Origin: an uncultured Gammaproteobacteria bacterium
GTDB taxonomy: Bacteria > Patescibacteriota > Patescibacteriia > XYB2-FULL-38-15
Length of the DNA stretch: 64,000 nt
Direction: 5' to 3'
NCBI GenBank assembly: GCA_965231095.1
Contig: OZ246416.1
Span: 536,909-600,908, forward strand
Shown here: positions 1 through 64,000 of the stretch, in pieces
How positions within the stretch are numbered: position 1 is the first letter of the stretch
Layout: the number at the start of each line of letters is the position of its first letter
Program-made: the position numbers and the translations under genes
Notes under the pieces: model-generated
The model's input: only the letters and a program-made list of their open reading frames with translations
What the model was told of the DNA's origin: nothing
Database searches by the model: none

Positions 1-534
1 AACGGCACGGAGACGTGCGCGACCTGCGCGCACGACTGCGGCAGCTGCGCCCCCTTCTGCGGAGACCACGTCTGCAACAGCGGCGAAAGCTGCTCGAGCT
101 GCGCGGCCGACTGCGGTTCCTGCTCGCCGACCTGCGGCGACGGCGCGTGCAACAGCACGGAAACGTGCTCGTCCTGCTCCCGCGACTGCGGCGCCTGCGG
201 AACGACCCGCCGATCCGTGATCATCGACTACACGGCTCCGGCCGGTTCCACCACGGTGACCTTCTACAGCTCGTGGACATCGTGGGACTACGATCTCGAC
301 CTGACCCCGTCCGGAGCGTCCGGACGTCTGTGGGTCTCCTACGACCTCGCGCCCGGAACCTACCGGTTCAACTTCAACTTCCTGTACATCAGTCCCTACT
401 GGGCCTGCACGCTCCCGACGCCGCCCTACCGCGTCGTCGGCTCGATGTCCGTGACGGTGGACGGGGTTCCGACCTCGACCACGCAGGTCACGAACTACCA
501 GGAGGGCTGCAACTTCGAGTTCGTGGTTCGGTAG
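1..534 (+). CDS. 5'-truncated CDS (frame 1). C-terminus of a Cys-rich repeat protein: three ~22-aa units of the form TCGDxxCNxxExCxxCxxDCGxC, followed by a beta-rich domain. High GC.
   Basis: Frame 1 translation from the window edge: NGTETCATCAHDCGSCAPFCGDHVCNSGESCSSCAADCGSCSPTCGDGACNSTETCSSCSRDCGAC...FVVR*. The track ORF 217..534 is the in-frame tail. The track ORF 15..560 is a different, Arg-rich spurious frame. Confidence 0.6.
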   Translation, partial: NGTETCATCAHDCGSCAPFCGDHVCNSGESCSSCAADCGSCSPTCGDGACNSTETCSSCSRDCGACGTTRRSVIIDYTAPAGSTTVTFYSSWTSWDYDLDLTPSGASGRLWVSYDLAPGTYRFNFNFLYISPYWACTLPTPPYRVVGSMSVTVDGVPTSTTQVTNYQEGCNFEFVVR

Positions 535-652
535 GACCAACCAACAACTTACCCGCCTAGCTCCTATGTTCTGACATTCGGTCGGAACAGAGACGGGTAA
601 GTCCAGTCACTTCCAGTTTGTCGCCTAGGGCGGCGACGAACTGCTCGTATAA

Positions 653-692
653 GGCCAGCTTTCCTTCACCGGATCGCTGGCCTTCTTTTTTT
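653..692 (+). terminator. Rho-independent terminator after the first CDS.
   Basis: ggccagc...gctggcc stem followed by a T9 run. Confidence 0.6.
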
Positions 693-955
693 ATTTATTT
701 CCCCGCGAGGACAGATTTAACGAATTACGGCCTGAGCCTGTCGAAGGCTAATTCAGTTTCACAAAATTTTTACCCCTTCGATAAACTCAGGGAATAAAAA
801 TTTAACTTTTCGGCAAATACATAACGCTTCGCCCGTGAACTAGTTCGCAAAATTGGAGCCGGGGTTTCTACCATTATTTTAATCTAAAAGTAATATTTTT
901 GTTCTAATCCCGTTTTAATCTTAACTGGCCAAAACCAGTCTTTTGTCACATAACC

Positions 956-989
956 TTGACAAAATCAATCTTTTGTTATAACCTATAAA
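956..989 (+). promoter_or_regulatory. Candidate sigma70 promoter (cTTGACAaaa, with an ambiguous -10) upstream of the kinase gene. Direct repeats tcttttgtYaYataacct lie nearby.
   Basis: TTGACA at 956-961. tataaa and ttataa candidates follow. A two-copy direct repeat lies at 941-983. Confidence 0.35.
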
Positions 990-1007
990 GTTAGTTCCTT
1001 AACAAAC

Positions 1008-1056
1008 CGCGTCCGAGGCTTGGATTGATTTATAAATAAATCCAAACTTCGGACGT
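1008..1056 (+). promoter_or_regulatory. Long imperfect hairpin in the 5' leader of the kinase gene.
   Basis: cgtccgaggcttggatt...aatccaaacttcggacg inverted repeat, with no following T-run. Confidence 0.35.
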
Positions 1057-1144
1057 GAAAAATAACCCTTGCTCAAAAGAGCGAGGTAAAATATAGGTAC
1101 CTGTTGAATTCCAAATTGATCGCCATCCGAGGAGGGAAACAAAG

Positions 1145-2917
1145 ATGGCAACCGACGAAACGATCGGCAAAGTCGACGAGATGATCGGCCGGGTCTTCGC
1201 CAACCACTGGGAAATTGTTGATGCCCTCGGCGAAGGCGGGGTTGGCAGCGTCTACCTCGCCAAACATCGGGCGATGGAAACCTACGCCGCGCTCAAGTTC
1301 TTGAGCCCGAAGCTTCGGGGCGACCCGGAGAGCATCGAACGCTTCAAGAGAGAAGTTGACGTCTTGAAGCGATGCGCCCACCCGAACATCGGGGTCGTCC
1401 ACGACTGCGACTTCACCGGGGAAAATCCTTTCATCGTCATGGAATTCCTTGAAGGACAAATCCTGAAGGAAGTCCTGGACGAAACCCCCAAACGGCGGCT
1501 ACACCCCCAACGCACCCGGCGAATCTTCGTTCAGATCCTGTCCGCGTTGGGTGCGGTACACGACCGTGGCGTGATCCACCGCGACCTGAAGCCGGAAAAC
1601 GTCTTCATTCTCCAACTCGGTGGCGGGCGAGGCAACAGGGATGTCGCGAAGCTGATCGACTTCGGGATCGGCAAGGTCTGTGCCAACGGCATGACGGCCC
1701 AACCCAACCTGACGCAAGTCGGACTAGTGGTGGGAACGCCGCTCTACATGTCGCCCGAACAATGCCGCGGCGAAAAAGATGTCGACGGCAGAACAGACCT
1801 CTACGCCGTCGGCGCCATGATCTACGAGTGCGTGACCGGCCAACTACTCTTCAACAAACCGACGCTTGCAGAAATCATGGTCGCTCACCTGAACGAACAT
1901 CCGGCGGCGCCGAAGATGCTCGATCCGTCGATTTCTTCGGAGCTGGAGGCGGTGATCTTCCGGGCGCTGGCAAAGGATCCTGGCAGACGCTTCCAAACGG
2001 CCGAGGAGATGAGCGAGGCACTCGAAGCCGCGATCCCGGAAGACCTGGCTTACTACCGCAACGACAGTCGCCGGGTTCCGACGGTAGCTAGCCGCGCCAT
2101 TGCAACTCCGCCGCGCATTCCGACTCCGGCCGACGACGATCAGCCAACCGCGGAACGACCTAAGCAACCACCCGACGTTTCCAAAACGCCAACAAGGTTG
2201 CTAAGCGGAAGGCGGCCGGCAGCCGGTCTCGCACATGCCAAAACCGTCACGCCCGCCGACCTGAAACGAGAAATGCGGAAAGCCAAGACGGCGGCGATGG
2301 TTCAGAGGATCGCCAAGATTGCCTGGACATGGATGGCGGCGATGGCCTGGAAAATCGCCACGCGCCTCGACCCCTGGCTCAGTAAGCCTCGGCCTCCGTA
2401 CGCGCGCTACTTGCACGCTTCTCTGATTTTCCTCATCGCCCTCACGCTCACCTTCATCCTTGTTCCTCCTATTGGAGGCGAATATGCCAACGCTTCCTCC
2501 GACACGGATGCTTCCACCACGACCGGCGACCAACCCGACGTTCACGTCCCGCGCGACGTGGTCGTGATCCGGGGACCGGTTCCGATGGCACCTCCATCTG
2601 AACACGACGCGGATGCGGTCGAGACCGAGGTCGACGCCGTCGCAACCGACGCGAGCGAAGAAGACGCGACAGAACCCGAGGCGATCGAAGCCGAAGGTGA
2701 AGCCGCCGATTCCCCGACTCCGTCGGACGACTACGCCGAGCGTCTGGCTGCCGCAGAACTCAAGGAGAAGGCCGGAGACGACTTACTTCTTGAGGGAAAG
2801 CTGCGGGAGGCGCTCGCGGCCTACCGGGAGTCACTTGATCTTTTGCCGGAAGGGGCGGAGAACGACAGAATCCTCCTCCAAAGCAAGATCAATCGGCTCG
2901 AACGACGGCTCAAGTGA
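1145..2917 (+). CDS. Hanks-type (eukaryotic-like) Ser/Thr protein kinase. C-terminal TM segment and acidic/TPR-like tail.
   Basis: Motifs VIHRDLKPENVF, DFGIGK and GTPLYMSPEQ. AGGAGG RBS. High GC (~62%). Confidence 0.9.
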   Translation: MATDETIGKVDEMIGRVFANHWEIVDALGEGGVGSVYLAKHRAMETYAALKFLSPKLRGDPESIERFKREVDVLKRCAHPNIGVVHDCDFTGENPFIVMEFLEGQILKEVLDETPKRRLHPQRTRRIFVQILSALGAVHDRGVIHRDLKPENVFILQLGGGRGNRDVAKLIDFGIGKVCANGMTAQPNLTQVGLVVGTPLYMSPEQCRGEKDVDGRTDLYAVGAMIYECVTGQLLFNKPTLAEIMVAHLNEHPAAPKMLDPSISSELEAVIFRALAKDPGRRFQTAEEMSEALEAAIPEDLAYYRNDSRRVPTVASRAIATPPRIPTPADDDQPTAERPKQPPDVSKTPTRLLSGRRPAAGLAHAKTVTPADLKREMRKAKTAAMVQRIAKIAWTWMAAMAWKIATRLDPWLSKPRPPYARYLHASLIFLIALTLTFILVPPIGGEYANASSDTDASTTTGDQPDVHVPRDVVVIRGPVPMAPPSEHDADAVETEVDAVATDASEEDATEPEAIEAEGEAADSPTPSDDYAERLAAAELKEKAGDDLLLEGKLREALAAYRESLDLLPEGAENDRILLQSKINRLERRLK

Positions 2918-2926
2918 GCTGACCTT

Positions 2927-2967
2927 GCGGCTACGAAGATGCCAAACATCTCGTAGCCGCTTTTTTT
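2927..2967 (+). terminator. Rho-independent terminator.
   Basis: gcggctacga...tcgtagccgc stem followed by T7. Confidence 0.7.
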
Positions 2968-2983
2968 ATTTTATCAAAGATAC

Positions 2984-3013
2984 TTGACAAATTTTTTATT
3001 TTATGGTTAGATA
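2984..3013 (+). promoter_or_regulatory. Candidate sigma70 promoter cTTGACAaa-N17-tggTTAGAT.
   Basis: -35 TTGACA at 2984-2989. Weak -10 candidates at 3007-3013, none a close match to TATAAT. GGAGG RBS at 3063. Confidence 0.35.
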
Positions 3014-3075
3014 AAGGGTGCTCAAGGTGAGCCGAGGGGGGGCAAGGGGCCTCTCTTTTTCAGAGGAGGAGTGTC

Positions 3076-3993
3076 ATGAAGCTCATGGTCGTGGTGGCAA
3101 CGGTTCTTTTCTCGGCCGGCAACGCGCTGGCTCAGCAGGGCTACTCTTTCCAGTCCGACACCCAGACCGCTCTGCCTACCGTCGAGGAATGCCTGGCAGA
3201 CCTGAACGAATGTCGCGAGAAGCTCGGCGCCGAGACCGGCGAGAGCATGGATCTCTTGCTCCGGCTCGCCGAGCGACTGGGGTTCGCTTCGGTCGACGAC
3301 ATGCTCACTTCCGACTGCCGAAGCCGACGAGGCACCTGGTCGAACGGCGAGTGCACCTGCACTTCGCCGAACTCCTGGTTCACGGAAGAGTCCCAGGAGT
3401 GCTGCGTGGACAACGCCCGCGCCTACAGCCGACGCCAGGAATCCTGCCGCGAATCGGGAGGCAACTGGTCCTGCCGCGGCGGCTGCCATTGTCCGCTCGG
3501 CACCCAGCTCCTGGATGGACGGTGTCAGGGAGATGCCGCGACGCGCGACGAGATCGACCGGATGCGCAACCGCATCCCCGAGCTCGAAGCCGATGTCGCG
3601 CGCGTCCAGGGAGAACTGGATGCGGCCCGCGAAGAAGGCGACGGCCAGGCCGACCAGATCAGTGATCTGGAAGGTCGGCTCGAGGCCGCCCAGAACGCGC
3701 TCGACGAATTACGAGATCTCCTGAGCCTTCGAGAACAGCAGCTGCGCGACGCTCTGGGAACCGTTCCGCCCGCTCCCCTTCCGGGAACCGCGGAAGCGAT
3801 CGCCGAAGTCGCCGGCGGAACTGCACCCGGACCGCTCGAGCCGACTCCTCCACCGGAAGCCGAAGAGGGCAACTGGTGCACCGAGAACGGGTGGGCATGT
3901 GCCGGTATCATTATCGGCGCACTGGCCGGACTAGGAGGACTCACGGTCGGAATCGTGGAGGCGACTCGCGACATCGAAGTCACACAACAGTAG
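3076..3993 (+). CDS. Secreted protein with a C-terminal TM anchor: signal peptide, Cys-rich module, long coiled coil.
   Basis: MKLMVVVATVLFSAGNALAQQ signal. Heptad-like DRMRNRIPELEADVARVQGELDAAREE... region. C-terminal WACAGIIIGALAGLGGLTVGIV. Confidence 0.6.
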   Translation: MKLMVVVATVLFSAGNALAQQGYSFQSDTQTALPTVEECLADLNECREKLGAETGESMDLLLRLAERLGFASVDDMLTSDCRSRRGTWSNGECTCTSPNSWFTEESQECCVDNARAYSRRQESCRESGGNWSCRGGCHCPLGTQLLDGRCQGDAATRDEIDRMRNRIPELEADVARVQGELDAAREEGDGQADQISDLEGRLEAAQNALDELRDLLSLREQQLRDALGTVPPAPLPGTAEAIAEVAGGTAPGPLEPTPPPEAEEGNWCTENGWACAGIIIGALAGLGGLTVGIVEATRDIEVTQQ

Positions 3994-4018
3994 CTCTGGG
4001 TTCCTCCCACCCGGAGCC

Positions 4019-4071
4019 AAGGCCGACGTTTTTGATGGCAGCAATGTCTCAAACGTCGGCCTTATTTTTTT
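4019..4071 (+). terminator. Rho-independent terminator.
   Basis: aaggccgacgttt...aaacgtcggcctt stem followed by T8. Confidence 0.7.
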
Positions 4072-4141
4072 ATGCCGCGAAAGAGTAAAAGACTGCAAAA
4101 ACGCAAAATTTGAAAAGAGGTTTTTGTCCCCTTCCACTCCC

Positions 4142-4170
4142 TTGACAAAACTTTAAAAATATGGTATATT
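4142..4170 (+). promoter_or_regulatory. Strong sigma70 promoter TTGACA-N17-TATATT with an extended -10 TG.
   Basis: cTTGACAaaactttaaaaataTGgTATATT. Confidence 0.55.
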
Positions 4171-4195
4171 TAACTGTTCTGAAATGGATGAAAAT

Positions 4196-4330
4196 AAACA
4201 AATTTGGATCCTAAAGTAGTTTGGTTTGATACCTGGGTTGCCTCCTCCTCAACCCCTTGGTTTTCAAATCAAACTACTCAAGGATCTGAAATATGGTCTA
4301 CGCAACCCGGGAAGGTCCCGGGTTGAAAAG
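4196..4330 (+). promoter_or_regulatory. Structured 5' UTR: a ~22-bp imperfect inverted repeat followed by a perfect 10-bp hairpin just before the RBS of the collagen-like gene.
   Basis: ggatcctaaagtagtttggtttga ... tcaaatcaaactactcaaggatc, then caacccgggaaggtcccgggttg. Confidence 0.4.
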
Positions 4331-4353
4331 TTTTAGATAGAAAGGGAAGGAAG

Positions 4354-5709
4354 ATGAGGGCGACTTACGTGGCGAACTTGAGAAAGGTAGCCATTGAAAG
4401 GCTACGACCCGACATCTCGGAAGATGTCATCAGGGGTGCGATCACCCCTCTGATCGACCCCGACGGAGAGGACAAAATTGAGAGGGTGGATCTCCGCCCC
4501 GGACCGCGTAGTGCCACGGCTTGGATCTGGTTTTACGAAAGAGAACCGGCGGCCACGGTGCTGAACGCGCTCGGGAACGACACTGACATGGCGTTCCCGG
4601 GTCTTTCCGTGGAAGGAGGAACGATCCGTGCCCACTACTACGGAGAGCGTCTGCCCTTCACTCAGGACGAACTCCTCGAAGCGCTCATCCGGCTCATGGT
4701 CGGCAATCCTTCCTTCAAGGGCCCACCGGGAGTTTCCCCCTCTCCCGCGGACGTAGCGGCGGCACTCTTGGCCGACCCGGCGTTCGTCGCGACGATTAGG
4801 GGCGAGAAGGGCGAGGACGGAACGGCCGGCACCAGAGGCGAGGACGGCGAAGACGGCACCGCGCCCACGGCAACGGAAGTCGCCTCAGCGCTCATGGCCA
4901 ACCCGGCGTTCATGGCGGCGCTCAAGGCCGACCCCGGAACGACCGGCACCAAAGTAGACAAGGGTGACGCTGGCGCCAAGGGCGATCCAGGAATTCCCGG
5001 TGCGAAGGGCGACCCGGGCACGGCCGGCGTTCCCGGCACCAAGGGCGATCCGGGAACTCCCGGCGTCAAGGGAGACAAGGGTGACGCTGGCGCCAAGGGC
5101 GATCCAGGAATTCCCGGTGCGAAGGGCGACCCGGGCACGGCCGGCGTTCCCGGCGCGAAGGGCGACCCGGGTGACCCGGGCAAATCGGCCCCAAAGGGGA
5201 GTTGGATCACGGCGCTTGCCGTGGCCATCATCGCCTTGATCGTCGTCGGCCTCCACGCCACGTGCGGAAAGTCCGCGCCGAGCCGCGAAGAAGTCGCGGC
5301 AACGCTCAAGGCCGATCCGTCCTTCGTGACGGCGACCAAGGGTGGAAACGGAAGGAAGGGCGAGGACGGCAAGTCGGCCGTTGCACCCACGGCGGCAGAA
5401 GTCGCGGCGGCTCTGAAGGCCGATGCGGAGTTTGCCAAGTCCGTGGCAGCAACCGCGAAACCGGCCGAACCGCCGGCTCCGATCCCCACTCCGCCGCCGG
5501 TCGCTGCGGCTCCGACGCCGGAACCGACGGCAACGACCGCTCCGGCACCGAGACGGCGCGAGACACCTCGACCGCCGAGCGCTCCTCACACGTTTGTGAA
5601 CCGCGAAGGGGAGTATGACATTACGTACGCCCTAGACGAGGCGACCGGTGCGCTCCGCGAGCTGCACCGGAGTGTGATTCGTCTTCGAGAAAGGAGGTCG
5701 CGCCAGTAG
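4354..5709 (+). CDS. Collagen-like triple-helix repeat protein (Gly-X-Y tracts) with a central TM helix and a Pro/Ala/Thr-rich tail.
   Basis: GDPGIPGAKGDPGTAGVPGTKGDPGTPGVKGDKGDAG... and WITALAVAIIALIVVGL. Perfect 81-bp direct repeat at 4957-5037 and 5074-5154. Confidence 0.75.
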   Translation: MRATYVANLRKVAIERLRPDISEDVIRGAITPLIDPDGEDKIERVDLRPGPRSATAWIWFYEREPAATVLNALGNDTDMAFPGLSVEGGTIRAHYYGERLPFTQDELLEALIRLMVGNPSFKGPPGVSPSPADVAAALLADPAFVATIRGEKGEDGTAGTRGEDGEDGTAPTATEVASALMANPAFMAALKADPGTTGTKVDKGDAGAKGDPGIPGAKGDPGTAGVPGTKGDPGTPGVKGDKGDAGAKGDPGIPGAKGDPGTAGVPGAKGDPGDPGKSAPKGSWITALAVAIIALIVVGLHATCGKSAPSREEVAATLKADPSFVTATKGGNGRKGEDGKSAVAPTAAEVAAALKADAEFAKSVAATAKPAEPPAPIPTPPPVAAAPTPEPTATTAPAPRRRETPRPPSAPHTFVNREGEYDITYALDEATGALRELHRSVIRLRERRSRQ

Positions 5710-5714
5710 GCGCA

Positions 5715-5763
5715 GGGCGGACGATGCAAGGTGAAAACCAAGCATCGTCCGCCCGTTTTTTTT
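5715..5763 (+). terminator. Rho-independent terminator.
   Basis: gggcggacgatgc...gcatcgtccgccc stem followed by T9. Confidence 0.7.
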
Positions 5764-5839
5764 ACTAAAAAACAGGCTACATGCCCGTCTTATTTTTAAC
5801 CTTATAAACTTTAGAGCTTTTTAACTTTAAAACTAAACC

Positions 5840-6208
5840 TTACACCCCCAACTCCTTTTTTAATTTTTCATAACTATTTTTTGCTTTTTCAAATTCTTCT
5901 TCCACCGCCGCCCGGCTTCCACCTTTTAAAAATCCCAAAAACCTATTCAACAGACCATTATATTCTTTTAAATTTTTTTCTGCTCGGGCCAACCTGTATT
6001 TTTCAAATTCCAATTTTGCTTTTTGTTCGTCAGTTAAAATTGAAACTTTTGATGTCGCGGCCGCTCTCTCCCCCAACGGCTTAATGCCCGCCGCGGCTAG
6101 CCGCTCTTCCACGGCTTTAATCAATCTGCTTGAAACCTGGTCTAAAAAAATTTTAACGCTCGGATCGCGGATAACGGTTTGGGCGGTTTGTAAAATTTGG
6201 TCGGCCAT
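5840..6208 (-). CDS. Hypothetical protein (122 aa), co-directional with and downstream of the 907-aa DHH-domain gene.
   Basis: ORF with host-like low GC. No motif recognised. Confidence 0.4.
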   Translation of the reverse strand: MADQILQTAQTVIRDPSVKIFLDQVSSRLIKAVEERLAAAGIKPLGERAAATSKVSILTDEQKAKLEFEKYRLARAEKNLKEYNGLLNRFLGFLKGGSRAAVEEEFEKAKNSYEKLKKELGV

Positions 6209-6220
6209 AAAAAATTTAAT

Positions 6221-8944
6221 TTATAGTCCGTATTTTTTTCTCAATTCTTTTTTGGCATTCTCTACCTGCGATCTAATTTGCTCTCTCGCAAACTTTTCCC
6301 GCGCTTCAGGAGTCCATTTTCCGTAAAACGAACTATTCTTAAGTTTCTCTAAAAATTCACGCAACAATCTTTTTTCCTCTACTCTTACTGCCTCATCATA
6401 TATTTTCTTTCTCTCTTCCTCCAACAACTCTAATTTTCCCGCGGCCAGTTCCGCCGGCTTCGAAACTTTTACTTCTGGTTTTTCTGGTTCTTTTTTAACT
6501 TCCACTTTTTGTTCGACGGGTTTTCCCTCAGCCTTTACCGATTCTTTTTTAACTTCAACTTTTTTTGGAAAAATTATTTCATCCGATTCAAAACGGCCAA
6601 CATAAAATTCCGGAACACCATACAATCTTTCTTGCTCGTCGTCCGCTTCTTCGGGTCTTGGTGAAGCCAATCTGATATAGGCCTCTTGCCCGGATTTAAA
6701 ATTTTTCGGTATATCCCTGTCAAAAATTATAACTTTTGTTCCGTCGGGCGCGTTTGTCCACCACCATCCTTCCGGCGACTGGCTGACAATCGCCCTGATT
6801 CTCCTTGGCTCTACTTCCAAAAATTTATCCAACCCGGAATCTTTTTCCGGTTCAAACTCCGGGACCACGCGGCCAATCAAATCCCCCAAAGTGACAGTTA
6901 ATTTTTCTCCCCCAGCCAATTTTATAAAAACACTGCCACGCACCAATTTTCCCTGAGGCAATCCGGCAAAAGTTTTTTTATCAAACGTTCCGTTGTTTAA
7001 AGCAATAAAGAAATTGTGGTTTTCCGGCGTATAACGAATCACCCCGTCAAAACCAATGCTTGCCGCGGCCCACTGCCCCTCGCCGCCAATTTTATTTTGT
7101 GTATCCACCAAAAATCTTTTTCCCTCTTCGGTTTCTACAACCCACTTCTCTTGTTCCAGCTCCCGAACAATCTCTAAGGTTTTTTTAATCTCCTTGTTCC
7201 GCGTCTCAGTGTGATCTACCATTTCTCCATCTTTCTTTTTATATTTCAGCCCAAATTTTCTTAGATCGGACTCGGTCAACACGTCTGTTATTTCTCTTCC
7301 CGAATCAGCAAAACGCAAAAGCGTATCCAGCGTCAGATGAGGCGCTTTCAAAAATCCAACCATTCTTAAATCAGAAGTTCCAAAGACGGTCATCTCTCGC
7401 AACTTTTCCGATTCAGTATTAGTTAATCTATCTTTCGGTTTGTTGTAATTCCAGCGAGACAATAAATCTACCTCGCTTTCGGAAACTTTGTCCGCTAAGC
7501 GGGGCATATCAAAATTATCCGACTGCGTCACCCATTCCACGACTTTTTCGTAATTTTTCTTTTCCCTCTCATCTTTAAATTTCAATAATCCCAATTTAGT
7601 AAAAACTTCATAAATAACTTTAGTGGCCGAAGTTCCACCGTCCGAATGCGGCCCGTGATGGTCAAAAACCGCGGAGACTTCTTTCTTTCGCTCACCGGTT
7701 TTAGGATCAACGGTTTCCGCTGATTCCACTGCCATGCCATCCGAATTTCCCGAATCAACCGTGGCTTGGCCCTGCCTTATTTCTCCCGGAGTAAGATACC
7801 CGGCGATTTTTTTTAAATTTAATCCTCTGTTAAAAAGCGCGACAGCGCATTTGCCGTCCAGATCGGAATATCTCTTCAAAACTATCTGGCCGGTTTTTTT
7901 ATCAACTCCCGTCACGCCATGCGTAAACAATTCCCGTACTGCTAAAAACTTCTTGGCTTCTTGGGTAATTAATTCCCGCTCCGCTTTTTCTCTGTCGCCT
8001 CCAAGTTCTTGAATTTTCTTCTCATAATCAACGCGGCTCACCGCATCCAACATCGCACCTTTAAAAATTTCAATCTGGTCGTCCAACATTTCTTCAAAAA
8101 GCGTTCTCCCTTCTTCGATCGGAATATCTTTAATCAATTCCTCGCGCACGCCCAAACTGCGCATAAACATTTCTTCAATTTCTTCACGGCTGAATTTGTC
8201 CTCACCCTTTTCTGGTTTTTTTTCTGATTTTATTTCACCTAAAAGTTTTTCATGCGCCCGCTTTGCTTCCTCGGGAAAATCCACAAAAAATCTTTCAAGA
8301 TCGTCTTCGTCAATCAAACCCGTTGCATATTGTCGCAAAAGCGCCCTGTACCATTCGTCCGCTGACCACTCTGCCATCCCTTCGACTCTCGGGATTGTTC
8401 CGGCAACGCCCAACTTAACCCGTTCGACTAGAGATGGCCTTCTTAACCCTTTATCGGTCAACCCGTGCGCCGTGGTAAAGGCTTTTATTGTTTCAACGCC
8501 CCTGCGTTGTTTATTTTTTGCCAGCCGTTCTTTAAATGATAATTTCCGAGTAGCGTCTTCGCTAAATTCGCCGATTTCATCTTCAATTTCTCCAGAGTCT
8601 ATGGCGTCGGCCAATTTCCTGTAGGCTTCACGCTCTTCTTCGGGAGGAAAATTCTCTAAATAACTTTTAACGTCTTCCGCGGTTGTAGACCCCGCATTAT
8701 ACGCGCTCCGTAAATCTGAATAAAGCGCAGCCTCTTTGGCCCGCTTTTCTTTTATCTCTTCTCTCTTGCGTTGTTTTTCCAAACCACGACTAACCTTTTG
8801 TACTTGTTCTTTCCAACTCTTCTCTTCTGTCTGCCCGGCGCGTTCAACTTTCTCTTCTCTTCGCAATCTTCTCCTCTCCAAATCCAAATCAACCAGCGCA
8901 CCGTGCTCAACTCTTTTTCCTGTGCTTGGGCTGTTACTTTTCAT
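6221..8944 (-). CDS. Large (907 aa) protein with a central DHH phosphoesterase-like domain and Lys/Glu-rich N- and C-terminal extensions.
   Basis: Motif I YSDLDGKCAVALF, motif VDSGNSDG, motif III FDHHGPHSDGG. No close named family otherwise. Confidence 0.45.
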   Translation of the reverse strand: MKSNSPSTGKRVEHGALVDLDLERRRLRREEKVERAGQTEEKSWKEQVQKVSRGLEKQRKREEIKEKRAKEAALYSDLRSAYNAGSTTAEDVKSYLENFPPEEEREAYRKLADAIDSGEIEDEIGEFSEDATRKLSFKERLAKNKQRRGVETIKAFTTAHGLTDKGLRRPSLVERVKLGVAGTIPRVEGMAEWSADEWYRALLRQYATGLIDEDDLERFFVDFPEEAKRAHEKLLGEIKSEKKPEKGEDKFSREEIEEMFMRSLGVREELIKDIPIEEGRTLFEEMLDDQIEIFKGAMLDAVSRVDYEKKIQELGGDREKAERELITQEAKKFLAVRELFTHGVTGVDKKTGQIVLKRYSDLDGKCAVALFNRGLNLKKIAGYLTPGEIRQGQATVDSGNSDGMAVESAETVDPKTGERKKEVSAVFDHHGPHSDGGTSATKVIYEVFTKLGLLKFKDEREKKNYEKVVEWVTQSDNFDMPRLADKVSESEVDLLSRWNYNKPKDRLTNTESEKLREMTVFGTSDLRMVGFLKAPHLTLDTLLRFADSGREITDVLTESDLRKFGLKYKKKDGEMVDHTETRNKEIKKTLEIVRELEQEKWVVETEEGKRFLVDTQNKIGGEGQWAAASIGFDGVIRYTPENHNFFIALNNGTFDKKTFAGLPQGKLVRGSVFIKLAGGEKLTVTLGDLIGRVVPEFEPEKDSGLDKFLEVEPRRIRAIVSQSPEGWWWTNAPDGTKVIIFDRDIPKNFKSGQEAYIRLASPRPEEADDEQERLYGVPEFYVGRFESDEIIFPKKVEVKKESVKAEGKPVEQKVEVKKEPEKPEVKVSKPAELAAGKLELLEEERKKIYDEAVRVEEKRLLREFLEKLKNSSFYGKWTPEAREKFAREQIRSQVENAKKELRKKYGL

Positions 8945-8947
8945 AAG

Positions 8948-8972
8948 ATTTATGGCGGGTCCGAAGGGATTT
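8948..8972 (-). other. Duplicated 3' fragment of tRNA-Asp (T-loop 3' part, acceptor 3' strand and discriminator) with CCA added. Possible att-site remnant or pseudo-tRNA.
   Basis: 20 nt identical to the 3' end of tRNA-Asp at 9083-9103 (cgggtccgaagggatttgaa), preceded by tgg (CCA on the minus strand). No matching 5' half found. Confidence 0.45.
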
Positions 8973-9082
8973 GAAGGCTCCTCAGTGCAATCCTCGGCGC
9001 CGCAACTTATTTACAGGGAGAGCGTTCTCTCTACTCTGCTCAATTTGCCAAACCAATCGCAAAAGCGATTGCTTTATCAAAA

Positions 9083-9158
9083 CGGGTCCGAAGGGATTTG
9101 AACCCTCGATCTTCTCCGTGACAGGGAGACGTGTTAGACCGGGCTACACCACGGACCC
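9083..9158 (-). tRNA. tRNA-Asp (GTC), no encoded CCA.
   Basis: GGGTCCG TG GTGT AGCCCGGTCTAAC ACGT C TCCCT GTCAC GGAGA AGATC GAGGG TTCAAAT CCCTT CGGACCC G. Cloverleaf checked by eye. Confidence 0.9.
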
Positions 9159-9343
9159 AAAATTATATAAAAAATCAAAAATAAAATACTCTTGATTTAT
9201 ATAACTTTACCAATAAAAAAAATATCTGTCAATGCTTTCCTAAGGCGGCTCTCGCTCTCTTGATAATAAAAAAGAGACCCCGGCAATTGAGTTCTTTACC
9301 CTTCTTGCAACGGGGTCGGTTTAGTTGTTTTTGCTTCCGCCTG

Positions 9344-9565
9344 CTAGGCGGCCGCCCTCCTCCTCGAGTTGGGATGGAAGTTGAGGTAGCTCTTCTTTTG
9401 CCGGACGCGACGGCGGGGCTCCGGGGTCGCCTCGGCCTCGTGACCGACCGCGATCGCGCGCCGCGCTCGGAGCATCGCCACCTCCTTCGGAAGATCGCGG
9501 CGTACCAGCAAAATCTTCCCTGCCTTGTTCCGGACGATCAACTTCCACCCTTGCGACTGTACCAT
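9344..9565 (-). CDS. Small high-GC ORF (73 aa from MVQSQGWKLIVRNKAGKILLVRR...) inside a 340-bp GC-rich patch. Possible Nudix-like N-terminal fragment. Uncertain.
   Basis: AGGAG ~10 nt upstream of the ATG. GKILLVRR resembles a Nudix start, but the rest does not match. Could be non-coding foreign remnant. Confidence 0.25.
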   Translation of the reverse strand: MVQSQGWKLIVRNKAGKILLVRRDLPKEVAMLRARRAIAVGHEAEATPEPRRRVRQKKSYLNFHPNSRRRAAA

Positions 9566-9688
9566 TCCTTCCCCTTCTCCTTTCGCGCGGCTTTTTACCG
9601 CTTGCCCCCCCTGGAAGATGAACCAAAACAAAAACAGCAACCGATTTTCATCTTATCGTGAGTTTCGGTTACTGTCAAGTCTACCCCG

Positions 9689-12094
9689 CTATTTGTACCC
9701 CAACTTCTTCTCTGCCTCTAAAACTCTTAGTGTTGTCTTCAAAACTGAATCAGGATTTAAAGATATGCTATCAATTTTATTTTTTACCAAAAACTCGGCA
9801 AAGTCGGGAAAATCCGACGGCGCCTGCCCGCAAATTCCAATCTTCGTTTTATTTTGATGCGCCACTTTTATAACCGTGCGAACCGCTCTTTTTACCGCTT
9901 CATTTCTTTCATCAAAAAGACGGCTGACAAGTTCCGAATCTCGATCTACGCCCAAAATAAGTTGAGTCAAATCGTTTGAGCCAATACTAAATCCATCAAA
10001 AATTTTAGAAAACTCATCAGCTAAAATTACATTCGAGGGAACCTCCACCATCATATAAATTTTCAGCGGTTTTAATTTCGGGGATTTACCAAGACCGGAC
10101 TCCCTGACCATTAAAACTACGCGCCGCCCTTCGGCGACAGTCCTGCAAAAAGGAACCATCACAATAATATTATCTAAACCAAATTCTTTGCGGACTTTTT
10201 TCATCGCCTCGCACTCCATGGCAAAAGCTTTTTCATAATTCTTGTCGTAATAACGCGCGGCCCCTCGCCAACCGAGCATGGGGTTTGCTTCGCTCGGTTC
10301 AAATTCCGCTCCGCCGATAAGTCCGGCATATTCATTGGATTTAAAATCGGAGAACCGGATAATTACCGGCTTGGGATAAAAAGCCGCGGCGATTCTTCCA
10401 ACACCTTCGGCCAATTTCTCCACAAAAAATTTTGTCTTATCTTTATATCCATGAGTTAATTTTTCAATTTGAATTTTAACTTTCAATTTTAAATTTTTAT
10501 TTTTTAATAAAGCCAACGGGTGAACTTTAATATAGTTGGAAATAATAAATTCTTCACGAGCAAGTCCCACTCCGTCATTTGGAATAAAAGAAAAATCAAA
10601 CGCCCTCTCCGGTTCGCCAACATTCATCATAATTTTTGTTTCGGGCCGTTTAATTTTTTCTAAATCAATTCTCTTAATTTTCACCGGCAAAAATCCTTGG
10701 TAAATTTTTCCTTCTTCCCCTTCGGCGCAACTTACCGTTATTCCTTCGCCATTTTTAAAAACTTCTCGAGCTCGAGCGGCGCCAACCACGCAAGGAATCC
10801 CGAGTTCTCTTGAAACAATTGCGGCATGACACGTCCGGCCGCCGGATTCCGTAACAATCGCGCTCGCCTTTTTCATAATCGGCACCCAATCCGGATCAGT
10901 CATTTTTGTCACGAGCACTTCGCCTTCTCTAAATTTTTCAATTTCCTTAACGTTTTCCAAAATTTTTACCCAACCCTTACCGATTTTTGTCCCGATCGCC
11001 GTCCCGGTTAAGAGCACTTCGCTTTTTCTTTCCAAATTATATTCTTCCAAAATTTTACCATTTTTCTCGGCGTGAATAGTTTCCGGACGCGCTTGAACAA
11101 TATATAACTTATTTTCTTTCCCATCCTTTGCCCATTCAATATCCATCGGTTTTTTATAATATCGCTCAATAATTTCCGCGAAGCGAGCCAGTTCAAAAAC
11201 TTCGTTGTCAGTTAACACAAATTGTCCCCTTTCCTCACGGCTCGTTTTTAAATTAACAGTGGATTTGTTGCCCTTGCCATAAACAAGCTTCATCTCCTTT
11301 GCCCCTAAATTTTTTCCGATGAGCGGCAAAAAACCTTTCCGCAGAGTTGGTTTAAAAATATAATATTGGTCGGGAATAATTCTGCCCTTTACGATATTTT
11401 CTCCAAGGCCAAGGCCGGCGCTCACTAAAATTACGTCCCGAAAACCCGTTTCCGTATCAAGAGTAAAAATCACGCCGCTTGAAGCCAAATCCGAGCGCAC
11501 CATTTTTTGAACACCAACAGAAACAGAAATTTTCGAGTGATTAAATTTATGATCGGCGGAATAAGCTATGGCGCGATCGGTATAAAGAGAAGCAAAACAT
11601 TTTTTTACCGTATCAATAAAATTTTTCTCGCCCACATTTAAAAAGCTCTCAAGCTGCCCGGCAAACGACGCCACTGGTAAATCTTCGGCGGTGGCGGAGG
11701 AGCGAACCGCTACCCCGGAGCTCCCTCCGGATAATTTTTTATAAGCGCGTAAAATTTCAAAAGTAAGCGGGCGGGGAATTTTTCCCCCAATAATCAACTT
11801 CCTAATTTTCTGCCCGGCAACAAGAATATTTTTTATATTTCCGGAATCGGCGGAAGAAAGTAAATCTTCAATTTTCTTTTCCAAATTATTAAATTTTAAA
11901 AACTGCCTAAAAGCATAGGCAGTTATCGCAAAACCCTTGGGTATGGGGATATTTTTTGATTTTAAATTTTGATACATCTCTCCGAGCGACGCGTTCTTGC
12001 CCCCGACCAGCCTCACATCCCCGATCTTTATCTCATTGAACCAAAGAATTAATTTTTTATTTTTACTCATACGGCTAAATCTCCCTAATTTCAA
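9689..12094 (-). CDS. ppsA: Phosphoenolpyruvate synthase (pyruvate, water dikinase). The true start may be the Met 8 codons downstream at 12070.
   Basis: N-terminal GGKNASLGEM (PPDK_N). Mobile His domain GGRTCHAAIVSRELGIPCVVG. C-terminal PEP-utilising TIM barrel. ~800 aa. Confidence 0.85.
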   Translation of the reverse strand: MKLGRFSRMSKNKKLILWFNEIKIGDVRLVGGKNASLGEMYQNLKSKNIPIPKGFAITAYAFRQFLKFNNLEKKIEDLLSSADSGNIKNILVAGQKIRKLIIGGKIPRPLTFEILRAYKKLSGGSSGVAVRSSATAEDLPVASFAGQLESFLNVGEKNFIDTVKKCFASLYTDRAIAYSADHKFNHSKISVSVGVQKMVRSDLASSGVIFTLDTETGFRDVILVSAGLGLGENIVKGRIIPDQYYIFKPTLRKGFLPLIGKNLGAKEMKLVYGKGNKSTVNLKTSREERGQFVLTDNEVFELARFAEIIERYYKKPMDIEWAKDGKENKLYIVQARPETIHAEKNGKILEEYNLERKSEVLLTGTAIGTKIGKGWVKILENVKEIEKFREGEVLVTKMTDPDWVPIMKKASAIVTESGGRTCHAAIVSRELGIPCVVGAARAREVFKNGEGITVSCAEGEEGKIYQGFLPVKIKRIDLEKIKRPETKIMMNVGEPERAFDFSFIPNDGVGLAREEFIISNYIKVHPLALLKNKNLKLKVKIQIEKLTHGYKDKTKFFVEKLAEGVGRIAAAFYPKPVIIRFSDFKSNEYAGLIGGAEFEPSEANPMLGWRGAARYYDKNYEKAFAMECEAMKKVRKEFGLDNIIVMVPFCRTVAEGRRVVLMVRESGLGKSPKLKPLKIYMMVEVPSNVILADEFSKIFDGFSIGSNDLTQLILGVDRDSELVSRLFDERNEAVKRAVRTVIKVAHQNKTKIGICGQAPSDFPDFAEFLVKNKIDSISLNPDSVLKTTLRVLEAEKKLGYK

Positions 12095-13505
12095 TCAAAT
12101 TAATATTGCCCGAACGACCGACTGGTTCGCCGGCAATAATAATTATTTTATCGCCCCGCATTACAAATTTATTTTTTTTGATATAGCCGAGCGAGCGATC
12201 AACTAATTCTTCAACTGAACGACAAGCAGGCAAAACAAAGGGCAGAACTCCCCAGGACAAAGTTAATTGGCGCTGCACGCGCGCGCTGTCGGAAGTAACA
12301 AGAATCGGCAATTCCGGGCGGTAGCGGGCAACAATCCGGCCGGCATAACCGGAAAGCGAAGCCGCCAAAATTGCCTTGGCACGGACGGTATTTGATAAAA
12401 TTTTTGCCACTTGGCTCACGGCGTCATCAATTTTTATATTTTTTACAATACTTCCCATTACCAAATCATCATAACTTGATTTTTCCGTTTCTCTAATTAT
12501 TTTTGCCATCATCTCCACTGACTGAACCGGATAGGCGCCGCTCGCCGTTTCTCCGGAAAGCATTACGGCGTCAGTATGATCAATAACGGCGTTCGCCACG
12601 TCGGAAACTTCAGCCCGAGTCGGCCGCGGTTTTCTGATCATGGAGTCAAGCATTTGAGTCGCGACAATTACCGGTTTCGCTTCCGCCAAACACTTGTCAA
12701 TAATTTTTTTCTGCCAAAGTGGCACGTCTTCCGGCGGGGTTTCAATGCCCAAATCGCCGCGGGCGATCATAATTCCGTCCACTGCTTCCAAAATTTCTCC
12801 CAAATTTTTTACCGCTTCATGTTTTTCTATTTTGGCAATAATTCTGATTGGCGAACCTTTCGGTATTTTTAATTTTTTTTCCAAATCGCGGATTAAATAT
12901 CTCAAATCATAAATTTCTGACGCACGGGAAACAAAAGAGAGCGCGACCCAATCAACTCCCTCCCCAATCGCCAGTTTAAGATCCTCCCTATCTTTTTTCG
13001 TAAGCGGCGGAATTTTAACTGATGAATCGGGAAGATTAATTCCTTTGTGTGAAGTCAAAATTCCTCCGACCACGACTTCGCATAAAATATCTCTACCGGA
13101 AATTTTTAAAACTTTTAATTCCAACAAACCCTCATCAAGAAGAATACGGTCTCCGGGAGATAAATCTTTGTGTAAATTTTCGTAAGTAATTGAAATTTTT
13201 TCTTTATTTTTTCCCGGGGCGGTTGTCAGGGTAATTTTATTTTTGGGGATAAGTTTCACTCCGGCCTCTGGAAGTTCCCCCACTCTGATGCGCGGCCCCT
13301 GCAAATCGGCGATTATGCCAATCGGCTGGCCAAGTTCTTCGGAAATTTTTTTAATATTTTTTATGGCCTTTTCGTGCCAAGCGTGCGTACCGTGGGAAAA
13401 ATTAAGCCGGGCAACATTCATGCCGGCTTTCACCATTTTTTTCAAAGTAGCCGGCTTCTCCGAAACCGGACCGATTGTGCAAACTATTTTTGTACGTTTT
13501 GACAT
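12075..13505 (-). CDS. pyk: Pyruvate kinase.
   Basis: MSKRTKIVCTIGPVS...ARLNFSHG. MIARGDLGIE motif. 476 aa. Confidence 0.95.
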   Translation of the reverse strand: MSKRTKIVCTIGPVSEKPATLKKMVKAGMNVARLNFSHGTHAWHEKAIKNIKKISEELGQPIGIIADLQGPRIRVGELPEAGVKLIPKNKITLTTAPGKNKEKISITYENLHKDLSPGDRILLDEGLLELKVLKISGRDILCEVVVGGILTSHKGINLPDSSVKIPPLTKKDREDLKLAIGEGVDWVALSFVSRASEIYDLRYLIRDLEKKLKIPKGSPIRIIAKIEKHEAVKNLGEILEAVDGIMIARGDLGIETPPEDVPLWQKKIIDKCLAEAKPVIVATQMLDSMIRKPRPTRAEVSDVANAVIDHTDAVMLSGETASGAYPVQSVEMMAKIIRETEKSSYDDLVMGSIVKNIKIDDAVSQVAKILSNTVRAKAILAASLSGYAGRIVARYRPELPILVTSDSARVQRQLTLSWGVLPFVLPACRSVEELVDRSLGYIKKNKFVMRGDKIIIIAGEPVGRSGNINLIEIREI

Positions 13506-13551
13506 AAAATTAAATTAAAACACCTCCATTATTATAACATAAATGCGAATA

Positions 13552-13577
13552 AACAAAAAGCCGAGGTAAAGCCTCGA
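13552..13577 (-). terminator. Rho-independent terminator downstream of groEL (minus strand).
   Basis: Minus-strand hairpin cgaggctttacctcg followed by gcttttt. Confidence 0.5.
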
Positions 13578-13616
13578 CCTTTTAATCTTCAATCTTAAAT
13601 CTCAAATCTAAAATTT

Positions 13617-15245
<1,629 letters not shown>

Positions 15246-15262
15246 TTAATTTAATTTTTATT

Positions 15263-15550
15263 TTAAATAATCGCTAAAATATCTTGCTCGGAGATCACTA
15301 AAAGTTCCTGGCCGTCAATTTTAATTTCATCTGGGCTGTATTTTTTAAACATTACTTTGTCTCCAACTTTTACTGACATTGGTGAGAGCGTTCCGTTATC
15401 GAGCGTTCGCCCAGGACCCACGGCTAAAACTTCCCCCTTTTCAGATTTTTCTTTTTCCACATTTTCCGGTAAAACAATGCCTGATTTTGTGGTAAGGTCT
15501 TCGGTGATTGGTCTTATAATTACTCTGTCGCCCAATGGTTTGATGTTCAT
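15263..15550 (-). CDS. groS: Co-chaperonin GroES.
   Basis: MNIKPLGDRVIIRP...GIVLPE. 95 aa. Confidence 0.95.
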   Translation of the reverse strand: MNIKPLGDRVIIRPITEDLTTKSGIVLPENVEKEKSEKGEVLAVGPGRTLDNGTLSPMSVKVGDKVMFKKYSPDEIKIDGQELLVISEQDILAII

Positions 15551-15579
15551 ATTTTTTTCTAAATTTAATATTAATTTTT

Positions 15580-15609
15580 GAGATAAAAATCAGACTATTC
15601 GGTCTGATT
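15580..15609 (-). terminator. Hairpin plus T-run terminator for the upstream membrane-protein gene. Possibly also an operator upstream of groES.
   Basis: aatcagac tattcg gtctgatt palindrome followed (minus strand) by ttttatc. Confidence 0.4.
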
Positions 15610-15636
15610 TCGTATCATTGTATATTAAGTTATATT

Positions 15637-16947
15637 TTATGACCTGTCAAGCGGCTCGTCAAGATTTTTCTTTTCCATCCCCAAAATTAACCAAAATAAT
15701 ATCACTCCAAAATACAGCGTCCAAAGATAGTGGTCAAAAAGGCCGATCGCCAAAATGGTAATGAGTAATGGGTAATGGGCAATGGGTAATTGTTTAATAA
15801 TGAAAAACAGCAATACCAACCATAAAAGTAAACCCATAATTCCGAGCTCTGCCAAAATTAATAAATAAATATTATGAACCGGCTGATAATCCCAAGCTCG
15901 TAAATTAGGATTAATTTCATTATGCACCGCCAAAGTATAATTGCCGAGGCCAACGCCTAGAACCGGATGATTTTTAATTAATTGCCACGCCTGATCAAAA
16001 TAATTAAGCCGCTCGGCCGTAGATTTTATTTCTAATCTTTCCGCGCCATAAATTCTTGTCCCAACCGGTTCCCAAAAAATTACGGAAAAAACTGCGGCCA
16101 CTACAATAAAAATTAAAATAAATTTTAGTAAATAGTTTTTTTCTTCTCTTGATTTTTTAAAAATAAAAAATCCTGCCAACCATAAAATCATTGCTGCGGA
16201 AAAACCCAAGATCACGCTCTTGGAAAAAGTCGCAAAAAGTCCGAAAGATAAAATTACAAAAATCGCCGGAAGCAAAATTTTTTTAAAACTCTTCACGGTT
16301 TTTTGATAAAGCCAAATCGTAAAAAACATTGCCGCCGCCAAAAAACCGGCGAGCATATTCGGGTGCGGTAAGCTCCCATAGGCGCGCAGCCACCGGCGAA
16401 ACGCAGTCTCGACGACAAAAATCCCGGGAACCGCCGGATCGTGCAAGGCCATGCCCAGCCACTTGGAAGAAAAAGTTTCCTGCGACAAAAATTGCCAAAT
16501 GCCAATCCCGGCCTGAAGCCCCGCCGACATCACAAAAGCCCACATCAATTTTGCCACGTCAAATTTTACCGCGCGCAAAACCAAAAATAATCCAACGCCC
16601 TCGGCGAGCCAGTGCCAGGCATATAATGCCAACCCCCTTGAACCAGCCCACAAGATCAAGGTCAATGAGTAAAATACTAAAAACAAGATAATTAGATAAA
16701 ATAGTTTCGAGCTTTGAGCTGTAATTTTGAGCTTCGAGTTTTGAGCTTTGAGTTTTCCAATCGTCCACGCAATGCCCGTTAACAAAAAAATCGCCCACAG
16801 CAAAATTTCCGTGGCATAAATACTTATCGTTCCGTACTCCCAATACCCGTTTAAATTTCCTTCGCGCAAAATCAACCTCGTCTGCCACGGCAACAAAAAC
16901 ACGAAGAGATATAATCCGTATTCAGTTATTTTTTCTAAAACTTTCAT
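15637..16947 (-). CDS. O-antigen ligase (Wzy_C/WaaL)-like polytopic membrane protein.
   Basis: About 11 TM helices. Signature PVHNIYLLILAELGIMG. Internal tttgagc nucleotide repeats. Confidence 0.55.
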   Translation of the reverse strand: MKVLEKITEYGLYLFVFLLPWQTRLILREGNLNGYWEYGTISIYATEILLWAIFLLTGIAWTIGKLKAQNSKLKITAQSSKLFYLIILFLVFYSLTLILWAGSRGLALYAWHWLAEGVGLFLVLRAVKFDVAKLMWAFVMSAGLQAGIGIWQFLSQETFSSKWLGMALHDPAVPGIFVVETAFRRWLRAYGSLPHPNMLAGFLAAAMFFTIWLYQKTVKSFKKILLPAIFVILSFGLFATFSKSVILGFSAAMILWLAGFFIFKKSREEKNYLLKFILIFIVVAAVFSVIFWEPVGTRIYGAERLEIKSTAERLNYFDQAWQLIKNHPVLGVGLGNYTLAVHNEINPNLRAWDYQPVHNIYLLILAELGIMGLLLWLVLLFFIIKQLPIAHYPLLITILAIGLFDHYLWTLYFGVILFWLILGMEKKNLDEPLDRS

Positions 16948-17897
16948 AGTAATTTAGATATTTTTTCTTCCCACATTTTTTTGTACTCCTCTCGCCGGTC
17001 GTTAGCGTGAAATTTCAAAATTTTATCAGTGATAATAACTCGGCTATCACGATTGGCCATTTCCTTTAAGCTTCTTGGCAACATTTTCACTTGCAGCCAA
17101 CGGAGAAAATTTTCTCCAAGTAAGTTTCCTGACGACGCGTGTTTTTGAGGCAGACCGGGCGAGGGTATTTCCTCCCCCATCATGTCCACCGCGTCTCTCG
17201 GAAAAACATTTGGCAAAAAATTTTTAATCCAAGAATTTTCCTGCCAAAATTTATGATAAATCCCACTGCAATCAAAAAGCGGCACAAGTTGGGCGACCCA
17301 ATAAATCAAATAAATATCGGGCGAACCGAGAGACAGCGATTCTAAATTAAGAGAGTCAGTATCAACAAAAAAACTCAAACAAATTTTATCTTTATTATTT
17401 TTTTTACTCGGCCGCAAACCAAAAATTTGTAAAAACCCGGCGGCCCAAAAACGCGCTGTCCAAATTTTATTTGGCGCGGCCACAATAAAAAAATCTATAT
17501 CGCTTTCTTCCCGCGCGTTCGCGAAAGCAAGAGTATTGCAAAGCGCGATCATTTTTACCCCGGGAATAAATTTCAAAAAATTAGCGATGCGTTTCGCCCT
17601 CTTCATTTTTTTAAAAGCCAAGAGGTATCTTTCCTCCCGCGTTTCCGCCAATCCTTCTCGATTTTTAAAAAAATAAAATCCCCGATCAGTGCTTATCAGA
17701 GATTTTAGTTTTTCGTTTTCTTCCAAATTTTTTTTTACCTCAAAAATATCTCGCCCTACGCCGTCGACTGCTCTTTGATTCGCCGGACAATACAACCATT
17801 TCCAGATTTCTCCCTCTGTTAGGGGATAATTAAAAATATCAAAATAGGCAAGGGTGGACAAGATGGATTTTCCCAAATTATTTTGAACATTCTCCAT
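16944..17897 (-). CDS. Hypothetical protein (317 aa).
   Basis: ORF overlaps the neighbour by 4 nt (operon). No confident motif. Confidence 0.45.
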   Translation of the reverse strand: MENVQNNLGKSILSTLAYFDIFNYPLTEGEIWKWLYCPANQRAVDGVGRDIFEVKKNLEENEKLKSLISTDRGFYFFKNREGLAETREERYLLAFKKMKRAKRIANFLKFIPGVKMIALCNTLAFANAREESDIDFFIVAAPNKIWTARFWAAGFLQIFGLRPSKKNNKDKICLSFFVDTDSLNLESLSLGSPDIYLIYWVAQLVPLFDCSGIYHKFWQENSWIKNFLPNVFPRDAVDMMGEEIPSPGLPQKHASSGNLLGENFLRWLQVKMLPRSLKEMANRDSRVIITDKILKFHANDRREEYKKMWEEKISKLL

Positions 17898-18222
17898 CGA
17901 TTTTTGGAATATTTAAACGGCTTCCGAGCGCCGGCGCATTTTTCTCCATTCTCCGGAGCGCACGGGTGCCGCCGAGTTCTTTAACTGAGGCGTCATCCAC
18001 CAACATCTTTTTTTCATCAAGCGATACGACTTGATTCCGGTTGATTATTATTTCACTGACTTCCTCGGTTAATAATTTACCAATTAAATTTCTACTTTTG
18101 ACAATATAGCGCAAAATATTTTGGCTCTCACTCTCAATTTCAAAACCCCTGACCTTCCCTAAAAGCAAACCGCTTTTAGTCTCTACCGGCAAGCCAATCA
18201 AATTTTTATGGCTTATAGTCAT
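17878..18222 (-). CDS. PRC-barrel-like small protein.
   Basis: LIGLPVETKSGLLLGKVRGFEIESESQNILRYIV pattern typical of a PRC barrel. Confidence 0.4.
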   Translation of the reverse strand: MTISHKNLIGLPVETKSGLLLGKVRGFEIESESQNILRYIVKSRNLIGKLLTEEVSEIIINRNQVVSLDEKKMLVDDASVKELGGTRALRRMEKNAPALGSRLNIPKIDGECSK

Positions 18223-18243
18223 ACAAAAATTTTAACCAACTTT

Positions 18244-18987
18244 TTAAGAAGCTGCCTGCGGTTTTCCCTCGGCCGTCTTATTATTTTTCTTAAAATAAAA
18301 ATACTGCTGGACCACGGTTAAAAGCGTGGTAAAAAACCAATAAAAAGTAAGTCCGCCCGGCAGAGTTGCGCCGATAAAAACAGTGATGAGTGGCATAAAA
18401 TATAACATCTGCTTATTCATCATCGCCGTCATACCCTCATCTTTTGATCCCGGAACTTTTTCCGGCGGCTTGGCTCTCGGCATCATTTTTGTCTGCCAAA
18501 ACTGCGCCGCGCCGGCAAGCACCGCCAAAATTATGTTTGGTTTTAAGAGATCAAGAAAACCCATGGAAACGGAATTGATGTGCCCGGGATTTGCGACAAA
18601 AGAATAAAGATTTTCCAAACCCTGCGAGCTAAGCCCATGAATAAAAACTTGATACACGGCGATTAAAAACGGCAACTGAATCAAAACCGGCAAACAAGAA
18701 GACAGCGGATTCACTTTATGCTCTTTATAAAGAGCCATCATCGCTTTGGACATTTCTTCTTTTTGGCCCTTATATTTGACTTTCAATTCTTCCATCTTCG
18801 GCTGAAGTTCCGCGAGCGCTTTTTGGGCGCGGATTGCCTGAAGAGAAAAAGGATAAAGAATCAATTTTATTAAAATCGTCAGAAGGACGATCGCAAGGCC
18901 AATATCATGGCCAGGAATAACGTTGTAAAACCAAACCAACAAATTAAAAAGCGGCTGATAAAAAATTGTGTTGAAGAGAGCAATCAC
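18244..18987 (-). CDS. yidC: Membrane protein insertase YidC (short form).
   Basis: LAIVLLTILIKLILYPFSLQAIRAQKALAELQPKMEELKVKYKG...LPVLIQLPFLIAVYQVF. Confidence 0.9.
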   Translation of the reverse strand: MIALFNTIFYQPLFNLLVWFYNVIPGHDIGLAIVLLTILIKLILYPFSLQAIRAQKALAELQPKMEELKVKYKGQKEEMSKAMMALYKEHKVNPLSSCLPVLIQLPFLIAVYQVFIHGLSSQGLENLYSFVANPGHINSVSMGFLDLLKPNIILAVLAGAAQFWQTKMMPRAKPPEKVPGSKDEGMTAMMNKQMLYFMPLITVFIGATLPGGLTFYWFFTTLLTVVQQYFYFKKNNKTAEGKPQAAS

Positions 18988-19024
18988 AAAAATAAAAATT
19001 AATGATTATATTTTTTGTTCTACC

Positions 19025-20371
19025 TCATTCTTTTGTTTTTTTTGATTTCTTGCCTCCGGCCGGTTTTTCTTTTTTCTTTTCTTCTTCGGGAGTTTTCTCC
19101 GGGGCTTCTTCTTTAACTTCCCCCTCATTTTTTTCTGCTGCTTCGGCCTTAACTTCCCCTTCCACTTTTACTTCCCCTTCCGGCTTCACCTCGCCCGCCG
19201 CGACATCAGGTTCGGCGACAACTTCCGCTCCGCCAATATTTATTTTCCAGCCGGTTAATTTGGCGGCCAGCCGGACATTTTGTCCGCCGCGCCCGATTGC
19301 CAAAGAAAGCTGATCGGCCTTAACTTCCACAAAAGCGGATTTTTCTTCTTCTTTAATTTCAATCTTAGAAATCTTGGCCGGAGAAAGGGCGTTCGCAATG
19401 AGCTCACTCACGTCGTCGCTCCATTGAATAACATCAATTTTTTCTCCGTTTAATTCATTGATAATAGTTTGGATGCGCGTTCCCCGCTGGCCAATGCATG
19501 AGCCGATTGGATCAATATTTTCTTCTTCGGTTGAAACGGCCACTTTTGATCGAGCCCCCGCTTCTCTCGCAATCGCCCTGATTTTCACTACGCCATTCGC
19601 GACTTCAGGAATTTCAAAAGTAAAAAGTTTGCGGAGAATTTCCGGATGAGCGCGCGAAACAATAATCTGCGGGCCCTTGGTTGTCATAGAAACTTCTTTT
19701 AAATAAAATTTCAAACGCGACCCGGGATTATATTTTTCTTTTTCAATTTGTTCTTCGGGAGGCAAAAGCGCCGTCACGTGGCCAAGGTCAACCAAAACCA
19801 ACTTGCCCTCCCACCTTTGTACAGTCCCCTGCAGGAGCTCCCCTTCCTTACCTTTGAACTCGTTATATAAATTATCACGTTCGGCTTCTCTCAATTTTTG
19901 AATGATCACTTGCTTCGCGGTTTGGGCGGCCATTCGGCCAAAAGCTCCCGGAACTTCAAGTTCGGTTTTAATAACTTCGTCCAACTCTGCGTCGGCTTTC
20001 TGCGCCCGCGCTTCAGTCAAACTCAAATTTAATTTTGGATTAAATTTTAATTCTTCTTCTCCCACCTCTTCGGCCCTCTCTTCTCTTTCCTTTCTTTCCT
20101 CGGGCAAACCCTCTTTAATTCTCTCTTCTCTTTCCCTTTTTTCTTCTTCATATTTAGCGGCAAGTTCGTCGGCCACCACGGTTTTTATATCAAAAACGCG
20201 GAAATCCCCGGATTCCGGATTAAATTCCACTTTAACATTTTGATTTTTTGTGCCAAAATCCTTGCGGTAAGCTGCTGCCAGCGCCGCCTCGATGGTTTCT
20301 ATTACCGATTCGGGTTTAATATTTTTTTCCTCGCAAATTTGCTTGATCGCCTGATAGATGGGTGAGGCCAT
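19025..20371 (-). CDS. nusA: Transcription termination/antitermination factor NusA with an acidic/Lys-rich C-terminal tail.
   Basis: NusA N-terminal domain, S1 and two KH domains (IDPIGSCIGQRGTRIQTIINELNGEKIDVIQW). Confidence 0.9.
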   Translation of the reverse strand: MASPIYQAIKQICEEKNIKPESVIETIEAALAAAYRKDFGTKNQNVKVEFNPESGDFRVFDIKTVVADELAAKYEEEKREREERIKEGLPEERKEREERAEEVGEEELKFNPKLNLSLTEARAQKADAELDEVIKTELEVPGAFGRMAAQTAKQVIIQKLREAERDNLYNEFKGKEGELLQGTVQRWEGKLVLVDLGHVTALLPPEEQIEKEKYNPGSRLKFYLKEVSMTTKGPQIIVSRAHPEILRKLFTFEIPEVANGVVKIRAIAREAGARSKVAVSTEEENIDPIGSCIGQRGTRIQTIINELNGEKIDVIQWSDDVSELIANALSPAKISKIEIKEEEKSAFVEVKADQLSLAIGRGGQNVRLAAKLTGWKINIGGAEVVAEPDVAAGEVKPEGEVKVEGEVKAEAAEKNEGEVKEEAPEKTPEEEKKKEKPAGGKKSKKTKE

Positions 20372-20503
20372 AATTTCTAATTTACTTTTACTTATTAAAT
20401 AAACTAGTCCGGAAGGAACTAGTTACATTATTATCATAACAATAAGGCCCGAGTCTGTCAAATGCTAAAAAACTTTCGTCACCATTTTCCCCGATTTTTA
20501 GTT

Positions 20504-20872
20504 TCACCAACCAACTACATCTTTTTCGTGGCGGAGCGCCGTCACTTTTCCCGCCCGGTCTATTTCTATTCCAATCGCATCAATTCTGAAATCTGCCTCA
20601 TACATCCGATGAGCGGAAAGATAGCACTCGGCCGTCATCGCCAACTTGTGCTGTTTTCTCGCGTCAATCGCGTCTTCCGGATAACCAAACTCCCGACTCA
20701 CCCTAGTCTTCACTTCGACAAAAACGACTGTCCCACTCTCTCTTGCCACGACATCTATTTCCCCTCCCCGCGTCCGAAAATTTTGGTCAAGAATTTGATA
20801 ACCCTGTTTCTTCAAAAAATCACAAGCCAATTTTTCTCCTAATTGTCCCAAATCCTGGCGATCGCGCGACAT
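20504..20872 (-). CDS. YraN-family (UPF0102) endonuclease.
   Basis: LGEKLACDFLKKQGYQILDQNFRTRGGEIDVVARE...VFVEVKTR. Confidence 0.8.
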   Translation of the reverse strand: MSRDRQDLGQLGEKLACDFLKKQGYQILDQNFRTRGGEIDVVARESGTVVFVEVKTRVSREFGYPEDAIDARKQHKLAMTAECYLSAHRMYEADFRIDAIGIEIDRAGKVTALRHEKDVVGW

Positions 20873-20875
20873 TTT

Positions 20876-21280
20876 TTAAGATAAGTATTTAAGATATTTT
20901 TGTTTTTTTTCCAATTCATTTTTTTCTTTCGGCATTTTTTTCACGGCGTAAAGAATAACAAAAACTGCCCAGACAACAAGGCCGATAAACCAAAACAAAA
21001 ACCAAAAACGGCTCCCTAACAAATAGATCTGTTCATAGCTGAAAAACAACACGACGAAACCAACAAGCCCCATGGTGGAAAACATTTTTTTTAATTTTCT
21101 TAAAAGTTTTATGAGTGGCGGATTCTGTTTTTTGGTTTTTGCCATAGCGCCGCAAACAATCGCCAGCGCCAAAAATACGGCAAAACCAATCGCCAAAAAA
21201 ATCGTTGTTTGATCGCTTGGAGCAGTGGGTCGCAAGGCAAACCAAAAATTTAAATCTAACAATCTTCCAAAATTGAACAT
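20876..21280 (-). CDS. Small integral membrane protein (hypothetical).
   Basis: 3-4 predicted TM helices. Confidence 0.4.
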   Translation of the reverse strand: MFNFGRLLDLNFWFALRPTAPSDQTTIFLAIGFAVFLALAIVCGAMAKTKKQNPPLIKLLRKLKKMFSTMGLVGFVVLFFSYEQIYLLGSRFWFLFWFIGLVVWAVFVILYAVKKMPKEKNELEKKQKYLKYLS

Positions 21281-21301
21281 AGTCGTTTCTTAATTTTATT
21301 T

Positions 21302-21874
21302 TTAATTTTTAGAAAAAACCAAACCGTAATGATATGGGCCAGCCTTGAATTCTTTTACTTCCCCCATGCCATTTTGTGCCGCCATCTGCCTTACTACATC
21401 TTTATTTAAACGCCGATCAAGTGGCGGACCAAGCGGCGCGGCAGCCAAACCCCACTCCAGAACCACGACTCTCCCACCCTTCTTTGTAAGTCTCACCGCT
21501 TCACGAAAAACTTCTTCTCTCTTGGGAATTTGGAAAAGAGTGTTTGCCAAAAGAGTTAAATCAAGACTTCCCTCTTTAATATCCGTCGCTCCGTAAATTT
21601 CAAGATTTGACCAAACGACTTTTACATTACTTACTCCCTCAAGCCTTGCCCTGCTCTTCACCGCTTCAAGAACTGATTTTAGGAGATCCACTGCGTAAAC
21701 CGTTCCTTGCTCTCCGACAATTTTTGCCGCGGGAAGAACAAAGTGCCCGGCCGCGCCACAACCCAGGTCAGCCATTTTTTCCCCCACTCCCAGCCCGACT
21801 TGTTCAAAAATAAAATAAGGGTCAAGCAGAATATTCCCGCCGGAAATTTTTAAAATTTTTAATTCTTCGGGCAT
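21302..21874 (-). CDS. Class I SAM-dependent methyltransferase.
   Basis: Motif I ADLGCGAAGHF. Motif II VYAVDL. Confidence 0.75.
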   Translation of the reverse strand: MPEELKILKISGGNILLDPYFIFEQVGLGVGEKMADLGCGAAGHFVLPAAKIVGEQGTVYAVDLLKSVLEAVKSRARLEGVSNVKVVWSNLEIYGATDIKEGSLDLTLLANTLFQIPKREEVFREAVRLTKKGGRVVVLEWGLAAAPLGPPLDRRLNKDVVRQMAAQNGMGEVKEFKAGPYHYGLVFSKN

Positions 21875-21907
21875 AAAATTTAAAAAATTAATTTATTTTT
21901 TAAAAAA

Positions 21908-22159
21908 TTAACGTTGCCCAAACAGCGGTCCAAAAATCGCCATAAGCAATCCCTCAATCATTCCTGTCATAATCATGAGGGAAATAATAATCGTCAGCAA
22001 TCCGAGAAGTTTAAAAAAAATTCGCGTTCCCCCTTCGGAGCCGAGATGAATCTCTGCCCAATTAATCCGGCCGAAAAAAGATAAAAGCCATTCTGATCGG
22101 ATCACCATTATTGAGCCGACAACTATTCCAATAATTCCGACAATAATTCTTGTAATCAT
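21908..22159 (-). CDS. Small membrane protein (hypothetical).
   Basis: Two hydrophobic helices. Confidence 0.35.
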   Translation of the reverse strand: MITRIIVGIIGIVVGSIMVIRSEWLLSFFGRINWAEIHLGSEGGTRIFFKLLGLLTIIISLMIMTGMIEGLLMAIFGPLFGQR

Positions 22160-22169
22160 AATTTAATCA

Positions 22170-22386
22170 TGGACGCTATAGGATTTGAACCTATGACCCT
22201 CCCTCACTTTCACCTTTAATCTTTTTACCTCAAGGTAAGCCAACATTTTTACAAATGGGCGGCGAGGGAGTCGAACCCCCGACCTTCTCGGTGTAAACGA
22301 GACGCTCTAACCAACTGAGCTAGCCGCCCAAGGGGCGGAGAAGATAAAAGAAAGTGAGGGATGCTCTTCCGCTGAGCTAAGCGTCC
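22170..22386 (-). tRNA. Interrupted tRNA gene. The 5' half (22357-22386: acceptor, D-arm, anticodon-stem 5' strand) and the 3' half (22170-22204: anticodon-stem 3' strand, variable loop, T-arm, acceptor) are separated by ~150 nt that contain a complete tRNA-Val. Anticodon not determinable.
   Basis: GGACGCT TA GCTC AGCGGAA GAGC A TCCCT CACTTTC ...[insert]... GTGAAAGTG AGGGA GGGTC ATAGG TTCAAAT CCTAT AGCGTCC A. Perfect 7-bp acceptor pairing between the halves. 12-bp inverted repeat TCCCTCACTTTC/GAAAGTGAGGGA at the junctions. Confidence 0.5.
22256..22329 (-). tRNA. tRNA-Val (TAC), nested inside the interrupted tRNA.
   Basis: GGGCGGC TA GCTC AGTTGGTTA GAGC G TCTCG TTTACAC CGAGA AGGTC GGGGG TTCGACT CCCTC GCCGCCC A. 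Confidence 0.9.
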
Positions 22387-22391
22387 TCAAA

Positions 22392-22455
22392 TGCCCGGGA
22401 GAGGATTCGCCCAGTCATTCGACTGGGCGTCGGGTCGAATGACCCGACGAACCCC
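22392..22455 (-). other. tRNA-Leu 3'-end-like fragment (17 nt) adjoining two tandem perfect hairpins. Probable pseudo-tRNA or att-like remnant.
   Basis: gaatcctctcccgggca vs tRNA-Leu gagtcctctcctgggca. Hairpins gcccagtc-attc-gactgggc and gtcgggtc-gaat-gacccgac. Confidence 0.35.
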
Positions 22456-22495
22456 GCCATGAGTTTTGTCCCCGCTTCTCTAATATTTTTCAAAA

Positions 22496-22579
22496 TGCCC
22501 AGGAGAGGACTCGAACCTCCAATCCCGTGAGGGAACATGCACCTCAAGCATGCGCGTATACCAATTCCGCCACCTGGGC
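22496..22579 (-). tRNA. tRNA-Leu (GAG) with a long variable arm.
   Basis: GCCCAGG TG GCGG AATTGGTAT ACGC G CATGC TTGAGGT GCATG TTCCCTCACGGGATT GGAGG TTCGAGT CCTCT CCTGGGC A. Confidence 0.85.
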
Positions 22580-22622
22580 AAGGTATCTCTCACCTTAACA
22601 CCTTTTCTCTACTTTGCCAACC

Positions 22623-22823
22623 CTACTTCTGTTCCCAACTGATAGCCTGCACCGGACAATTTTCAATCGCTTTTTGAATACAATCTTTGTTGGCTTTGTA
22701 ATCAACTCCTTCGAGTATTTCTGACTTTCCGTCATTAAGCTTAAAAACCGCCGGACAAAGCGATTCGCAAAGTCCGCAACCAATGCACAGGCCTTTGTCT
22801 ATTTGTGGTTTCATATAAATCAT
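22623..22823 (-). CDS. 4Fe-4S ferredoxin (66 aa).
   Basis: CIGCGLCESLCP and CIQKAIENCP cluster motifs. Confidence 0.85.
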   Translation of the reverse strand: MIYMKPQIDKGLCIGCGLCESLCPAVFKLNDGKSEILEGVDYKANKDCIQKAIENCPVQAISWEQK

Positions 22824-22920
22824 ACGAAATTACGAAATGGATACGAAAAATACGAAATTAATAACATCCCCTCCGTTTATTTTTTCGTACATTTCATAAT
22901 ATTTTCGTACTTTCGTAATT
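22824..22920. repeat. Array of TACGAAA/TTTCGTA heptamers (4 direct, 3 inverted) immediately upstream of the ferredoxin start codon. Candidate iterated operator.
   Basis: atacgaaattacgaaatggatacgaaaaatacgaaatta ... ttttcgtacatttcataatattttcgtactttcgtaatt. Confidence 0.6.
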
Positions 22921-22921
22921 A

Positions 22922-23668
22922 TCAAAACAATCTATTTTTTCCAACTATAATTTTTAACTGGCGGGGTAAAATTTTAACTTCGGCCGGCGTGCTAATCAAT
23001 CTCAAACCATCAACTAAAATTTTTGACCCTTCGCCCCCCTCCAAAATCACCTTACGAATTGGGAAATGGCTTTTCCCTTCCTTTATTAAATTTCCTCTGC
23101 CGAATTTTTTTAAAAAATTTCTTTCAGATGGCCTGATCATTGCTTCAAGATAACCATCTTCCGGATCTGCCTGTTCTTCCCGCGTCGGCAAATTATAAAT
23201 TTCCACTAAGTTATTCGCAATCGACCTTACCTCGTATTCCTTCCCGTACTTCAAACTTACTTCCGAGCCCGCCTTCAGGTGCGCCAAAAAATAAACATCA
23301 TTAATTTTTCCCAAATCCAATTTTCTTATCAAGCGGCTGGACAAACAGTCGCAAGCCAAAAGACCCTCCTCAACTCCCAGGCTTCTTGTTATTTCATTTT
23401 TTGGGCCAATGGGAATCATGCCCAAAGTCAGATCAAAGTCTCCTACGGCATTCACAACACGGCAAAGCGTTTCATCATTTCCCACTGCCACTATTGTGTC
23501 CACGCCCCTTTTTATTCCTTCCAAAATCAATTCTCGCGGGTCACGAAAAAGATTCAAGCGATTTACCCGCCCCCCAAGACCAAGATCGGCAAGACGGTTT
23601 TCAATAATCGTCATTGGGCGAAGATACTTTTCCTCCGAGAGGAAAGCATCATAAATATATTGGTACAT
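22922..23668 (-). CDS. DAGK-catalytic-domain / NAD-kinase-like lipid or NAD kinase.
   Basis: DTIVAVGNDETL (GGDGT-like) and IPIGPKNEITRSLG motifs. 248 aa. Confidence 0.45.
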   Translation of the reverse strand: MYQYIYDAFLSEEKYLRPMTIIENRLADLGLGGRVNRLNLFRDPRELILEGIKRGVDTIVAVGNDETLCRVVNAVGDFDLTLGMIPIGPKNEITRSLGVEEGLLACDCLSSRLIRKLDLGKINDVYFLAHLKAGSEVSLKYGKEYEVRSIANNLVEIYNLPTREEQADPEDGYLEAMIRPSERNFLKKFGRGNLIKEGKSHFPIRKVILEGGEGSKILVDGLRLISTPAEVKILPRQLKIIVGKNRLF

Positions 23669-23688
23669 AAAAAACTCAAACTCAAAAA

Positions 23689-24096
23689 CTATTTCTTGCC
23701 ATTTTTTTTCAAGGCGTCGTTATCCTCCGGACGAGGGAGCGGCAAGGCGTCACTGCCCATTGTGCATTTTCCGTTCAAAACCGCGCCAGCGGCCATAATT
23801 ACGGTCTTGGCTTCAATATCCCCGTAAATTTTTGAAGTGTCGGTGAGCTCTAATCGTCCGCCCGTTTTTACATTACCTTTCACTTCGCCGGCGATAAAAG
23901 CATTCGCCGCAAAAACACTGGCGGAAATTTTTGCCCCCACCCCGACTTTTAAATCTTTTTCCGTTTTCAATGATCCGTGAACCACTCCCTCCACGGTTAC
24001 GTTTCCCTTGCTTGAAAAGTCCCCCTCAACTTTTACCGAAGGTCCGATAATTGTCTCTACATCCCCTCCCTCTTTCTGGTAGTTTTCTTTAAACAT
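23689..24096 (-). CDS. Bactofilin (polymer-forming cytoskeletal protein).
   Basis: Beta-helical repeats VKVEGDFSSKGNVTVEGVVHGSLKTEKDLKVGVGAKIS...GEVKGNVKTGGRLEL. Confidence 0.8.
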   Translation of the reverse strand: MFKENYQKEGGDVETIIGPSVKVEGDFSSKGNVTVEGVVHGSLKTEKDLKVGVGAKISASVFAANAFIAGEVKGNVKTGGRLELTDTSKIYGDIEAKTVIMAAGAVLNGKCTMGSDALPLPRPEDNDALKKNGKK

Positions 24097-24170
24097 AAAT
24101 TTAACTTTAAATCTCTTAAATTACTATTTTATCTTACCACCAATCCATGCCCGAAACAAGCTTAATTTTT

Positions 24171-25868
24171 CTACATCTCCTCCGGCGCGGCTATGCCTAA
24201 AATTCCCAGACCATTAGCCAAAACAATTTTCACCGCGTCGATCAAGGCGACTCTCGCCCTCTCTGCTTCCAAGTCCGCGCCAATAACTTTTACATCGCGG
24301 TAAAAATCGCTAAAAGCCTTTGCTAAATCATAAAGATAATCTGCGAGCACGGCCGGATTACGGGCTCCCGCCGCTTTTTCCAGAATCTCGGGAAACTTCG
24401 CGAGCAGAACCATCAAATTATATTCCCACTTTTCTTGGAATTTATCAAAATCAACTTTTCCCGATATTTTTGTTCCCGCCTTGCGAATGATGGAACAAAT
24501 TCTCGCGTGGGTGTATTGCAAATAAGCGGCCGTGAAACCTTCAAAATGCAGGGCTCTATCAATATCAAAAGTGATGGTCTGTTCTTTTCCCACTTTTATC
24601 ATTTCAAATTTTATCGCCCCAACCACAATTTTTTTTGCCGTCTCCCGGATTTGTTCCTCGCTCCAATTGGCGTGGCGTTTTTTTATTTCACCCAGTGCCC
24701 GTTCCGTCGCCTCGTTCCATAAATTTTCAAAAGTTATGACATTGCCGGTCCGCGAAGACATCATGCCGCTGGGCAGTTTTACAAATTCATAACCCAGGTG
24801 GGTCATTTTTTGTTTATAGCCGAGCAACTCTAAAATTTTAAATAATTGCTCAAAATATAAACTCTGCCGAACGTCAACCACGTAAATTGATTCGTCCAAT
24901 TTATATTTTTTAAATTTTTTTATTGCAAGCGGCAGATCTGCCACGGGATACAGCGCCGTTCCGTCGGAGCGCAAAAATAACAAAACTCCAAGATTATATT
25001 TTTCCAAATTTGCGATAACCGCGCCCTGACTTTTCACCAAAAAATTCTTTTGAAAAAGCTCATCAACCATTTTCCTCCCCTCATCAATCACTTCACTTTC
25101 ATAAAAAATTTTATCAAAACTAACTTCCATCTTTTCGTAAATTTTCGCGAATTGTTTAACGCTCCACTCCCTCGTTTCCTGCCAAAGTTTATATTCCGGT
25201 CCGCGCCGACTTTCAATTTTTGCCATCAAGGCGCCAACCGCTTCTTTGGCAGTCGGGTCTTTTTCTATTTCCCCGGTCGAACGAGCGTAAATTTGTCCCA
25301 AAAAATATCCCAAATTTTCCGGCGGCTTCTCATTTTTATAAAATTTTTCATAAGCCCAAAGAGTTTTCGCCACGTGAATTCCAAAATCATTTATGTAGGA
25401 CACTGAAATTGCTTTATTTCCGACGGCGGCAAGGAGCCGGGAAACCGCGTCGCCATAACAAAGATTTCTAAGATGCCCGACATGATATTCTTTGTGAGTA
25501 TTGGCGTTGGAAAATTCTATCATCACTCTTTTCCTTTTTCCCAAATTGCTCTTTCCGTATTTTTCCTTATCTTTCAAAATTTTATTCAAAACCAACCTCG
25601 CCATTTTTCTTTTATCAAGAAAAAAATTAAGATATGGCCCGGCGGCGGAAATTTTTCCGACAATTCCGGCCGGCTTAATTTTTTCTCCTAACTCTTTGGC
25701 AATTTCCGGCGGAGAATTACCAAGTTCTTTGGCAAAATTAAAACAAGGCAAGGACAAATCGCCAAATTCCGGATTCGGCGGAAAAACAAAATCCTCTTCC
25801 GATGTCGGAAGCTCCGGAAAATATTTTTTAACCAAGCCGGCAGTTTCTTTTTTTATTTTTAACCACAT
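24171..25868 (-). CDS. argS: Arginine--tRNA ligase.
   Basis: HVGHLRN (HIGH-like). C-terminal DALR anticodon-binding region AAYLQYTHARICSIIRK. 565 aa. Confidence 0.9.
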   Translation of the reverse strand: MWLKIKKETAGLVKKYFPELPTSEEDFVFPPNPEFGDLSLPCFNFAKELGNSPPEIAKELGEKIKPAGIVGKISAAGPYLNFFLDKRKMARLVLNKILKDKEKYGKSNLGKRKRVMIEFSNANTHKEYHVGHLRNLCYGDAVSRLLAAVGNKAISVSYINDFGIHVAKTLWAYEKFYKNEKPPENLGYFLGQIYARSTGEIEKDPTAKEAVGALMAKIESRRGPEYKLWQETREWSVKQFAKIYEKMEVSFDKIFYESEVIDEGRKMVDELFQKNFLVKSQGAVIANLEKYNLGVLLFLRSDGTALYPVADLPLAIKKFKKYKLDESIYVVDVRQSLYFEQLFKILELLGYKQKMTHLGYEFVKLPSGMMSSRTGNVITFENLWNEATERALGEIKKRHANWSEEQIRETAKKIVVGAIKFEMIKVGKEQTITFDIDRALHFEGFTAAYLQYTHARICSIIRKAGTKISGKVDFDKFQEKWEYNLMVLLAKFPEILEKAAGARNPAVLADYLYDLAKAFSDFYRDVKVIGADLEAERARVALIDAVKIVLANGLGILGIAAPEEM

Positions 25869-25887
25869 AGATCTTGAAACTTGAAAC

Positions 25888-27234
25888 TTATAACTTGAAA
25901 CTTACTCTGATAAAATGTCTTTTCCCTTTTTGCACCAAAACTCCGTCGGCGGGAATTTCCACTACGGCGTTAATGTCATTAATAATTTTATCACCAACTT
26001 TTACGCCGCCCTGTTCTACCAATCTCCGCGCTTCACCCTTACTGGCTGCCAATTTGGTTTCCGTAAGTAAGTCCAATACTTTATACTTACTACTTGATAC
26101 CTTATACTCAACCACTTCTTCCGGTGCTTCTTTTTTCTGAAAAATTTTAACAAAATTCGCCTCCGCCTTTAATGCTATGGGTTCGGAATAATACATAGCT
26201 ACAATTTCATGAGCTAAACGCATCTTAGCATAACGTTTGTCACCATCTAGAATGTAATCTACTTTAGTCATCGGCACACGTGTACAAATTTCATAAGCCA
26301 CGCGCATTAAAGTATCTGGCCAACTCATAACCTTTCCGTACATTTCCTCTGGACTATCTTCTAACGTCACTACATTTCCTTCGGTTTTACCCATCTTCTT
26401 CCCCATTGGATCAACTAATAATTTTGTCGTCAAAACAAATTTTTCCTTATGTTTTAAAAATTTGATCAGATGGCGACCCACGAGCATATTAAAAGTCTGG
26501 TCGTTACCGCCAACTTCCCCGTCAACGCCCATTGCCACGGAATCATAACCCTGCATTAAGGGATATAAAAACTCATGTAGATAAACTGGCTTGGGGGCTA
26601 TAACGTCCTCCTTACTAAATAATCTATATTCTCTACAAATTGGACAAAAATTTTTATTATTCTCTAATCTAGAAGTTTCAAAATTTTTAATAGAGCCAAA
26701 TTGGATTGGCGAGTCAGAAATATTTTTACATACAGGGCATCTCCATTTCCAAATAAGCCTTCCTTTAAACATATCTCGATCGGCCATCTGCTGAACCGTA
26801 AAGTGAGACGCGAGTTCTAGCACATCCGCAAATTTCAATTTTCCCAACCACTTGCTATTATATTTAATTTCAACTTTTTTCATGTCCAAAATTTTTCCGG
26901 CCTGTTTGGCATAATTTTTACAATTGGCCAGCACTTCTTTGCGAGTCAATTTTTTCCGCGTCGCCGTTTTGTCCGTCGGGTCGCCAATCATTCCGGTGAA
27001 ATCTCCGATCAACAAAATTATTTTATGGCCAAGTTCTTGAAGTTCGCGGAGTTTCAAAAGCACGCTGCCATGGCCAATGTGCAACGTTGGCCCGGTTGGA
27101 TCAATGCCATTATAAATTGTTAATTGTTTTCCACTCTTCAATGCTTTTCCAAATTCCTCGCGCGAGGGATAAACGTTTTCCACTCCCCGCGTTAAAAATT
27201 CTTGGATTTTTTTCTCGTCAGTATTTACTTTCAT
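25888..27234 (-). CDS. tyrS: Tyrosine--tRNA ligase with a C-terminal S4 domain and an inserted CxxC...CxxC zinc-ribbon-like segment.
   Basis: HIGH = LHIGHG. KMSKS-like KMGKTEGN. S4 AASKGEARRLVEQGGVKV. Insertion CPVCKN...(28)...CPICRE at aa 166-201. Confidence 0.85.
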   Translation of the reverse strand: MKVNTDEKKIQEFLTRGVENVYPSREEFGKALKSGKQLTIYNGIDPTGPTLHIGHGSVLLKLRELQELGHKIILLIGDFTGMIGDPTDKTATRKKLTRKEVLANCKNYAKQAGKILDMKKVEIKYNSKWLGKLKFADVLELASHFTVQQMADRDMFKGRLIWKWRCPVCKNISDSPIQFGSIKNFETSRLENNKNFCPICREYRLFSKEDVIAPKPVYLHEFLYPLMQGYDSVAMGVDGEVGGNDQTFNMLVGRHLIKFLKHKEKFVLTTKLLVDPMGKKMGKTEGNVVTLEDSPEEMYGKVMSWPDTLMRVAYEICTRVPMTKVDYILDGDKRYAKMRLAHEIVAMYYSEPIALKAEANFVKIFQKKEAPEEVVEYKVSSSKYKVLDLLTETKLAASKGEARRLVEQGGVKVGDKIINDINAVVEIPADGVLVQKGKRHFIRVSFKL

Positions 27235-27238
27235 AAAT

Positions 27239-30200
27239 TTATTCTAAAGATTTTAATTGCTCTTTAATTTTTTTAACCTTTTCTTTTTGCAATCCCAATT
27301 TCTCTTTTTCTCCAGCCACAAGTTCTTTGGGTGCGTTTTGGAGAAATGCCTTATTGGATAATTTATTTTCTAAAACTCCCAGATATTTTTCCGCTTCGGC
27401 CAATTCTTTTTCCAGGCGCGCTTTTTCTTTGGGAACGTCAATCAACCCGGCCAACGGCAAATAAATTTCGATGCCCCCCGCGATCGCTCCGGCCGACCAC
27501 TCCGGTTTTGCCCCGGATTTTTTAATCACCAAATTTTCCACTCGCGCCAAGCTTCTAATAATTCCCGCCTGCTCTTCCAAAAATTTTGTTTTTGCGCCGC
27601 CATACATTTCAACCGAAACCCTCTTCGCCGGCTCTATCTTATAATCAGCCCGCATGGCGCGAATAGCGACAACAACATTTTTCAAAATCTCAAAATCTTT
27701 TTCCGCTTTTTTATCAATCAACTTCTTTTCCGTTTTCGGCCACTCGGAAATCATCAATAAATTTCCGCCAAAATTAGGCCACAACTCCTCGGTCACGTAT
27801 GGCATAAACGGATGCCAGAGTTTAACAATTAACGAGTAACAATTAACAAGCAACAAATTGTTTGGTTGGATTTTATTTATTTCAATATACCAATCAGCAA
27901 ATTCGTCCCAGCTGAAAGCCCGCAATTTTTCTCCGGCCTGGGAAAACTCAAAATTATCCAGGTGTTTTGTAACCTCGGCGACGACATCATTCAGCCGCGA
28001 TAAAATCCACTTCTCCGCCAATGTTAAATTTTTACTTTTTAATTGTAATTTTGACTTTTGACTTTTGACTTTTGACTTTTCGATCACATATCTTCCAATA
28101 TTCCACAGTTTATTTGTAAAATTTCTAAAACCCGCGATTTTTTCGTCACTTAATTTCATATCATTTCCCGGCGAAGTGCCAAGCACCAAAGAAAGCCGCA
28201 CCGCGTCCGTGCCGTATTTTTCTATCATATCCAGGGGATCAATAATATTGCCAAGCGACTTGCTCATTTTTCTTCCTTTTTCATCGCGGATCAAGCCATG
28301 AAGATAAACATTATGAAACGGAATATCGCCTAAAACATAAGTTGTCATCAAAATCATTCTCGCAATCCAAAAAAATAAAATATCATAACCGGTTTCCAAA
28401 ACAGAAGTTGGATGATATGTTTTTAAATCTTTTGTTTTTTCCGGCCAACCTAAAGTTGAAAAAGTCCAAAGCCCGGAAGAAAACCATGTATCCAAAGTGT
28501 CGGGATCTTGTTTAAGATCTTTTTGGCCGCAGGCGGGACAAGAAACCGGAGCGAATTTTATCTCCAAAGATCCGGCCGGTTTTGGATAATCAAGTTTTAA
28601 AAAATCTTTGTTGCTCGCGAGATTGGTCTTAAAGCCCTGCACCATGCGACAAACGTCACCGTGCGTTACAACCAATATTTTTTTTCCGGCATATTTTTTT
28701 GTCACCTCTTCCAAAAATTCAAAAACTCTGGATTTTAAACTTTCAAAAGATTCAATTCCCTTCGGGTTTCCGCTCTGCCAGGCTTCAAAATTATTTTTTC
28801 TAAAATTATCAAGTTCAAAATCGGGCCCGCCCTCAAATTCCCCAACCCCGACCTCGCGTAATCTTTTATCTTCAATTATCGGAAGATGAAGATTTTCATT
28901 TATAATCGCTGCCGTATCTTTTGTCCTTTTAAAATCTGAGCAAAAAATCACGCTGAAATTTTTATTTTCAATTTCCTTGGAAATTTCACGAATCTCTTTT
29001 TCCCCATTTTCGGTCAAACCATTTGTCTGCTTGGAAACGTCCGAATTTAATTTATTCGACAAATTACTCTTCGCTTCCCCGTGGCGCATAAACAAAATTT
29101 CCGTCGGCGCAAAATCGGTCACGGCCGGCTCGTTACACTTTGCGCAATACCAAACCGGAATCTGGTGCCCAAACCAAATTTGGCGGGAAATATTCCAATC
29201 GCGCAAATTATCAATCCAATGAAAATAAGTTTTACTAAAGCGCTCGGGAATTATTTTTATTTTTCCGCCCTCTACCGCTTCACGCATCAATTTTTTTAAT
29301 GTCTTTCCGCCGCGCCGTTTTATTGGTTTATTAACATTAACAAACCACTGTTTTTTAATCTGTGGCTCAATCAATCCCTCGCCGCGCGAATTTATCGCCA
29401 CCCGATGAACATAATTTCCATCAATATGATCAACTAAACCCTTGGCCCGAAGTTTTTCCACAATTTTCTCCCGCGCCTCGCCAATTTTCATTCCGGCAAA
29501 TTCTCCGGCAATCGGAAGCAACTTGCCATCAAAATCAATAATCTGCTCTTTGTCCAAATTATGCCGCTCGGCAATTTCAAAATCTGTCGCGTCGTGCCAC
29601 GGAGTAATGGTCATCACCCCGGTGCCAAAATCCATATCAATCGCCCTATCTTTAATAACGGTGGCGGTTATTTTACCGTTGATCCACTCCACCGTTAATT
29701 TTTCCCCGTGCTTATATTTTTTGTATCGCTTGTCATCCGGATGCATCACTACATATTTATCTCCGAACTTTGTCTCGGGCCGAGCCGTACTGATCACAAA
29801 CGGCCCATACTTAAAATAATAAAAAGGAATTTTCTGTTCAATCCATTCCACCTCATCGTCGGAAACTGTAGTTTGGAGCGCCGGATCCCAATTTACAATT
29901 CTCTCCCCGCGGTAAATCAAACCATCATCATACATCATCTTAAAAACCGTGCGCACGGCCCGCGACCGCGGCTCATCCAAAGTATAGGCCTCGCGCGACC
30001 AGTCGCAAGACGATCCCATTTTTTTGATTTGATTTTTTATTGTGCTTTTTGTGCTTGTAATAAATTTTTCCACTTCACCCAAAAATTTCTCCCGGCCCAA
30101 ATCATGGCGAGTTTTTCCTTCCCGCTCTTTCAAAAGTTTTTCCACTTTGGTTTGTGTGGCAATGGCCGCGTGATCCGTACCCGGGAGCCATAAAGTCCGT

Positions 30201-30445
30201 TCGCCCCGCATCCGATGATAGCGAATTAAAATATCCTCCACCGCAAGCATTACGGCATGGCCCAAATGCAGGGTGCCGGTCACATTCGGCGGCGGCATAA
30301 TAATGGAAAATGATTTCCCTTGTCCAAGGCGATCTCTGGCTTGACGCGGCAAATTATCTGGATTAAAATACCCAGATTTCTCCCATTTTCCGTAAATCTC
30401 GTCTTCTACGGCTTTTGGATTGTACGCTTTCTCTAACTCTCGCAT
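27239..30445 (-). CDS. valS: Valine--tRNA ligase (1068 aa) carrying an inserted histidine-phosphatase (PGAM-like) domain.
   Basis: PPPNVTGTLHLGHA, KMSKSLGN, C-terminal coiled coil. Insertion at aa ~447-625 (nt 28573-29107) with LFMRHGEAKSN and VVTHGDV motifs between CAKC and CPAC. Confidence 0.9.
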   Translation of the reverse strand: MRELEKAYNPKAVEDEIYGKWEKSGYFNPDNLPRQARDRLGQGKSFSIIMPPPNVTGTLHLGHAVMLAVEDILIRYHRMRGERTLWLPGTDHAAIATQTKVEKLLKEREGKTRHDLGREKFLGEVEKFITSTKSTIKNQIKKMGSSCDWSREAYTLDEPRSRAVRTVFKMMYDDGLIYRGERIVNWDPALQTTVSDDEVEWIEQKIPFYYFKYGPFVISTARPETKFGDKYVVMHPDDKRYKKYKHGEKLTVEWINGKITATVIKDRAIDMDFGTGVMTITPWHDATDFEIAERHNLDKEQIIDFDGKLLPIAGEFAGMKIGEAREKIVEKLRAKGLVDHIDGNYVHRVAINSRGEGLIEPQIKKQWFVNVNKPIKRRGGKTLKKLMREAVEGGKIKIIPERFSKTYFHWIDNLRDWNISRQIWFGHQIPVWYCAKCNEPAVTDFAPTEILFMRHGEAKSNLSNKLNSDVSKQTNGLTENGEKEIREISKEIENKNFSVIFCSDFKRTKDTAAIINENLHLPIIEDKRLREVGVGEFEGGPDFELDNFRKNNFEAWQSGNPKGIESFESLKSRVFEFLEEVTKKYAGKKILVVTHGDVCRMVQGFKTNLASNKDFLKLDYPKPAGSLEIKFAPVSCPACGQKDLKQDPDTLDTWFSSGLWTFSTLGWPEKTKDLKTYHPTSVLETGYDILFFWIARMILMTTYVLGDIPFHNVYLHGLIRDEKGRKMSKSLGNIIDPLDMIEKYGTDAVRLSLVLGTSPGNDMKLSDEKIAGFRNFTNKLWNIGRYVIEKSKVKSQKSKLQLKSKNLTLAEKWILSRLNDVVAEVTKHLDNFEFSQAGEKLRAFSWDEFADWYIEINKIQPNNLLLVNCYSLIVKLWHPFMPYVTEELWPNFGGNLLMISEWPKTEKKLIDKKAEKDFEILKNVVVAIRAMRADYKIEPAKRVSVEMYGGAKTKFLEEQAGIIRSLARVENLVIKKSGAKPEWSAGAIAGGIEIYLPLAGLIDVPKEKARLEKELAEAEKYLGVLENKLSNKAFLQNAPKELVAGEKEKLGLQKEKVKKIKEQLKSLE

Positions 30446-30605
30446 AATAAAACTTTGCCTTTATTAATTCCTAAATTTTAACAGAAAAACCCTAAAATCA
30501 CAACCTTTCTTAATTGACACTATTCTCGCCCTAGACTATACTATCATACTACCCAAGAAAAACACCTAACTTTTAACTTTAGACTTTTAACTTTCAACTG
30601 ATTTT

Positions 30606-31763
30606 GTGGCTTTAAATACAAACCAACAAATATTTGAATCACTGCAAAAAAGCAGTCATCCCCTGATCGCTTTTCGCAAAAACTGGAGCGGCGACGCCGT
30701 AGCCACTAGTTTGGCGTTGCGCGCCGTTTTACGAAAACTAGGTAAACCGATGGTTGAGGTGGCCTCGGACGGTTTTTCCGCGCCAAAAAATTTGAATTTC
30801 CTTCCGGAGATTGGCGCCATCAAACCAAACCTCAATAATTTACGAAAATTAATCATCAGTTTGGACGTCGCCGGAAATCCGATCGGCGGCCTGCATTATG
30901 AAATGAACGGAGACAAATTAAATATTTTTGTCGCGCCGGAGGAAAAAACTCTTGATGGAAAAAATATTTCCACTTCGCTCTCCGACTACCGGCATGATCT
31001 TGCCATAGTACTTGACACGCCGGATCTTGAATCGCTGGGAAGTGTCTATCACCAAAATTCTGATTTTTTTTACCGCACCCCGGTTGTAAATATTGACCAC
31101 AGTCCGACGAACGAACATTTTGGCCAAATAAATCTTGTGGAAATGAACGCCACTTCAACTTCGGAAATTCTTTTTAACTTTTTGGAATCGCTTGACCCGC
31201 GGTTGATTGACGAAGAAGTCGCCACCTTGCTTTTGGCTGGCATGATTTCCAAAACCAGAAGTTTTAAATCTCCAAACGTCACCCCGCGAACGCTCGGCAT
31301 CGCTTCTCAACTTATCGCCCGCGGCGCCCGGCGAGAAGAAATTATAAAAAATCTTTATCAAACAAAAACCATCGGCACCTTAAAACTTTGGGGACGGGTT
31401 TTAATGCGCTTAAAGAGTGATCCGTCCACCAAAATCGTCTGGTCGCTTTTGACGCGCGATGATTTTACCACTTCCGGCGCGGAAGTTGAAGAACTCCCGG
31501 AAGTAATTGACGAGCTGATTGCCAATTCTCCCGAGGCAAACATCGTGGTGCTTTTTTATGAAATACCTTATCTTAATTCTCCGGAAACAAAAATCTGCTG
31601 CCTTGTAAAAACTTTGCGCGGCACCACGGCCGACCGGCTAATTTCCCGCGCCGCCGACGGCGGAAAAGACTTCAAACAATTCTGCTTGACGGGCACGCGC
31701 CTCGCTGACGCGGAAAAGGAAATTATTGAAGAGATTAAAATGAATTTGCTTTTAAAAAAATAA
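30606..31763 (+). CDS. DHH/DHHA1-family (NrnA-like) protein with degenerate catalytic motifs. Possible pseudoenzyme.
   Basis: Family-like layout, but motif I is WSGDAVATSLAL (not HxxPDGD), motif III is NIDHSP (DHS not DHH), and GGGH is replaced by DGGK. Confidence 0.5.
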   Translation: MALNTNQQIFESLQKSSHPLIAFRKNWSGDAVATSLALRAVLRKLGKPMVEVASDGFSAPKNLNFLPEIGAIKPNLNNLRKLIISLDVAGNPIGGLHYEMNGDKLNIFVAPEEKTLDGKNISTSLSDYRHDLAIVLDTPDLESLGSVYHQNSDFFYRTPVVNIDHSPTNEHFGQINLVEMNATSTSEILFNFLESLDPRLIDEEVATLLLAGMISKTRSFKSPNVTPRTLGIASQLIARGARREEIIKNLYQTKTIGTLKLWGRVLMRLKSDPSTKIVWSLLTRDDFTTSGAEVEELPEVIDELIANSPEANIVVLFYEIPYLNSPETKICCLVKTLRGTTADRLISRAADGGKDFKQFCLTGTRLADAEKEIIEEIKMNLLLKK

Positions 31764-31787
31764 TCGTATAAAATATATAAGGTATGG

Positions 31788-31864
31788 GGGCGGCTAGCTC
31801 AGCTGGTTAGAGCGTTACATTGACATTGTAAAGGTCACAGGTTCGACTCCTGTGCCGCCCACCA
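31788..31864 (+). tRNA. tRNA-Val (GAC) with encoded CCA.
   Basis: GGGCGGC TA GCTC AGCTGGTTA GAGC G TTACA TTGACAT TGTAA AGGTC ACAGG TTCGACT CCTGT GCCGCCC A CCA. Confidence 0.9.
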
Positions 31865-31867
31865 AAA

Positions 31868-31895
31868 AATCCCGCTTTCTCGGGATTTTTTGTTT
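31868..31895. terminator. Bidirectional rho-independent terminator (tRNA-Val on +, rubrerythrin on -).
   Basis: aatcccg ctttct cgggatt, flanked by an A-run on one side and a T-run on the other. Confidence 0.65.
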
Positions 31896-31905
31896 TGATA
31901 ATTTT

Positions 31906-32466
31906 CTAATAATTCTGCGCCCACGGTTCGTAATACGCTCTCGGTTTGCCGCAGGCCGGGCATTTGGCCGGCGCCTCGGGGCCTTCGTGGATGTAACCGC
32001 AGTTTAAACATTTCCAACGAATCGGTTGGGCAGTTTTGAAAACCATTTTTTCTTTCACTTTTGCTAAAATAATTTGATATCTTTTTTCATGTTGTTCTTC
32101 AACTTCAGCAATCTCCTTGAACATGTCGGCAATTTCTGTTTCCCCTTCTTCGCGCGCGATTTTTTCAAAACCCGGATACATTTCATTCCATTCCCAATGT
32201 TCCCCGGAGGCCGCGGCTTCTAAATTTTCCGCTGTAGTTCCGATTGCCGGCACGCCGTAATTTTCGAAACTCGTCGTCACTTCGCCTTTCATAAATTCCT
32301 GCTCGCGCTCGGCGTGCGCCCGTTCATTATCCGCTGTTTCTTCAAAAATTCGGGCAATCCCTTCAAACCCTTCTTCTCTCGCCTTCTTGGCAAAAAAAGT
32401 ATATTTGTCGCGAGCCATCGCCTCTCCGGCAAAAGCCTTCCTTAAATTTTCTTGAGTGCGGGACAT
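31906..32466 (-). CDS. rbr: Rubrerythrin (di-iron domain plus C-terminal rubredoxin-like CxxC...CxxC).
   Basis: NLRKAFAGEAMARDKY...ETADNERAHAE. WKCLNCGYIHEGPEAPAKCPACG. Confidence 0.9.
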   Translation of the reverse strand: MSRTQENLRKAFAGEAMARDKYTFFAKKAREEGFEGIARIFEETADNERAHAEREQEFMKGEVTTSFENYGVPAIGTTAENLEAAASGEHWEWNEMYPGFEKIAREEGETEIADMFKEIAEVEEQHEKRYQIILAKVKEKMVFKTAQPIRWKCLNCGYIHEGPEAPAKCPACGKPRAYYEPWAQNY

Positions 32467-32484
32467 AAATAAAATTTTTAAAAT

Positions 32485-32655
32485 TTAAATTTGTTCTTCC
32501 TCTTCTTCGCCTACCGCCCCTTCCTCTTCTTCGCCGTCCATGATTTCCATTTCTTCTTCGCAACAAACCAAGGTTCCGCCGCCGACCTCAGTCACGGTTG
32601 TTTCATTACCGCAAACATTGCAATGATATTTTTCTCCGATGTTTTTGACTGACAT
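32485..32655 (-). CDS. Desulforedoxin-like small protein (56 aa) with an acidic tail. Not in the ORF track (<60 aa).
   Basis: Hand translation: MSVKNIGEKYHCNVCGNETTVTEVGGGTLVCCEEEMEIMDGEEEEGAVGEEEEQI. CxxCG...GGGTLVCC matches the desulforedoxin Fe(Cys)4 signature. Confidence 0.6.
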   Translation of the reverse strand: MSVKNIGEKYHCNVCGNETTVTEVGGGTLVCCEEEMEIMDGEEEEGAVGEEEEEQI

Positions 32656-32690
32656 AAATAATTTTAGATTTAAGATTTAAAATTTCAAAT

Positions 32691-32909
32691 TTATTCTGAT
32701 TTTCCTTTTAAACAATAATATCCTGAATCAAGATGATTTTCTTGATGGACAATACAATTCATGCAGATACAGCCGTTCTGAGGAGTTTCGCAGGAACTTT
32801 TGTCCTTGCCGCAGAAAAGTTTTTGGTTTCCACCGCGCATACAAGCGTTGTAGCTCGGGCACGGCTCGCAAGCACATTTTGTAAAATTCTCTTGATTGTC
32901 TTCTACCAT
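32691..32909 (-). CDS. Cys-rich small protein (72 aa, 12 Cys). Probable metal-binding protein.
   Basis: CACEPCPSYNACMRGG...CGKDKSSCETPQNGCICMNCIVHQ. Confidence 0.45.
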   Translation of the reverse strand: MVEDNQENFTKCACEPCPSYNACMRGGNQKLFCGKDKSSCETPQNGCICMNCIVHQENHLDSGYYCLKGKSE

Positions 32910-32936
32910 AATTCGAAAGTTAATTGTTAATTGTTG

Positions 32937-33728
32937 TCACTCGCAGGCCGGAATTATATTTTTTTTGTAGTCAAACTTCGCTTCGGAAAATTTTATCACA
33001 TTATTGGCTACGGCCCGGACAAACTCACGCGTCCGCTTGTCTTTGGAAAAATAATCTTTGTCTTCTTCCGTTTTAAAAAGCGCGCCATGTGTCGTGTAAG
33101 CAATGCCAAAAGGCGCCAGCACACATCCTGAATTTTGCAGATACATTAAAATATCAAAAGCCGTTTTGTACGCTCCGTCTTCATGCCCGTTTATAATTAT
33201 ACCACAAGTTTTTCCCAGAAGCGGGGTCGTGCCATCCACCAAAAACATATTCTGCACCGCGGTCAGCCGATCTAGAAAATGCTTAAGAAGCGCCGACATA
33301 TTATTCCAGTTTATCGGTGAGACAATTATAAATCCTTTGCACTTTTTGAGCAAAGGATAAAAATACTTCATGTCATCGTCTTGGTTTTGGCAGGGATCGT
33401 GGCAAAGATTTTGAAACATGGAATAACAATGCCAGCAAAGATCCACCCGATACTCGCACAAATTTATCACCTGATAAGATTTTTTCTGTTCCCGAAAAAC
33501 TTCGGCTACCATATCCGTAAAAAGCCGCGTGTTGTGGGCGCGATGTTTTGACCCGTTAATAATCAAGTAGTCAGTCGGCTTCAATTTCTTGGCCCGTTCG
33601 GACGAAGGCGTAACCGGCATCAAATCAAATTCGCCGGCTTCCGCCCCGCAGCGCGGACAATTTTTCGGCGGCTTCTCGCCGGAATGGATAAAGCCGCAAT
33701 TATTACAAACCCACATTTTTTGAGCCAT
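32937..33728 (-). CDS. N-terminal rubredoxin-like zinc/iron ribbon fused to a flavodoxin-like NAD(P)H-dependent FMN reductase.
   Basis: WVCNNCGFIHSGEKPPKNCPRCG. GFIIVSPINWNNMSALLKHFLDRL (NADPH-dependent FMN reductase fold). Confidence 0.55.
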   Translation of the reverse strand: MAQKMWVCNNCGFIHSGEKPPKNCPRCGAEAGEFDLMPVTPSSERAKKLKPTDYLIINGSKHRAHNTRLFTDMVAEVFREQKKSYQVINLCEYRVDLCWHCYSMFQNLCHDPCQNQDDDMKYFYPLLKKCKGFIIVSPINWNNMSALLKHFLDRLTAVQNMFLVDGTTPLLGKTCGIIINGHEDGAYKTAFDILMYLQNSGCVLAPFGIAYTTHGALFKTEEDKDYFSKDKRTREFVRAVANNVIKFSEAKFDYKKNIIPACE

Positions 33729-33737
33729 AAATAAAAT

Positions 33738-34184
33738 TTATTTTACAACTACTCTGCCGGTCATGTTTGGATGAGGCATGCAGTAATAAGGATAAACGCC
33801 CGGCGTTTCAAATTTTTTGGTAAAAGTTTGATCTTTGCCAAAAAGTTCGCTGCCCCAATCATCGCCGGTCACGGTGTGATTTACCGAATCGCGGTTGGTC
33901 CAAGTTACTTCCCCGCCCGCGGCGATGGTCACGCTAGCCGGAGCAAAAGAAAAATTCTGGAGCAAAACCGCGGCTGAATTTGAATATACTTCCGCTTCTG
34001 CCGGCTGGTTCGCGTTCGCGGCTGGCGGAACATTCTCGCTGCCCGGAACTTCAATATTTATTTCCGGAGCGTTAGCCGACGGCGCGTTAACTTCCGGCGC
34101 GGGAGCGGAGGGCGTCCCGTAGCAGCCGGCGCCAAGCATTACTAACGCTAAAAGCGCAAAAATGACGAGAGAATTTTTTTTCAT
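33738..34184 (-). CDS. Secreted cupredoxin (type-1 blue copper protein).
   Basis: Signal peptide. C-terminal YPYYCMPHPNMTGRVVV (Cys...His...Met copper ligands), with an upstream His in VNHTVTGDD. Confidence 0.8.
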   Translation of the reverse strand: MKKNSLVIFALLALVMLGAGCYGTPSAPAPEVNAPSANAPEINIEVPGSENVPPAANANQPAEAEVYSNSAAVLLQNFSFAPASVTIAAGGEVTWTNRDSVNHTVTGDDWGSELFGKDQTFTKKFETPGVYPYYCMPHPNMTGRVVVK

Positions 34185-34189
34185 AAAAT

Positions 34190-34426
34190 TTATTTAATTT
34201 GAAAATCAAAAAACCAAATTCCCAAACCCCAGTAGGCGTGAAAAAACGCCGCCAGCAGAAGCAGCGCGGCATTAACTTTATGAATTTTCAAAAGATTTAT
34301 CCTGCCGCGGCGCGTCATCATTATGCCAAGATAAATTTGAAAAAGTAAAAGCACGCCCAAAATAATCCCAAGCCAAATATTGGCCGGCCGGCCCCAAAGA
34401 AGCGGCACTGTCGTAAAAAATTCCAT
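34190..34426 (-). CDS. Small 2-TM membrane protein (hypothetical).
   Basis: Hydrophobic helices. Confidence 0.35.
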   Translation of the reverse strand: MEFFTTVPLLWGRPANIWLGIILGVLLLFQIYLGIMMTRRGRINLLKIHKVNAALLLLAAFFHAYWGLGIWFFDFQIK

Positions 34427-34504
34427 ATGTTTAGTTGTCGGTTTACAGTTATCAGTTTACGGCTTTTTATGTCCGTGAACCATTGACCGTGAATCGTAAA
34501 CCCC

Positions 34505-34825
34505 CTAGACGCTCTCCCAGAGCCCGTGAATATTACATTCCTCCCGCGCCACCAAAATATCTTCCGGCTTCAAGTCGGGAATTTCAAAAATCGCCTCAGC
34601 CCGCCCTCCCGCTTTAAGATTTTTTCTTTCCACGAGCGCCTTATTTCTATAAAGTTCAATCCACATAATATGATGCGCCTCTTCCATCGGATGCGGCACA
34701 AGCCCAACGCGCACCAAAACGTCACCGCTTGCCCCAACCCGTTCGATCACCGGCGTGTGTTTTTGTTCAAGCTCGGTCGGATTCATAAAATCTTTCATTT
34801 TTTGAACTTCCATATTTTTATACAA
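34505..34825 (-). CDS. Superoxide reductase (neelaredoxin-type, 1Fe-SOR).
   Basis: EQKHTPVIE and CNIHGLWES motifs. 106 aa. Confidence 0.9.
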   Translation of the reverse strand: MYKNMEVQKMKDFMNPTELEQKHTPVIERVGASGDVLVRVGLVPHPMEEAHHIMWIELYRNKALVERKNLKAGGRAEAIFEIPDLKPEDILVAREECNIHGLWESV

Positions 34826-34938
34826 TTAAAAATTATTTTCTCTATTATACCACAAAAAACCGTGCCGGTGCGAACTGCGGACAAAACCTTTTTATTTACC
34901 CCCACGCCAACGCGTTGGTATGGGGTTTATTTTCTTTT

Positions 34939-36087
34939 TTACTTTTTTTCAAAAAACATCAGGGAAAGGATAACCCACAACCCGCCAAAAGCCGCCAGGG
35001 TAAAGACGCAGACAAACGCCCAACCGATAAATGGAATCAAGCCAATCAAACTCGTAAGCGTAATGCCCGCCACCACCGTCTTCCAGCTAAAATGAAAATC
35101 TTTTCCCTTTGAAAAAAGTTTCCAGAGCAAACTTCCCAGCGCCATGCCGCCCAAAGCCGGACTTAAAACCATCAAGAAAAAATATAAAAGCATTCCGCCC
35201 ACACCAAGCACACTGCCGATGATCGTAACTAAAGAAACAATCGCCGCGATCGGCAAACAAATGGCAATAGCCAAACCGCGCAATAAATCCCAACCGAATT
35301 CTTTTGAATTTCTTTTAACAAATTCTTCCGTCTGGCGGCGGAAAATCCCATAAAGAAGCAGCCCGACCAAAAGCACCGACAAAAATTTAAAAATCCAAAC
35401 ACCAAAAATTGTTACCCACAGCGCATTTTTTCCTTCTCTCTCCCAACCCTCAATTTTTTTAAAATCAACCGCTCCGCCAATCGTGGCCGCTGAATCAATC
35501 TGCGCTTCCTCAATCGCCTCATAGGAAAGGGCTCCGGAAATTTCCGCGCCCGGGCCAAGTGTCAATTTTTTAACTTTAGCAAAAACATCGCCAGAAATTT
35601 TTCCATTAATAATCGCTTCTTCACCGTAAATTTTAAGGCCGCTTTTCGTCTCCCCGGAAAACGTCACCATTCCTCCGGCCAAAGCCACATTTTTTCCAAA
35701 AGTCGCTCCTTCCGACACGCTCACCTGGCCGCCCGCCAAAACCGCGTCCCCCGCGACCGCTCCGCCAACCGCCACTGTTCCGCCCGCCGCCCGAAGGTCG
35801 CCGCCGATTAAACCAATCAAACTCACTGTTCCGCCCGCCGCCGCCAAATCATCTCTCACTTCGCCGGTAAAAAGAATCGTTCCGCCGGCCGCCAAAAAAT
35901 CTCCTTCAACTTTTCCGCCCAAAAGTATTGTGCTTCCAGCCGCGTAAAGATTATCAGAAATTGTTTTGTCTTTACCCAGGGTGAGCTCTTCTCCAGCTTG
36001 GAATTCCGCCGCGCCGGTCGGACTTGCGACCAAAACCAAGGCCGCGATTGCGATAATGCCAAAAATTTTCTTGCGCATAAGTGTCAT
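34939..36087 (-). CDS. Membrane protein with an N-terminal bactofilin-like beta-helical repeat domain and C-terminal TM helices.
   Basis: Repeats GDxLAAGGTxxxxGxV x5 after the signal/TM segment. About 4 C-terminal TM helices. Confidence 0.45.
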   Translation of the reverse strand: MTLMRKKIFGIIAIAALVLVASPTGAAEFQAGEELTLGKDKTISDNLYAAGSTILLGGKVEGDFLAAGGTILFTGEVRDDLAAAGGTVSLIGLIGGDLRAAGGTVAVGGAVAGDAVLAGGQVSVSEGATFGKNVALAGGMVTFSGETKSGLKIYGEEAIINGKISGDVFAKVKKLTLGPGAEISGALSYEAIEEAQIDSAATIGGAVDFKKIEGWEREGKNALWVTIFGVWIFKFLSVLLVGLLLYGIFRRQTEEFVKRNSKEFGWDLLRGLAIAICLPIAAIVSLVTIIGSVLGVGGMLLYFFLMVLSPALGGMALGSLLWKLFSKGKDFHFSWKTVVAGITLTSLIGLIPFIGWAFVCVFTLAAFGGLWVILSLMFFEKK

Positions 36088-36112
36088 AGTTAAAACTAAA
36101 TTAATTAAAAAA

Positions 36113-36652
36113 TTATTTATTCGCTTCCCCGTCCGGCAAAACCATAATTACTTTTTTGCCCCTTGACCCCAAATGTTTTGGCATCATTTGCCAGAAATAA
36201 AACAGGATGGAAAGATTTAAAATAATGGCTAAAAGTTTGAAAAAAGAAAAATCAATCGCGAGAGCCACAATGCCGTAAATTGCCACGCCGGAAAAGAAAA
36301 TAATTCCTATGTCCCGGATAAGCCACGATCGAAACCAAACGGCAAGAGCAATGCCAAAATCAATGATACCCAAAATCACCAAGCCCAACCCCAAGGAAAT
36401 TGACCTTTGTAAAATTCCGCTCGGATCGTGCGCCGCGAGCCAGTTTATAAAAATCCCCTGCGGATCTTCGGCAAGTTCCCGTGCGATCAGATTATGAATA
36501 AAATCGCTGGCCGCGACGTGGCGAATTAAGGAACTGAAAATCAGGGCGAGCGTTCCTAAAATAATTTCCAAGAGCCCCCAAACGCCCTTATAAAAAACTA
36601 TTAAGATCAGGCCGAGCGGGCGTTTAAAATATTGATCAAGTTTTTTAAACAT
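36113..36652 (-). CDS. Integral membrane protein (hypothetical).
   Basis: Several TM helices. Confidence 0.4.
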   Translation of the reverse strand: MFKKLDQYFKRPLGLILIVFYKGVWGLLEIILGTLALIFSSLIRHVAASDFIHNLIARELAEDPQGIFINWLAAHDPSGILQRSISLGLGLVILGIIDFGIALAVWFRSWLIRDIGIIFFSGVAIYGIVALAIDFSFFKLLAIILNLSILFYFWQMMPKHLGSRGKKVIMVLPDGEANK

Positions 36653-36713
36653 GAAAAATGAAAAACCGTTTATATATATGTTATAGCATTTAGAACCTAA
36701 CGATTTCCTGAAA

Positions 36714-36965
36714 TTATCTTCGCCGGGAAATTCGCCAAACCGAGGCCAGGGCCGAAAGCGTAGCGATAAAGAAAATTATCGCGAGGGCGTTTGCCGGCAC
36801 ACCCCAACCGTAGAGTTTTACAAGATCATAAAAAACATAAAGCGCGAAGGTGAAAGCAAAGCCATACATATACGAACGCCCGCGAAAAGCGGAGATAGCG
36901 GCGATAAGCGCGACCAGGCCTTCAAGGGCGATGGAGGCGATTTGAAGAATTTGCATGTAATTCAT
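36714..36965 (-). CDS. Small 3-TM membrane protein (hypothetical).
   Basis: Hydrophobic ORF. Confidence 0.35.
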   Translation of the reverse strand: MNYMQILQIASIALEGLVALIAAISAFRGRSYMYGFAFTFALYVFYDLVKLYGWGVPANALAIIFFIATLSALASVWRISRRR

Positions 36966-37159
36966 AAGATGAAAATTAATAATCTTAAATAAATTATCTC
37001 AAAAAATTGGTGGCGAGTCAAAGAGAGAAGGAGGATAACCCCATTAGAAGTTTATGAGAATCCACGCATTCGGCGGATCGCGGGGTAAATAAAAAAACCG
37101 CCTCTCCTCCCCCATCGAGAAACGGTTTTTGTTTCGGCTCTCTTCTCTCTGTCAGCCGT

Positions 37160-39577
37160 CTACCACCCGCAGCCGATGCGGCCAAGGTAGATCTCGTAGC
37201 CGCCTTCGTCGCGAACATCGGACCAGGCAAGCAAGTATTCGTGACCCGTCCAAACCAATGACAGTCCATCTCTTTGTACACAAGTTGTAGCCCGAAAACC
37301 GGAACCCGCTCTGCTACCATCTTCCTTCAATCGCATGAAGTAACATTCTGCTCTGCCAGTGGCATAATTTTCTTGCCACCAAAGACCGTAGCCATTTCCG
37401 TTCCAAGCAATAGCTGGATTAGAAGAATCGTCGGGGGTTATTGTCAGCTGTCTCTCCGTATCAATTTCCGTACCGCTTGCATCGATCCCGGCGAAGTAAA
37501 TTTCTTCTTTTCCGTCCGTAAAGGCAGTCCACACCAAGGCATAGGAAGAGCCATTCCAAACAAGCATTGGGATCGCGCCCCCTCCCGATAAGGGAGCTGT
37601 GGCTACAACCGTAGTGTCTCCAATTGGTGAAGCCATGGAAGTAAATCTGCCAAAATGTATTTCTTGATTTCCAAAAAAAGTAGATACCCACGTTAATCCG
37701 TACTCTGTGCCATTCCAAACTATATTCGGGCGAGCCAGACTAGCGGCCGAGTCTGCTACAAGTGTCATCTCTGAACCGATCTCGGCACCACCAGCGGATA
37801 ACCCTGCGAAGTAAATGTCACCATCACAAGAGTGTCCAAAGGCAATACCGAATTGACTTCCATCCCAAGCAATAGATGAATGGTAAGCCGAAAGTATTCC
37901 GATATGCTCCGCCAACAAAACACCACCGCCAATATCCGAACCCGCCGGGTCAAAATGAGCGGCGTAGATATCTCCGTAACCGGAGCGGTAATCTGTCCAG
38001 GTAAAACCGTATCCTCCGCCTGTCCAAACACCTGACACCGAAAAGAGTTGTGCGGGGGTGCCGATCACTCGTATATCGCCGCCAATTTTGGTGAGAGACG
38101 TATCTGCTCGGGCAAAGTAGATCTCGGTGTTGCCGTCACTCAAATATTCCCAAACAACACCAACTTCAGTGCCTGTCCAAAAAAGAACTGGCCTTCTTGG
38201 ATAACCAACTGAGTCTGTAAAACGTGACCCAGTGAAGGTGTACGAAAAAACCGCAGGATCCAAATCATTACAATCATAGCCACCACAAAGGCCGTCTGTG
38301 TAAGTGTCGTGGTCGCGGTCGCGAATGCGATGTCGACATGTGCCAGCCGCGCAAGAGTCGGCTGTGCAATCATCGCCATCTCCACAAGAAAGTTCCGCCG
38401 GAGACTCATCGGTCGCGCCATCACAGTCGTTGTCTACCCCATCGCAGATCTCGGGCATTTCAGAATCCACGTTACAGTATGAACCAGAACCTCCAAGCGA
38501 GCAGACATACGTCCCGCTGCAAGGAGAAATTCCGCAAACGCTCCTGAGCTCCGGCCAGTCTTCGTCGGTCGCGCCGTCGCAATCGTTGTCCAATTCGTCG
38601 CAGAGTTCGGGTGTGCCAAAAGGAATATCAACGTCGCAAACAGTGCCGCGCTCCAAGGGTTCGCAGACCCAGACATTGCTCCGTTCGCATTCCCCCCAAC
38701 CTGCTGTACAAGCAACGCCAAGCAATGGCCAGTTCTCGTCCGTCTCGCCGTCGCAGTCGTCATCAAGATGATTGCAGCGTTCAACGTGGATCTCGTAGTC
38801 TCCGTCGCAAACGGTGCCTCGATGCAGCGGCTCACAAGCCCAGACTCCCGTCCGCTCGCAAAGTGGCGTTGGCCTGAAAGCACAAACGTCGCCAAGCAAG
38901 GGCCAGGTTTCGTCGATCTCGCTGTCGCAATCTTCATCTAGGCTGTTGCAGAGTTCCGCCGCGCCGGGATGGATGCCCGCGTTCGCGTCGTCGCAGTCGC
39001 CTTCGGATTCGGTAAACGTATCGCCATCGTCGTCGGTTATTGTGGGGTCTGCTGCAGGACGTAGCCATCCTTCGACGGTGTAATTTCTGCTGTCACTAAC
39101 AACGGTGTATCTTCCACTGTCAACATCCATATCCAGGCGGCGAAAACGTCCCGGGATATTATGCCAGTTCTGCTCAATGAGCGTGATGAAGTTGCTCCCC
39201 ACCGCGTAGATGATTGCGATGTGACCATAACGGCCACCCTGGAAAGTGATCGCATCACCTTGCCGCGGGGCTTCCGTTTCGCCATTTCGGAAAGATCTCA
39301 GATCGAGTCTTTCCGCGCGACCGAATATCTGGTTAGCATTACCCCACCGTTCGCCGCTTCTTCCGTGGAACCTCTTCGCATATTCTACACACTGGTAGAA
39401 TCCGCGCCCAGTGCCAGTACAATCGCCTCGCGCGCCGTTCGAAAACGCATCAACTCCGCTCAAGGTACCTAGTGACTCCCCGCAATTGCCACTGCACGGC
39501 GCGCAGAGATCATCTCCCCAAGCAACCTGCGGCAATAGCAAACACAGTGCAACAACCAACGTCTGCAACTTTTCCAT
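37160..39577 (-). CDS. Secreted CHAP-domain peptidoglycan amidase/peptidase fused to four CxxxD(D/E)DCDGxxDE Cys-rich repeats and a 7-bladed beta-propeller. High GC (~57%), likely foreign.
   Basis: Signal MEKLQTLVVALCLLLPQVAWG. CHAP motifs FYQCVEYAKRF and GDAITFQGGRYGHIAIIYAV. Repeats LCNSLDEDCDSEIDE, RCNHLDDDCDGETDE, LCDELDNDCDGATDE, ICDGVDNDCDGATDE. 7 units of W-G-x-x-YG-x-W ... EIYF. Confidence 0.7.
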   Translation of the reverse strand: MEKLQTLVVALCLLLPQVAWGDDLCAPCSGNCGESLGTLSGVDAFSNGARGDCTGTGRGFYQCVEYAKRFHGRSGERWGNANQIFGRAERLDLRSFRNGETEAPRQGDAITFQGGRYGHIAIIYAVGSNFITLIEQNWHNIPGRFRRLDMDVDSGRYTVVSDSRNYTVEGWLRPAADPTITDDDGDTFTESEGDCDDANAGIHPGAAELCNSLDEDCDSEIDETWPLLGDVCAFRPTPLCERTGVWACEPLHRGTVCDGDYEIHVERCNHLDDDCDGETDENWPLLGVACTAGWGECERSNVWVCEPLERGTVCDVDIPFGTPELCDELDNDCDGATDEDWPELRSVCGISPCSGTYVCSLGGSGSYCNVDSEMPEICDGVDNDCDGATDESPAELSCGDGDDCTADSCAAGTCRHRIRDRDHDTYTDGLCGGYDCNDLDPAVFSYTFTGSRFTDSVGYPRRPVLFWTGTEVGVVWEYLSDGNTEIYFARADTSLTKIGGDIRVIGTPAQLFSVSGVWTGGGYGFTWTDYRSGYGDIYAAHFDPAGSDIGGGVLLAEHIGILSAYHSSIAWDGSQFGIAFGHSCDGDIYFAGLSAGGAEIGSEMTLVADSAASLARPNIVWNGTEYGLTWVSTFFGNQEIHFGRFTSMASPIGDTTVVATAPLSGGGAIPMLVWNGSSYALVWTAFTDGKEEIYFAGIDASGTEIDTERQLTITPDDSSNPAIAWNGNGYGLWWQENYATGRAECYFMRLKEDGSRAGSGFRATTCVQRDGLSLVWTGHEYLLAWSDVRDEGGYEIYLGRIGCGW

Positions 39578-39588
39578 CTCTCTACCTC

Positions 39589-40362
39589 CTATCTCTCAAA
39601 CGTCAAGGTGGTAAGTATCTGGCTCTCGAATGCTTCGGGGGTAGTTCCGTAGTCCCCGAAGATCTCTTGCTCTTGTCCTAGTTCCGGAAAGAAAATATAA
39701 TTTCTCTCCGGATCACTAAAGGCGAGAATTCCCGGGAACGCTCTCTCGTCAGGTGATTCGATTTCTGGGGTCAACGCACGAAGTTCAACGCCGGCGAGCG
39801 TACTACTAATCGTCTTGTCGCGCAACTCGAGCGCTTCACCTACACGATTGTTCGCCGTCAGCCATTCGCGAACCGACAAGTGAGACGGGTTTGAAGCAAC
39901 AGCAAATGAATACGCGCTAACGAAATCGTCGCTGCCAGCCTCTTGCAGTTGAATTTCCCGCAACTCGTAGTTGTTCTCATTCCATCCCAAGGGGGCACCC
40001 TCAACTACGCGCAAATTCCACCCCTCCGGGTACTGGAACGAGAAGCCGAGCTCCGTGTTCCTGTACTCTGTCCAGTCGGCCGGAACTTCTCCGGTCGAGT
40101 CTGTCGTGACCTCTGACGCGCTGTCTGGGGAAGTTTCGGAAACATCATTTGTCTCCGAGTTTGTATCAGCGGGCGCCGCGGTCCTAGAACCGCAACCCCA
40201 ACCGACCAAAACCAACGCGCCAAGCATCACGAGCGTAAACACGATTCCCTTCTTCATCTCTATCCTCCTTGTCCCGCATCCCTGCGGAACTTTTTTTCCG
40301 CCAACGGCGGATTTGTTAAAGAGCCGACCTTTCTTCCCTCCTTCAAAAAGGTTAAACAACAT
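39589..40362 (-). CDS. Lipoprotein (hypothetical). High GC. Contains the FSFQYPEGW motif shared with two neighbouring secreted proteins.
   Basis: Lipobox-like LVGWGCGSR. WTEYRNTELGFSFQYPEGWNL. Confidence 0.5.
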   Translation of the reverse strand: MLFNLFEGGKKGRLFNKSAVGGKKVPQGCGTRRIEMKKGIVFTLVMLGALVLVGWGCGSRTAAPADTNSETNDVSETSPDSASEVTTDSTGEVPADWTEYRNTELGFSFQYPEGWNLRVVEGAPLGWNENNYELREIQLQEAGSDDFVSAYSFAVASNPSHLSVREWLTANNRVGEALELRDKTISSTLAGVELRALTPEIESPDERAFPGILAFSDPERNYIFFPELGQEQEIFGDYGTTPEAFESQILTTLTFER

Positions 40363-40443
40363 ACGTTTTTAAATTTAAAAATTAAAACCTCTTCCATAAT
40401 TTTATCACAAAAAAAATTTTAAACCAAAAAGCGGCCCGCAGGT

Positions 40444-40490
40444 CGCTTTCAATTCTCAATTCTCAATTCTCAATTCTCAATTCTCAATCA
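40444..40490. repeat. Tandem heptamer CAATTCT x5 (then caatcac x2) in the promoter/5' region of the lipoprotein gene.
   Basis: caattctcaattctcaattctcaattctcaattctcaatcactcaatcacc. Confidence 0.8.
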
Positions 40491-41132
40491 CTCAATCACC
40501 ACCGTCTCCACGATTCTGTCTACCACTCCATCCAAATCAAACGCTTCTCGCTCGGCGAGACATTCGCTTTGCGCCGGATCATCATAATTTAAACATTGCG
40601 GATAGCGCAAAACAAAATTTAGAGAAATCAATTTTCCGTCTCGCGAGGTAGTATATGTATAGGTTGTGTAAGTACTTCCCGCCGCTCCATCGTCGGCTTC
40701 CACCACGCAATATTGCCGGCCGTCCACCATCCGCGGAATCGTGCGCTCCGGCGGACCATCGCCCAAATCAATTTCTCCGCAAACAAATTCTCCATCGGCG
40801 ACCTTAATTGTCGGCGGCCATTCAAAGGCGTCAATATATTTTGTCGTCAAAGTTTTTGGATATTTAAATTCAAACGCCCCGCCCGGATCGCGATAAGTTT
40901 CCCACCCCGGCTCGATCCCGACATCCGGCTCCGTGGACGGACACGCCGCAAACTCGCAAGTCGGCGCAACTCTTGAAACATAACTTCCGTCCGGACAAAG
41001 TTTCGCGTCGGCGGCACAAAAAATCGGTTCAGGTTCCGCACCCAAATTTTTCCCATCAAAATATCGCCACGCGGCAACTCCGCCCGCGGCTAAAATTAAA
41101 ATCACAATAATGGCGACCAAAAATTTATTCAT
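40488..41132 (-). CDS. Secreted protein (hypothetical), paralog-like to the 39589 and 42425 genes.
   Basis: N-terminal TM/signal. WETYRDPGGAFEFKYPKTL motif. Several Cys pairs. Confidence 0.45.
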   Translation of the reverse strand: MNKFLVAIIVILILAAGGVAAWRYFDGKNLGAEPEPIFCAADAKLCPDGSYVSRVAPTCEFAACPSTEPDVGIEPGWETYRDPGGAFEFKYPKTLTTKYIDAFEWPPTIKVADGEFVCGEIDLGDGPPERTIPRMVDGRQYCVVEADDGAAGSTYTTYTYTTSRDGKLISLNFVLRYPQCLNYDDPAQSECLAEREAFDLDGVVDRIVETVVIE

Positions 41133-41167
41133 AGTTATTTCAATAATTACTCGTTACTCATTACCCA

Positions 41168-41689
41168 TTACCTTATAATCTCCGTATTCGGCAGGGTGGA
41201 AACAATTTTCGCCAAATCTGCCTCGGAATAATCATTGCCCGAAACGTCCAAAATTTCAAGCTGCGTCAAATTTCCAATTTCATAAGGCAAACCAGTCAGC
41301 TCATTATTTGATAAATCCAAAATTTTTAATTTTTTCAACTGCCCAACCTCGGCCGGCACGCCGGTAAATTTATTATCGCTCAAATTCAAAATTTCCAAAT
41401 TCCGCAGTTTTTGAACTTGCGAGGGCAGGGCGCCCGTCAAATTATTTCCCGAGAGATTTAATTCAGTAATACTCGTATCATTAAAAATATCAACTGACAC
41501 AGACGTCAGTCCGCGATTGCTCAAATCCAGGGGATTCCATTCTGCCGGAACATTGGCGTTGCTCCCCGCGTCAACATTTCCATTCAAATTTTCCGGCGCT
41601 CCATTTTGCCCCGCGGAATATTGCCAAATCAAATATCCCCCCGCGGCCAAAACCAAAACGACGAGAAAAATAGTCAAAATTTTGTTCAT
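41168..41689 (-). CDS. Leucine-rich repeat (LRR) surface protein.
   Basis: ITELNLSGNNLTGALPSQVQKLRNLEILNLSDNKFTGVPAEVGQLKKLKILDLSNNELTGLP... Signal anchor. Confidence 0.85.
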   Translation of the reverse strand: MNKILTIFLVVLVLAAGGYLIWQYSAGQNGAPENLNGNVDAGSNANVPAEWNPLDLSNRGLTSVSVDIFNDTSITELNLSGNNLTGALPSQVQKLRNLEILNLSDNKFTGVPAEVGQLKKLKILDLSNNELTGLPYEIGNLTQLEILDVSGNDYSEADLAKIVSTLPNTEIIR

Positions 41690-41782
41690 ATTATTTTAAT
41701 TACTAATTATCAATTACCAATTAATGTTTTTTCAATCTCCATCCAATATATCAAAAGCAGATTAAATCTACGTTAAAAATCG

Positions 41783-42406
41783 TCACTCTCTCTGCCGCAT
41801 GAGATTAAAAGTTCCCTTAATCACGCCAAAAGAAGGATAGGTCATAGTCATTGAGCCAGACATAAGATCAGTCGTAAAAGTTCCCTGCATGGTTGTAGTA
41901 ATCTCGCCCGAAGTAAATGTTCCAAAATCCAGAGCACTGGAACTTACTCTGATCCGAACTGGCTGGGCTCCGGTATCGGCCACGCAAGTTTTGGGAACGG
42001 TAATGGTTCTTTTTTCCATACCCGGAATATTGACAATGGTTGTTCCCGAACCGCAAAGATTGGTATAGCGGAGCGTGCCCGAGGCAATATTATTTTCCAC
42101 TTCATCTATTTTCAATTCAATATCGCCATCTTCATAAAGATTAGTCACGCTGCCCTCGACCGTAAACTGGCCGTAGAGTTGCAGGCCCTTGCCTCTTAGA
42201 GAAGAAACCCAGGTACCGCGCAAATCACGCGCCGGCGTTAAATTTCCAATCGGTGGTTTCGGGGTGATGATGCTCGCGATCTTGTCGGAAATTTCTTGAA
42301 ACATTTTTGGATTTGTTTTCGCGAGATAAACAATGCTTCCCGCGGCTCCAATTAAGGCCACGAGAATAATGATCGCGACTACTCCAACTCCTTTTTGATT
42401 TTGCAT
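41783..42406 (-). CDS. Secreted protein (hypothetical).
   Basis: N-terminal TM anchor. No known motif. Confidence 0.4.
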   Translation of the reverse strand: MQNQKGVGVVAIIILVALIGAAGSIVYLAKTNPKMFQEISDKIASIITPKPPIGNLTPARDLRGTWVSSLRGKGLQLYGQFTVEGSVTNLYEDGDIELKIDEVENNIASGTLRYTNLCGSGTTIVNIPGMEKRTITVPKTCVADTGAQPVRIRVSSSALDFGTFTSGEITTTMQGTFTTDLMSGSMTMTYPSFGVIKGTFNLMRQRE

Positions 42407-42424
42407 AAGTTTAGATTTTAAAAA

Positions 42425-43111
42425 TTATTTCACCTTAAACCCTTGCGTCATCTCTTCAAACTCGCCTACATCGCCCGCCCACAATTCTTCCAGCGTATTG
42501 TAAGAGAGAATCCAAAGATCATTTCCCTCCCCCCAAATAACAATCTCCAGCACATGAAAATCCAGGCCGCTTTTACGAAAAGTCATTTCCGCGGCGTAGG
42601 CTTCGCGGCCGCCTAGAGTTAAAAATTTTTCATTGGAAAAAACCACCTCGGGAATTACCGCGGCCACTTCATTTTTTACATACTCCACAACTTGCTCTTT
42701 TGTTTTTCCTTCTACCGAGTCGTAGGAAACGGCGAGGTATGTTTGGAAATTCATTTTCTTCGCCTCAGGATCGGAAATATTTTCATTGCTTTTCGCAATC
42801 ATCGCGGAAACTCCGGTTATGGCCGGAACCTGGCGCCAGCCCTCGGGATAGTTTAGGGAAAAATCGTCAGTGGCAAAAACTCCCTCATCCGCCGGCGGAA
42901 AATTTTGATTTGAATTATTTTCCAAAATTCCGGAGAGGTTTAAATTATTTTCTCCGAGGATATTGCTCTCTGTAGTTAAAAACCAATAGGCCATGGCGGC
43001 AAGGACAAAGATGACAATGATGGTGATTAGAATTGAGGAGGGTTTTTTCATAAATTTTAAAATATTATTTCGGTACCGGTAAACCAAGTTTCTGCAAAGG
43101 TAAATAATCAA
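42425..43111 (-). CDS. Secreted protein (hypothetical) with an FSLNYPEGW motif.
   Basis: N-terminal TM. DFSLNYPEGWRQV. Confidence 0.4.
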   Translation of the reverse strand: MIIYLCRNLVYRYRNNILKFMKKPSSILITIIVIFVLAAMAYWFLTTESNILGENNLNLSGILENNSNQNFPPADEGVFATDDFSLNYPEGWRQVPAITGVSAMIAKSNENISDPEAKKMNFQTYLAVSYDSVEGKTKEQVVEYVKNEVAAVIPEVVFSNEKFLTLGGREAYAAEMTFRKSGLDFHVLEIVIWGEGNDLWILSYNTLEELWAGDVGEFEEMTQGFKVK

Positions 43112-43652
43112 AGTAATATTGGCACCCCACGGAAATTATATAATCGAGTACATCCTTATATACTTGATTCCTAAACCAATCACTTAAAATATAAATATAT
43201 TCTACTTCAATATTCAGCGGAGCCATTAATTTTGCATATTGCTTTCTCTTAAAATCGCACGTTTGCAATTTTTCATCTACTGAACCAGCAACTTTTTGAA
43301 ATTTTACTTCAATAACGAATAAGGTATTGTTGACTATAACATATATAGCTTCATCTGGAAGCAATTTTTTCGAGATAATTTTTCGATAATCAACCCTTTT
43401 TAATTCTAAAAATTTATAAAGGGCATTCTTCTTGTAGCTACGAGCTACTTCTTCGCCATTATAATATACTGCATTGCCCTTTATCTTATAACCGCGCTTA
43501 GACTTCAAAAGAGAGAGAACGTCTTTTTCTTTTTCAAAGTTTAGTCCCGTGATTGTATTGCCCCCGCCCTTTCCTTTTTCTTTCATATTAATATAGTTTA
43601 AGATTTTTAAATCGCTTGATTGATAAGTCCAAGTATTTTTTATCGAGATCAA
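43065..43652 (-). CDS. Probable Type II restriction endonuclease (PD-(D/E)xK-like). Overlaps the methyltransferase gene.
   Basis: LPDEAIYVIV...VIEVKFQK (PD...EVK). Immediately downstream of, and overlapping, the MTase. Confidence 0.5.
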   Translation of the reverse strand: MISIKNTWTYQSSDLKILNYINMKEKGKGGGNTITGLNFEKEKDVLSLLKSKRGYKIKGNAVYYNGEEVARSYKKNALYKFLELKRVDYRKIISKKLLPDEAIYVIVNNTLFVIEVKFQKVAGSVDEKLQTCDFKRKQYAKLMAPLNIEVEYIYILSDWFRNQVYKDVLDYIISVGCQYYFDYLPLQKLGLPVPK

Positions 43653-44376
43653 CCCCTATAAATTTTCTGCTGTGCAAAAACGCCGCCAAACCAGTGGTGG
43701 ATGACCCCGCGAACGGATCCAAAATTAAATCTCCCTTATTTGTGCTGGCCAAAATAATTCTTGACAACAGATCTGTTGGTTTTTGTGTTGGATGTTTCCC
43801 AAATATTTTTTCTTCCCGCTTTGGAGGATAAATTGCCCACACGCTCCTCATTTGCAAATTAGGTTTTTTTATAAAGTCTTCCGGCCAACTGCCATTTTTC
43901 ATTAATTCATAGTTAAATTTATGTTTTGCTTCTTTGTCTTTGCGCGCCCAAATTAATGTTTCGTGGCTAGCGGTAAAAAACCTACAACTTAAATTGGGCG
44001 ATGCATTCGGCTTAAACCAAGAAATATCATTCAATATATGAAATTTATTAACCTGCAGCGCAAATCCGCACTGGTAAATTGAGTGATAAGTTCCGCTAAT
44101 CCAAATCGTGCCACCCGGTTTTAAGACTCGGTGACAAGCTTTAGTCCAGGCCAGATGAAACTCAAAATCTTTTTTTAGACCGTTACTTACATCCCATCGC
44201 CCTTTATTCACACTCGCCATTTTCCCGCCATTACAAGTAAACCCCCCATTAGACAAAAGATACGGCGGATCGGCAAAAATCATGTCAACTGAATTTTCTT
44301 TTAGAGTCAACAAAAAATCTAAGCAGTTAGCTTGATACAAAGTAAAGCCTGGTTTTGAGTAATAGGGTTTTATCAT
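43588..44376 (-). CDS. DNA methyltransferase (beta-class N6-adenine / N4-cytosine).
   Basis: Motif IV IFADPPY precedes motif I LDPFAGSSTTGLAA. Confidence 0.9.
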   Translation of the reverse strand: MIKPYYSKPGFTLYQANCLDFLLTLKENSVDMIFADPPYLLSNGGFTCNGGKMASVNKGRWDVSNGLKKDFEFHLAWTKACHRVLKPGGTIWISGTYHSIYQCGFALQVNKFHILNDISWFKPNASPNLSCRFFTASHETLIWARKDKEAKHKFNYELMKNGSWPEDFIKKPNLQMRSVWAIYPPKREEKIFGKHPTQKPTDLLSRIILASTNKGDLILDPFAGSSTTGLAAFLHSRKFIGVDLDKKYLDLSIKRFKNLKLY

Positions 44377-44441
44377 TTTCTATCACTAAAATAATTATTC
44401 CATTATCCCAGAAAATCGCTTGAAAGTAAAGATCTTCCTTC

Positions 44442-44471
44442 TTGACACTCCCCCAACAAAAATGATATAAA
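44442..44471 (+). promoter_or_regulatory. Sigma70 promoter TTGACA-N15-TGaTATAAA, followed by a 7-bp 5'-UTR hairpin.
   Basis: cTTGACActcccccaacaaaaaTGaTATAAAat. Hairpin actccca aatg agtgggagt at 44480-44500. Confidence 0.5.
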
Positions 44472-44516
44472 ATAATGTACTCCCAAATGAGTGGGAGTCG
44501 GAGGGAAGGAGGAGAG

Positions 44517-44867
44517 ATGAGAAATGAACTCGAAATCTGCACCCTGAAATTCACCTTCGGCGTCGGCGGCTACAGCTGCTCGTTCACGATCCGGAGGGGC
44601 GAGATCGTGATCGCGACAGCCCCGACTCTGCCGGCGAACAAGAAGTTCTGCCTCACGGCTCTGAACTATCTGGCGAAGGTGGAGCAGATCCCGAAAGCCG
44701 AGCTGATCGGCCTCCGGATCCAGCTGGAGCAGGCCTTCAGGGAGCGTGCCGAAGCCAGCCGGCCGCGGCTCGATATGCCCGACCTCTTCACGGATGTGCT
44801 GATCGACGTCGCTCTCGCGGACATTGCGGCCGTCGAGGAGGAGTGCACGGCGCGGCTGAGGAATTAG
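44517..44867 (+). CDS. Orphan high-GC (~65%) small protein (hypothetical, ~116 aa). The alternative upstream start at 44475 lacks an RBS.
   Basis: GGAGGGAAGGAGG RBS before the ATG at 44517. MRNELEICTLKFTFGVGGYSC... Confidence 0.5.
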   Translation: MRNELEICTLKFTFGVGGYSCSFTIRRGEIVIATAPTLPANKKFCLTALNYLAKVEQIPKAELIGLRIQLEQAFRERAEASRPRLDMPDLFTDVLIDVALADIAAVEEECTARLRN

Positions 44868-44904
44868 CCGCCGCCCAGCCAAGTCCACGAGTTCCCATCC
44901 CCAA

Positions 44905-44937
44905 GAGGGAACGCCCGCGCGCGTCCCTCTTTTTTTA
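44905..44937 (+). terminator. Rho-independent terminator.
   Basis: gagggaacgc ccgcgc gcgtccctc followed by T7. Confidence 0.7.
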
Positions 44938-44989
44938 TAACAAAAAACGCGAGGAAAAATCCCCGCGCTTTTTATTTTCCAATCTTATT

Positions 44990-46594
44990 TTATTGTGTCT
45001 CCCTTACCGCCGGCGCCGGTTCTGTAGCCGGCTCGCTCTTCAAGATTGTCGGGGGCGGAACTACTCCGTCTCCCACTTCCGAGGTGACGCTGTCTAAAAT
45101 TTCTTTCACAAGAGGAATCACGACCGCCGATTTATAGAATGATCCGTCAGTCGCGCTTGTTTCTAAAACCGGAAACACTAAAGCCGGAACAAGAAGCTCA
45201 ATACTCTGATTGCCATCATATTTCCAATATCTCATATATTGAACCGACGGCGTGCCCAGTTTCACTTCTACTTCTTTCACCTGGAAATTTTCCACCGGAT
45301 AATTTCCCTGCGACCAAAGGTCTCCCTGAAGCGCGAATTTCATCAAACGCTCTTTATCCGTTTCCGCGGCATAGTTTGAACTTTGATAATTTTGCGTTTG
45401 CAATCCGTAAAAGCTTGAGACTTTCATGGTTCTAATATTTATGTTTACGGAAGGCCCGGATCGTTCATAGCCGCCTTGCTCCCAAACTTCTTTTCCGTCC
45501 ACAAGCAGCGGATATTGCACGGTCAGGGTGTCCGGAATCCAAATGTCCGCGGCCGGGGCGCCCAAAATTCCGATTCTCCAATTTTTATTCACTTTCGGCG
45601 CGCCGAAATTCGCGAGATTAATTCCGTAGCGGTTCATAAAATCGTTTGTCGCTTCAATCAACTTTTCGTCAGAGGGGACATCTGACTCGCGAAGCTGCGG
45701 CTGGGACTTATAATCCACGGGCATCATTCTCTGCCAATTTTCATACATGGAAACTATTCCTTCATAAGAATTGAAATCCACAATATATCCGCCCTCGCGA
45801 TCTTCGGCAAGCGACAGATTTTGCACCTTGGCGCTCGTCAATTTACTCGCGTCAAAAAGTCCAAAACCGATATTTCCCAAAACCGAATTCAAGTCTCCGT
45901 TGCCAAAACCTTTTTCCCGGCGCAAGACCGTCACGGCCGAATCAGTGAAAGAAAAATCTTCGCCCGTGTAAACATAATTATATCTTGTCATGTATTCCGG
46001 CGGCAGAATTTTCCCATCCGGCGCGGGCATTGATGTAGCTGTTCCCCCGCCTCCGCCCAATCCCAAAACCGCGCGGGAAGTTGACGAAGACATTGCCTCC
46101 GGTGTACCAAGCGGCGCGGTTGGTGCCGCAGCCCCCGAAGAATTATCAGCTTCAGCGCCGACTAAACCTTGGCTTGAAGTTACCAAATTGCCAAACGCCC
46201 GATCGCCCGCATCTTCAATATTTGCCGGTCCGGAAAAAAGCGCGAGCTGGCTTTCTCGATCAAATTTCGGCAAACTGATCCAGCCGTTTCGCACGGCCGG
46301 TACAACAACCGCTATCGCCAAAACTGCCGCGACCGTGGCAAAAGAAACTCCTCGCCAAAAAACCAAATTTTTCCAAAGCGACGGACGAGCGCTCCCCGCT
46401 TTTTCCAACTCTTCCGCTCGCGCCAACAATTTCATTTTTAATTCCTGGCGAAAATTTTCGTCAAATTTATCTTCCGGTTTCTGGGCAATCATTTTAGCCA
46501 TAGTGGCCTCCAATTCTTTTTGATATTTTTTAAGATCAGGATCAATTGTGAACAATTCGTCTAAAATTTCTTGGATTAAATTTTTCGTATTCAT
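44990..46594 (-). CDS. Single-pass membrane protein with a large extracytoplasmic domain. Candidate anti-sigma factor cognate to the upstream ECF sigma.
   Basis: N-terminal cytoplasmic helix-rich ~90 aa, TM VSFATVAAVLAIAVVVPAV, then ~420 aa outside. Immediately downstream of the sigma gene. Confidence 0.4.
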   Translation of the reverse strand: MNTKNLIQEILDELFTIDPDLKKYQKELEATMAKMIAQKPEDKFDENFRQELKMKLLARAEELEKAGSARPSLWKNLVFWRGVSFATVAAVLAIAVVVPAVRNGWISLPKFDRESQLALFSGPANIEDAGDRAFGNLVTSSQGLVGAEADNSSGAAAPTAPLGTPEAMSSSTSRAVLGLGGGGGTATSMPAPDGKILPPEYMTRYNYVYTGEDFSFTDSAVTVLRREKGFGNGDLNSVLGNIGFGLFDASKLTSAKVQNLSLAEDREGGYIVDFNSYEGIVSMYENWQRMMPVDYKSQPQLRESDVPSDEKLIEATNDFMNRYGINLANFGAPKVNKNWRIGILGAPAADIWIPDTLTVQYPLLVDGKEVWEQGGYERSGPSVNINIRTMKVSSFYGLQTQNYQSSNYAAETDKERLMKFALQGDLWSQGNYPVENFQVKEVEVKLGTPSVQYMRYWKYDGNQSIELLVPALVFPVLETSATDGSFYKSAVVIPLVKEILDSVTSEVGDGVVPPPTILKSEPATEPAPAVRETQ

Positions 46595-46611
46595 ATATTT
46601 TTTATTAATAA

Positions 46612-47184
46612 TTAGTTTAGAAAATTTGCGAAGATAAACATGGCAAACGCCGCCGTCCCGATTTCCGAACGAAGCCGCCCCATCTCGCGGGAAAAAATCA
46701 TTTTACAATTTGCCTCGGAAGTCCCGACAATTTCGGAAATTTCCCGATAAGACAATTCTCCCCAAAGCCGCATTGTTATAATTTCCCGGTGCGTCGGCTT
46801 GAATTTCGCCAGATATTTTTTCACCTCGTTTAATTTCTCCCGCGCGTCTAAATCAATTTCCAAATTTTCCGGAGCGGCTAAATCCCAAACATCTTCAATG
46901 TTTGCAGTTAGCCGGGCGGCGCGAAAATGATCAACCACGGCGTGGCGGGCAATGCCGTAAAGCCAGGCGGAAAAACTTCCGCGGCCGGATTTGTACCCGT
47001 TGATATTTTCCAGGGCTTTCATAAAAACCGCGGAAACAATATCTTCGGCCGTTTCCCTATGATATGTTTTGTAATAAACAAAGCTGTATATTTTTTTAAC
47101 ATACGCTTCGTAAAGGCTGCCAAAACCTTGAAAGTTTCCGGCTTGGCTCGCTTTAATGATTTGTTTTTCTTGATTTGGATCCAT
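46612..47184 (-). CDS. RNA polymerase sigma-70 factor, ECF subfamily.
   Basis: Region 2 and region 4 HTH LSYREISEIVGTSEANCKMIFSRE. Confidence 0.85.
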   Translation of the reverse strand: MDPNQEKQIIKASQAGNFQGFGSLYEAYVKKIYSFVYYKTYHRETAEDIVSAVFMKALENINGYKSGRGSFSAWLYGIARHAVVDHFRAARLTANIEDVWDLAAPENLEIDLDAREKLNEVKKYLAKFKPTHREIITMRLWGELSYREISEIVGTSEANCKMIFSREMGRLRSEIGTAAFAMFIFANFLN

Positions 47185-47293
47185 ATATTTCCGGATTAAA
47201 AAGAAGCTTCTGCAATTAAATACGTTTTAAAATTTAAAAAGTAACAACTATATTGTACCATAAAAAACATAAAGAACGGACAGCCTTTTACTC

Positions 47294-47310
47294 TATCATA
47301 TAATATGATA
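47294..47310. promoter_or_regulatory. Perfect 17-bp palindrome TATCATATAATATGATA overlapping a TATAAT -10. Candidate operator.
   Basis: tatcatat a atatgata. Upstream of the high-GC two-gene cluster. Confidence 0.45.
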
Positions 47311-47391
47311 AGATATTCTCGGTCAAAGGCCGCAAGCTTTGGCGAGCCAAGATCACCTTCGCTAAAGCTACGGTGATCGATGGAGGAAACA

Positions 47392-47733
47392 ATGACACTC
47401 GGAGAACTGGCAGAACGAGAAAATCTCGTGGGCCGGGTTTTCCGGGCTCATGAGACAAACGGTTTCGCCTACCGCGGAATCGTCGCGAAGACAGAGGTTA
47501 GGGGGAAGACTGCTATTCTTTCCCTCAAAAACCACGACCGGCGCTTCGAAGGAAAGACCGGACACAGCAACTGGAAACATCTCCCGGATACCGAGATCGG
47601 CTTCGGCGCGGCAATCCAAATCCAGCAAGTGGAGAAGATCATTTCTTTTTTTGTTCCCGGAGCCATGAGCCGGATCTATCTCTACCCCAAGGGGACCAGA
47701 GTGGAGGAGGCAGAACATGCGCCCAGAATCTGA
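47392..47733 (+). CDS. High-GC hypothetical protein (~113 aa).
   Basis: GGAGG RBS 5 nt upstream. MTLGELAERENLVGRVFRAHE... Confidence 0.5.
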   Translation: MTLGELAERENLVGRVFRAHETNGFAYRGIVAKTEVRGKTAILSLKNHDRRFEGKTGHSNWKHLPDTEIGFGAAIQIQQVEKIISFFVPGAMSRIYLYPKGTRVEEAEHAPRI

Positions 47734-48085
47734 ATGGAAAGGCAACGCTCTCATCTTGCTTTCGGCGCTTGGCGTGGCCGCGTTCTACGGCGTCGCGACC
47801 GGACTCGTGCTCTGGCTCCTCAACTTTCCCGACGCCGCGGAAATCGGAGGGTTTGTTTCCACGGCCACGGGCGGGCTGGCGCTTCTTGTCGCGCTTTTCA
47901 TGATCATCAATTTCGCGCCAAATCGTCCGTTCGGACAACCGATGAGCTGGCTCGAACGCGGGTTCGTTCGGCTCTCCGGCATAGCGCTCTGCGTTTTGGT
48001 CGCCATTCCCTTTGTCGTGAGAACGCTCGGACGATTCTTGTGCCGAATCTTTGGCGCGAGGACACCCAAGGAGGAAAAAACTTAA
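47717..48085 (+). CDS. High-GC membrane protein (3-4 TM, hypothetical), overlapping the upstream gene.
   Basis: GGAGGAGG RBS. Hydrophobic helices. Confidence 0.5.
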   Translation: MRPESEWKGNALILLSALGVAAFYGVATGLVLWLLNFPDAAEIGGFVSTATGGLALLVALFMIINFAPNRPFGQPMSWLERGFVRLSGIALCVLVAIPFVVRTLGRFLCRIFGARTPKEEKT

Positions 48086-48098
48086 CGGCCGGATTCCA

Positions 48099-48127
48099 CC
48101 GCGAACTAATCTTCGCGGTTTTATTTT
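48099..48127 (+). terminator. Rho-independent terminator.
   Basis: ccgcgaa ctaatc ttcgcgg followed by ttttatttt. Confidence 0.6.
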
Positions 48128-48171
48128 GAAAAAAAGACTGGGCTTTGTTTTTGCCCAGTCATACCTTCCTC

Positions 48172-48558
48172 CTATGTTCTTCTCCCTCGCCGCCGCGGTC
48201 GAGGCGCCACGGATCCCGCCGGCTCCCGATGGGTCACGATTTCCCCTGGCCGGAAATTCCGGACAAGAACCTTCACGGCCTGATGCCGACCGCCGCGCGA
48301 CTTCTTCACCGCGATGGCGATTTTCCGCGCGAGCTTCCGGCGAGTTTCCTCGGAAATGTCCTCGGCTGGGAAGCAGACGTCCGCCGTGACAACGATCATC
48401 GGCTGGTCGCTCCAGATGTGGACGAGCTCCGTCGGGCACTCAACCAAAAGCTCAGCCGCCCCGAGCTCAAGCTCCTTCATCCCGAGGCAGGCCTTCCGCA
48501 CTGCCGCTATGCAATCCTCCGGACCGATCGGCGCGTTCAATACCCTGACCAAAAGCAT
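48172..48558 (-). CDS. High-GC hypothetical protein (128 aa).
   Basis: GGAGG RBS upstream on the minus strand. MLLVRVLNAPIGPEDCIAAV... Confidence 0.45.
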   Translation of the reverse strand: MLLVRVLNAPIGPEDCIAAVRKACLGMKELELGAAELLVECPTELVHIWSDQPMIVVTADVCFPAEDISEETRRKLARKIAIAVKKSRGGRHQAVKVLVRNFRPGEIVTHREPAGSVAPRPRRRGRRT

Positions 48559-48742
48559 TGGCCCCTCCTTCCTGCGAAAAATTTAACATTTAGAAAATAA
48601 AAAGTCAAACTCGGCCCCAACTTTTTTAAAATAAAAAAGCGCCACAGACATTTCTGCCCGTGGCGCGAAGACCAAAAAGTTGTCCTCCCCTTGCTACCCT
48701 ATCGCGAGCTCCTCCTTCCCGCGACTTTGCGGCCTTTGACCG

Positions 48743-49078
48743 TTAAATGGTCGGCCGGAGAGCCTCCCAGACCCTCGACTTCTCCCACCGCTCGTGGTCC
48801 GACGGAGGCAGACGCGACTCGTCCCCCGGCCGTCTGGTGGGCAGCGAATCCTTGCCGAGCAGGATCTCCCACTCGCCCACGCCGTCGCAGACGTCGCAGG
48901 ATGGATCACGGCCATGGCACGCGCCGCACGTGCACGGAACCCTCGCCGCCACCTTGAACGGATCCCTCGCCTTCTTCACTGCCGCCGAACCGTTCCTTCT
49001 CCCCATCTCTCCCTCTGCTCCTTCCCTTTCCCCCGCAAAAGAAAACCCGTGCCGAGCACAATATCCATAAATTATCAC
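48743..49078 (-). CDS. High-GC Cys-rich small protein (CxCxxCxxxxxxCxxC). Possibly starts at the internal Met.
   Basis: PCTCGACHGRDPSCDVCDG. Minus-strand terminator hairpin at ~48640-48680. Confidence 0.35.
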   Translation of the reverse strand: MIIYGYCARHGFSFAGEREGAEGEMGRRNGSAAVKKARDPFKVAARVPCTCGACHGRDPSCDVCDGVGEWEILLGKDSLPTRRPGDESRLPPSDHERWEKSRVWEALRPTI

Positions 49079-49136
49079 CTCAAAAAAATTTTGTCAAGAA
49101 ATATTTTTTATTTTTTAAAATATAGTGCTATAATAT

Positions 49137-52100
49137 ATGAATATGGCAAGGAGGAAAAAACTCCCTACTCGGGGAACCGCAAAAGCAAGACCGGCCGTGA
49201 AAAATTTATCTATAAATAATAGATATTTAGCCAAAGGTCTTATGAAAAAAAATACCAAAACACTCTTAATCACGAGCGTAATTTTTGTCATAGCTGTTTT
49301 AGCCGTAGCCACGACTATTTATATAACTAAATTTGTTCTCTCCTCCGACGGCTCGGGGACAAATTCTGTTTCCCCGGGCACCTCCACCGCCGGTGCCACA
49401 GGCGACACCCAAACTTTTACCTTCACCGCGGCGGAAACCATGGGCTCGGGCGAAATTTCTATCACGGTTCCTTCGGGCTGGAGCGCGCCGCAAGGATCGT
49501 CCGGCACAGCCGGCTATACCACAGCCACTTCAGCCGCGGGCACGGTTGCTGACGTAAAAGATAATGCCGACTCGGCCACTGGCTGGGTGGCGGGCAACGC
49601 TTGCACAAACGGACTTTCGCTTGATACTTCAGTAAAACACGAAGGTGGCGGTTCGGTTCAATGTGCCAATGGCAACGAAGGCGCTGGAAACCGCTGGTAT
49701 AAAAACATTACCTCGGAAAATTGGTCCGGCTATACCCGCGTCGGATTTTGGATCCGCTCTTCAGGATCAATCAGCGACACCAATCTCCGCTTTGGTTATG
49801 ACAACTCGGCGAATTTAGCCAGCCCCCTGGAACAAATTTCTTTTGGCCAAGTAATTCCGGCCAATACTTGGACTTATGTCGTTTTAAATTTTGGCGCCAC
49901 AACCCGCACCTCGGTTGTGAGTTTTGGTTTTGTAATAAGAGACGGAGCGGACCTGGACAATGAAAATGTTTGGATTGATGATTTATTAATCGGTCCGGGC
50001 GTTCCGACATATCCTGGCGGCAATGAAATTCGCGCGAGAATTTTACAACTTACGAGCGGACAAACCATGACCGTCACTTACGGCGCGGGCGGAGGAACTT
50101 CCGGAGCAACTGTTCCCACTGCCGCCGGCTCATACAATTTTTTAACTCAATCAAAAGTTTCCGATGCCGGCACTCTTACAAATATTGCTTCTTCGCCAAC
50201 CGTCACCGTAGGCGCCGGAGCGATTTCACAATTTACTCTGACTGATCCGGGAAATATAGGAGCCGGAGAACGGCTTGGCTACACAGTGACGAGAAAAGAC
50301 CAATACGGAAACACTGTCCTCTCGGGCACGAGCACGGTTTATCTTTATTCCAGTTCCGCCGGAGCCAACAAACGTTTTTACGACGCGGCCACGGGCGGAA
50401 ACATTATTACTTCAGTCACGATCGGAAACGGCCAGCCGTCAAAAAACTTCTGGTATTATGATGAGGCTCCTGGAACTTACACCATCACCACTTCAGACAA
50501 TACCACAAGCCCGGATGGCACCACGGGGATTGACGACGCCACCGATTCGGTCACAATTTCGGGCGGGGCCGTCGCGGAATTTATCTTAAACGATCCGGGC
50601 AATCTTACCTCCGGAGCGCGCGCCCCCTACAGCGTGTCACGCGAAGATCAATTTGGAAATTTAGTCACCACCGGCTCCACCACAGTTTATTTATACAGCA
50701 ACTCGGGAAGCATGGATTACGCTTTCTATGACGCGGCCACGGGCGGAAGCCAAATAACTTCAATAAATATCGGCAGCGGAAATTCTTCGGCAAATTTTTG
50801 GTATTATGACGAGCTGGCTGACACTTGGACTATCACCGCTTCAGACAATGCCACAAGCCCCGACGGCGCAACGGGCGCCTCCGACGGAACCGACAGCATC
50901 ACTGTTCTCCCGGGCGCCACTTCCCACTTTGTTTTAAATGATCCGGGAGATACGACAGCCGGCACGCGGCTTGGATATACTGTGACGCGCCAAGACCAGT
51001 TTGGAAATGTTGTCACTTCCGGGACGAACACGGTATATCTTTATTCCGATTCTTCCGGATTAAATTATCATTTTTATAACGCGGCCACGGGCGGAAGTAT
51101 CACGAGCTCCCGCCAAATTACGAGTGGCCAATCTACGGCAAACTTCTGGTATTATGACGAGCTGGCGGGAACTTTTTCTATCACTGCCTCCGACAACTCT
51201 TCGACCCCCGATGGAAATTTAGGGATTGATGATTCATCAGATAGCGTAATAATTTCCGGCGGAGCGGTTTCAAAATTTTCTCTAAACGATCCGGGCGATA
51301 TGACCGCGGAAACGCGGCTTGGCTACATTGTCACAAGAAAAGATCAATACAATAATCCTGCCACTTCCGGCTTTAACACCATCTATCTTTATTCAACTTC
51401 CGTAAGTCCGGCCAAAGCGTTTTTTAACGCGGCAAGCGGTGGCAATCAAATAACTTCCGCGAGTATTAACGACGGCCAATCCACGGCGAACTTTTGGTAC
51501 TACGACGATCTGGCCGGAATTTATACCATCACCTCTTCGGACAATGCTACTTTTCCGGATGACGCCACGGGAATTGACGACGCGACAGATTTATTGACTG
51601 TAAATGCCATACCCATTGTGGCGACCAGATTTACAATTTTAGATCCAACTGACGGCACGGTTGACGCGCCGATCACTGTCACAATCCGAGCGGAAGATGA
51701 CAGCAATAACGTTGACACAACCTACCAAAACGATGTGACATTGGTCGCGAGCAGTTCAGCTACGGGCGAAGGTTTGGTAAATATTGTAAATGGCCTTGGC
51801 ACCCTAAATCTTTCCGACACAGTCGCGGAAACTGTTAATTTATCTTTGTCTGATACAGAGGGCACTGGCCTTGTTGTCACCTCCGCGCAAGGAGTAATTT
51901 TTTCCGCCGGCGCCGCAGCTAAATTTTTTCTAAACGACCCGGGCAATACAGTCGCCGGCACCCGTTTGGGATATACTGTGACGCGCAAAGACCAATTTGA
52001 AAATTTAACCACCACGGGAACCACCGTAGTTTATCTTTACACCAATTCTTCTGGCACAACTACTTTTTATGATTCAGATGTCGGAGGAAATGAAATTTTA

Positions 52101-53690
52101 CACACCACTATTCTTTCCGGCCAATCAGACGCGAACTTCTGGTATTACGATGAACTCTCCGGCACACCAACCGTCACTGCTTCGGACAATTCTTCTTCTC
52201 CAAATGGAGCCACGGGAATTGACGATGACACTGACACACTGACAATTGGCGCCGGGGTTCTTGCCAAATTTACTTTAAATGATCCTGGCGACATGAGCGT
52301 GGAAACGCGGCTCGGCTACACAGTGACGAGAAAGGATAATTTTAATAATTTAATAACTTCGGGCGGCGCGACAGTTTCTCTCTACTCCAATTCCGCGAGC
52401 GCCAACAAATCTTTTTATGACGCGGCCACGGGAGGAAGTATTATCAATTCCACTGACATCAGCGCGGGAAATTCCGCGGCAAATTTTTGGTACTATGACG
52501 ATACCGCCGGTACCTACACCATTACCGTTTCGGATAATTCTTCTTCTCCGGATGGCGTGGACGGCACAGACGACGGAACCGACGCGGTGATTGTAAGCGC
52601 TGTACCGATTGTCGCCACGCGATTTAGCATTTTAAATCCAACTGACGTAACCGTCGGCAGCAACGCGATCATCACGGTGCGCGCCGAAGATAATAGCGGC
52701 AATGTTGACACAACTTACCAAAACGATGTCACTCTGGTCACAAGCGGATCGGCTACGGGGGAAGGATTGGTGGATATTGTAAACGGCATTGGAACAATAA
52801 CTGTAAGCGACAACATTTCTGAAATAGTTATTTTGTCCCTCACTGACAGCGAAGGAACTGGTTTAAATATCAGCTCAACTCAAGACATTGTCTTTCTTTC
52901 GACTAGCGGCGGAAGCGGAGGAATTTCAATTCCGGCGGAAGGGGCGCCAACTCTCCCCGTTTCCCTGACCGGCGCCACGCTTTCTTTTTCCGGCCGAGCT
53001 TTTCCCAACGCTAAAATTACAATCTTGGGCCGCGGAACTTCGCAAGACATTCCTTTAAAATCCTCTTTGGCGGACGCAAGCGGTGGATTCAATATAAATT
53101 TTGTCGGGGCTCTGCCGGCCGCCGCCATCAACGCTTACAAACTTACTTTTGAAGATAAAGAGGGCCGAACAACAGAAACTCCTGATTCCACTCCGGAGCA
53201 AATAACAAGTTTTAGCGCCACGGATATTTTTGCTCCGCCAACCCTTGGCTTTGGCAAATCAACTTTCTTGCGCGAAGATTTAATTACTCTGGCCGGCTAT
53301 GCCATGCCCGGAAATAAAATTGAAATTGAAATTGACGAAAAACAAATTCCTCGAGAAATTTTTGCCGGCAACGACGGCTCTTTCAAGCTTTCTCTTACTA
53401 ATTTTGATTACGCTTTCGGAAGCCACAAAGCCAGAATCCGCCAACGCGACAGCGCAAAGAGGGCAAGCGATTTTTCCTTGGATAAAATTTTCACCATCGC
53501 CAAGGTTTTCGCCCCGAACGCCGACTTAAACGACGACGGCAAATCCGACATTAGTGATTGGAGCATATTCCTCTTCCGCTGGGGCTCACCCGACCAAACA
53601 AAAAAATCTACCATTGATTTTAACAACGACGGCCGGGTGGATATTTCCGATTTCAGCATTTTTTTGCAAAGTTTAACCGCCACAAAATAA
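49137..53690 (+). CDS. Giant (~1500 aa) secreted/membrane-anchored surface protein with ~8 degenerate ~100-aa repeats, two ~75-aa repeats and a C-terminal dockerin module.
   Basis: Alternative start 49243 (MKKNTKTLLITSVIFVIAVLAV signal anchor). Repeats LNDPGxxxAGxRLGYTVTRKDQFGNxVTSGxxTVYLYS...ANFWYYDE...TITASDNSSSPDG. C-terminal DLNDDGKSDISDWSIF and DFNNDGRVDISDFSIF (dockerin Ca-binding repeats). Confidence 0.75.
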   Translation: MNMARRKKLPTRGTAKARPAVKNLSINNRYLAKGLMKKNTKTLLITSVIFVIAVLAVATTIYITKFVLSSDGSGTNSVSPGTSTAGATGDTQTFTFTAAETMGSGEISITVPSGWSAPQGSSGTAGYTTATSAAGTVADVKDNADSATGWVAGNACTNGLSLDTSVKHEGGGSVQCANGNEGAGNRWYKNITSENWSGYTRVGFWIRSSGSISDTNLRFGYDNSANLASPLEQISFGQVIPANTWTYVVLNFGATTRTSVVSFGFVIRDGADLDNENVWIDDLLIGPGVPTYPGGNEIRARILQLTSGQTMTVTYGAGGGTSGATVPTAAGSYNFLTQSKVSDAGTLTNIASSPTVTVGAGAISQFTLTDPGNIGAGERLGYTVTRKDQYGNTVLSGTSTVYLYSSSAGANKRFYDAATGGNIITSVTIGNGQPSKNFWYYDEAPGTYTITTSDNTTSPDGTTGIDDATDSVTISGGAVAEFILNDPGNLTSGARAPYSVSREDQFGNLVTTGSTTVYLYSNSGSMDYAFYDAATGGSQITSINIGSGNSSANFWYYDELADTWTITASDNATSPDGATGASDGTDSITVLPGATSHFVLNDPGDTTAGTRLGYTVTRQDQFGNVVTSGTNTVYLYSDSSGLNYHFYNAATGGSITSSRQITSGQSTANFWYYDELAGTFSITASDNSSTPDGNLGIDDSSDSVIISGGAVSKFSLNDPGDMTAETRLGYIVTRKDQYNNPATSGFNTIYLYSTSVSPAKAFFNAASGGNQITSASINDGQSTANFWYYDDLAGIYTITSSDNATFPDDATGIDDATDLLTVNAIPIVATRFTILDPTDGTVDAPITVTIRAEDDSNNVDTTYQNDVTLVASSSATGEGLVNIVNGLGTLNLSDTVAETVNLSLSDTEGTGLVVTSAQGVIFSAGAAAKFFLNDPGNTVAGTRLGYTVTRKDQFENLTTTGTTVVYLYTNSSGTTTFYDSDVGGNEILHTTILSGQSDANFWYYDELSGTPTVTASDNSSSPNGATGIDDDTDTLTIGAGVLAKFTLNDPGDMSVETRLGYTVTRKDNFNNLITSGGATVSLYSNSASANKSFYDAATGGSIINSTDISAGNSAANFWYYDDTAGTYTITVSDNSSSPDGVDGTDDGTDAVIVSAVPIVATRFSILNPTDVTVGSNAIITVRAEDNSGNVDTTYQNDVTLVTSGSATGEGLVDIVNGIGTITVSDNISEIVILSLTDSEGTGLNISSTQDIVFLSTSGGSGGISIPAEGAPTLPVSLTGATLSFSGRAFPNAKITILGRGTSQDIPLKSSLADASGGFNINFVGALPAAAINAYKLTFEDKEGRTTETPDSTPEQITSFSATDIFAPPTLGFGKSTFLREDLITLAGYAMPGNKIEIEIDEKQIPREIFAGNDGSFKLSLTNFDYAFGSHKARIRQRDSAKRASDFSLDKIFTIAKVFAPNADLNDDGKSDISDWSIFLFRWGSPDQTKKSTIDFNNDGRVDISDFSIFLQSLTATK

Positions 53691-53711
53691 ATTCATAATT
53701 ATATAAGATGT

Positions 53712-55442
53712 ATGAAAAAAATTCTTTATTCTCTAATCCTGGCGGCCGGACTTTTCACCTTCGCGGGAATTGCCGAAGCGGCAACTCTAAATGTTTCTTT
53801 GGGAAACGATGTCTACAACGTCGGCGACCAATTTAGCATTCATCTCCACATCGACAGCGAGGGGGTAAGTATAAACGCGGCGCAAGCCACCCTAACTTAT
53901 CCCGCGGATATTTTGGAAGTGACCAATATCAGCAAATCAGGATCAATTTTTGCTTTCTGGCTACTGGAGCCGGACTTTTCCGTCCCCGGACAAATTTCTT
54001 TTGTCGGCGGATCAACGAGCGGCTACATTGGAAAATCTCTCCAAGTTTTGACGGTTAATTTTAAAGTGAAAAAAGCCGGGGTGGCAAACCTCACTCTTTC
54101 CGACGCCGCCATCACGCTTGCCGACGGCACGGGAACAAACGTCACAAGAACAACGGGCGGAGCAAAAATCACCACTCAAGAAAAAACCGCCGCGCCGCCG
54201 ACCACTCCCCCTCCTTCCCAAATCTTGCCTCCGCCAGTACAGATTGTCCGCCAACCCGCAGTTTCAAAGGTAAAACCGGCCGGACCAAAAATTGAAGTCC
54301 CACTTTATCCTGATCCGGAAAAATGGTACAATACCGCGGCTAATTTTTTAGTCCGATGGGACCTGCCCGCCGACGTGGCTGCCGTGGCGACGGAATTAAA
54401 TAAAATCCCTGATTTTGATCCAACAAAAACCGAGGGGCTGTTTGATAATAAAATGTTTGCCCGCCCGGACGACGGAATTTGGTATTTGCACGTCAGATTT
54501 AAAAATAATCTTGGCTTTGGAACAACCGGCCATTATCGCATCGCCCTGGACACTTCGCCTCCAACTTCATTTGACGTCGCGGTTTTTGAAGGCGCCCAAA
54601 CCGATAGCCCCGCCCCGACCATAACTTATGAATCCGGCGACCAGCTTTCCGGCCTTAGCAAATATTTCATCAGAATTGATAACGGTGATTTGTTGGAAAC
54701 GGATAAAACTTCCTACACTCTACCTCTCCAAAAACCCGGCAAACATATTGTAAGAGTGAGCGCCAAAGATAATGCTGATAATTTAACTGAAGAAGTTTTA
54801 AATTTAGAAATCCTACCAATCGTTGCTCCGCTCATTACTTCCGTAAGCCGTGATGTTTTTGTCGGCGAAGGAGGATTAAACGCGAGCGGCACAGCCCTGC
54901 CAGAGGTCACCCTGCTTATTTCTTTAAACCGCCAAAACGGCGAAGAAATTTTAAAAACAGAAACGCAATCGGACGCCAGCGGATTATGGCTTGTAAAATT
55001 TGAGGAATCATTAAAAAAAGACAAATATTATATTGAAGTGACGGCCAAAGATAAGCGCGGCGCCTTGAGTTTGCCGATAAAATCAGATATAATTGTTGTA
55101 CGGGAACGGCCGCTCCTTACGATTCGCGGGACAGAAATAACCCAACTTGCGGCGCTTGTCGGTCTCATCACTCTCCTCCTGATTGCTTTTTCCACCGGCT
55201 GGTACGCCCGCCTGCTTACCAAAAAACAGCGCGGGAGAAAAATAACTATCGCCGAGCGAGAAACGACCGCGCTTTTAAACTTGATCAAAAAAGATCTTGA
55301 TAGAATAATGAAATCTTTTGGCAACGGAAAATTGGAAAAAAGAGAAGCGGAGGAAATTGAACAGTTGCTCCAAAAAATTGCGGAAAATGTGAATAAAATG
55401 CAGAGATATGTTGTCCCGGAAATTGGAAAAATTGAAAAATAA
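53712..55442 (+). CDS. Membrane-anchored protein with an N-terminal cohesin-like domain, Pro-rich linker, Ig-like region, C-terminal TM and a cytoplasmic coiled coil.
   Basis: ATLNVSLGNDVYNVGDQFSIHLHIDSEGVSINAAQATLTYPADILEVTNISKSG...QVLTVNFKVKKAGVANLTL (cohesin-type pattern). TM LAALVGLITLLLIAF. Confidence 0.65.
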   Translation: MKKILYSLILAAGLFTFAGIAEAATLNVSLGNDVYNVGDQFSIHLHIDSEGVSINAAQATLTYPADILEVTNISKSGSIFAFWLLEPDFSVPGQISFVGGSTSGYIGKSLQVLTVNFKVKKAGVANLTLSDAAITLADGTGTNVTRTTGGAKITTQEKTAAPPTTPPPSQILPPPVQIVRQPAVSKVKPAGPKIEVPLYPDPEKWYNTAANFLVRWDLPADVAAVATELNKIPDFDPTKTEGLFDNKMFARPDDGIWYLHVRFKNNLGFGTTGHYRIALDTSPPTSFDVAVFEGAQTDSPAPTITYESGDQLSGLSKYFIRIDNGDLLETDKTSYTLPLQKPGKHIVRVSAKDNADNLTEEVLNLEILPIVAPLITSVSRDVFVGEGGLNASGTALPEVTLLISLNRQNGEEILKTETQSDASGLWLVKFEESLKKDKYYIEVTAKDKRGALSLPIKSDIIVVRERPLLTIRGTEITQLAALVGLITLLLIAFSTGWYARLLTKKQRGRKITIAERETTALLNLIKKDLDRIMKSFGNGKLEKREAEEIEQLLQKIAENVNKMQRYVVPEIGKIEK

Positions 55443-55521
55443 TTAGCAGAAAGCTATAATAATAAAAATAATCAATGGCCCTTACGCTTGGGGGAGGTTG
55501 GGGTAAAAAAATTTAAAAATT

Positions 55522-55896
55522 ATGAAAATCCTAATCGTGGAGGACGAAGAAGTTTTAGCAAAAGTCCTTGAAGAAAAATTCTCTGAGGAAAAATTCAACG
55601 CGCAAACCGTAGCCGACGGGAAAAAAGTCCTGGCGGCGATAAAAAATTTCCGGCCGGACGTCGTTCTTTTAGATCTCTTACTCCCGGGAAAAACCGGTTT
55701 GGAAATTCTCGCCGAAATGAAGGAAACAAAAATTCTTGAATCTCTGCCCGTAATTGTTTTGTCCAACCTTGATGACGATGTAAGCATTAAGAAAGCTCTC
55801 TCGCTTGGCGCGGTTGATTATTTTGTCAAAGCCCAACATCCGATTGGCGAGGTTGTGGAAAAAGTTAAGGAATATTTGGGAAAACCTAAAGTCTAA
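55522..55896 (+). CDS. Response regulator, receiver domain only (CheY-like).
   Basis: MKILIVEDEEV...VVLLDLLLPGKTGLEIL...VIVLSNL...LSLGAVDYFVK. Confidence 0.9.
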   Translation: MKILIVEDEEVLAKVLEEKFSEEKFNAQTVADGKKVLAAIKNFRPDVVLLDLLLPGKTGLEILAEMKETKILESLPVIVLSNLDDDVSIKKALSLGAVDYFVKAQHPIGEVVEKVKEYLGKPKV

Positions 55897-55945
55897 ATGA
55901 AGCCGCTCCGACAAAATCGGGGCGGTATCGTAATTTTTTGGTCTC

Positions 55946-58246
55946 ATGTTTCTAAAAAATCTAAAATTTGGGACTAAATTAAAAATTCTTTTTTTGACCA
56001 TAGTTTTGGCGTCTCTTTTCACTAATGGATACGCCAATTTTATTTTAGCCAAAAACAATATCCAAAACTATCTTCTTGATTCACTGAATCTCCTGGCCGA
56101 CCTTACAAAAAACGACCTTTTATCCTTTGAGGCACAGCTTAAAAATCGCGCCATTGATTTTTCTTCCGACGGATTTATCCGCGATAGCGCCTCCCTTCTC
56201 GCAAAATCTTCCGACAGTGAAGTTGCACTCGCGCTTTGCGATCACCTCGCCAAAAATAAAATGTCGCTTGATTCGACGATTTACGGCATAAATGTTACCG
56301 ACCTTTCCGGCCGCATTCTTGCTTCCACGGACAAAACCGAAGTTGGCCAGAACGAAGCGGCTCACGAATATTTCCTCCGCGGGCAAAATCTTCCTTACGG
56401 CGAGGCATCTGTTGGCGACGTAGCTTTGAGCCACCACTTTGGAAAAACTTCTCCGGAAATCGCCGTCGCGGCACCGCTTTTTGAAAAATCAAATGGCAAA
56501 AAAATCGGTTTCATTATAAATTATATTGACGCAAAATATTTAAGTGACGTTGCCAAAGCGCGAGAAAGAAGACAAGTCGCCGGAGAATCTTTATATATTT
56601 CCCTGGAACAAACAGACACTTTTGAAACTGTCCTAATCAACAAAAATAAATTACTTTTGGCCGAATCTAAATTTAAGAGCGACGAGCTGGTGCTGAAAGA
56701 AAAGATTGAAACGCTCCCCGTTTTGGAATGTGCCCAAAACAGAACCGTCAACGGCCCCTTTACCGACTATCGCGGTGAAAAAGTGATTGGGGTTTCAAGG
56801 TGCCTCGACCATGGCTGGACTTTGGTTGTAAAAGTTGATCAGAGGGAAGCCTTCGGCGATTTAGCCCAAACCAGAAATTACACAATTTTGGCAGGATTTT
56901 TAATTGCTATTCTTCTCTCTTTCGCAATTAATTTTTTCATCAAAAAAATCACGAGGCCGATCCGCGAATTGTTGTCAGTGGCGCAAAAAATCGGTAAAGG
57001 AAATTTAAATCAGCGCGTTAAGATAATCTCAAAAGATGAAATCGGAGAATTTGCCGAAGTATTTAACCAAATGACAAGCGACCTCCAAAATCTTTACGCG
57101 ACTCTGGAAAAAAGAATTAAGGAAAAAACAAAAACCTTAGAAGAACAAGTTGTGGAATTAAAAAAATTCCAATTGGCCGTAGCCAATACCGCCGACCATG
57201 TAGTGATTACCGATCCCGACGGCTATACTCTTTACGCTAACGCCGCCGTGGAAAAAATAACCGGCTATTCAAGAAAAGAAATCATCGGAAAAAAAACATC
57301 CCTCTGGGGAAATCTGATGGACGAAAAATTTTATGAAAAAATGTGGAAAACAATCAAAGATGACAAAAAAACATTTATTGGGGAACTAACCAACCAAAGA
57401 AAAAATGGAGAAAAATATATTGCCGAAGTTCGCATTTCCCCGATTTTAGACAAACGAGGACGAGTTGTTTTCTTTGTCGGGATTGAACGTGATATCACAA
57501 AAGCCAAAGAGATCGACCGCGCCAAAACTGAATTAATTTCTTTAGCCTCGCATCAACTCCGCACGCCGCTTACGGCCGTCAAATGGTACGCGGAAATGCT
57601 CACGGCCCAAAAGACGGGAAAATTAACCGCCAAACAAAAAAAATATCTTGATGAAATTTATCGCGGCAATGAAAGAATGATTACTCTAGTTGGCTCTCTC
57701 TTAAATGTTTCAAGAATTGATCTAGGAACTTTTGCTATAACTCCCAAACCGGAAGATATCGGAAAAATTGCCGATAGCTCCCTCCCCGATTTCGAACCGC
57801 AAATCAAAAATAAAAAAATAACCCTAAAAAAAGAGTATAATCCCGCTTTGCCGAAAATTAACGTTGACGCGAAATTACTGCGCATTGTTTTTCAAAACCT
57901 TCTTTCCAACGCCGTAAAATACACTCCCGAAAAAGGAAAAATAATTTTATCAATTACCAGACAAAAATCGGCCGTTTTGATTCGTATAGCCGATGATGGC
58001 ATTGGCATTCCAAAAGAAGCTCAAGTAAAAATTTTTACGAAACTCTTCCGCGCCGACAACGCGAAGATTACAGATCCAAGCGGCACAGGATTGGGTTTAT
58101 ATATTGTAAAAGCAATCGTGGATGCCTCCGGCGGAAAAATCTGGTTTGAGTCTGAAGAAAACAAAGGCACAACTTTTTATGTCACTCTACCGCTAAAAGG
58201 CGTAAGAAGAAAGGCGGGTACGGTCGGGTTGGAACTCACGCCCTAA
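55946..58246 (+). CDS. Sensor histidine kinase (periplasmic sensor, HAMP, PAS, HisKA, HATPase_c).
   Basis: Two TMs. HAMP region. PAS (VVITDPDGYTLYANAA). H-box LASHQLRTPLTAV. G-box GTGLGLYIVKAIV. Confidence 0.9.
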   Translation: MFLKNLKFGTKLKILFLTIVLASLFTNGYANFILAKNNIQNYLLDSLNLLADLTKNDLLSFEAQLKNRAIDFSSDGFIRDSASLLAKSSDSEVALALCDHLAKNKMSLDSTIYGINVTDLSGRILASTDKTEVGQNEAAHEYFLRGQNLPYGEASVGDVALSHHFGKTSPEIAVAAPLFEKSNGKKIGFIINYIDAKYLSDVAKARERRQVAGESLYISLEQTDTFETVLINKNKLLLAESKFKSDELVLKEKIETLPVLECAQNRTVNGPFTDYRGEKVIGVSRCLDHGWTLVVKVDQREAFGDLAQTRNYTILAGFLIAILLSFAINFFIKKITRPIRELLSVAQKIGKGNLNQRVKIISKDEIGEFAEVFNQMTSDLQNLYATLEKRIKEKTKTLEEQVVELKKFQLAVANTADHVVITDPDGYTLYANAAVEKITGYSRKEIIGKKTSLWGNLMDEKFYEKMWKTIKDDKKTFIGELTNQRKNGEKYIAEVRISPILDKRGRVVFFVGIERDITKAKEIDRAKTELISLASHQLRTPLTAVKWYAEMLTAQKTGKLTAKQKKYLDEIYRGNERMITLVGSLLNVSRIDLGTFAITPKPEDIGKIADSSLPDFEPQIKNKKITLKKEYNPALPKINVDAKLLRIVFQNLLSNAVKYTPEKGKIILSITRQKSAVLIRIADDGIGIPKEAQVKIFTKLFRADNAKITDPSGTGLGLYIVKAIVDASGGKIWFESEENKGTTFYVTLPLKGVRRKAGTVGLELTP

Positions 58247-58308
58247 ACAAAATATTAAAAACCCCCCGCCGAATCGGCGGGGGGTTTTTGTTTTAGAAAA
58301 ATTTAACT

Positions 58309-59502
58309 TCACTGGCCAAGCTCCTTTGCGAGCAAATCCTTTCCTTTCTCTGCCCAACTCGCCTCTCCATAATTTTCCATTTCTAAAATATAATCTGCCA
58401 AAATATTTTCTCGTTCCGATTTTTCCGAAAGTGACGAGACATATTTTGAAATAATATCATATTGGGCTCCAAGCCGCGCGTCTTCATCTTCCACCTGGAG
58501 CCAAAGATTATTAAGAAATGCCCAAGAAATAAATTCTTGGTCGTTTTTCTTTTCATCAATTACTTCCAAAAGCCTTGCTTGCGCTTCTTCTTCGGATAAC
58601 CCAACGTAAGAATTTTCCGGCAGACGATCTTTGATCGGGTTTATCATTTTATCAAGATATTCGCCCAAATATTCTTCGGCGTAAGGAATATCTTGAACAA
58701 CATAAGCCGGCCTCATCAAAAGACTGATCCGCTCCGAACCATTTTTTAAATCAATGGCGGAAAGCGCGTCAACTATTGCTCGCGTTTCCGGAAAAGTTAA
58801 ATCAGTTTGCACTATTTTGTAAATTATATACTGCAGTGCCTGATTAACGATTGAATCTTTCTCGGGAACATATTTTATCATCATCTGTTTTATAAAAGTG
58901 GAATGATTGTGCGCCCGCTGCGGCTCGCCAATGGCGTAACCTTGGCGGTGACGAAGCCATTCTAACGTTTCCGTGGTCGGCAGCCCAAGATTTCTAAAAA
59001 TTCCCAGCGCCTCGGAAAATCCGAGGACCACAAGATAGTCCGCCTTCTGTCCCAAAATTTTTTCTATCTGCCCAATTCCATATTCAAGCCCGCCCACTTC
59101 GCAAGCTTTTGATACATAATAATCTGAAGGCAAGTGTTTTTCCCCGAGCGGCAACGGCGAATATGTCCCGCGCGGTACGGCCGTAATTGTCACGCTTTGT
59201 TTATTTTTATCAATCGTAATCATCTGAATCGCGTCGCAATGTCCCTTGATATCGCCCGTTCTCCGATCAAGTCCAATAAATAATGCCCGCACCACGCCGT
59301 CTTCGCCAAAGGGATCAGCGGAATCACCTTTCCCCACCTCTCCCCGGCGTGAATCAAGAACTTGTTCAATTTCTTTATTTAAAAATTCTGTTTTTTCCCG
59401 TTCTGCCGATTGCGCCTGATATGAAGACAGCCCGTGCACCGCAAACCACGCGCCCAGGCCGAAAAAAAATATTGCTAAAATTATTAAAAATATTTTTTTC
59501 AT
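58309..59502 (-). CDS. LytR-CpsA-Psr (LCP) family cell-envelope protein.
   Basis: N-terminal TM. ALFIGLDRRTGDIKGHCDAIQMITIDKNKQSVTITAVPRGTY resembles the LCP core. Confidence 0.55.
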   Translation of the reverse strand: MKKIFLIILAIFFFGLGAWFAVHGLSSYQAQSAEREKTEFLNKEIEQVLDSRRGEVGKGDSADPFGEDGVVRALFIGLDRRTGDIKGHCDAIQMITIDKNKQSVTITAVPRGTYSPLPLGEKHLPSDYYVSKACEVGGLEYGIGQIEKILGQKADYLVVLGFSEALGIFRNLGLPTTETLEWLRHRQGYAIGEPQRAHNHSTFIKQMMIKYVPEKDSIVNQALQYIIYKIVQTDLTFPETRAIVDALSAIDLKNGSERISLLMRPAYVVQDIPYAEEYLGEYLDKMINPIKDRLPENSYVGLSEEEAQARLLEVIDEKKNDQEFISWAFLNNLWLQVEDEDARLGAQYDIISKYVSSLSEKSERENILADYILEMENYGEASWAEKGKDLLAKELGQ

Positions 59503-59595
59503 GTTCTTTTATTGTACCTCATTAGATATAAAAAACAAATTAAGTCAAAACGTCCAATAACAAAACCGCCTCCTCGGCGGAAAATTTTTGTTAAA

Positions 59596-59666
59596 TGGAC
59601 CCTAGGAGAGTCGAACTCCTGTCTTCCGGATGCAAACCGGATGCTCTACCACTAAGCTAAGGGCCC
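59596..59666 (-). tRNA. tRNA-Ala (TGC) with the G3:U70 identity pair, no encoded CCA.
   Basis: GGGCCCT TA GCTT AGTGGTA GAGC A TCCGG TTTGCAT CCGGA AGAC AGGAG TTCGACT CTCCT AGGGTCC A. Confidence 0.85.
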
Positions 59667-59700
59667 AAGTTATAATTTATGTTATAATGATTTAAGACCT

Positions 59701-60525
59701 ATGTCAATCAAACTCACAATTTTGGGCTCCGGGCCGGCGATCGCTATCCCTCGTCCAGGACACACAGATATCACCTGCCGCGACGCCCGAGCTCCGGGCA
59801 GCCGTTCGCGCCGAAGGAGAAGCTCACTTCTTATTGAACATCGCGGCCGCCATATTTTAATTGACGCCGGGCCGGATATTTTGGAACAATTGGCTATGGC
59901 AAAAATTAAAAGGCCTGACGCTGTTTTTCTAACTCACGCCCACGCTGACGCTTCCGGCGGCGTGGACGTCCTGGCTTCGTTTCTTCGCGGTACGAAAGAA
60001 AAACCATTTTTCTTATACGCCGAAGCTGCGGTTTTACGCCGCATCAAAAAAATCTTTTCTCTTTTTCATGCCCGGCCAAAAACTATTTTAAAAAATGTTA
60101 TCTTTAAAACAATTCGGCCAAGCCGAGCAATCTCACTTTTTGGTTTAAAAATAACGCCGCTTCGAGTCGCCCACTCTCTCACGCCGGGATTCCCGACCGT
60201 CGGCTATCTTATCGGAAAAAAATTCGCTTATATTTCTGATTTTGCTTCAATCCCATCGCAATCACAAAAACATCTCAAAAAAATTGACATCTTAATTTTA
60301 GACGCGACAATGTGGTTTGGGACAAGAATGGCTGCTCACCAAAACACAGCCAGCACAGTAGAAATCGGCCGTAAGCTTGGAGTGGAAAAATTGTACCTTA
60401 CCCAAATCGGCCACAACTATCCGCCGCATAAAACCGCCCAAAAAGAAATCACCGCCTACTGCCGAAAAAATAAAATAAAATTTCCGGTGATTCTCGCCTA
60501 CGACGGCCTAAAGATCAAAATTTAA
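59701..60525 (+). CDS. MBL-fold metallo-hydrolase (PhnP/YycJ-like).
   Basis: LTHAHADASGG (HxHxDH). ILDATMW. Confidence 0.75.
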   Translation: MSIKLTILGSGPAIAIPRPGHTDITCRDARAPGSRSRRRRSSLLIEHRGRHILIDAGPDILEQLAMAKIKRPDAVFLTHAHADASGGVDVLASFLRGTKEKPFFLYAEAAVLRRIKKIFSLFHARPKTILKNVIFKTIRPSRAISLFGLKITPLRVAHSLTPGFPTVGYLIGKKFAYISDFASIPSQSQKHLKKIDILILDATMWFGTRMAAHQNTASTVEIGRKLGVEKLYLTQIGHNYPPHKTAQKEITAYCRKNKIKFPVILAYDGLKIKI

Positions 60526-60629
60526 ATTCATCACATCGGCGCAAACTCCTTGCCTTATAAGGAGTTTTTTGATATAATAACCCTAAACATTTAACTTAAA
60601 TTTAATCTCAAAATACCGTAAAACCATTT

Positions 60630-63530
60630 ATGGCAAACATCAATTTCCCCGAGATGGAAGAAAAAATTCTCGCATTTTGGGAAGAGAAAAAAATATTTGA
60701 AAAATCGGTAAATAAAAAAGCGCCGCGCGGCGACTATGTTTTTTATGACGGTCCGCCTTTCGCGACCGGCACGCCGCACTACGGCCATATTGTCGCGAGT
60801 TTGATGAAAGACGTTGTCCCAAGATATTTTACAATGAATGGCTACCGCGTAGAACGCCGCTGGGGTTGGGATTGCCACGGCCTGCCGATTGAAAATATTG
60901 TTGAGCAAGAATTAAAAATTGAAAGTAAAAAAGATATTGAAGAAAAAGTAGGCGTGGATAAATTTAATGAGCTTTGCCGCAGTAAAGTTTTGATGTTCGC
61001 CGATGTTTGGAAAAAATTTATTCCGCGCATGGGCCGCTGGGTGGATATGGAAAACGCCTACAAAACCATGGATCTGGATTATATGGAAAGCATTTGGTGG
61101 GTTTTCAAGGAACTTTGGGACAAGGGTTTGATTTACGAGGGGCATAAATCAATGCACATTTGCCCGCGCTGCGAGACAACTCTTTCCCAATCAGAAGTGA
61201 GCCAGGGATATAAAGACACGGAAGATCTGGCTGTGACCATAAAATTTTCTTTGACTGACGAGCCAAACACTTTTGTTTTGGCCTGGACCACAACTCCCTG
61301 GACCTTGCCCGGAAATGTTGCTCTGGCGGTCGGCGAGGATATTGATTATATCGAGGTTAATATTTTAAAAAGTCACACCCACGAAGAGACAAAAAACGGT
61401 GATGATGCTTGGCAAGTAAGAGATCATGACGAGGCTGGTGGAAACTTTATCCTAGCAAAAGCCACTGCGGAAAAAATTCTAGCTGGAAAAGAATTTAAAA
61501 TAGTAAAGACACTAAAAGGTAAAAATCTTGTTGGAAAATCTTACGAACCGCTTTTCCCTTATTTTGACAATCCGGTAAACCGGGAAAGAGGATTTAAAAT
61601 TTATGCCGCCGATTTTGTCGCGACCGAAGAAGGAACCGGCGTTGTCCATATTGCTCCGGCTTTTGGCGAGGACGACATGAAACTTGGAAAAAAAGAAAAA
61701 CTTCCTTTTATCCAACACGTTGATTTTTCCGGCCACTTCACACTCGGTGTTAAAGATTTTGCCGAAGAAGCGGTAAAACCGACTATCGACCCCGGAGCCA
61801 CCGATAAAAAAATTGTGGCCTGGCTCGAAGAGCGCGGAAAACTTTTCACAAAAGAAAAACACACTCACAGTTACCCTTTCTGCTGGCGATGCGATACACC
61901 GCTTTTAAATTATTCTACTTCGTCTTGGTTTGTTAAAGTTTCAGCCATTAAAGAAAAATTTTTGCGCCTCGCGGAAAAAATAAACTGGGTCCCGGAACAC
62001 ATCAAGGGCGGCCGTTTTGGAAAATGGCTTCTGGGCGCTGAAGATTGGTCGATTTCCCGCCAAAGATATTGGGGCTCCGTTTTGCCGATTTGGAAATGCA
62101 AATGCGGCGAACTTCATGTTTTGGGAAGCCGCGAAGAGTTGGAAAAACTTTCCGGCCAAGAAGTCCACGATCTTCATAAACACGTCGTTGATAAACTTGT
62201 TTTAAAATGTGAAAAATGCGACGGAGAAATGCGGCGCGTTCCCGACGTTTTGGATTGTTGGTTTGAATCGGGTTCAATGCCTTATGCCCAGATGCACTAT
62301 CCATTTGAAAATAAGAAAAAATTTGAAGAAAATTTCCCGGCTAAATTTATCGCTGAAGGAGTTGACCAAACTCGCTGCTGGTTTTATTATCTCCATGTTT
62401 TGTCCACGGCTATAATGAACGACGTCGCTTTTTTAAACGTTATTGCAAACGGCATTGTCTTGGCCGAAGACGGACAAAAAATGTCAAAGCGCTTGAAAAA
62501 TTATCCCGACCCCAATGAAGTCATAAATCGCTACGGCGCCGACGCCCTCCGCTATTATTTACTCACCTCTCCGGTGATGAAAGCCGACACGCTTAATTTT
62601 TCCGCGAAGGGCGTGGATGAAGTGTTCAAAAAAGTGATCATGATTTTGTGGAATACTTTTTCTTTTTACCAAATGTACGCCGTGGGTGAAATAAAACCTA
62701 ACGTAAAATCAAAAAATATTTTGGATCAGTGGATTATTTCAAAATTACAAATTTTATTGCAAACCGTCACGGAAAAAATGAATGCCTACGATTTGGTCGC
62801 CGCGAACCGCCCGATAATGGATTTTACAAATGAACTTTCCACTTGGTATCTTCGCCGCAGCCGAGATCGATTTAAAGGAGATGACAAAAAAGATAAAGAG
62901 GCGGCACTTGCGACCTTAAAATATGTTTTACTGACTTTTAGTAAAATTATTGCGCCGTCCATTCCTTTTATCGCGGAAAAAATTTATCAAGAGCTAAAGG
63001 GGCCGGAAGAATCGGTTCATCTTGAAACTTGGCCGAAATTTGAAAAAAAATTAGTTAATCAAAAAATCCTGGATCAAATGGATTTAGCGAAAAAAATCGT
63101 GGAAGCCGGACTCGCCTCGCGCGCCGCGGCCGGAATAAAAATCAGACAGCCCCTTGCTTCTTATTCTACGACGCTCGCAAAAGAGCTGCCGCCGGAATAT
63201 ATTGAAATTGTAAAAGATGAACTCAATATTTTGGATTTAAAATTTGGCGAAGATAAATTGGACACAGAATTGACCGAGGAATTAAAAGCCCAAGGGTTGG
63301 TCCGCGAAATTGTCCGCACGGTTAATTCTCTCCGCAAAGAAGCTGGGCTTTCGATTGGCGACCGCATCACGCTTTATTATGCCGGCGACGAATCCGCGGA
63401 AAAAACTATGCAGGAATTTGGTGAAAAAATTAAAAAAGATACCTTAAGCAATAATTTAGAAAAAGGCCGCGCCGAGGTTCTTGGACAAAAAGAAATTGAA
63501 GGAATTTGGCTTGGCATTAAAAAAATTTAA
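60630..63530 (+). CDS. ileS: Isoleucine--tRNA ligase, type 2 (eukaryote-like).
   Basis: PPFATGTPHYGHI. KMSKRLKNYPDP. Zn-finger CPRCET. 966 aa. Confidence 0.9.
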   Translation: MANINFPEMEEKILAFWEEKKIFEKSVNKKAPRGDYVFYDGPPFATGTPHYGHIVASLMKDVVPRYFTMNGYRVERRWGWDCHGLPIENIVEQELKIESKKDIEEKVGVDKFNELCRSKVLMFADVWKKFIPRMGRWVDMENAYKTMDLDYMESIWWVFKELWDKGLIYEGHKSMHICPRCETTLSQSEVSQGYKDTEDLAVTIKFSLTDEPNTFVLAWTTTPWTLPGNVALAVGEDIDYIEVNILKSHTHEETKNGDDAWQVRDHDEAGGNFILAKATAEKILAGKEFKIVKTLKGKNLVGKSYEPLFPYFDNPVNRERGFKIYAADFVATEEGTGVVHIAPAFGEDDMKLGKKEKLPFIQHVDFSGHFTLGVKDFAEEAVKPTIDPGATDKKIVAWLEERGKLFTKEKHTHSYPFCWRCDTPLLNYSTSSWFVKVSAIKEKFLRLAEKINWVPEHIKGGRFGKWLLGAEDWSISRQRYWGSVLPIWKCKCGELHVLGSREELEKLSGQEVHDLHKHVVDKLVLKCEKCDGEMRRVPDVLDCWFESGSMPYAQMHYPFENKKKFEENFPAKFIAEGVDQTRCWFYYLHVLSTAIMNDVAFLNVIANGIVLAEDGQKMSKRLKNYPDPNEVINRYGADALRYYLLTSPVMKADTLNFSAKGVDEVFKKVIMILWNTFSFYQMYAVGEIKPNVKSKNILDQWIISKLQILLQTVTEKMNAYDLVAANRPIMDFTNELSTWYLRRSRDRFKGDDKKDKEAALATLKYVLLTFSKIIAPSIPFIAEKIYQELKGPEESVHLETWPKFEKKLVNQKILDQMDLAKKIVEAGLASRAAAGIKIRQPLASYSTTLAKELPPEYIEIVKDELNILDLKFGEDKLDTELTEELKAQGLVREIVRTVNSLRKEAGLSIGDRITLYYAGDESAEKTMQEFGEKIKKDTLSNNLEKGRAEVLGQKEIEGIWLGIKKI

Positions 63531-63532
63531 TA

Positions 63533-64000
63533 TGACCATAAGACAAATTTACGAGCTGGCAATACAGCAGGGGATCAAATCCGATTTACGCGGCACCGCG
63601 GCTGTCGGGAAAAAACTTCAAAGAGAAAAAGACAAATTCCAAAAACTATCCGAAGAGCAAAAAACCGAATATGACCAAGAAAATCTGACTAATCCTTATG
63701 CCGATACGCGAGTTTATTTTGGCGATCCTAAAAAAGTTGTAAAACGCGTCTTGACCGGGATTGATATTGATACCGGCGAAGTAATGATGGCGAAATATTT
63801 ATCACAGCACGAAAAACCGATCGACTTGATTATTGCCCATCATCCGATGGGGGCGGCTCTTGCGGGACTTGGAGAAATGCTTGAAATGCACGCCGAACTT
63901 TTGGCCAAATACGGCGTACCGATTACCGTGGCCGAAGGGTTAACCCTGCCGCGCGCCTCGGAGGTTTCCCGTTCGGTTTCCGGATCAAATTATAATCAAG
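63533..64000 (+). CDS. 3'-truncated CDS. Hypothetical, possibly Nif3-like (IIAHHP).
   Basis: ATG 3 nt after the ileS stop. Runs to the window edge. Confidence 0.35.

Follow-up and report, generated by a model that had tools for sequence, protein, structure and literature searches.

Polymorphic toxin systems, in the Zhang/Aravind concept, combine a conserved scaffold with a variable toxin tip and an adjacent immunity gene, and arrays of orphan partner genes are common among true immunity genes. For lysostaphin and zoocin, immunity comes from wall modification (Lif/Zif) and not from a binding protein. CHAP and M23 lysins are under development as antibacterials. To our knowledge, the recognition and opening of the host-cell envelope by Patescibacteria/CPR is largely unknown, and almost none of these organisms have been cultivated. 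In the Xanthomonas X-Tfi/X-Tfe system, a lipobox-bearing inhibitor guards the producer's own wall against the peptidoglycan hydrolase that this cell secretes (PMC10933484). Here we describe a two-gene operon in a 64,000-nucleotide stretch of DNA (the window, meaning the whole stretch that was analysed). We put at about one in two the probability that it encodes a Sec-exported, propeller-targeted peptidoglycan hydrolase directed against the walls of other cells, together with a cognate tethered inhibitor.

Organization of the operon and its two products

The two open reading frames of the preliminary description are present on the minus strand at 37160-39577 and 39589-40362. The features of the locus, in the direction of transcription, are:

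40399..40409, minus strand: extended -10, promoter-like (TGTGATAAAAT), preceding the operon; by inspection, a consensus match only
40258..40362, minus strand: leader of the partner ORF or, alternatively, an extension of its N-terminus; the first ATG (40362) is without a Shine-Dalgarno sequence
40297-40311, minus strand: small conserved hairpin TCCGCC-GTT-GGCGGA inside the leader
39589..40257, minus strand: partner gene, encoding 222 aa if started at the internal ATG (longest ORF 257 aa, from 40362; ORF list); in 257-aa numbering, putative signal ending LVLVGWG before Cys57, acidic Ser/Thr-rich linker 58-96 and candidate PsbP-like globular domain 97-257
39005..40056, minus strand: exchangeable cassette of ~1.05 kb; breakpoints in L007/L008 and L009/L005, transferred to window coordinates
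39575..39591, minus strand: gene junction by direct reading; partner stop TAG overlapping a GGAGG Shine-Dalgarno sequence, 7 nt, then the hydrolase ATG
37160..39577, minus strand: hydrolase gene, 805 aa (ORF list)
39515..39577, minus strand: predicted signal peptide, residues 1-21, cleaved probably between AWG and DD (inspection)
39038..39514, minus strand: CHAP catalytic head, residues 22-180 (PF05257)
39389-39391, 39221-39223 and 39173-39175, minus strand: catalytic codons of the head for Cys63, His119 and Glu135
38258..39037, minus strand: Cys/Asp-rich repeat region, residues 181-440, 27 Cys and 44 Asp; four 'MopE' motifs of PF11617, flanked by DxDxD half-motifs
37163..38245, minus strand: seven-bladed β-propeller, residues 445-805, ending in an invariant GCGW
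37091..37130, minus strand: terminator-like hairpin (AAAAACCG...CGGTTTTTTT) closing the two-gene operon; pattern match only
37021-36993: promoter-like site for the next gene; pattern match only

The extended -10 is conserved in the leader alignment of two relatives (L006 and L009), and in a third (L001) a T-A to C-G change leaves the leader hairpin paired. The true start of the partner gene is probably the internal ATG (40257), which AAGGAGG precedes. The spacer between the partner and hydrolase genes is 11 nt here; across all relatives it measures 10-12 nt or the genes overlap, and the adjacent, co-oriented arrangement is maintained throughout, relocated copies included.

The hydrolase begins with a stretch (MEKLQTLVVALCLLLPQVAWG, followed by DD) that reads by inspection as a Sec signal peptide, in keeping with the export previously proposed for this protein, and AlphaFold2 predicts a helix at residues 2-14. 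The CHAP domain recognized in the preliminary description is confirmed by a PF05257 match at residues 59-137 (E 6.6e-12; 46.2 bits, cutoff 26). Its QCVE, GHIAII and EQN segments align onto the catalytic Cys, His and Glu of the E. coli glutathionylspermidine (Gsp) amidase structure 3a2z, which places Cys63 (QCVEY), His119 (GHIAII) and Glu135/Asn137 (IEQN) on the catalytic positions of that enzyme. The catalytic Cys and His are thus both present, and the catalytic motifs are invariant among CHAP-type orthologs (8/8 in alignment A1; 7/7 CHAP-type loci).

The repeat region contains four CxxxDxDCDxxxDE cores, at residues 210, 268, 326 and 378, as first described, and matches PF11617 in four stretches (E 2.8e-25; 88.7 bits, cutoff 27). 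No MopE/CorA homology was found beyond the 30-residue motif, and there is no MopE among the PDB matches. AlphaFold2 models this region with a pLDDT below 50 and is unreliable there. The seven W-G/EIYF blades noted earlier are borne out by both the motif series and a seven-bladed model of residues 445-805 (all-β, ~85 pLDDT, 4-strand periodicity; AlphaFold2). The W-x-G-x-x-[YFV]-[GAL]-x-x-[WF] motifs begin at W467, W518, W571, W621, W674, W725 and W776, with a period of 49-53 aa, and each is followed by an EIYF-like motif. The model superimposes on the seven-bladed YncE with a TM score of 0.70 and also has many seven-bladed WD40 matches, at 9-14% sequence identity to its structural matches. The suggested HMM scan placed the CHAP domain above its cutoff but gave the propeller no family match above cutoff: no Pfam match to WD40, Kelch, PD40 or BNR was obtained at E <=0.1, and TIGR04275 reaches 17.9 bits (cutoff 85).

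The propeller is the most divergent module of the pair, with 35-48% identity to every ortholog. Mean identities are 79-83% for the head, 69-75% for the partner C-domain, 64-65% for the repeats and 49-53% for the propeller. Other exported proteins at the locus also diverge fast (cupredoxin, 40%; a 214-aa protein, 56%). The gene-wide dN/dS of the propeller, based on one informative close pair, is 0.25, close to that of neighbouring genes, and thus does not indicate that point mutations were positively selected.

In the partner, a hydrophobic stretch (MKKGIVFTLVMLGALVLVGWG) directly precedes Cys57. The Cys and the Gly at -1 are invariant; the Trp at -2 and the Gly at -3 depart from the usual lipobox, which is [LVI][ASTVI][GAS]C behind a hydrophobic signal region. 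The partner is plausibly a lipoprotein. Its C-domain has weak PsbP_2/PsbP profile matches (E 0.013) and is modelled by AlphaFold2 at ~70 pLDDT; the 8 best Foldseek PDB matches of this model are PsbP or CyanoP without exception (E 0.019 and probability 0.97 for the best), which weakly suggests a PsbP-like fold. We know of no PsbP-like protein that acts as a peptidoglycan-hydrolase inhibitor. The partner family is small, comprising only 29 clusters among 5.8 billion.

Exchange of a head and partner cassette among relatives

Four head types occur at this locus in relatives: CHAP and three subtypes of M23, all catalytically intact, with the HxxxD and HxH motifs preserved in the M23 heads. Since M23 peptidases stand in for CHAP, an unrelated peptidoglycan-cleaving fold substitutes at the same position. 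This substitution points to wall cleavage as the selected activity, and by the same reasoning the CHAP head itself would cleave peptidoglycan.

Backbones that are 94-99% identical differ only by the ~1-kb cassette, which starts behind GEVPA[GD]WTEYRN with the partner globular domain, continues through the 11-nt spacer and its ribosome-binding site, and takes in the signal peptide and head up to EGDCDD. The boundaries are sharp. From hydrolase codon ~192 on, L007 (CHAP) and L008 (M23) share 99.4% identity over 4.1 kb; upstream of that codon they are unrelated. L009 and L005 have the same 3′ breakpoint, and their 5′ breakpoint lies in the partner gene directly after WTEYRN. In another pair of proteins (P0004 and P0013) the propellers are 100% identical and the heads differ.

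Each head type is accompanied by its own class of partner C-domain. Among 19 distinct loci (8 CHAP-type, 9 M23a, 1 M23b and 1 M23c), no discordant combination of head and partner was found (0/19), and 29/29 database members fall into these four classes. The classes have no mutual profile-profile similarity (HHalign probability at most 13%); the N-terminal parts of the partners are 50-80% identical. Pairing is retained where the operon has moved to other neighbourhoods (L025 and L026). Within M23a, head distances follow partner distances (rho 0.87) and not propeller distances (-0.06). For the M23 types, head and partner are not complementary in charge, and no orphan partner genes or arrays are present in the loci examined, each of which has one partner gene. 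Because there is no conserved sequence between them, the head and partner domain are kept together partly by tight linkage. The upstream gene, which the preliminary description treated as a neighbour, is a co-varying partner of the catalytic head, and the head and partner C-domain are swapped jointly, as one cassette.

Origin of the pair and rival explanations

The gene pair (37160-40362) has a GC content of 53.2%, below the ~57% of the preliminary description; 56-63% is reached only in 38400-39000. The contrast with the flanks (41-45% in the GC profile of the window) is real, but it arises mostly because the protein is rich in Gly, Asp, Cys and Ala. From its amino-acid composition and the window's own codon usage, the hydrolase is expected at 0.521 GC and observed at 0.533, with GC3 differing from expectation by z=0.7. 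Foreign origin as a recent island from a high-GC donor, which had been proposed for this segment, is therefore very unlikely, even though the partner gene is a composition outlier (GC3 0.593, z=4.0), GC3 is elevated within the head and repeat parts of the hydrolase (0.54-0.60) and the best repeat-region matches outside Patescibacteria are in Myxococcota. The pair occupies the same syntenic slot in related Falkowbacteria/Patescibacteria genomes, where a relative's ortholog is likewise GC-rich against its own locus (0.547 vs 0.441), and no mobility genes, integrase, tRNA, phage or plasmid signal are found at its borders. Synteny, host-like codon usage of the hydrolase and mobility-free borders largely refute recent import of the pair as a horizontally acquired genomic island. 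An 886-kb NCBI contig encodes an identical hydrolase protein (P0001), and Patescibacteria have full-length homologs; the viral contigs searched contain no relatives, and phage protein families give distant matches only (best E 1.3e-7). The operon looks native to a Falkowbacteria-like Patescibacteria lineage, and the data allow at most within-lineage cassette exchange or ancient acquisition. This affiliation of a small-genome bacterium fits a presumed attaching or parasitic lifestyle. An assembly chimera, in which the GC shift would mark a join of two organisms' reads, is less probable still. Composition does shift at ~37000 and ~40400-41000, and the contig of a second assembly (Logan, SRR8863431) stops at 40478. 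However, this contig end falls in a tandem repeat, (GAATTGA)x5 at 40449-40483, and the second assembly, whose reads may be those of the genome itself, agrees at 100% identity across 35160-40478, the 3′ junction included. Orthologs of the flanking genes border the pair on both sides in at least 5 other assemblies, and no chimeric signature of the kind considered in the preliminary description was detected.

Cupredoxin and redox genes lie near the pair. With the PF11617 name and its four strong motif matches, they could suggest a copper-binding secreted protein, or else a non-enzymatic surface adhesin. Either is improbable, because PF11617 describes only a short motif that is not specific for MopE/CorA (PMC6189053), and this motif is also present in teneurin-type Cys-rich regions (PMC3278476). 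The head, moreover, is catalytically intact, and its replacements are other wall hydrolases. A more substantial rival, to which we assign a clearly smaller but appreciable share of the probability, is a housekeeping autolysin that reshapes the producer's own wall during growth, division or the passage of surface machines, with the partner as a membrane tether, activator or regulator and the propeller bound to variable polymers of the cell's own surface. As expected of such an enzyme, the pair is syntenic, occurs as a single copy among core genes and is kept even in divergent relatives, and a regulator in contact with the head would need to co-vary with it too. Also in its favour, partner-controlled division hydrolases differ in catalytic fold by lineage, as in PcsB (CHAP), CwlO (NlpC/P60) and the EnvC-activated amidases. 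The lack of orphan partner genes and the unremarkable propeller dN/dS also agree with it. Against an autolysin, unrelated head folds sit on nearly identical backbones, and turnover of this kind far exceeds what a core division enzyme would be expected to show. A narrow clade contains at least four matched types, and the cytoplasmic neighbours of the pair are 82-91% identical to those of one relative, yet the propellers share only ~42%. Several observations count against a targeted hydrolase with a cognate inhibitor: the PsbP-like fold, weakly supported and not known among peptidoglycan-hydrolase inhibitors, the missing M23 charge complementarity, the dN/dS, the absence of orphan arrays, the single-copy synteny, the tight linkage of head and partner domain, the fast divergence of other exported proteins at the locus, and the Gsp amidase, not a wall hydrolase, as nearest solved relative of the CHAP head.

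Proposed mechanism and comparison with known systems

For the targeted hydrolase with its cognate inhibitor, we propose the following sequence of events. The partner would be translated first from the shared transcript and held in the producer membrane by a lipid-modified Cys57 or an uncleaved signal. Its acidic Ser/Thr linker may extend it into the wall zone, where the PsbP-like domain would bind the head and, in the role of a cognate immunity protein or inhibitor, silence it on the producer. In the hydrolase, the head would act as a CHAP cysteine amidase/endopeptidase, the Cys/Asp repeats as a disulfide-rich stalk, probably stabilized by Ca2+ or another metal, and the propeller as the C-terminal binding or targeting end. 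The enzyme is expected to cut walls other than the producer's, those of a competitor or of the host on which this presumed episymbiont lives, with the variable propeller picking the target cell. On this view, homologous recombination swaps the head and partner domain through arms ending in GEVPAGWTEYRN in the partner and starting at EGDCDD in the first repeat of the hydrolase, so that interchangeable bodies carry at least four matched types of head and partner. More tentatively, the CPR may have here their first weapon of toxin-antidote style, or module for host interaction, that can be recognised as such: a Sec-exported, propeller-targeted bacteriolysin with a tradable cassette of head (CHAP or one of several M23 types) and tethered PsbP-like inhibitor domain, and a propeller that would diversify separately to fit the surfaces of hosts or competitors.

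The locus supplies testable candidates for an enzyme, a probable inhibitor and a probable targeting domain, and it constitutes a natural experiment because backbones that barely differ bear distinct heads, each with a distinct partner. Should the partner prove to be an inhibitor, the four unrelated classes of its domain would be new inhibitor scaffolds for CHAP and M23 lysins. If the toxin-antidote reading is true, they would represent a new peptidoglycan-hydrolase inhibitor family and a molecular handle on how ultrasmall epibionts breach or choose partner cells. For annotation, the locus illustrates that protein composition alone can create a GC 'island' and that the PF11617 'copper-binding' label is uninformative.

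The two proteins resemble several described families in part. By sequence, the closest solved CHAP relative of the head is the E. coli glutathionylspermidine synthetase/amidase (PDB 3a2z, 2io7; E 3.3e-5), and the QCVE, GH(I/V)AII and EQN motifs and a C-terminal β-hairpin extension align between them. The Gsp enzyme, however, is cytoplasmic and acts on a small-molecule amide, whereas this head is apparently exported and interchangeable with M23 wall peptidases, and its NCBIfam score is 30.8 against a family cutoff of 882 bits. PsbP/Mog1-like folds serve as protein-binding modules. Like PsbP, CyanoP, PsbP_2 lipoproteins and Eag/DUF1795 proteins, the partner domain opens with the typical F-x-F-x-YP-x-GW strand; PsbP_2 matches are weak but exceed the cutoff for the M23c-type partner (28.9 vs 27 bits), and PsbP proteins are the best structural matches of the partner model. 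Unlike the partner, Eag chaperones are cytoplasmic and bind effector transmembrane helices, and three of the four partner classes here have no recognisable similarity to each other.

Bacteriolysins and modular lysins (lysostaphin, zoocin A and phage endolysins) likewise fuse a CHAP or M23 head to a separate targeting module and shuffle their modules, but the putative targeting module here is a propeller behind Cys/Asp repeats in place of SH3b, LysM or choline-binding repeats. With polymorphic toxins the locus shares a conserved body and alternative enzymatic tips, exchanged by recombination with an adjacent cognate gene at breakpoints within conserved arms. The geometry is mirrored, however, with an N-terminal variable tip and an upstream partner gene that is exchanged only in part, and in place of nucleases or deaminases the tips are wall hydrolases. 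Of the hallmarks of polymorphic toxins, a dedicated secretion or trafficking domain (T5/T6/T7, PrsW etc.) is absent and orphan cassettes were not found in the loci examined; the hydrolase has a Sec-type signal only, and the window contains no secretion genes.

The remaining comparison is with effector/immunity pairs (T6SS Tae-Tai and Tse-Tsi; Xanthomonas T4SS X-Tfe/X-Tfi). These differ in that no T4SS, T6SS or T7SS signal or neighbouring secretion genes are found here, export being apparently by plain Sec, and in that the PsbP-like partner is unrelated to the known Tai, Tsi or X-Tfi families and would bind and protect by analogy. As in those pairs, the two genes are adjacent, co-oriented and probably co-transcribed, a wall-cleaving enzyme is accompanied by a protein specific to it that is putatively exported and may carry a lipobox, and each enzyme fold has its own partner, with partner type following enzyme type across all 19 distinct loci.

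Architecture of the hydrolase and its partner

The 37160–40362 interval is filled by two co-oriented minus-strand ORFs, which form a two-gene operon with the partner gene in first position:

39589–40362, minus strand: partner, longest form of the ORF, 257 aa
37160–39577, minus strand: hydrolase, 805 aa
37091–37130, 3' of the hydrolase gene: hairpin with a T7 tail, followed by a promoter-like site for the next gene

The hydrolase begins with a signal-like segment (MEKLQTLVVALCLLLPQVAWG|DD), followed by a catalytic ‘head’ and a ‘body’ of Cys/Asp repeats and a propeller. Profile searches place a CHAP domain (PF05257) at residues 59–137, above the cutoff (E 6.6e-12), and identify four PF11617 ‘MopE’ motifs (E 2.8e-25) with cores at residues 210 (CNSLDEDCDSEIDE), 268 (CNHLDDDCDGETDE), 326 (CDELDNDCDGATDE) and 378 (CDGVDNDCDGATDE). 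Seven W-x-G-x-x-Y-G-x-x-W … EIYF units then extend from W467 to W776 with a period of 49–53 aa. No named propeller repeat family matches the hydrolase by sequence in profile searches. In an AlphaFold2 model built from an alignment of 17 orthologs, residues 445–805 are all-beta (~85 pLDDT) and match seven-bladed propellers in Foldseek, including YncE (TM 0.70), WD40 proteins and the prolyl-oligopeptidase propeller, all at 9–14% identity. Only this part of the model was used; before residue 445 it is unreliable (pLDDT <50 for head and repeats) because the input alignment mixed CHAP and M23 heads. The combination of CHAP domain, four Cys repeats and seven propeller units proposed in the preliminary description is therefore supported by PF05257, PF11617, the repeat count and AlphaFold2/Foldseek alike. 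The PF11617 label itself carries no functional weight (PMC6189053; PMC3278476).

The chain ends in G-C-G-W (residues 801–805; window 37163–37177). C803 and W805 are invariant in the 15 other orthologs of the alignment with that ending; one homolog, P0008, has GCNW. Cys431 and Cys436 are also invariant and lie within a CGG-x-DC-x-D segment directly N-terminal of the propeller. The conserved cysteines hint that a disulfide may tie the last blade to the stalk.

Among solved structures, E. coli glutathionylspermidine synthetase/amidase comes closest to the CHAP head through its amidase domain (3a2z, E 3.3e-5). QC63VEY, GH119IAII and IE135QN align with its QCVEF, GHVAII and AEQN segments, which hold the Cys59/His131/Glu147 triad of the E. 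coli enzyme. All three head motifs (Cys63, His119, Glu135) are invariant in every CHAP-type ortholog, so the catalytic Cys and His on which the preliminary assignment depended are both in place. CHAP heads are mutually 78–92% identical (68–73% for the most distant member); a homolog search with the head alone gave zero matches although such relatives exist, which we ascribe to a word-index artefact. In relatives with M23 heads, the HxxxD and HxH motifs are kept throughout. The hydrolase is a modular exported protein whose cysteine-amidase head is intact and predicted to be active.

The first ATG of the partner gene (40362) lacks a Shine-Dalgarno sequence. An internal ATG at 40257 is preceded by AAGGAGG and starts a classical signal peptide ending in GWG|C57. 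Cys57 is invariant, which makes lipidation there plausible, but the Trp at −2 departs from the canonical lipobox. An MKKGIV...LVLVGWGCG segment is common to all partners, as is an acidic, Ser/Thr-rich linker whose last residues are GEVPAGWTEYRN; beyond this point the proteins separate into distinct classes. PsbP_2 and PsbP match the globular domain weakly (E 0.013), and the M23c-type partner exceeds the cutoff (28.9 versus 27 bits). The best eight PDB matches of the AlphaFold2 model of this domain (~70 pLDDT) are all PsbP/CyanoP (Foldseek; top E 0.019, probability 0.97). With moderate confidence, we read the partner as a membrane-tethered protein-binding module with a PsbP-like fold. Its TAG stop codon shares bases with the GGAGG that forms the hydrolase ribosome-binding site, 7 nt upstream of the ATG.

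A conserved leader (40258–40362) precedes the likely true partner start and contains a small hairpin, TCCGCC-GTT-GGCGGA, at 40297–40311. The pairing is preserved in the Falkowbacteria locus L001 by a compensatory T-A to C-G change. The reading frame is conserved as well, with in-frame 18-codon insertions in some relatives, and the leader may either be translated as an N-terminal tail or act as a 5' regulatory element. The L001 partner ortholog (L001 7206–7928) has an aberrant, frameshift-like C-terminus of ~35 residues relative to all other CHAP-type partners, which could reflect a sequencing error or partner decay.

Composition and genomic setting

The preliminary description had given ~57% GC for this island and taken its hydrolase gene as foreign in origin. 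The contrast with the flanks (41–45%) is real, but the interval measures 53.2%. When each protein is recoded using codon frequencies from 33 other window genes, the hydrolase has an observed GC of 53.3% against 52.1% expected, and its GC3 departs little from expectation (z=0.7; head 0.54, repeats 0.60, propeller 0.44). The partner gene is a GC3 outlier (0.593, z=4.0). PHROGs returned only distant CHAP endolysin matches and PADLOC none, and a phage or defence origin was rejected. Two IMG/VR scans of viral contigs found no relatives, and Rfam detected only tRNAs over the window. The remainder of the window consists of core genes, including aminoacyl-tRNA synthetases, NusA, GroEL, pyruvate kinase and PPDK.

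Full-length homologs with 52–59% identity occur in Candidatus Falkowbacteria and Patescibacteria MAGs, and an identical protein is encoded on an 886-kb NCBI contig. In GCA_016214745.1 the hydrolase ortholog lies in the same gene order as in the window, with PsbP-like small proteins and a ~240-aa gene upstream and, downstream, an 83-aa gene, DUF2127, desulfoferrodoxin, cupredoxin, a flavodoxin-like gene and rubrerythrin. Identity to this genome is 82–91% for cytoplasmic neighbours, 40–67% for exported neighbours and 59% for the hydrolase, whose ortholog there also stands out in GC (0.547 versus 0.441 for its own locus). GCA_018818855.1 shows the same synteny, as do contigs from JGI, ENA and Logan. 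The Logan assembly of SRR8863431, possibly from the same reads as the MAG, is 100% identical over 35160–40478. With a second assembly identical over that stretch, conserved synteny, core-gene surroundings and no phage, defence or viral signal, the locus is therefore neither an assembly chimera nor a recent island, and the proposed foreign origin is not supported.

Several neighbouring features were recorded. A (GAATTGA)x5 tandem heptamer at 40449–40483 separates the upstream gene's terminator-like hairpin (40426–40449) from the promoter-like −10 of the operon; the Logan contig L002 ends inside this repeat, the probable cause of that contig break. An upstream array of small exported proteins, all on the minus strand (40488–41132, 41168–41689, 41783–42406, 42425–43111), is conserved in relatives. 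It includes a leucine-rich-repeat protein and two members whose globular part begins with the same PsbP-like first strand; one of them, of 228 aa, matches PsbP (E 2e-4). The idea that these PsbP-like genes are orphaned partners belonging to other kinds of head was rejected, the first-strand motif alone being in common. Small GIY-YIG endonuclease-like ORFs, which could promote local gene conversion, lie at varying spots near the locus in relatives (L001 6939–7199, directly upstream of the partner gene; L008 4239–4499; L006 10662–10916); none was seen at the window's copy. A 1068-aa valyl-tRNA synthetase-like protein (27239–30445, minus strand) carries a His_Phos_1 (histidine-phosphatase) domain at residues 450–602, within the catalytic-domain match span, and its L009 ortholog has an identical domain list. 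A 1517-aa ORF (49137–53690, plus strand) with no Pfam match at E ≤1e-5 and the following 576-aa cohesin-domain protein (53712–55442, plus strand) are likely to be additional large surface proteins.

By composition, positions 1–6000 (~60% GC) are the truly atypical part of the window, and may be a real transfer or a mis-join. Its three genes have GC3 of 0.71–0.74, ~7 sd above other window genes:

1145–2917: Ser/Thr protein kinase
3076–3993: 305-aa protein without confident domain
4354–5709: collagen-triple-helix-repeat protein

Exchange of head and partner domain

In nine of the closest hydrolase homologs, Peptidase_M23 stands in place of CHAP while the remainder of the protein is homologous. 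Bodies can be nearly identical across this difference: P0004 (CHAP) and P0013 (M23) have 100% identical propellers and 96% identical repeat regions, and P0006 (CHAP) and P0015 (M23) share 95% and 92%, respectively. The window's propeller is 35–48% identical to any other. Loci L007 (CHAP) and L008 (M23), from different sequencing projects, have 99.4% DNA identity over 4.1 kb from hydrolase codon ~192 (|EGDCDD, first repeat) and nothing in common upstream. Between L009 and L005 the 3' breakpoint is the same, and 5' similarity ends inside the partner gene right after ...GEVPAGWTEYRN. The exchanged cassette spans 991–1045 bp and comprises the partner globular domain, a short spacer, the signal peptide and the head. 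Its equivalent in the window, with breakpoints transferred from relatives, is:

~39005–40056: cassette equivalent

Loci were gathered by looking up homologs and by scanning genomes and metagenomes with the partner alignment, and every fetched locus was classified.

Head and partner classes at distinct loci
CHAP head, CHAP-type partner: 8 loci
M23a head, M23a-type partner: 9 loci
M23b head (35–38% identical to M23a), third partner class: 1 locus (L024)
M23c head (31% identical to M23a, 25% to M23b), fourth partner class: 1 locus (L028)

No discordant pair occurs among the classified distinct loci, which are phylogenetically related, so that the counts are not independent events. The partner family forms 29 clusters among 5.8 billion, with all members in the four classes, and the classes show no profile–profile similarity beyond the first strand (HHalign probability ≤13%). 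The pairing is also kept in other genomic neighbourhoods (L025, L026). Within the M23a set, head distances correlate with partner distances (rho 0.87) and not with propeller distances (−0.06). The head–partner correlation is weak in the CHAP set (0.34), partly because of the aberrant L001 partner C-terminus. Co-variation is inflated by linkage, since no conserved sequence separates the two exchanged parts, and charge complementarity is uninformative, all modules being acidic.

Genome comparison shows that head and partner domain are swapped together, with four or more matched types known, and that the body recombines independently; for four types to occur on mosaic bodies, three replacements or more are needed. 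For dN/dS, only two pairs were sufficiently close, with a propeller value of 0.25 in one and identical propellers in the other, and these two gave no sign of positive selection on the propeller. dS is uneven, at 0.27 in the repeats and 0.09 in the propeller, a hint of additional mosaicism. By sequence, the locus encodes a lineage-native, cassette-swapping predicted cell-wall hydrolase and its matched partner. It is more interesting than the preliminary description had conveyed.

Proposed function and relation to known systems

Head and partner domain are, in our judgement, quite likely to be functionally coupled. By gene order the partner is translated just ahead of the hydrolase, and its globular domain would bind the head. 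The most likely purpose would be to hold the head inactive at the producer surface, so that the partner is an inhibitor serving self-protection. The wall attacked would then be that of another cell, selected by the propeller, with the Cys/Asp repeats serving as a rigid spacer stabilised by disulfides and metal. We give this reading, a tethered inhibitor and an enzyme aimed at other cells, a probability of roughly 0.5. Its main rival, an autolysin with a housekeeping role and a matched regulator or tether, explains the co-variation equally well, and fast divergence is general among exported proteins at the locus rather than special to the hydrolase. We regard the autolysin as the less likely of the two; it fits poorly with unrelated catalytic folds swapped between 94–99% identical backbones.

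An incomplete literature search found no description of the locus or of head/partner cassettes in Patescibacteria, which is weak evidence of novelty. The closest functional precedents for the tethered-inhibitor reading are systems such as X-Tfe/X-Tfi, in which peptidoglycan-hydrolase effectors are accompanied by lipoprotein immunity proteins that guard against self-lysis (PMC10933484). Here too a predicted wall hydrolase is paired with an exported, matched partner, to which it would bind. The cassette logic is close to that of polymorphic toxins. Unlike effector/immunity pairs and polymorphic toxins, the locus has no dedicated secretion apparatus in the window and no orphan cassettes among the loci examined, and its geometry is mirrored. 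It may represent the enzyme/immunity theme in a new form, within a phylum whose host-interaction machinery is poorly known.

Follow-up and report, generated by a model that had tools for sequence, protein, structure and literature searches.

How is a giant secreted protein kept at the surface of a Patescibacteria (CPR) bacterium when, beyond its Sec signal peptide, it has nothing to anchor it? The locus analyzed here, part of a 64,000-nucleotide stretch of DNA (the window), raises this question because the next gene encodes a membrane protein with a cohesin. An earlier note had read the end of the giant as a dockerin and the two proteins as a candidate cohesin-dockerin display system, and this reading is supported by profile searches, predicted folds and co-occurrence of the pair. 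Both ORFs (1517 and 576 aa) were confirmed where the note had placed them, 21 nt apart and with no terminator found between them, and Pfam identifies the response regulator and histidine kinase that were said to follow directly 3' of the pair (Table 1). Since the extended -10 element abuts the ATG at 49137, the true translation start of the giant may be M36 (49242), which would shorten the protein to 1482 aa.

Table 1. Coordinates of the features of the locus, in nucleotides of the window
Feature	Position	Strand	Basis
Extended -10 promoter-like element, TGcTATAAT	49126..49134	+	Read from AT-rich leader of giant gene; putative function
Giant secreted surface protein	49137..53690	+	ORF; 1517 aa from first ATG, 1482 aa from M36
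Sec-type signal peptide of giant, MKKNTKTLLITSVIFVIAVLAVATTIYITKFVLS then SDGSGTN	49242..49340	+	Putative cleavage site
N-terminal distal module: Ig-like domain interrupted by beta-jelly-roll, CBM-like domain	49341..50216	+	Kept in 17/84 loci
Rod of eight related ~116-aa Ig-like repeats	50226..52901	+	HMM from one repeat: 8 copies
Two Big_13/Big_6/Bap-like Ig domains	52959..53501	+	Tail profile matches Bap 7dm0_A at 2.4e-10
Dockerin: two F-hand segments (aa 1463-1484, 1494-1515) and stop codon	53520..53690	+	Dockerin_1, tail profile
Cohesin-bearing type-I membrane anchor, 576 aa	53712..55442	+	ORF; full-length family in Patescibacteria
Signal peptide of anchor, MKKILYSLILAAGLFTFAGIAEA then A	53712..53780	+	Read from sequence; AF2 N-terminal helix aa 2-15
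Cohesin domain, aa 24-156	53781..54179	+	
Pro/Thr-rich disordered linker, aa 157-193	54180..54290	+	pLDDT <50 at aa 160-173; length variable among homologs
Stalk, three Ig-like domains (Y_Y_Y/FN3-like, PKD/OmpL47-like, Big_13)	54291..55121	+	AF2 beta domains, pLDDT ~90
Single transmembrane helix, aa 479-499, LAALVGLITLLLIAFSTGWYA then RLLTKKQRGRK	55146..55208	+	Hydrophobic; inside AF2 helix 478-535
Cytoplasmic helical hairpin tail, aa 500-576	55209..55439	+	AF2 helices 478-535 and 543-575, pLDDT 57-85
Sigma-70-like promoter ahead of response regulator gene, TTGAAA-17-TATAAT	55432..55460	+	11/12 matches; consensus match only
Receiver-only (CheY-like) response regulator, 124 aa	55522..55896	+	Response_reg 82.4 bits
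Sensor histidine kinase dCache_1-HAMP-PAS-HisKA-HATPase_c, 766 aa	55946..58246	+	Pfam
Intrinsic terminator, strong, bidirectional, 15-bp stem, closing module	58257..58289	.	Sequence

The giant does end in two 22-residue Ca-binding dockerin repeats, as had been proposed. Both segments occur in the protein, DLNDDGKSDISDWSIF at aa 1463-1478 and DFNNDGRVDISDFSIF at aa 1494-1509, and their Ca loops, DLNDDGKSDISD and DFNNDGRVDISD, both have D1, N3, D5, D9 and D12; across 66 species these ligand positions (1, 3, 5, 9 and 12) are 89-100% conserved. Dockerin_1 (PF00404) scores 19.2 bits in the whole giant, below the cut-off of 22.9, and 23.2 bits in a scan restricted to the 188-aa tail, so that the match is at the cut-off here and clear in relatives, where 17 of 18 homologous tails are hit (best 8.5e-10). 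The tail profile also matches solved dockerins (2y3n_B at 5e-5, 2vn6_B at 2.6e-4, and 1daq). The EF-hand-like fold expected of a dockerin is predicted by AF2 (model pTM 0.59), with helices at tail residues 143-153, 158-162 and 174-186 (pLDDT 87-92) in the order helix, short helix, helix and with both EF-hand-like loops intact; each of the two segments, ~22 residues long, is a Ca-binding loop followed by a helix, as in type I dockerins. A Foldseek search with the two-domain tail model returned Ig matches and no dockerins.

The same model has Ig strands at residues 47-126 (pLDDT ~90), and ~7 residues separate the end of the Ig domain from the first Ca loop. The second C-terminal Ig domain (aa ~1378-1455) directly abuts the dockerin in an X-module-like position and is co-conserved with it in relatives, as in X-Doc dyads. 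The tail profile matches the X-Doc constructs 4wi0_B and 4u3s_B weakly (E 0.14-0.53), and the C-terminal Ig domains of the giant also match SiiE (2yn3).

Ahead of this tail, the estimate of ~10 Ig-like repeats proved right, because eight related repeats are joined by one N-terminal and the two C-terminal Ig-like domains. An HMM built from one repeat recovers the eight at aa 364-1255 (i-E 1e-17 to 1e-58), six of them long and the other two, which begin at aa 831 and aa 1162, shorter variants; they match no Pfam family. A reading of the gene as a DNA tandem repeat or recombination cassette was discarded: TRF came back empty, and at the DNA level the repeats have diverged. The Sec signal peptide is predicted from a hydrophobic N-terminus found in 46 of the 54 complete giant homologs, many of which end the signal region at the homologous position with AxA/ADGSGTN (the slash marks the putative cleavage site).

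The jelly-roll insert of the distal module (~150 aa, aa ~140-290, nt 49554-50006) resembles carbohydrate-binding modules below threshold, both for CBM_11 (5 of 14 members, best 0.0027) and for a Cip1-like jelly roll (best 4e-4; PDB 3zyp, E 0.18), and homologs of the distal module carry no Pfam annotation. A CBM identity is thus not upheld, and because the resemblance is sub-threshold it is the architecture alone that suggests the label adhesin.

The anchor belongs to a family with full-length homologs in Patescibacteria (40-84% identity; more than 100 full-length representatives of 50%-identity clusters among the best 150 matches). An HMM scan for Cohesin (PF00963) gave 33.1 bits at aa 28-148, above the cut-off of 24.1 (E 7.3e-8), and the HMM matches 14 of 21 anchor homologs (best 1.2e-9). 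The domain is predicted to be a nine-stranded beta-sandwich (jelly-roll) superposable on solved cohesins; cohesin matches of the anchor sequence profile against the PDB were weak (5aoz, E 0.13). Each anchor, whether that of the window or an aligned homolog, has just one cohesin, which occupies the distal N-terminal end of a type-I membrane protein. With a giant that has a Sec signal peptide and lacks a membrane or wall anchor of its own, this topology fits display. It does not resemble a cellulosome, which can be ruled out: there are no enzymes, no dockerin on a carbohydrate-active enzyme and no multi-cohesin scaffoldin, and only one dockerin and a single cohesin are present in the window.

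The rest of the anchor departs in part from its first description. The signal peptide, cohesin, Pro-rich linker and transmembrane helix were correctly recognized (A23/A24 are invariant or nearly so in the homolog alignment), but the three Ig-like domains (aa ~194-470) had been overlooked, and for the cytoplasmic "coiled coil" the prediction is a helical hairpin instead. The stalk formed by these domains is the most conserved part of the anchor, with invariant columns clustered there (Big_13 in 20, Y_Y_Y in 9 and PKD in 6 of the 21 homologs), and the hairpin is found in 21/21 aligned homologs, in which L553, Y566 and I574 are all but invariant.

Two sets of loci were compared, 84 seeded with the anchor and 73 metagenome loci, an independent collection, seeded with the dockerin. 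A dockerin-ending ORF lies immediately upstream of the anchor in 83 of the 84 by motif (81 by phmmer), on the same strand and ending 0-100 nt before the anchor gene; in the one exception, L049, no dockerin gene occurs within 10 kb of the anchor. Conversely, the anchor follows within ~500 nt downstream in 73/73 dockerin-seeded loci, adjacent in 69 and with only the response regulator gene between in 4. In relatives, therefore, either member of the pair is almost always accompanied by the other, and from this reciprocal adjacency we infer that dockerin and cohesin bind physically. It is also possible to imagine the anchor as a general dock for several dockerin proteins encoded elsewhere, a minimal scaffoldin for enzymes or toxins that has the adjacent giant as just one client, or that the two domains never bind. 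One cohesin type does serve many dockerins in cellulosomal and C. perfringens systems, and the L049 anchor stands without an adjacent dockerin gene. However, the reciprocal adjacency, the single dockerin-bearing ORF in the window, the joint divergence of dockerin and anchor, and the family-specific D-[WF]-S-I-F signature present at giant tails all point the other way, and we regard this alternative as most improbable.

The joint divergence is itself informative. Dockerin and anchor distances are correlated (r = 0.63), with r = 0.63 for the cohesin domain versus 0.64 for the stalk (p ~0.001; mirror-tree, partial Mantel). Because the cohesin gives no stronger a signal than the stalk, specific cohesin-dockerin co-evolution is not upheld and the correlation indicates co-inheritance only. 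What is inherited together is the Ig-dockerin tail and the anchor; the cargo bodies ahead of the tail range from 276 to >3300 aa, fall into 24 unrelated classes and are unrelated outside the tail in 61% of pairs. Cargo is hypervariable while plug and socket are conserved, a pattern absent from the earlier note. It suggests a conserved socket for exchangeable, fast-evolving adhesins, and conserved plugs and sockets, common to hundreds of lineages and carrying hypervariable giant surface proteins, are what would be expected of host-specific adhesins.

The same data bear on whether the giant could instead be the main coat, an S-layer-like protein or a spacer fibril, with the cohesin stalk as S-layer anchor. 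In favor of this are the near-universal occurrence of the pair within the range of the family and the strong conservation of the anchor stalk. Most of the giant is made up of Ig arrays, as are S-layer proteins among the Foldseek matches (7ptp, 8cka), and neither a catalytic domain (Pfam) nor a clearly identified ligand-binding domain was found in it. Yet those matches are generic Ig arrays with TM-scores of 0.14-0.24, and the cargo varies more than ten-fold in length, with unrelated body classes between related species. Variability of this kind is seen more typically in adhesins subject to diversifying selection than in proteins that form a lattice, and it argues against a coat, which we consider quite unlikely.

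The giant-anchor pair, the response regulator and the kinase together make up a conserved module, a point that had also gone unmentioned. The response regulator gene is on the same strand as the pair in 78 of the 84 anchor-seeded loci and the kinase is present in 59, almost always on the same strand; across loci the two occur on either side of the pair. All 77 module copies of the response regulator are <=138 aa, and E7, D8 and D51 are 100% and K103 99% conserved. Together with a kinase that has both HisKA (60.5 bits) and HATPase_c (105.8 bits), this receiver with its phospho-acceptor Asp constitutes a two-component system. Other neighbors were ruled out as parts of the module: the divergent ECF sigma factor upstream (6/84 loci) and the 534-aa neighbor of that gene (0/84) are not conserved with it, and the LytR-like gene downstream occurs in 1/84.

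This synteny raises the question of whether the module is primarily one of signalling, in which anchor and giant would act as an extracellular contact or force sensor, or effector, through the hairpin to response regulator and kinase, with integrin-like coupling in the outside-in or the inside-out sense. Having no output domain but all phospho-acceptor residues, the response regulator must act by protein-protein contact; its gene lies between giant and anchor in the 4 metagenome loci noted above, and the cytoplasmic hairpin is kept in all homologs. A likeness in gene neighborhood comes from the Saccharibacterium Southlakia, whose essential dockerin-domain protein SEML1_0315 adjoins a CheY-like response regulator and a PAS kinase according to the supplement of PMC10633639. 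Synteny is, however, the whole basis of this case. No part of the anchor is less conserved than the tail (mean distance 0.73 versus 0.52-0.56), which shows neither a conserved His nor any known docking motif; the near-consensus promoter ahead of the response regulator suggests separate transcription; and the two-component system could regulate something else or persist by operon inertia. We find a primarily signalling role very unlikely. A broader proposal, speculative and itself unlikely, is that in much of the Patescibacteria the four genes form an organelle for regulated attachment to hosts, in which the response regulator would dock on the hairpin, switching display or grip or relaying contact or force inward in an integrin-like manner, and the socket would allow cargo to be swapped rapidly as hosts change.

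The explanation that we consider probable is a non-cellulosomal cohesin-dockerin surface-display system of a Patescibacteria bacterium, for exchangeable adhesins. The giant would be exported by Sec and its signal peptide removed, after which its C-terminal Ig-dockerin dyad (X-Doc-like) would plug with Ca2+ into the single cohesin of the anchor. The Pro-rich linker and three Ig-like domains would raise this cohesin off the membrane, probably through the cell envelope, and the eight-repeat rod would project the distal module (Ig and CBM-like jelly roll) outward, putatively for adhesion to a host cell or surface. In evolution, plug and socket are inherited together and the cargo body is swapped freely between lineages. 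Searches of an open-access full-text subset of the literature turned up no account of a cohesin-dockerin pair from CPR bacteria.

Patescibacteria make up a large share of bacterial diversity, and cultivated members are attached to other cells. To our knowledge, the molecules with which they hold their hosts are largely unknown, type IV pili apart, and the module is a concrete candidate for this attachment. If the display reading is true, cohesin-dockerin biology takes in, beyond the assembly of enzymes, the modular display of adhesins on a transmembrane anchor, this display is linked to a two-component system, and surface-display engineering gains a natural, orthogonal Coh-Doc pair. The essential dockerin-domain protein in a genetically tractable Saccharibacterium, as given in the supplement of PMC10633639, suggests that experiments are within reach.

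The closest known system is that of Ruminococcus flavefaciens CttA (XMod-Doc) and ScaE (cohesin), in which there is likewise a single cohesin on a cell-anchored protein and a non-enzymatic partner that has binding modules at its N-terminus and an Ig-like module and a dockerin at its C-terminus. The genes for CttA and ScaE are neighbors in the sca cluster, as are the partner genes here. Load geometry would also be the same: the cell holds the cohesin by its C-terminal side, and the pull on X-Doc comes from its N-terminal side (PMC4266597). The differences are that ScaE is linked to peptidoglycan by sortase/LPXTG whereas the window anchor has a transmembrane helix, a cytoplasmic hairpin and a three-Ig stalk; that CttA is a two-CBM cellulose binder and the cargo here a hypervariable Ig-repeat giant; and that the module belongs to a CPR bacterium without a cellulosome and is linked to a two-component system. 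The Clostridium perfringens GH84/GH33 toxin complexes and the Archaeoglobus fulgidus pairs are also non-cellulosomal, but such pairs either connect one secreted glycoside hydrolase with another or have no known role. We know of no such pair that is a dedicated membrane socket for an adjacent giant adhesin, with lineage-wide synteny and a linked two-component system. The anchoring scaffoldins of C. thermocellum (SdbA/OlpB/Orf2p, OlpA/OlpC) use SLH domains to hold wall polymers and recruit enzyme-loaded scaffoldins, whereas the window has no SLH domain, enzymes or multi-cohesin scaffoldin. Finally, the Bap, SiiE and MpIBP/RTX adhesins share with the giant a tandem Ig-like rod and a distal binding region; they are retained by sortase, a T1SS plug or the outer membrane, and the giant by a candidate cohesin-dockerin plug.

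An earlier note, made from the sequence alone, had described a giant repeat protein ending in a dockerin beside a membrane protein with a cohesin-like domain; both are present, and both ORFs were located exactly where it had put them. The dockerin occupies the final 56 residues of the giant as two repeats, DLNDDGKSDISD-WSIFLFRW and DFNNDGRVDISD-FSIFLQSL, and both loops carry the canonical calcium ligands at positions 1, 3, 5, 9 and 12, which are 89-100% conserved across 66 species. Dockerin_1 scores 19.2 bits in the full-length giant, short of the cut-off of 22.9, but the isolated tail reaches 23.2 bits; among 18 homologous tails, 17 are matched as well (best 8.5e-10). A profile of the tail matches the solved dockerins 2y3n_B (5e-5), 2vn6_B (2.6e-4) and 1daq, and the AF2 model of the tail (pLDDT 85.3) has an Ig sandwich followed, seven residues on, by a helix, a short helix and a helix. 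No other ORF within the window bears a dockerin.

The membrane protein, hereafter the anchor, matches Pfam Cohesin at 33.1 bits (cut-off 24.1), as do 14 of 21 of its homologs. The layout first proposed for it was right about the cohesin and the TM helix but overlooked the three Ig-like stalk domains, where conservation across the family is highest (20/21 homologs have Big_13). When the anchor profile was searched against 1.84 billion 50%-identity representatives, 2815 proteins matched at E <= 1e-30; among the best 150 of these, more than 100 are full-length anchors of 560-610 aa with a single end-to-end match, and the remainder are giants in which the Ig domain of the anchor stalk is reused 10-44 times. 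The closest relatives of the 576-aa protein are Patescibacteria/CPR without exception, one of them a complete 984-kb Wolfebacteria genome, so that the term "tiny-genome bacterium" used in the note is a fair description.

Features of the proposed display module; gene and terminator positions refer to the window, domain positions to the anchor protein
Feature	Position	Strand	Details
Giant gene	49137..53690	+	1517-aa ORF
Anchor gene	53712..55442	+	576-aa ORF
Response regulator gene	55522..55896	+	124 aa, Pfam
Histidine kinase gene	55946..58246	+	766 aa, Pfam
Terminator	58257-58289		15-bp stem, end of block
Anchor signal peptide			MKK...AEA, before A
Anchor cohesin	aa 24-156		
Anchor Pro/Thr linker	aa 157-193		disordered
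Anchor stalk	aa ~194-470		three Ig-like domains
Anchor TM helix	aa 479-499		single; positively charged stretch after it
Anchor cytoplasmic tail			76 aa, helical hairpin; AF2 model, overall pLDDT 83.9

The co-occurrence of the two genes in relatives, which the note had suggested as a check, is borne out from both directions. In a sample seeded with the anchor (84 loci, from 80 species-representative genomes and 4 other contigs), a homolog of the giant's C-terminus ends no more than ~100 nt upstream of the anchor on the same strand in 81 loci, and a dockerin ORF, counted by motif, stands beside the anchor in 83; the dockerins of two loci (L013 and L021) are more divergent, and a third (L044) has an assembly gap. 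Only one anchor locus (L049, 5000..16000) has no dockerin-ending ORF within 10 kb, and there kinase and regulator genes stand upstream of the anchor instead. We also collected Ig-dockerin tails independently from metagenome contigs, and among the 73 with at least 600 nt downstream, the anchor gene follows the tail directly in 69. In the other four (L089, L101, L118 and L159) only a response regulator gene lies between giant and anchor, which underlines the regulator's membership of the module. Taken together, these counts show that the association is reciprocal and essentially obligate.

The tail and anchor are conserved while the rest of the giant, its cargo body, varies. This body spans 276-3054 aa in complete ORFs and more than 3316 aa in truncated ones, and falls into 24 classes, with 61% of pairs lacking detectable similarity outside the tail; the N-terminal module seen in the window is common to only 17/84 loci and its repeats to 48/84. 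Mean distances for the conserved parts are 0.50 (dockerin), 0.52 (cohesin) and 0.56 (stalk). Divergence of the dockerin is correlated with that of the anchor (r = 0.63-0.64, Mantel p ~0.001), and because the correlation is equal for cohesin and stalk, it shows that plug and socket are co-inherited rather than specifically co-evolving. Split giants were seen at two loci: in L085 the dockerin tail (8565..8885, 106 aa) is cut off by a frameshift from the body of 1387 aa, and in L166 (406..1767) the N-terminal Ig/CBM-like module forms its own 453-aa ORF, with a gap of 26 nt before a 1484-aa ORF that ends in the dockerin. Assembly error, decay or phase variation could account for these splits.

A Sec-type signal peptide, often ending in AxA ahead of ADGSGTN, is found at the N-terminus of 46 of 54 complete giant homologs, and the window's giant has a hydrophobic stretch followed by the same DGSGTN motif. 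Its real start may be M36 (49242), as an extended -10 element (TGcTATAAT, 49126-49134) directly abuts the first ATG. The distal module, next after the signal peptide, comprises an Ig-like domain into which a ~150-aa domain is inserted; the latter gives only sub-threshold hints of CBM_11 and the Cip1 jelly roll, and its homologs lack annotation. The rod (aa 364-1255) consists of eight related Ig-like repeats of ~116 aa each, too diverged to appear as tandem repeats at the DNA level, and is followed by two Big_13/Bap-like Ig domains (profile match to Bap 7dm0, 2.4e-10). In the arrangement we propose, the C-terminal Ig-dockerin dyad of the exported giant would plug into the cohesin topping the membrane-anchored stalk, holding the giant non-covalently and in a Ca2+-dependent manner. 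What the sequences show directly is which domains are present, the export signals and topology, how the operon is built, the reciprocal synteny, the variable cargo and the linkage to a two-component system; the tethering itself we consider probable. The rod would then project the distal binding module, making the giant a putative adhesin, for which we put the chances at about even; a coat or S-layer role for this long, variable protein is one main alternative.

The other main alternative is a signalling role for the module. In 78/84 loci a receiver-only regulator is encoded on the same strand, and a kinase is present in 59/84; the orders are GIANT-anchor-RR(-HK-RR) or HK-RR-GIANT-anchor. None of the 77 module regulators examined exceeds 138 aa, and E7, D8 and D51 are invariant among them (100%), with K103 at 99%. 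Because the regulator has no output domain, it must work by contacting other proteins, for which the putative cytoplasmic hairpin of the anchor is an obvious candidate.

Giant and anchor ORFs are 21 nt apart with no terminator-like site found between them, and a near-consensus sigma-70 promoter (11/12 matches) lies immediately upstream of the regulator gene. The surrounding genes are housekeeping (tRNA synthetases, NusA, GroEL, pyruvate kinase). Upstream and divergent lies a pair (44990..47184, -) made up of an ECF-type sigma factor gene (46612..47184, -) and, in an anti-sigma-like position, a gene whose 534-aa product has a single TM segment and matches no Pfam family. The pair is kept in the close relative L085; neither it nor a downstream LytR-like gene is conserved with the module elsewhere, and we do not count them as members. 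A 1.7-kb block (47368..49078) rich in GC (~53%) lies between the genes for the sigma factor and the giant and holds four small ORFs (117, 122, 128 and 111 aa, the second with TM segments) without Pfam matches, which are probably real genes since the same four are called in L085.

Farther off, a valyl-tRNA-synthetase-like protein (1068 aa, 27239..30445, -) has an unusual fusion, with a complete His_Phos_1 domain (115 bits, aa 450-602) inside the synthetase core. A candidate host-wall-attacking enzyme of 805 aa (37160..39577, -), encoded where GC content is locally high, has a CHAP peptidoglycan-hydrolase domain together with three MopE-type Cys-rich metal-binding motifs. Positions 1..6000, with a GC content of 56-62% against ~41-44% elsewhere, encode a Ser/Thr protein kinase (1145..2917, +) and a collagen-triple-helix-repeat protein (4354..5709, +) and may be foreign DNA.

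The cohesin-dockerin display put forward in the note is thus supported by domain matches, export signals, topology and reciprocal synteny, as a TM-anchored module linked to a two-component system, with exchangeable giant cargo and predicted binding, conserved in many Patescibacteria. Its chemistry is familiar, yet it provides a concrete candidate for the apparatus by which a major uncultivated radiation attaches, one that is widely conserved and open to experiment. The module lacks enzymes and has just one cohesin and one dockerin, so it is no cellulosome and belongs with the non-cellulosomal pairs, of which those of C. perfringens and A. fulgidus have been characterised; such pairs were reportedly catalogued by Peer et al. 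in 2009 as widespread in bacteria and archaea. Some members already carry the NCBI names "cohesin domain-containing protein" or "dockerin type I domain-containing protein", so neither domain is new in itself; in the open-access full texts searched, we found no description of the pair or module in CPR bacteria. The nearest item is the dockerin-domain protein SEML1_0315, essential in the Saccharibacterium Southlakia (PMC10633639), whose gene adjoins a CheY-like regulator and a PAS kinase (supplement of PMC10633639), a layout reminiscent of the HK-RR-GIANT order. In function the module would be closest to CttA XMod-Doc:ScaE of R. flavefaciens, where the cohesin is fixed at its C-terminal side and force reaches the dockerin protein through its N-terminus (PMC4266597), a geometry that the proposed arrangement matches. 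The module differs in that a TM anchor with a cytoplasmic hairpin takes the place of sortase or SLH anchoring, and in its three-Ig stalk, hypervariable giant cargo, lineage-wide synteny and attached two-component system.
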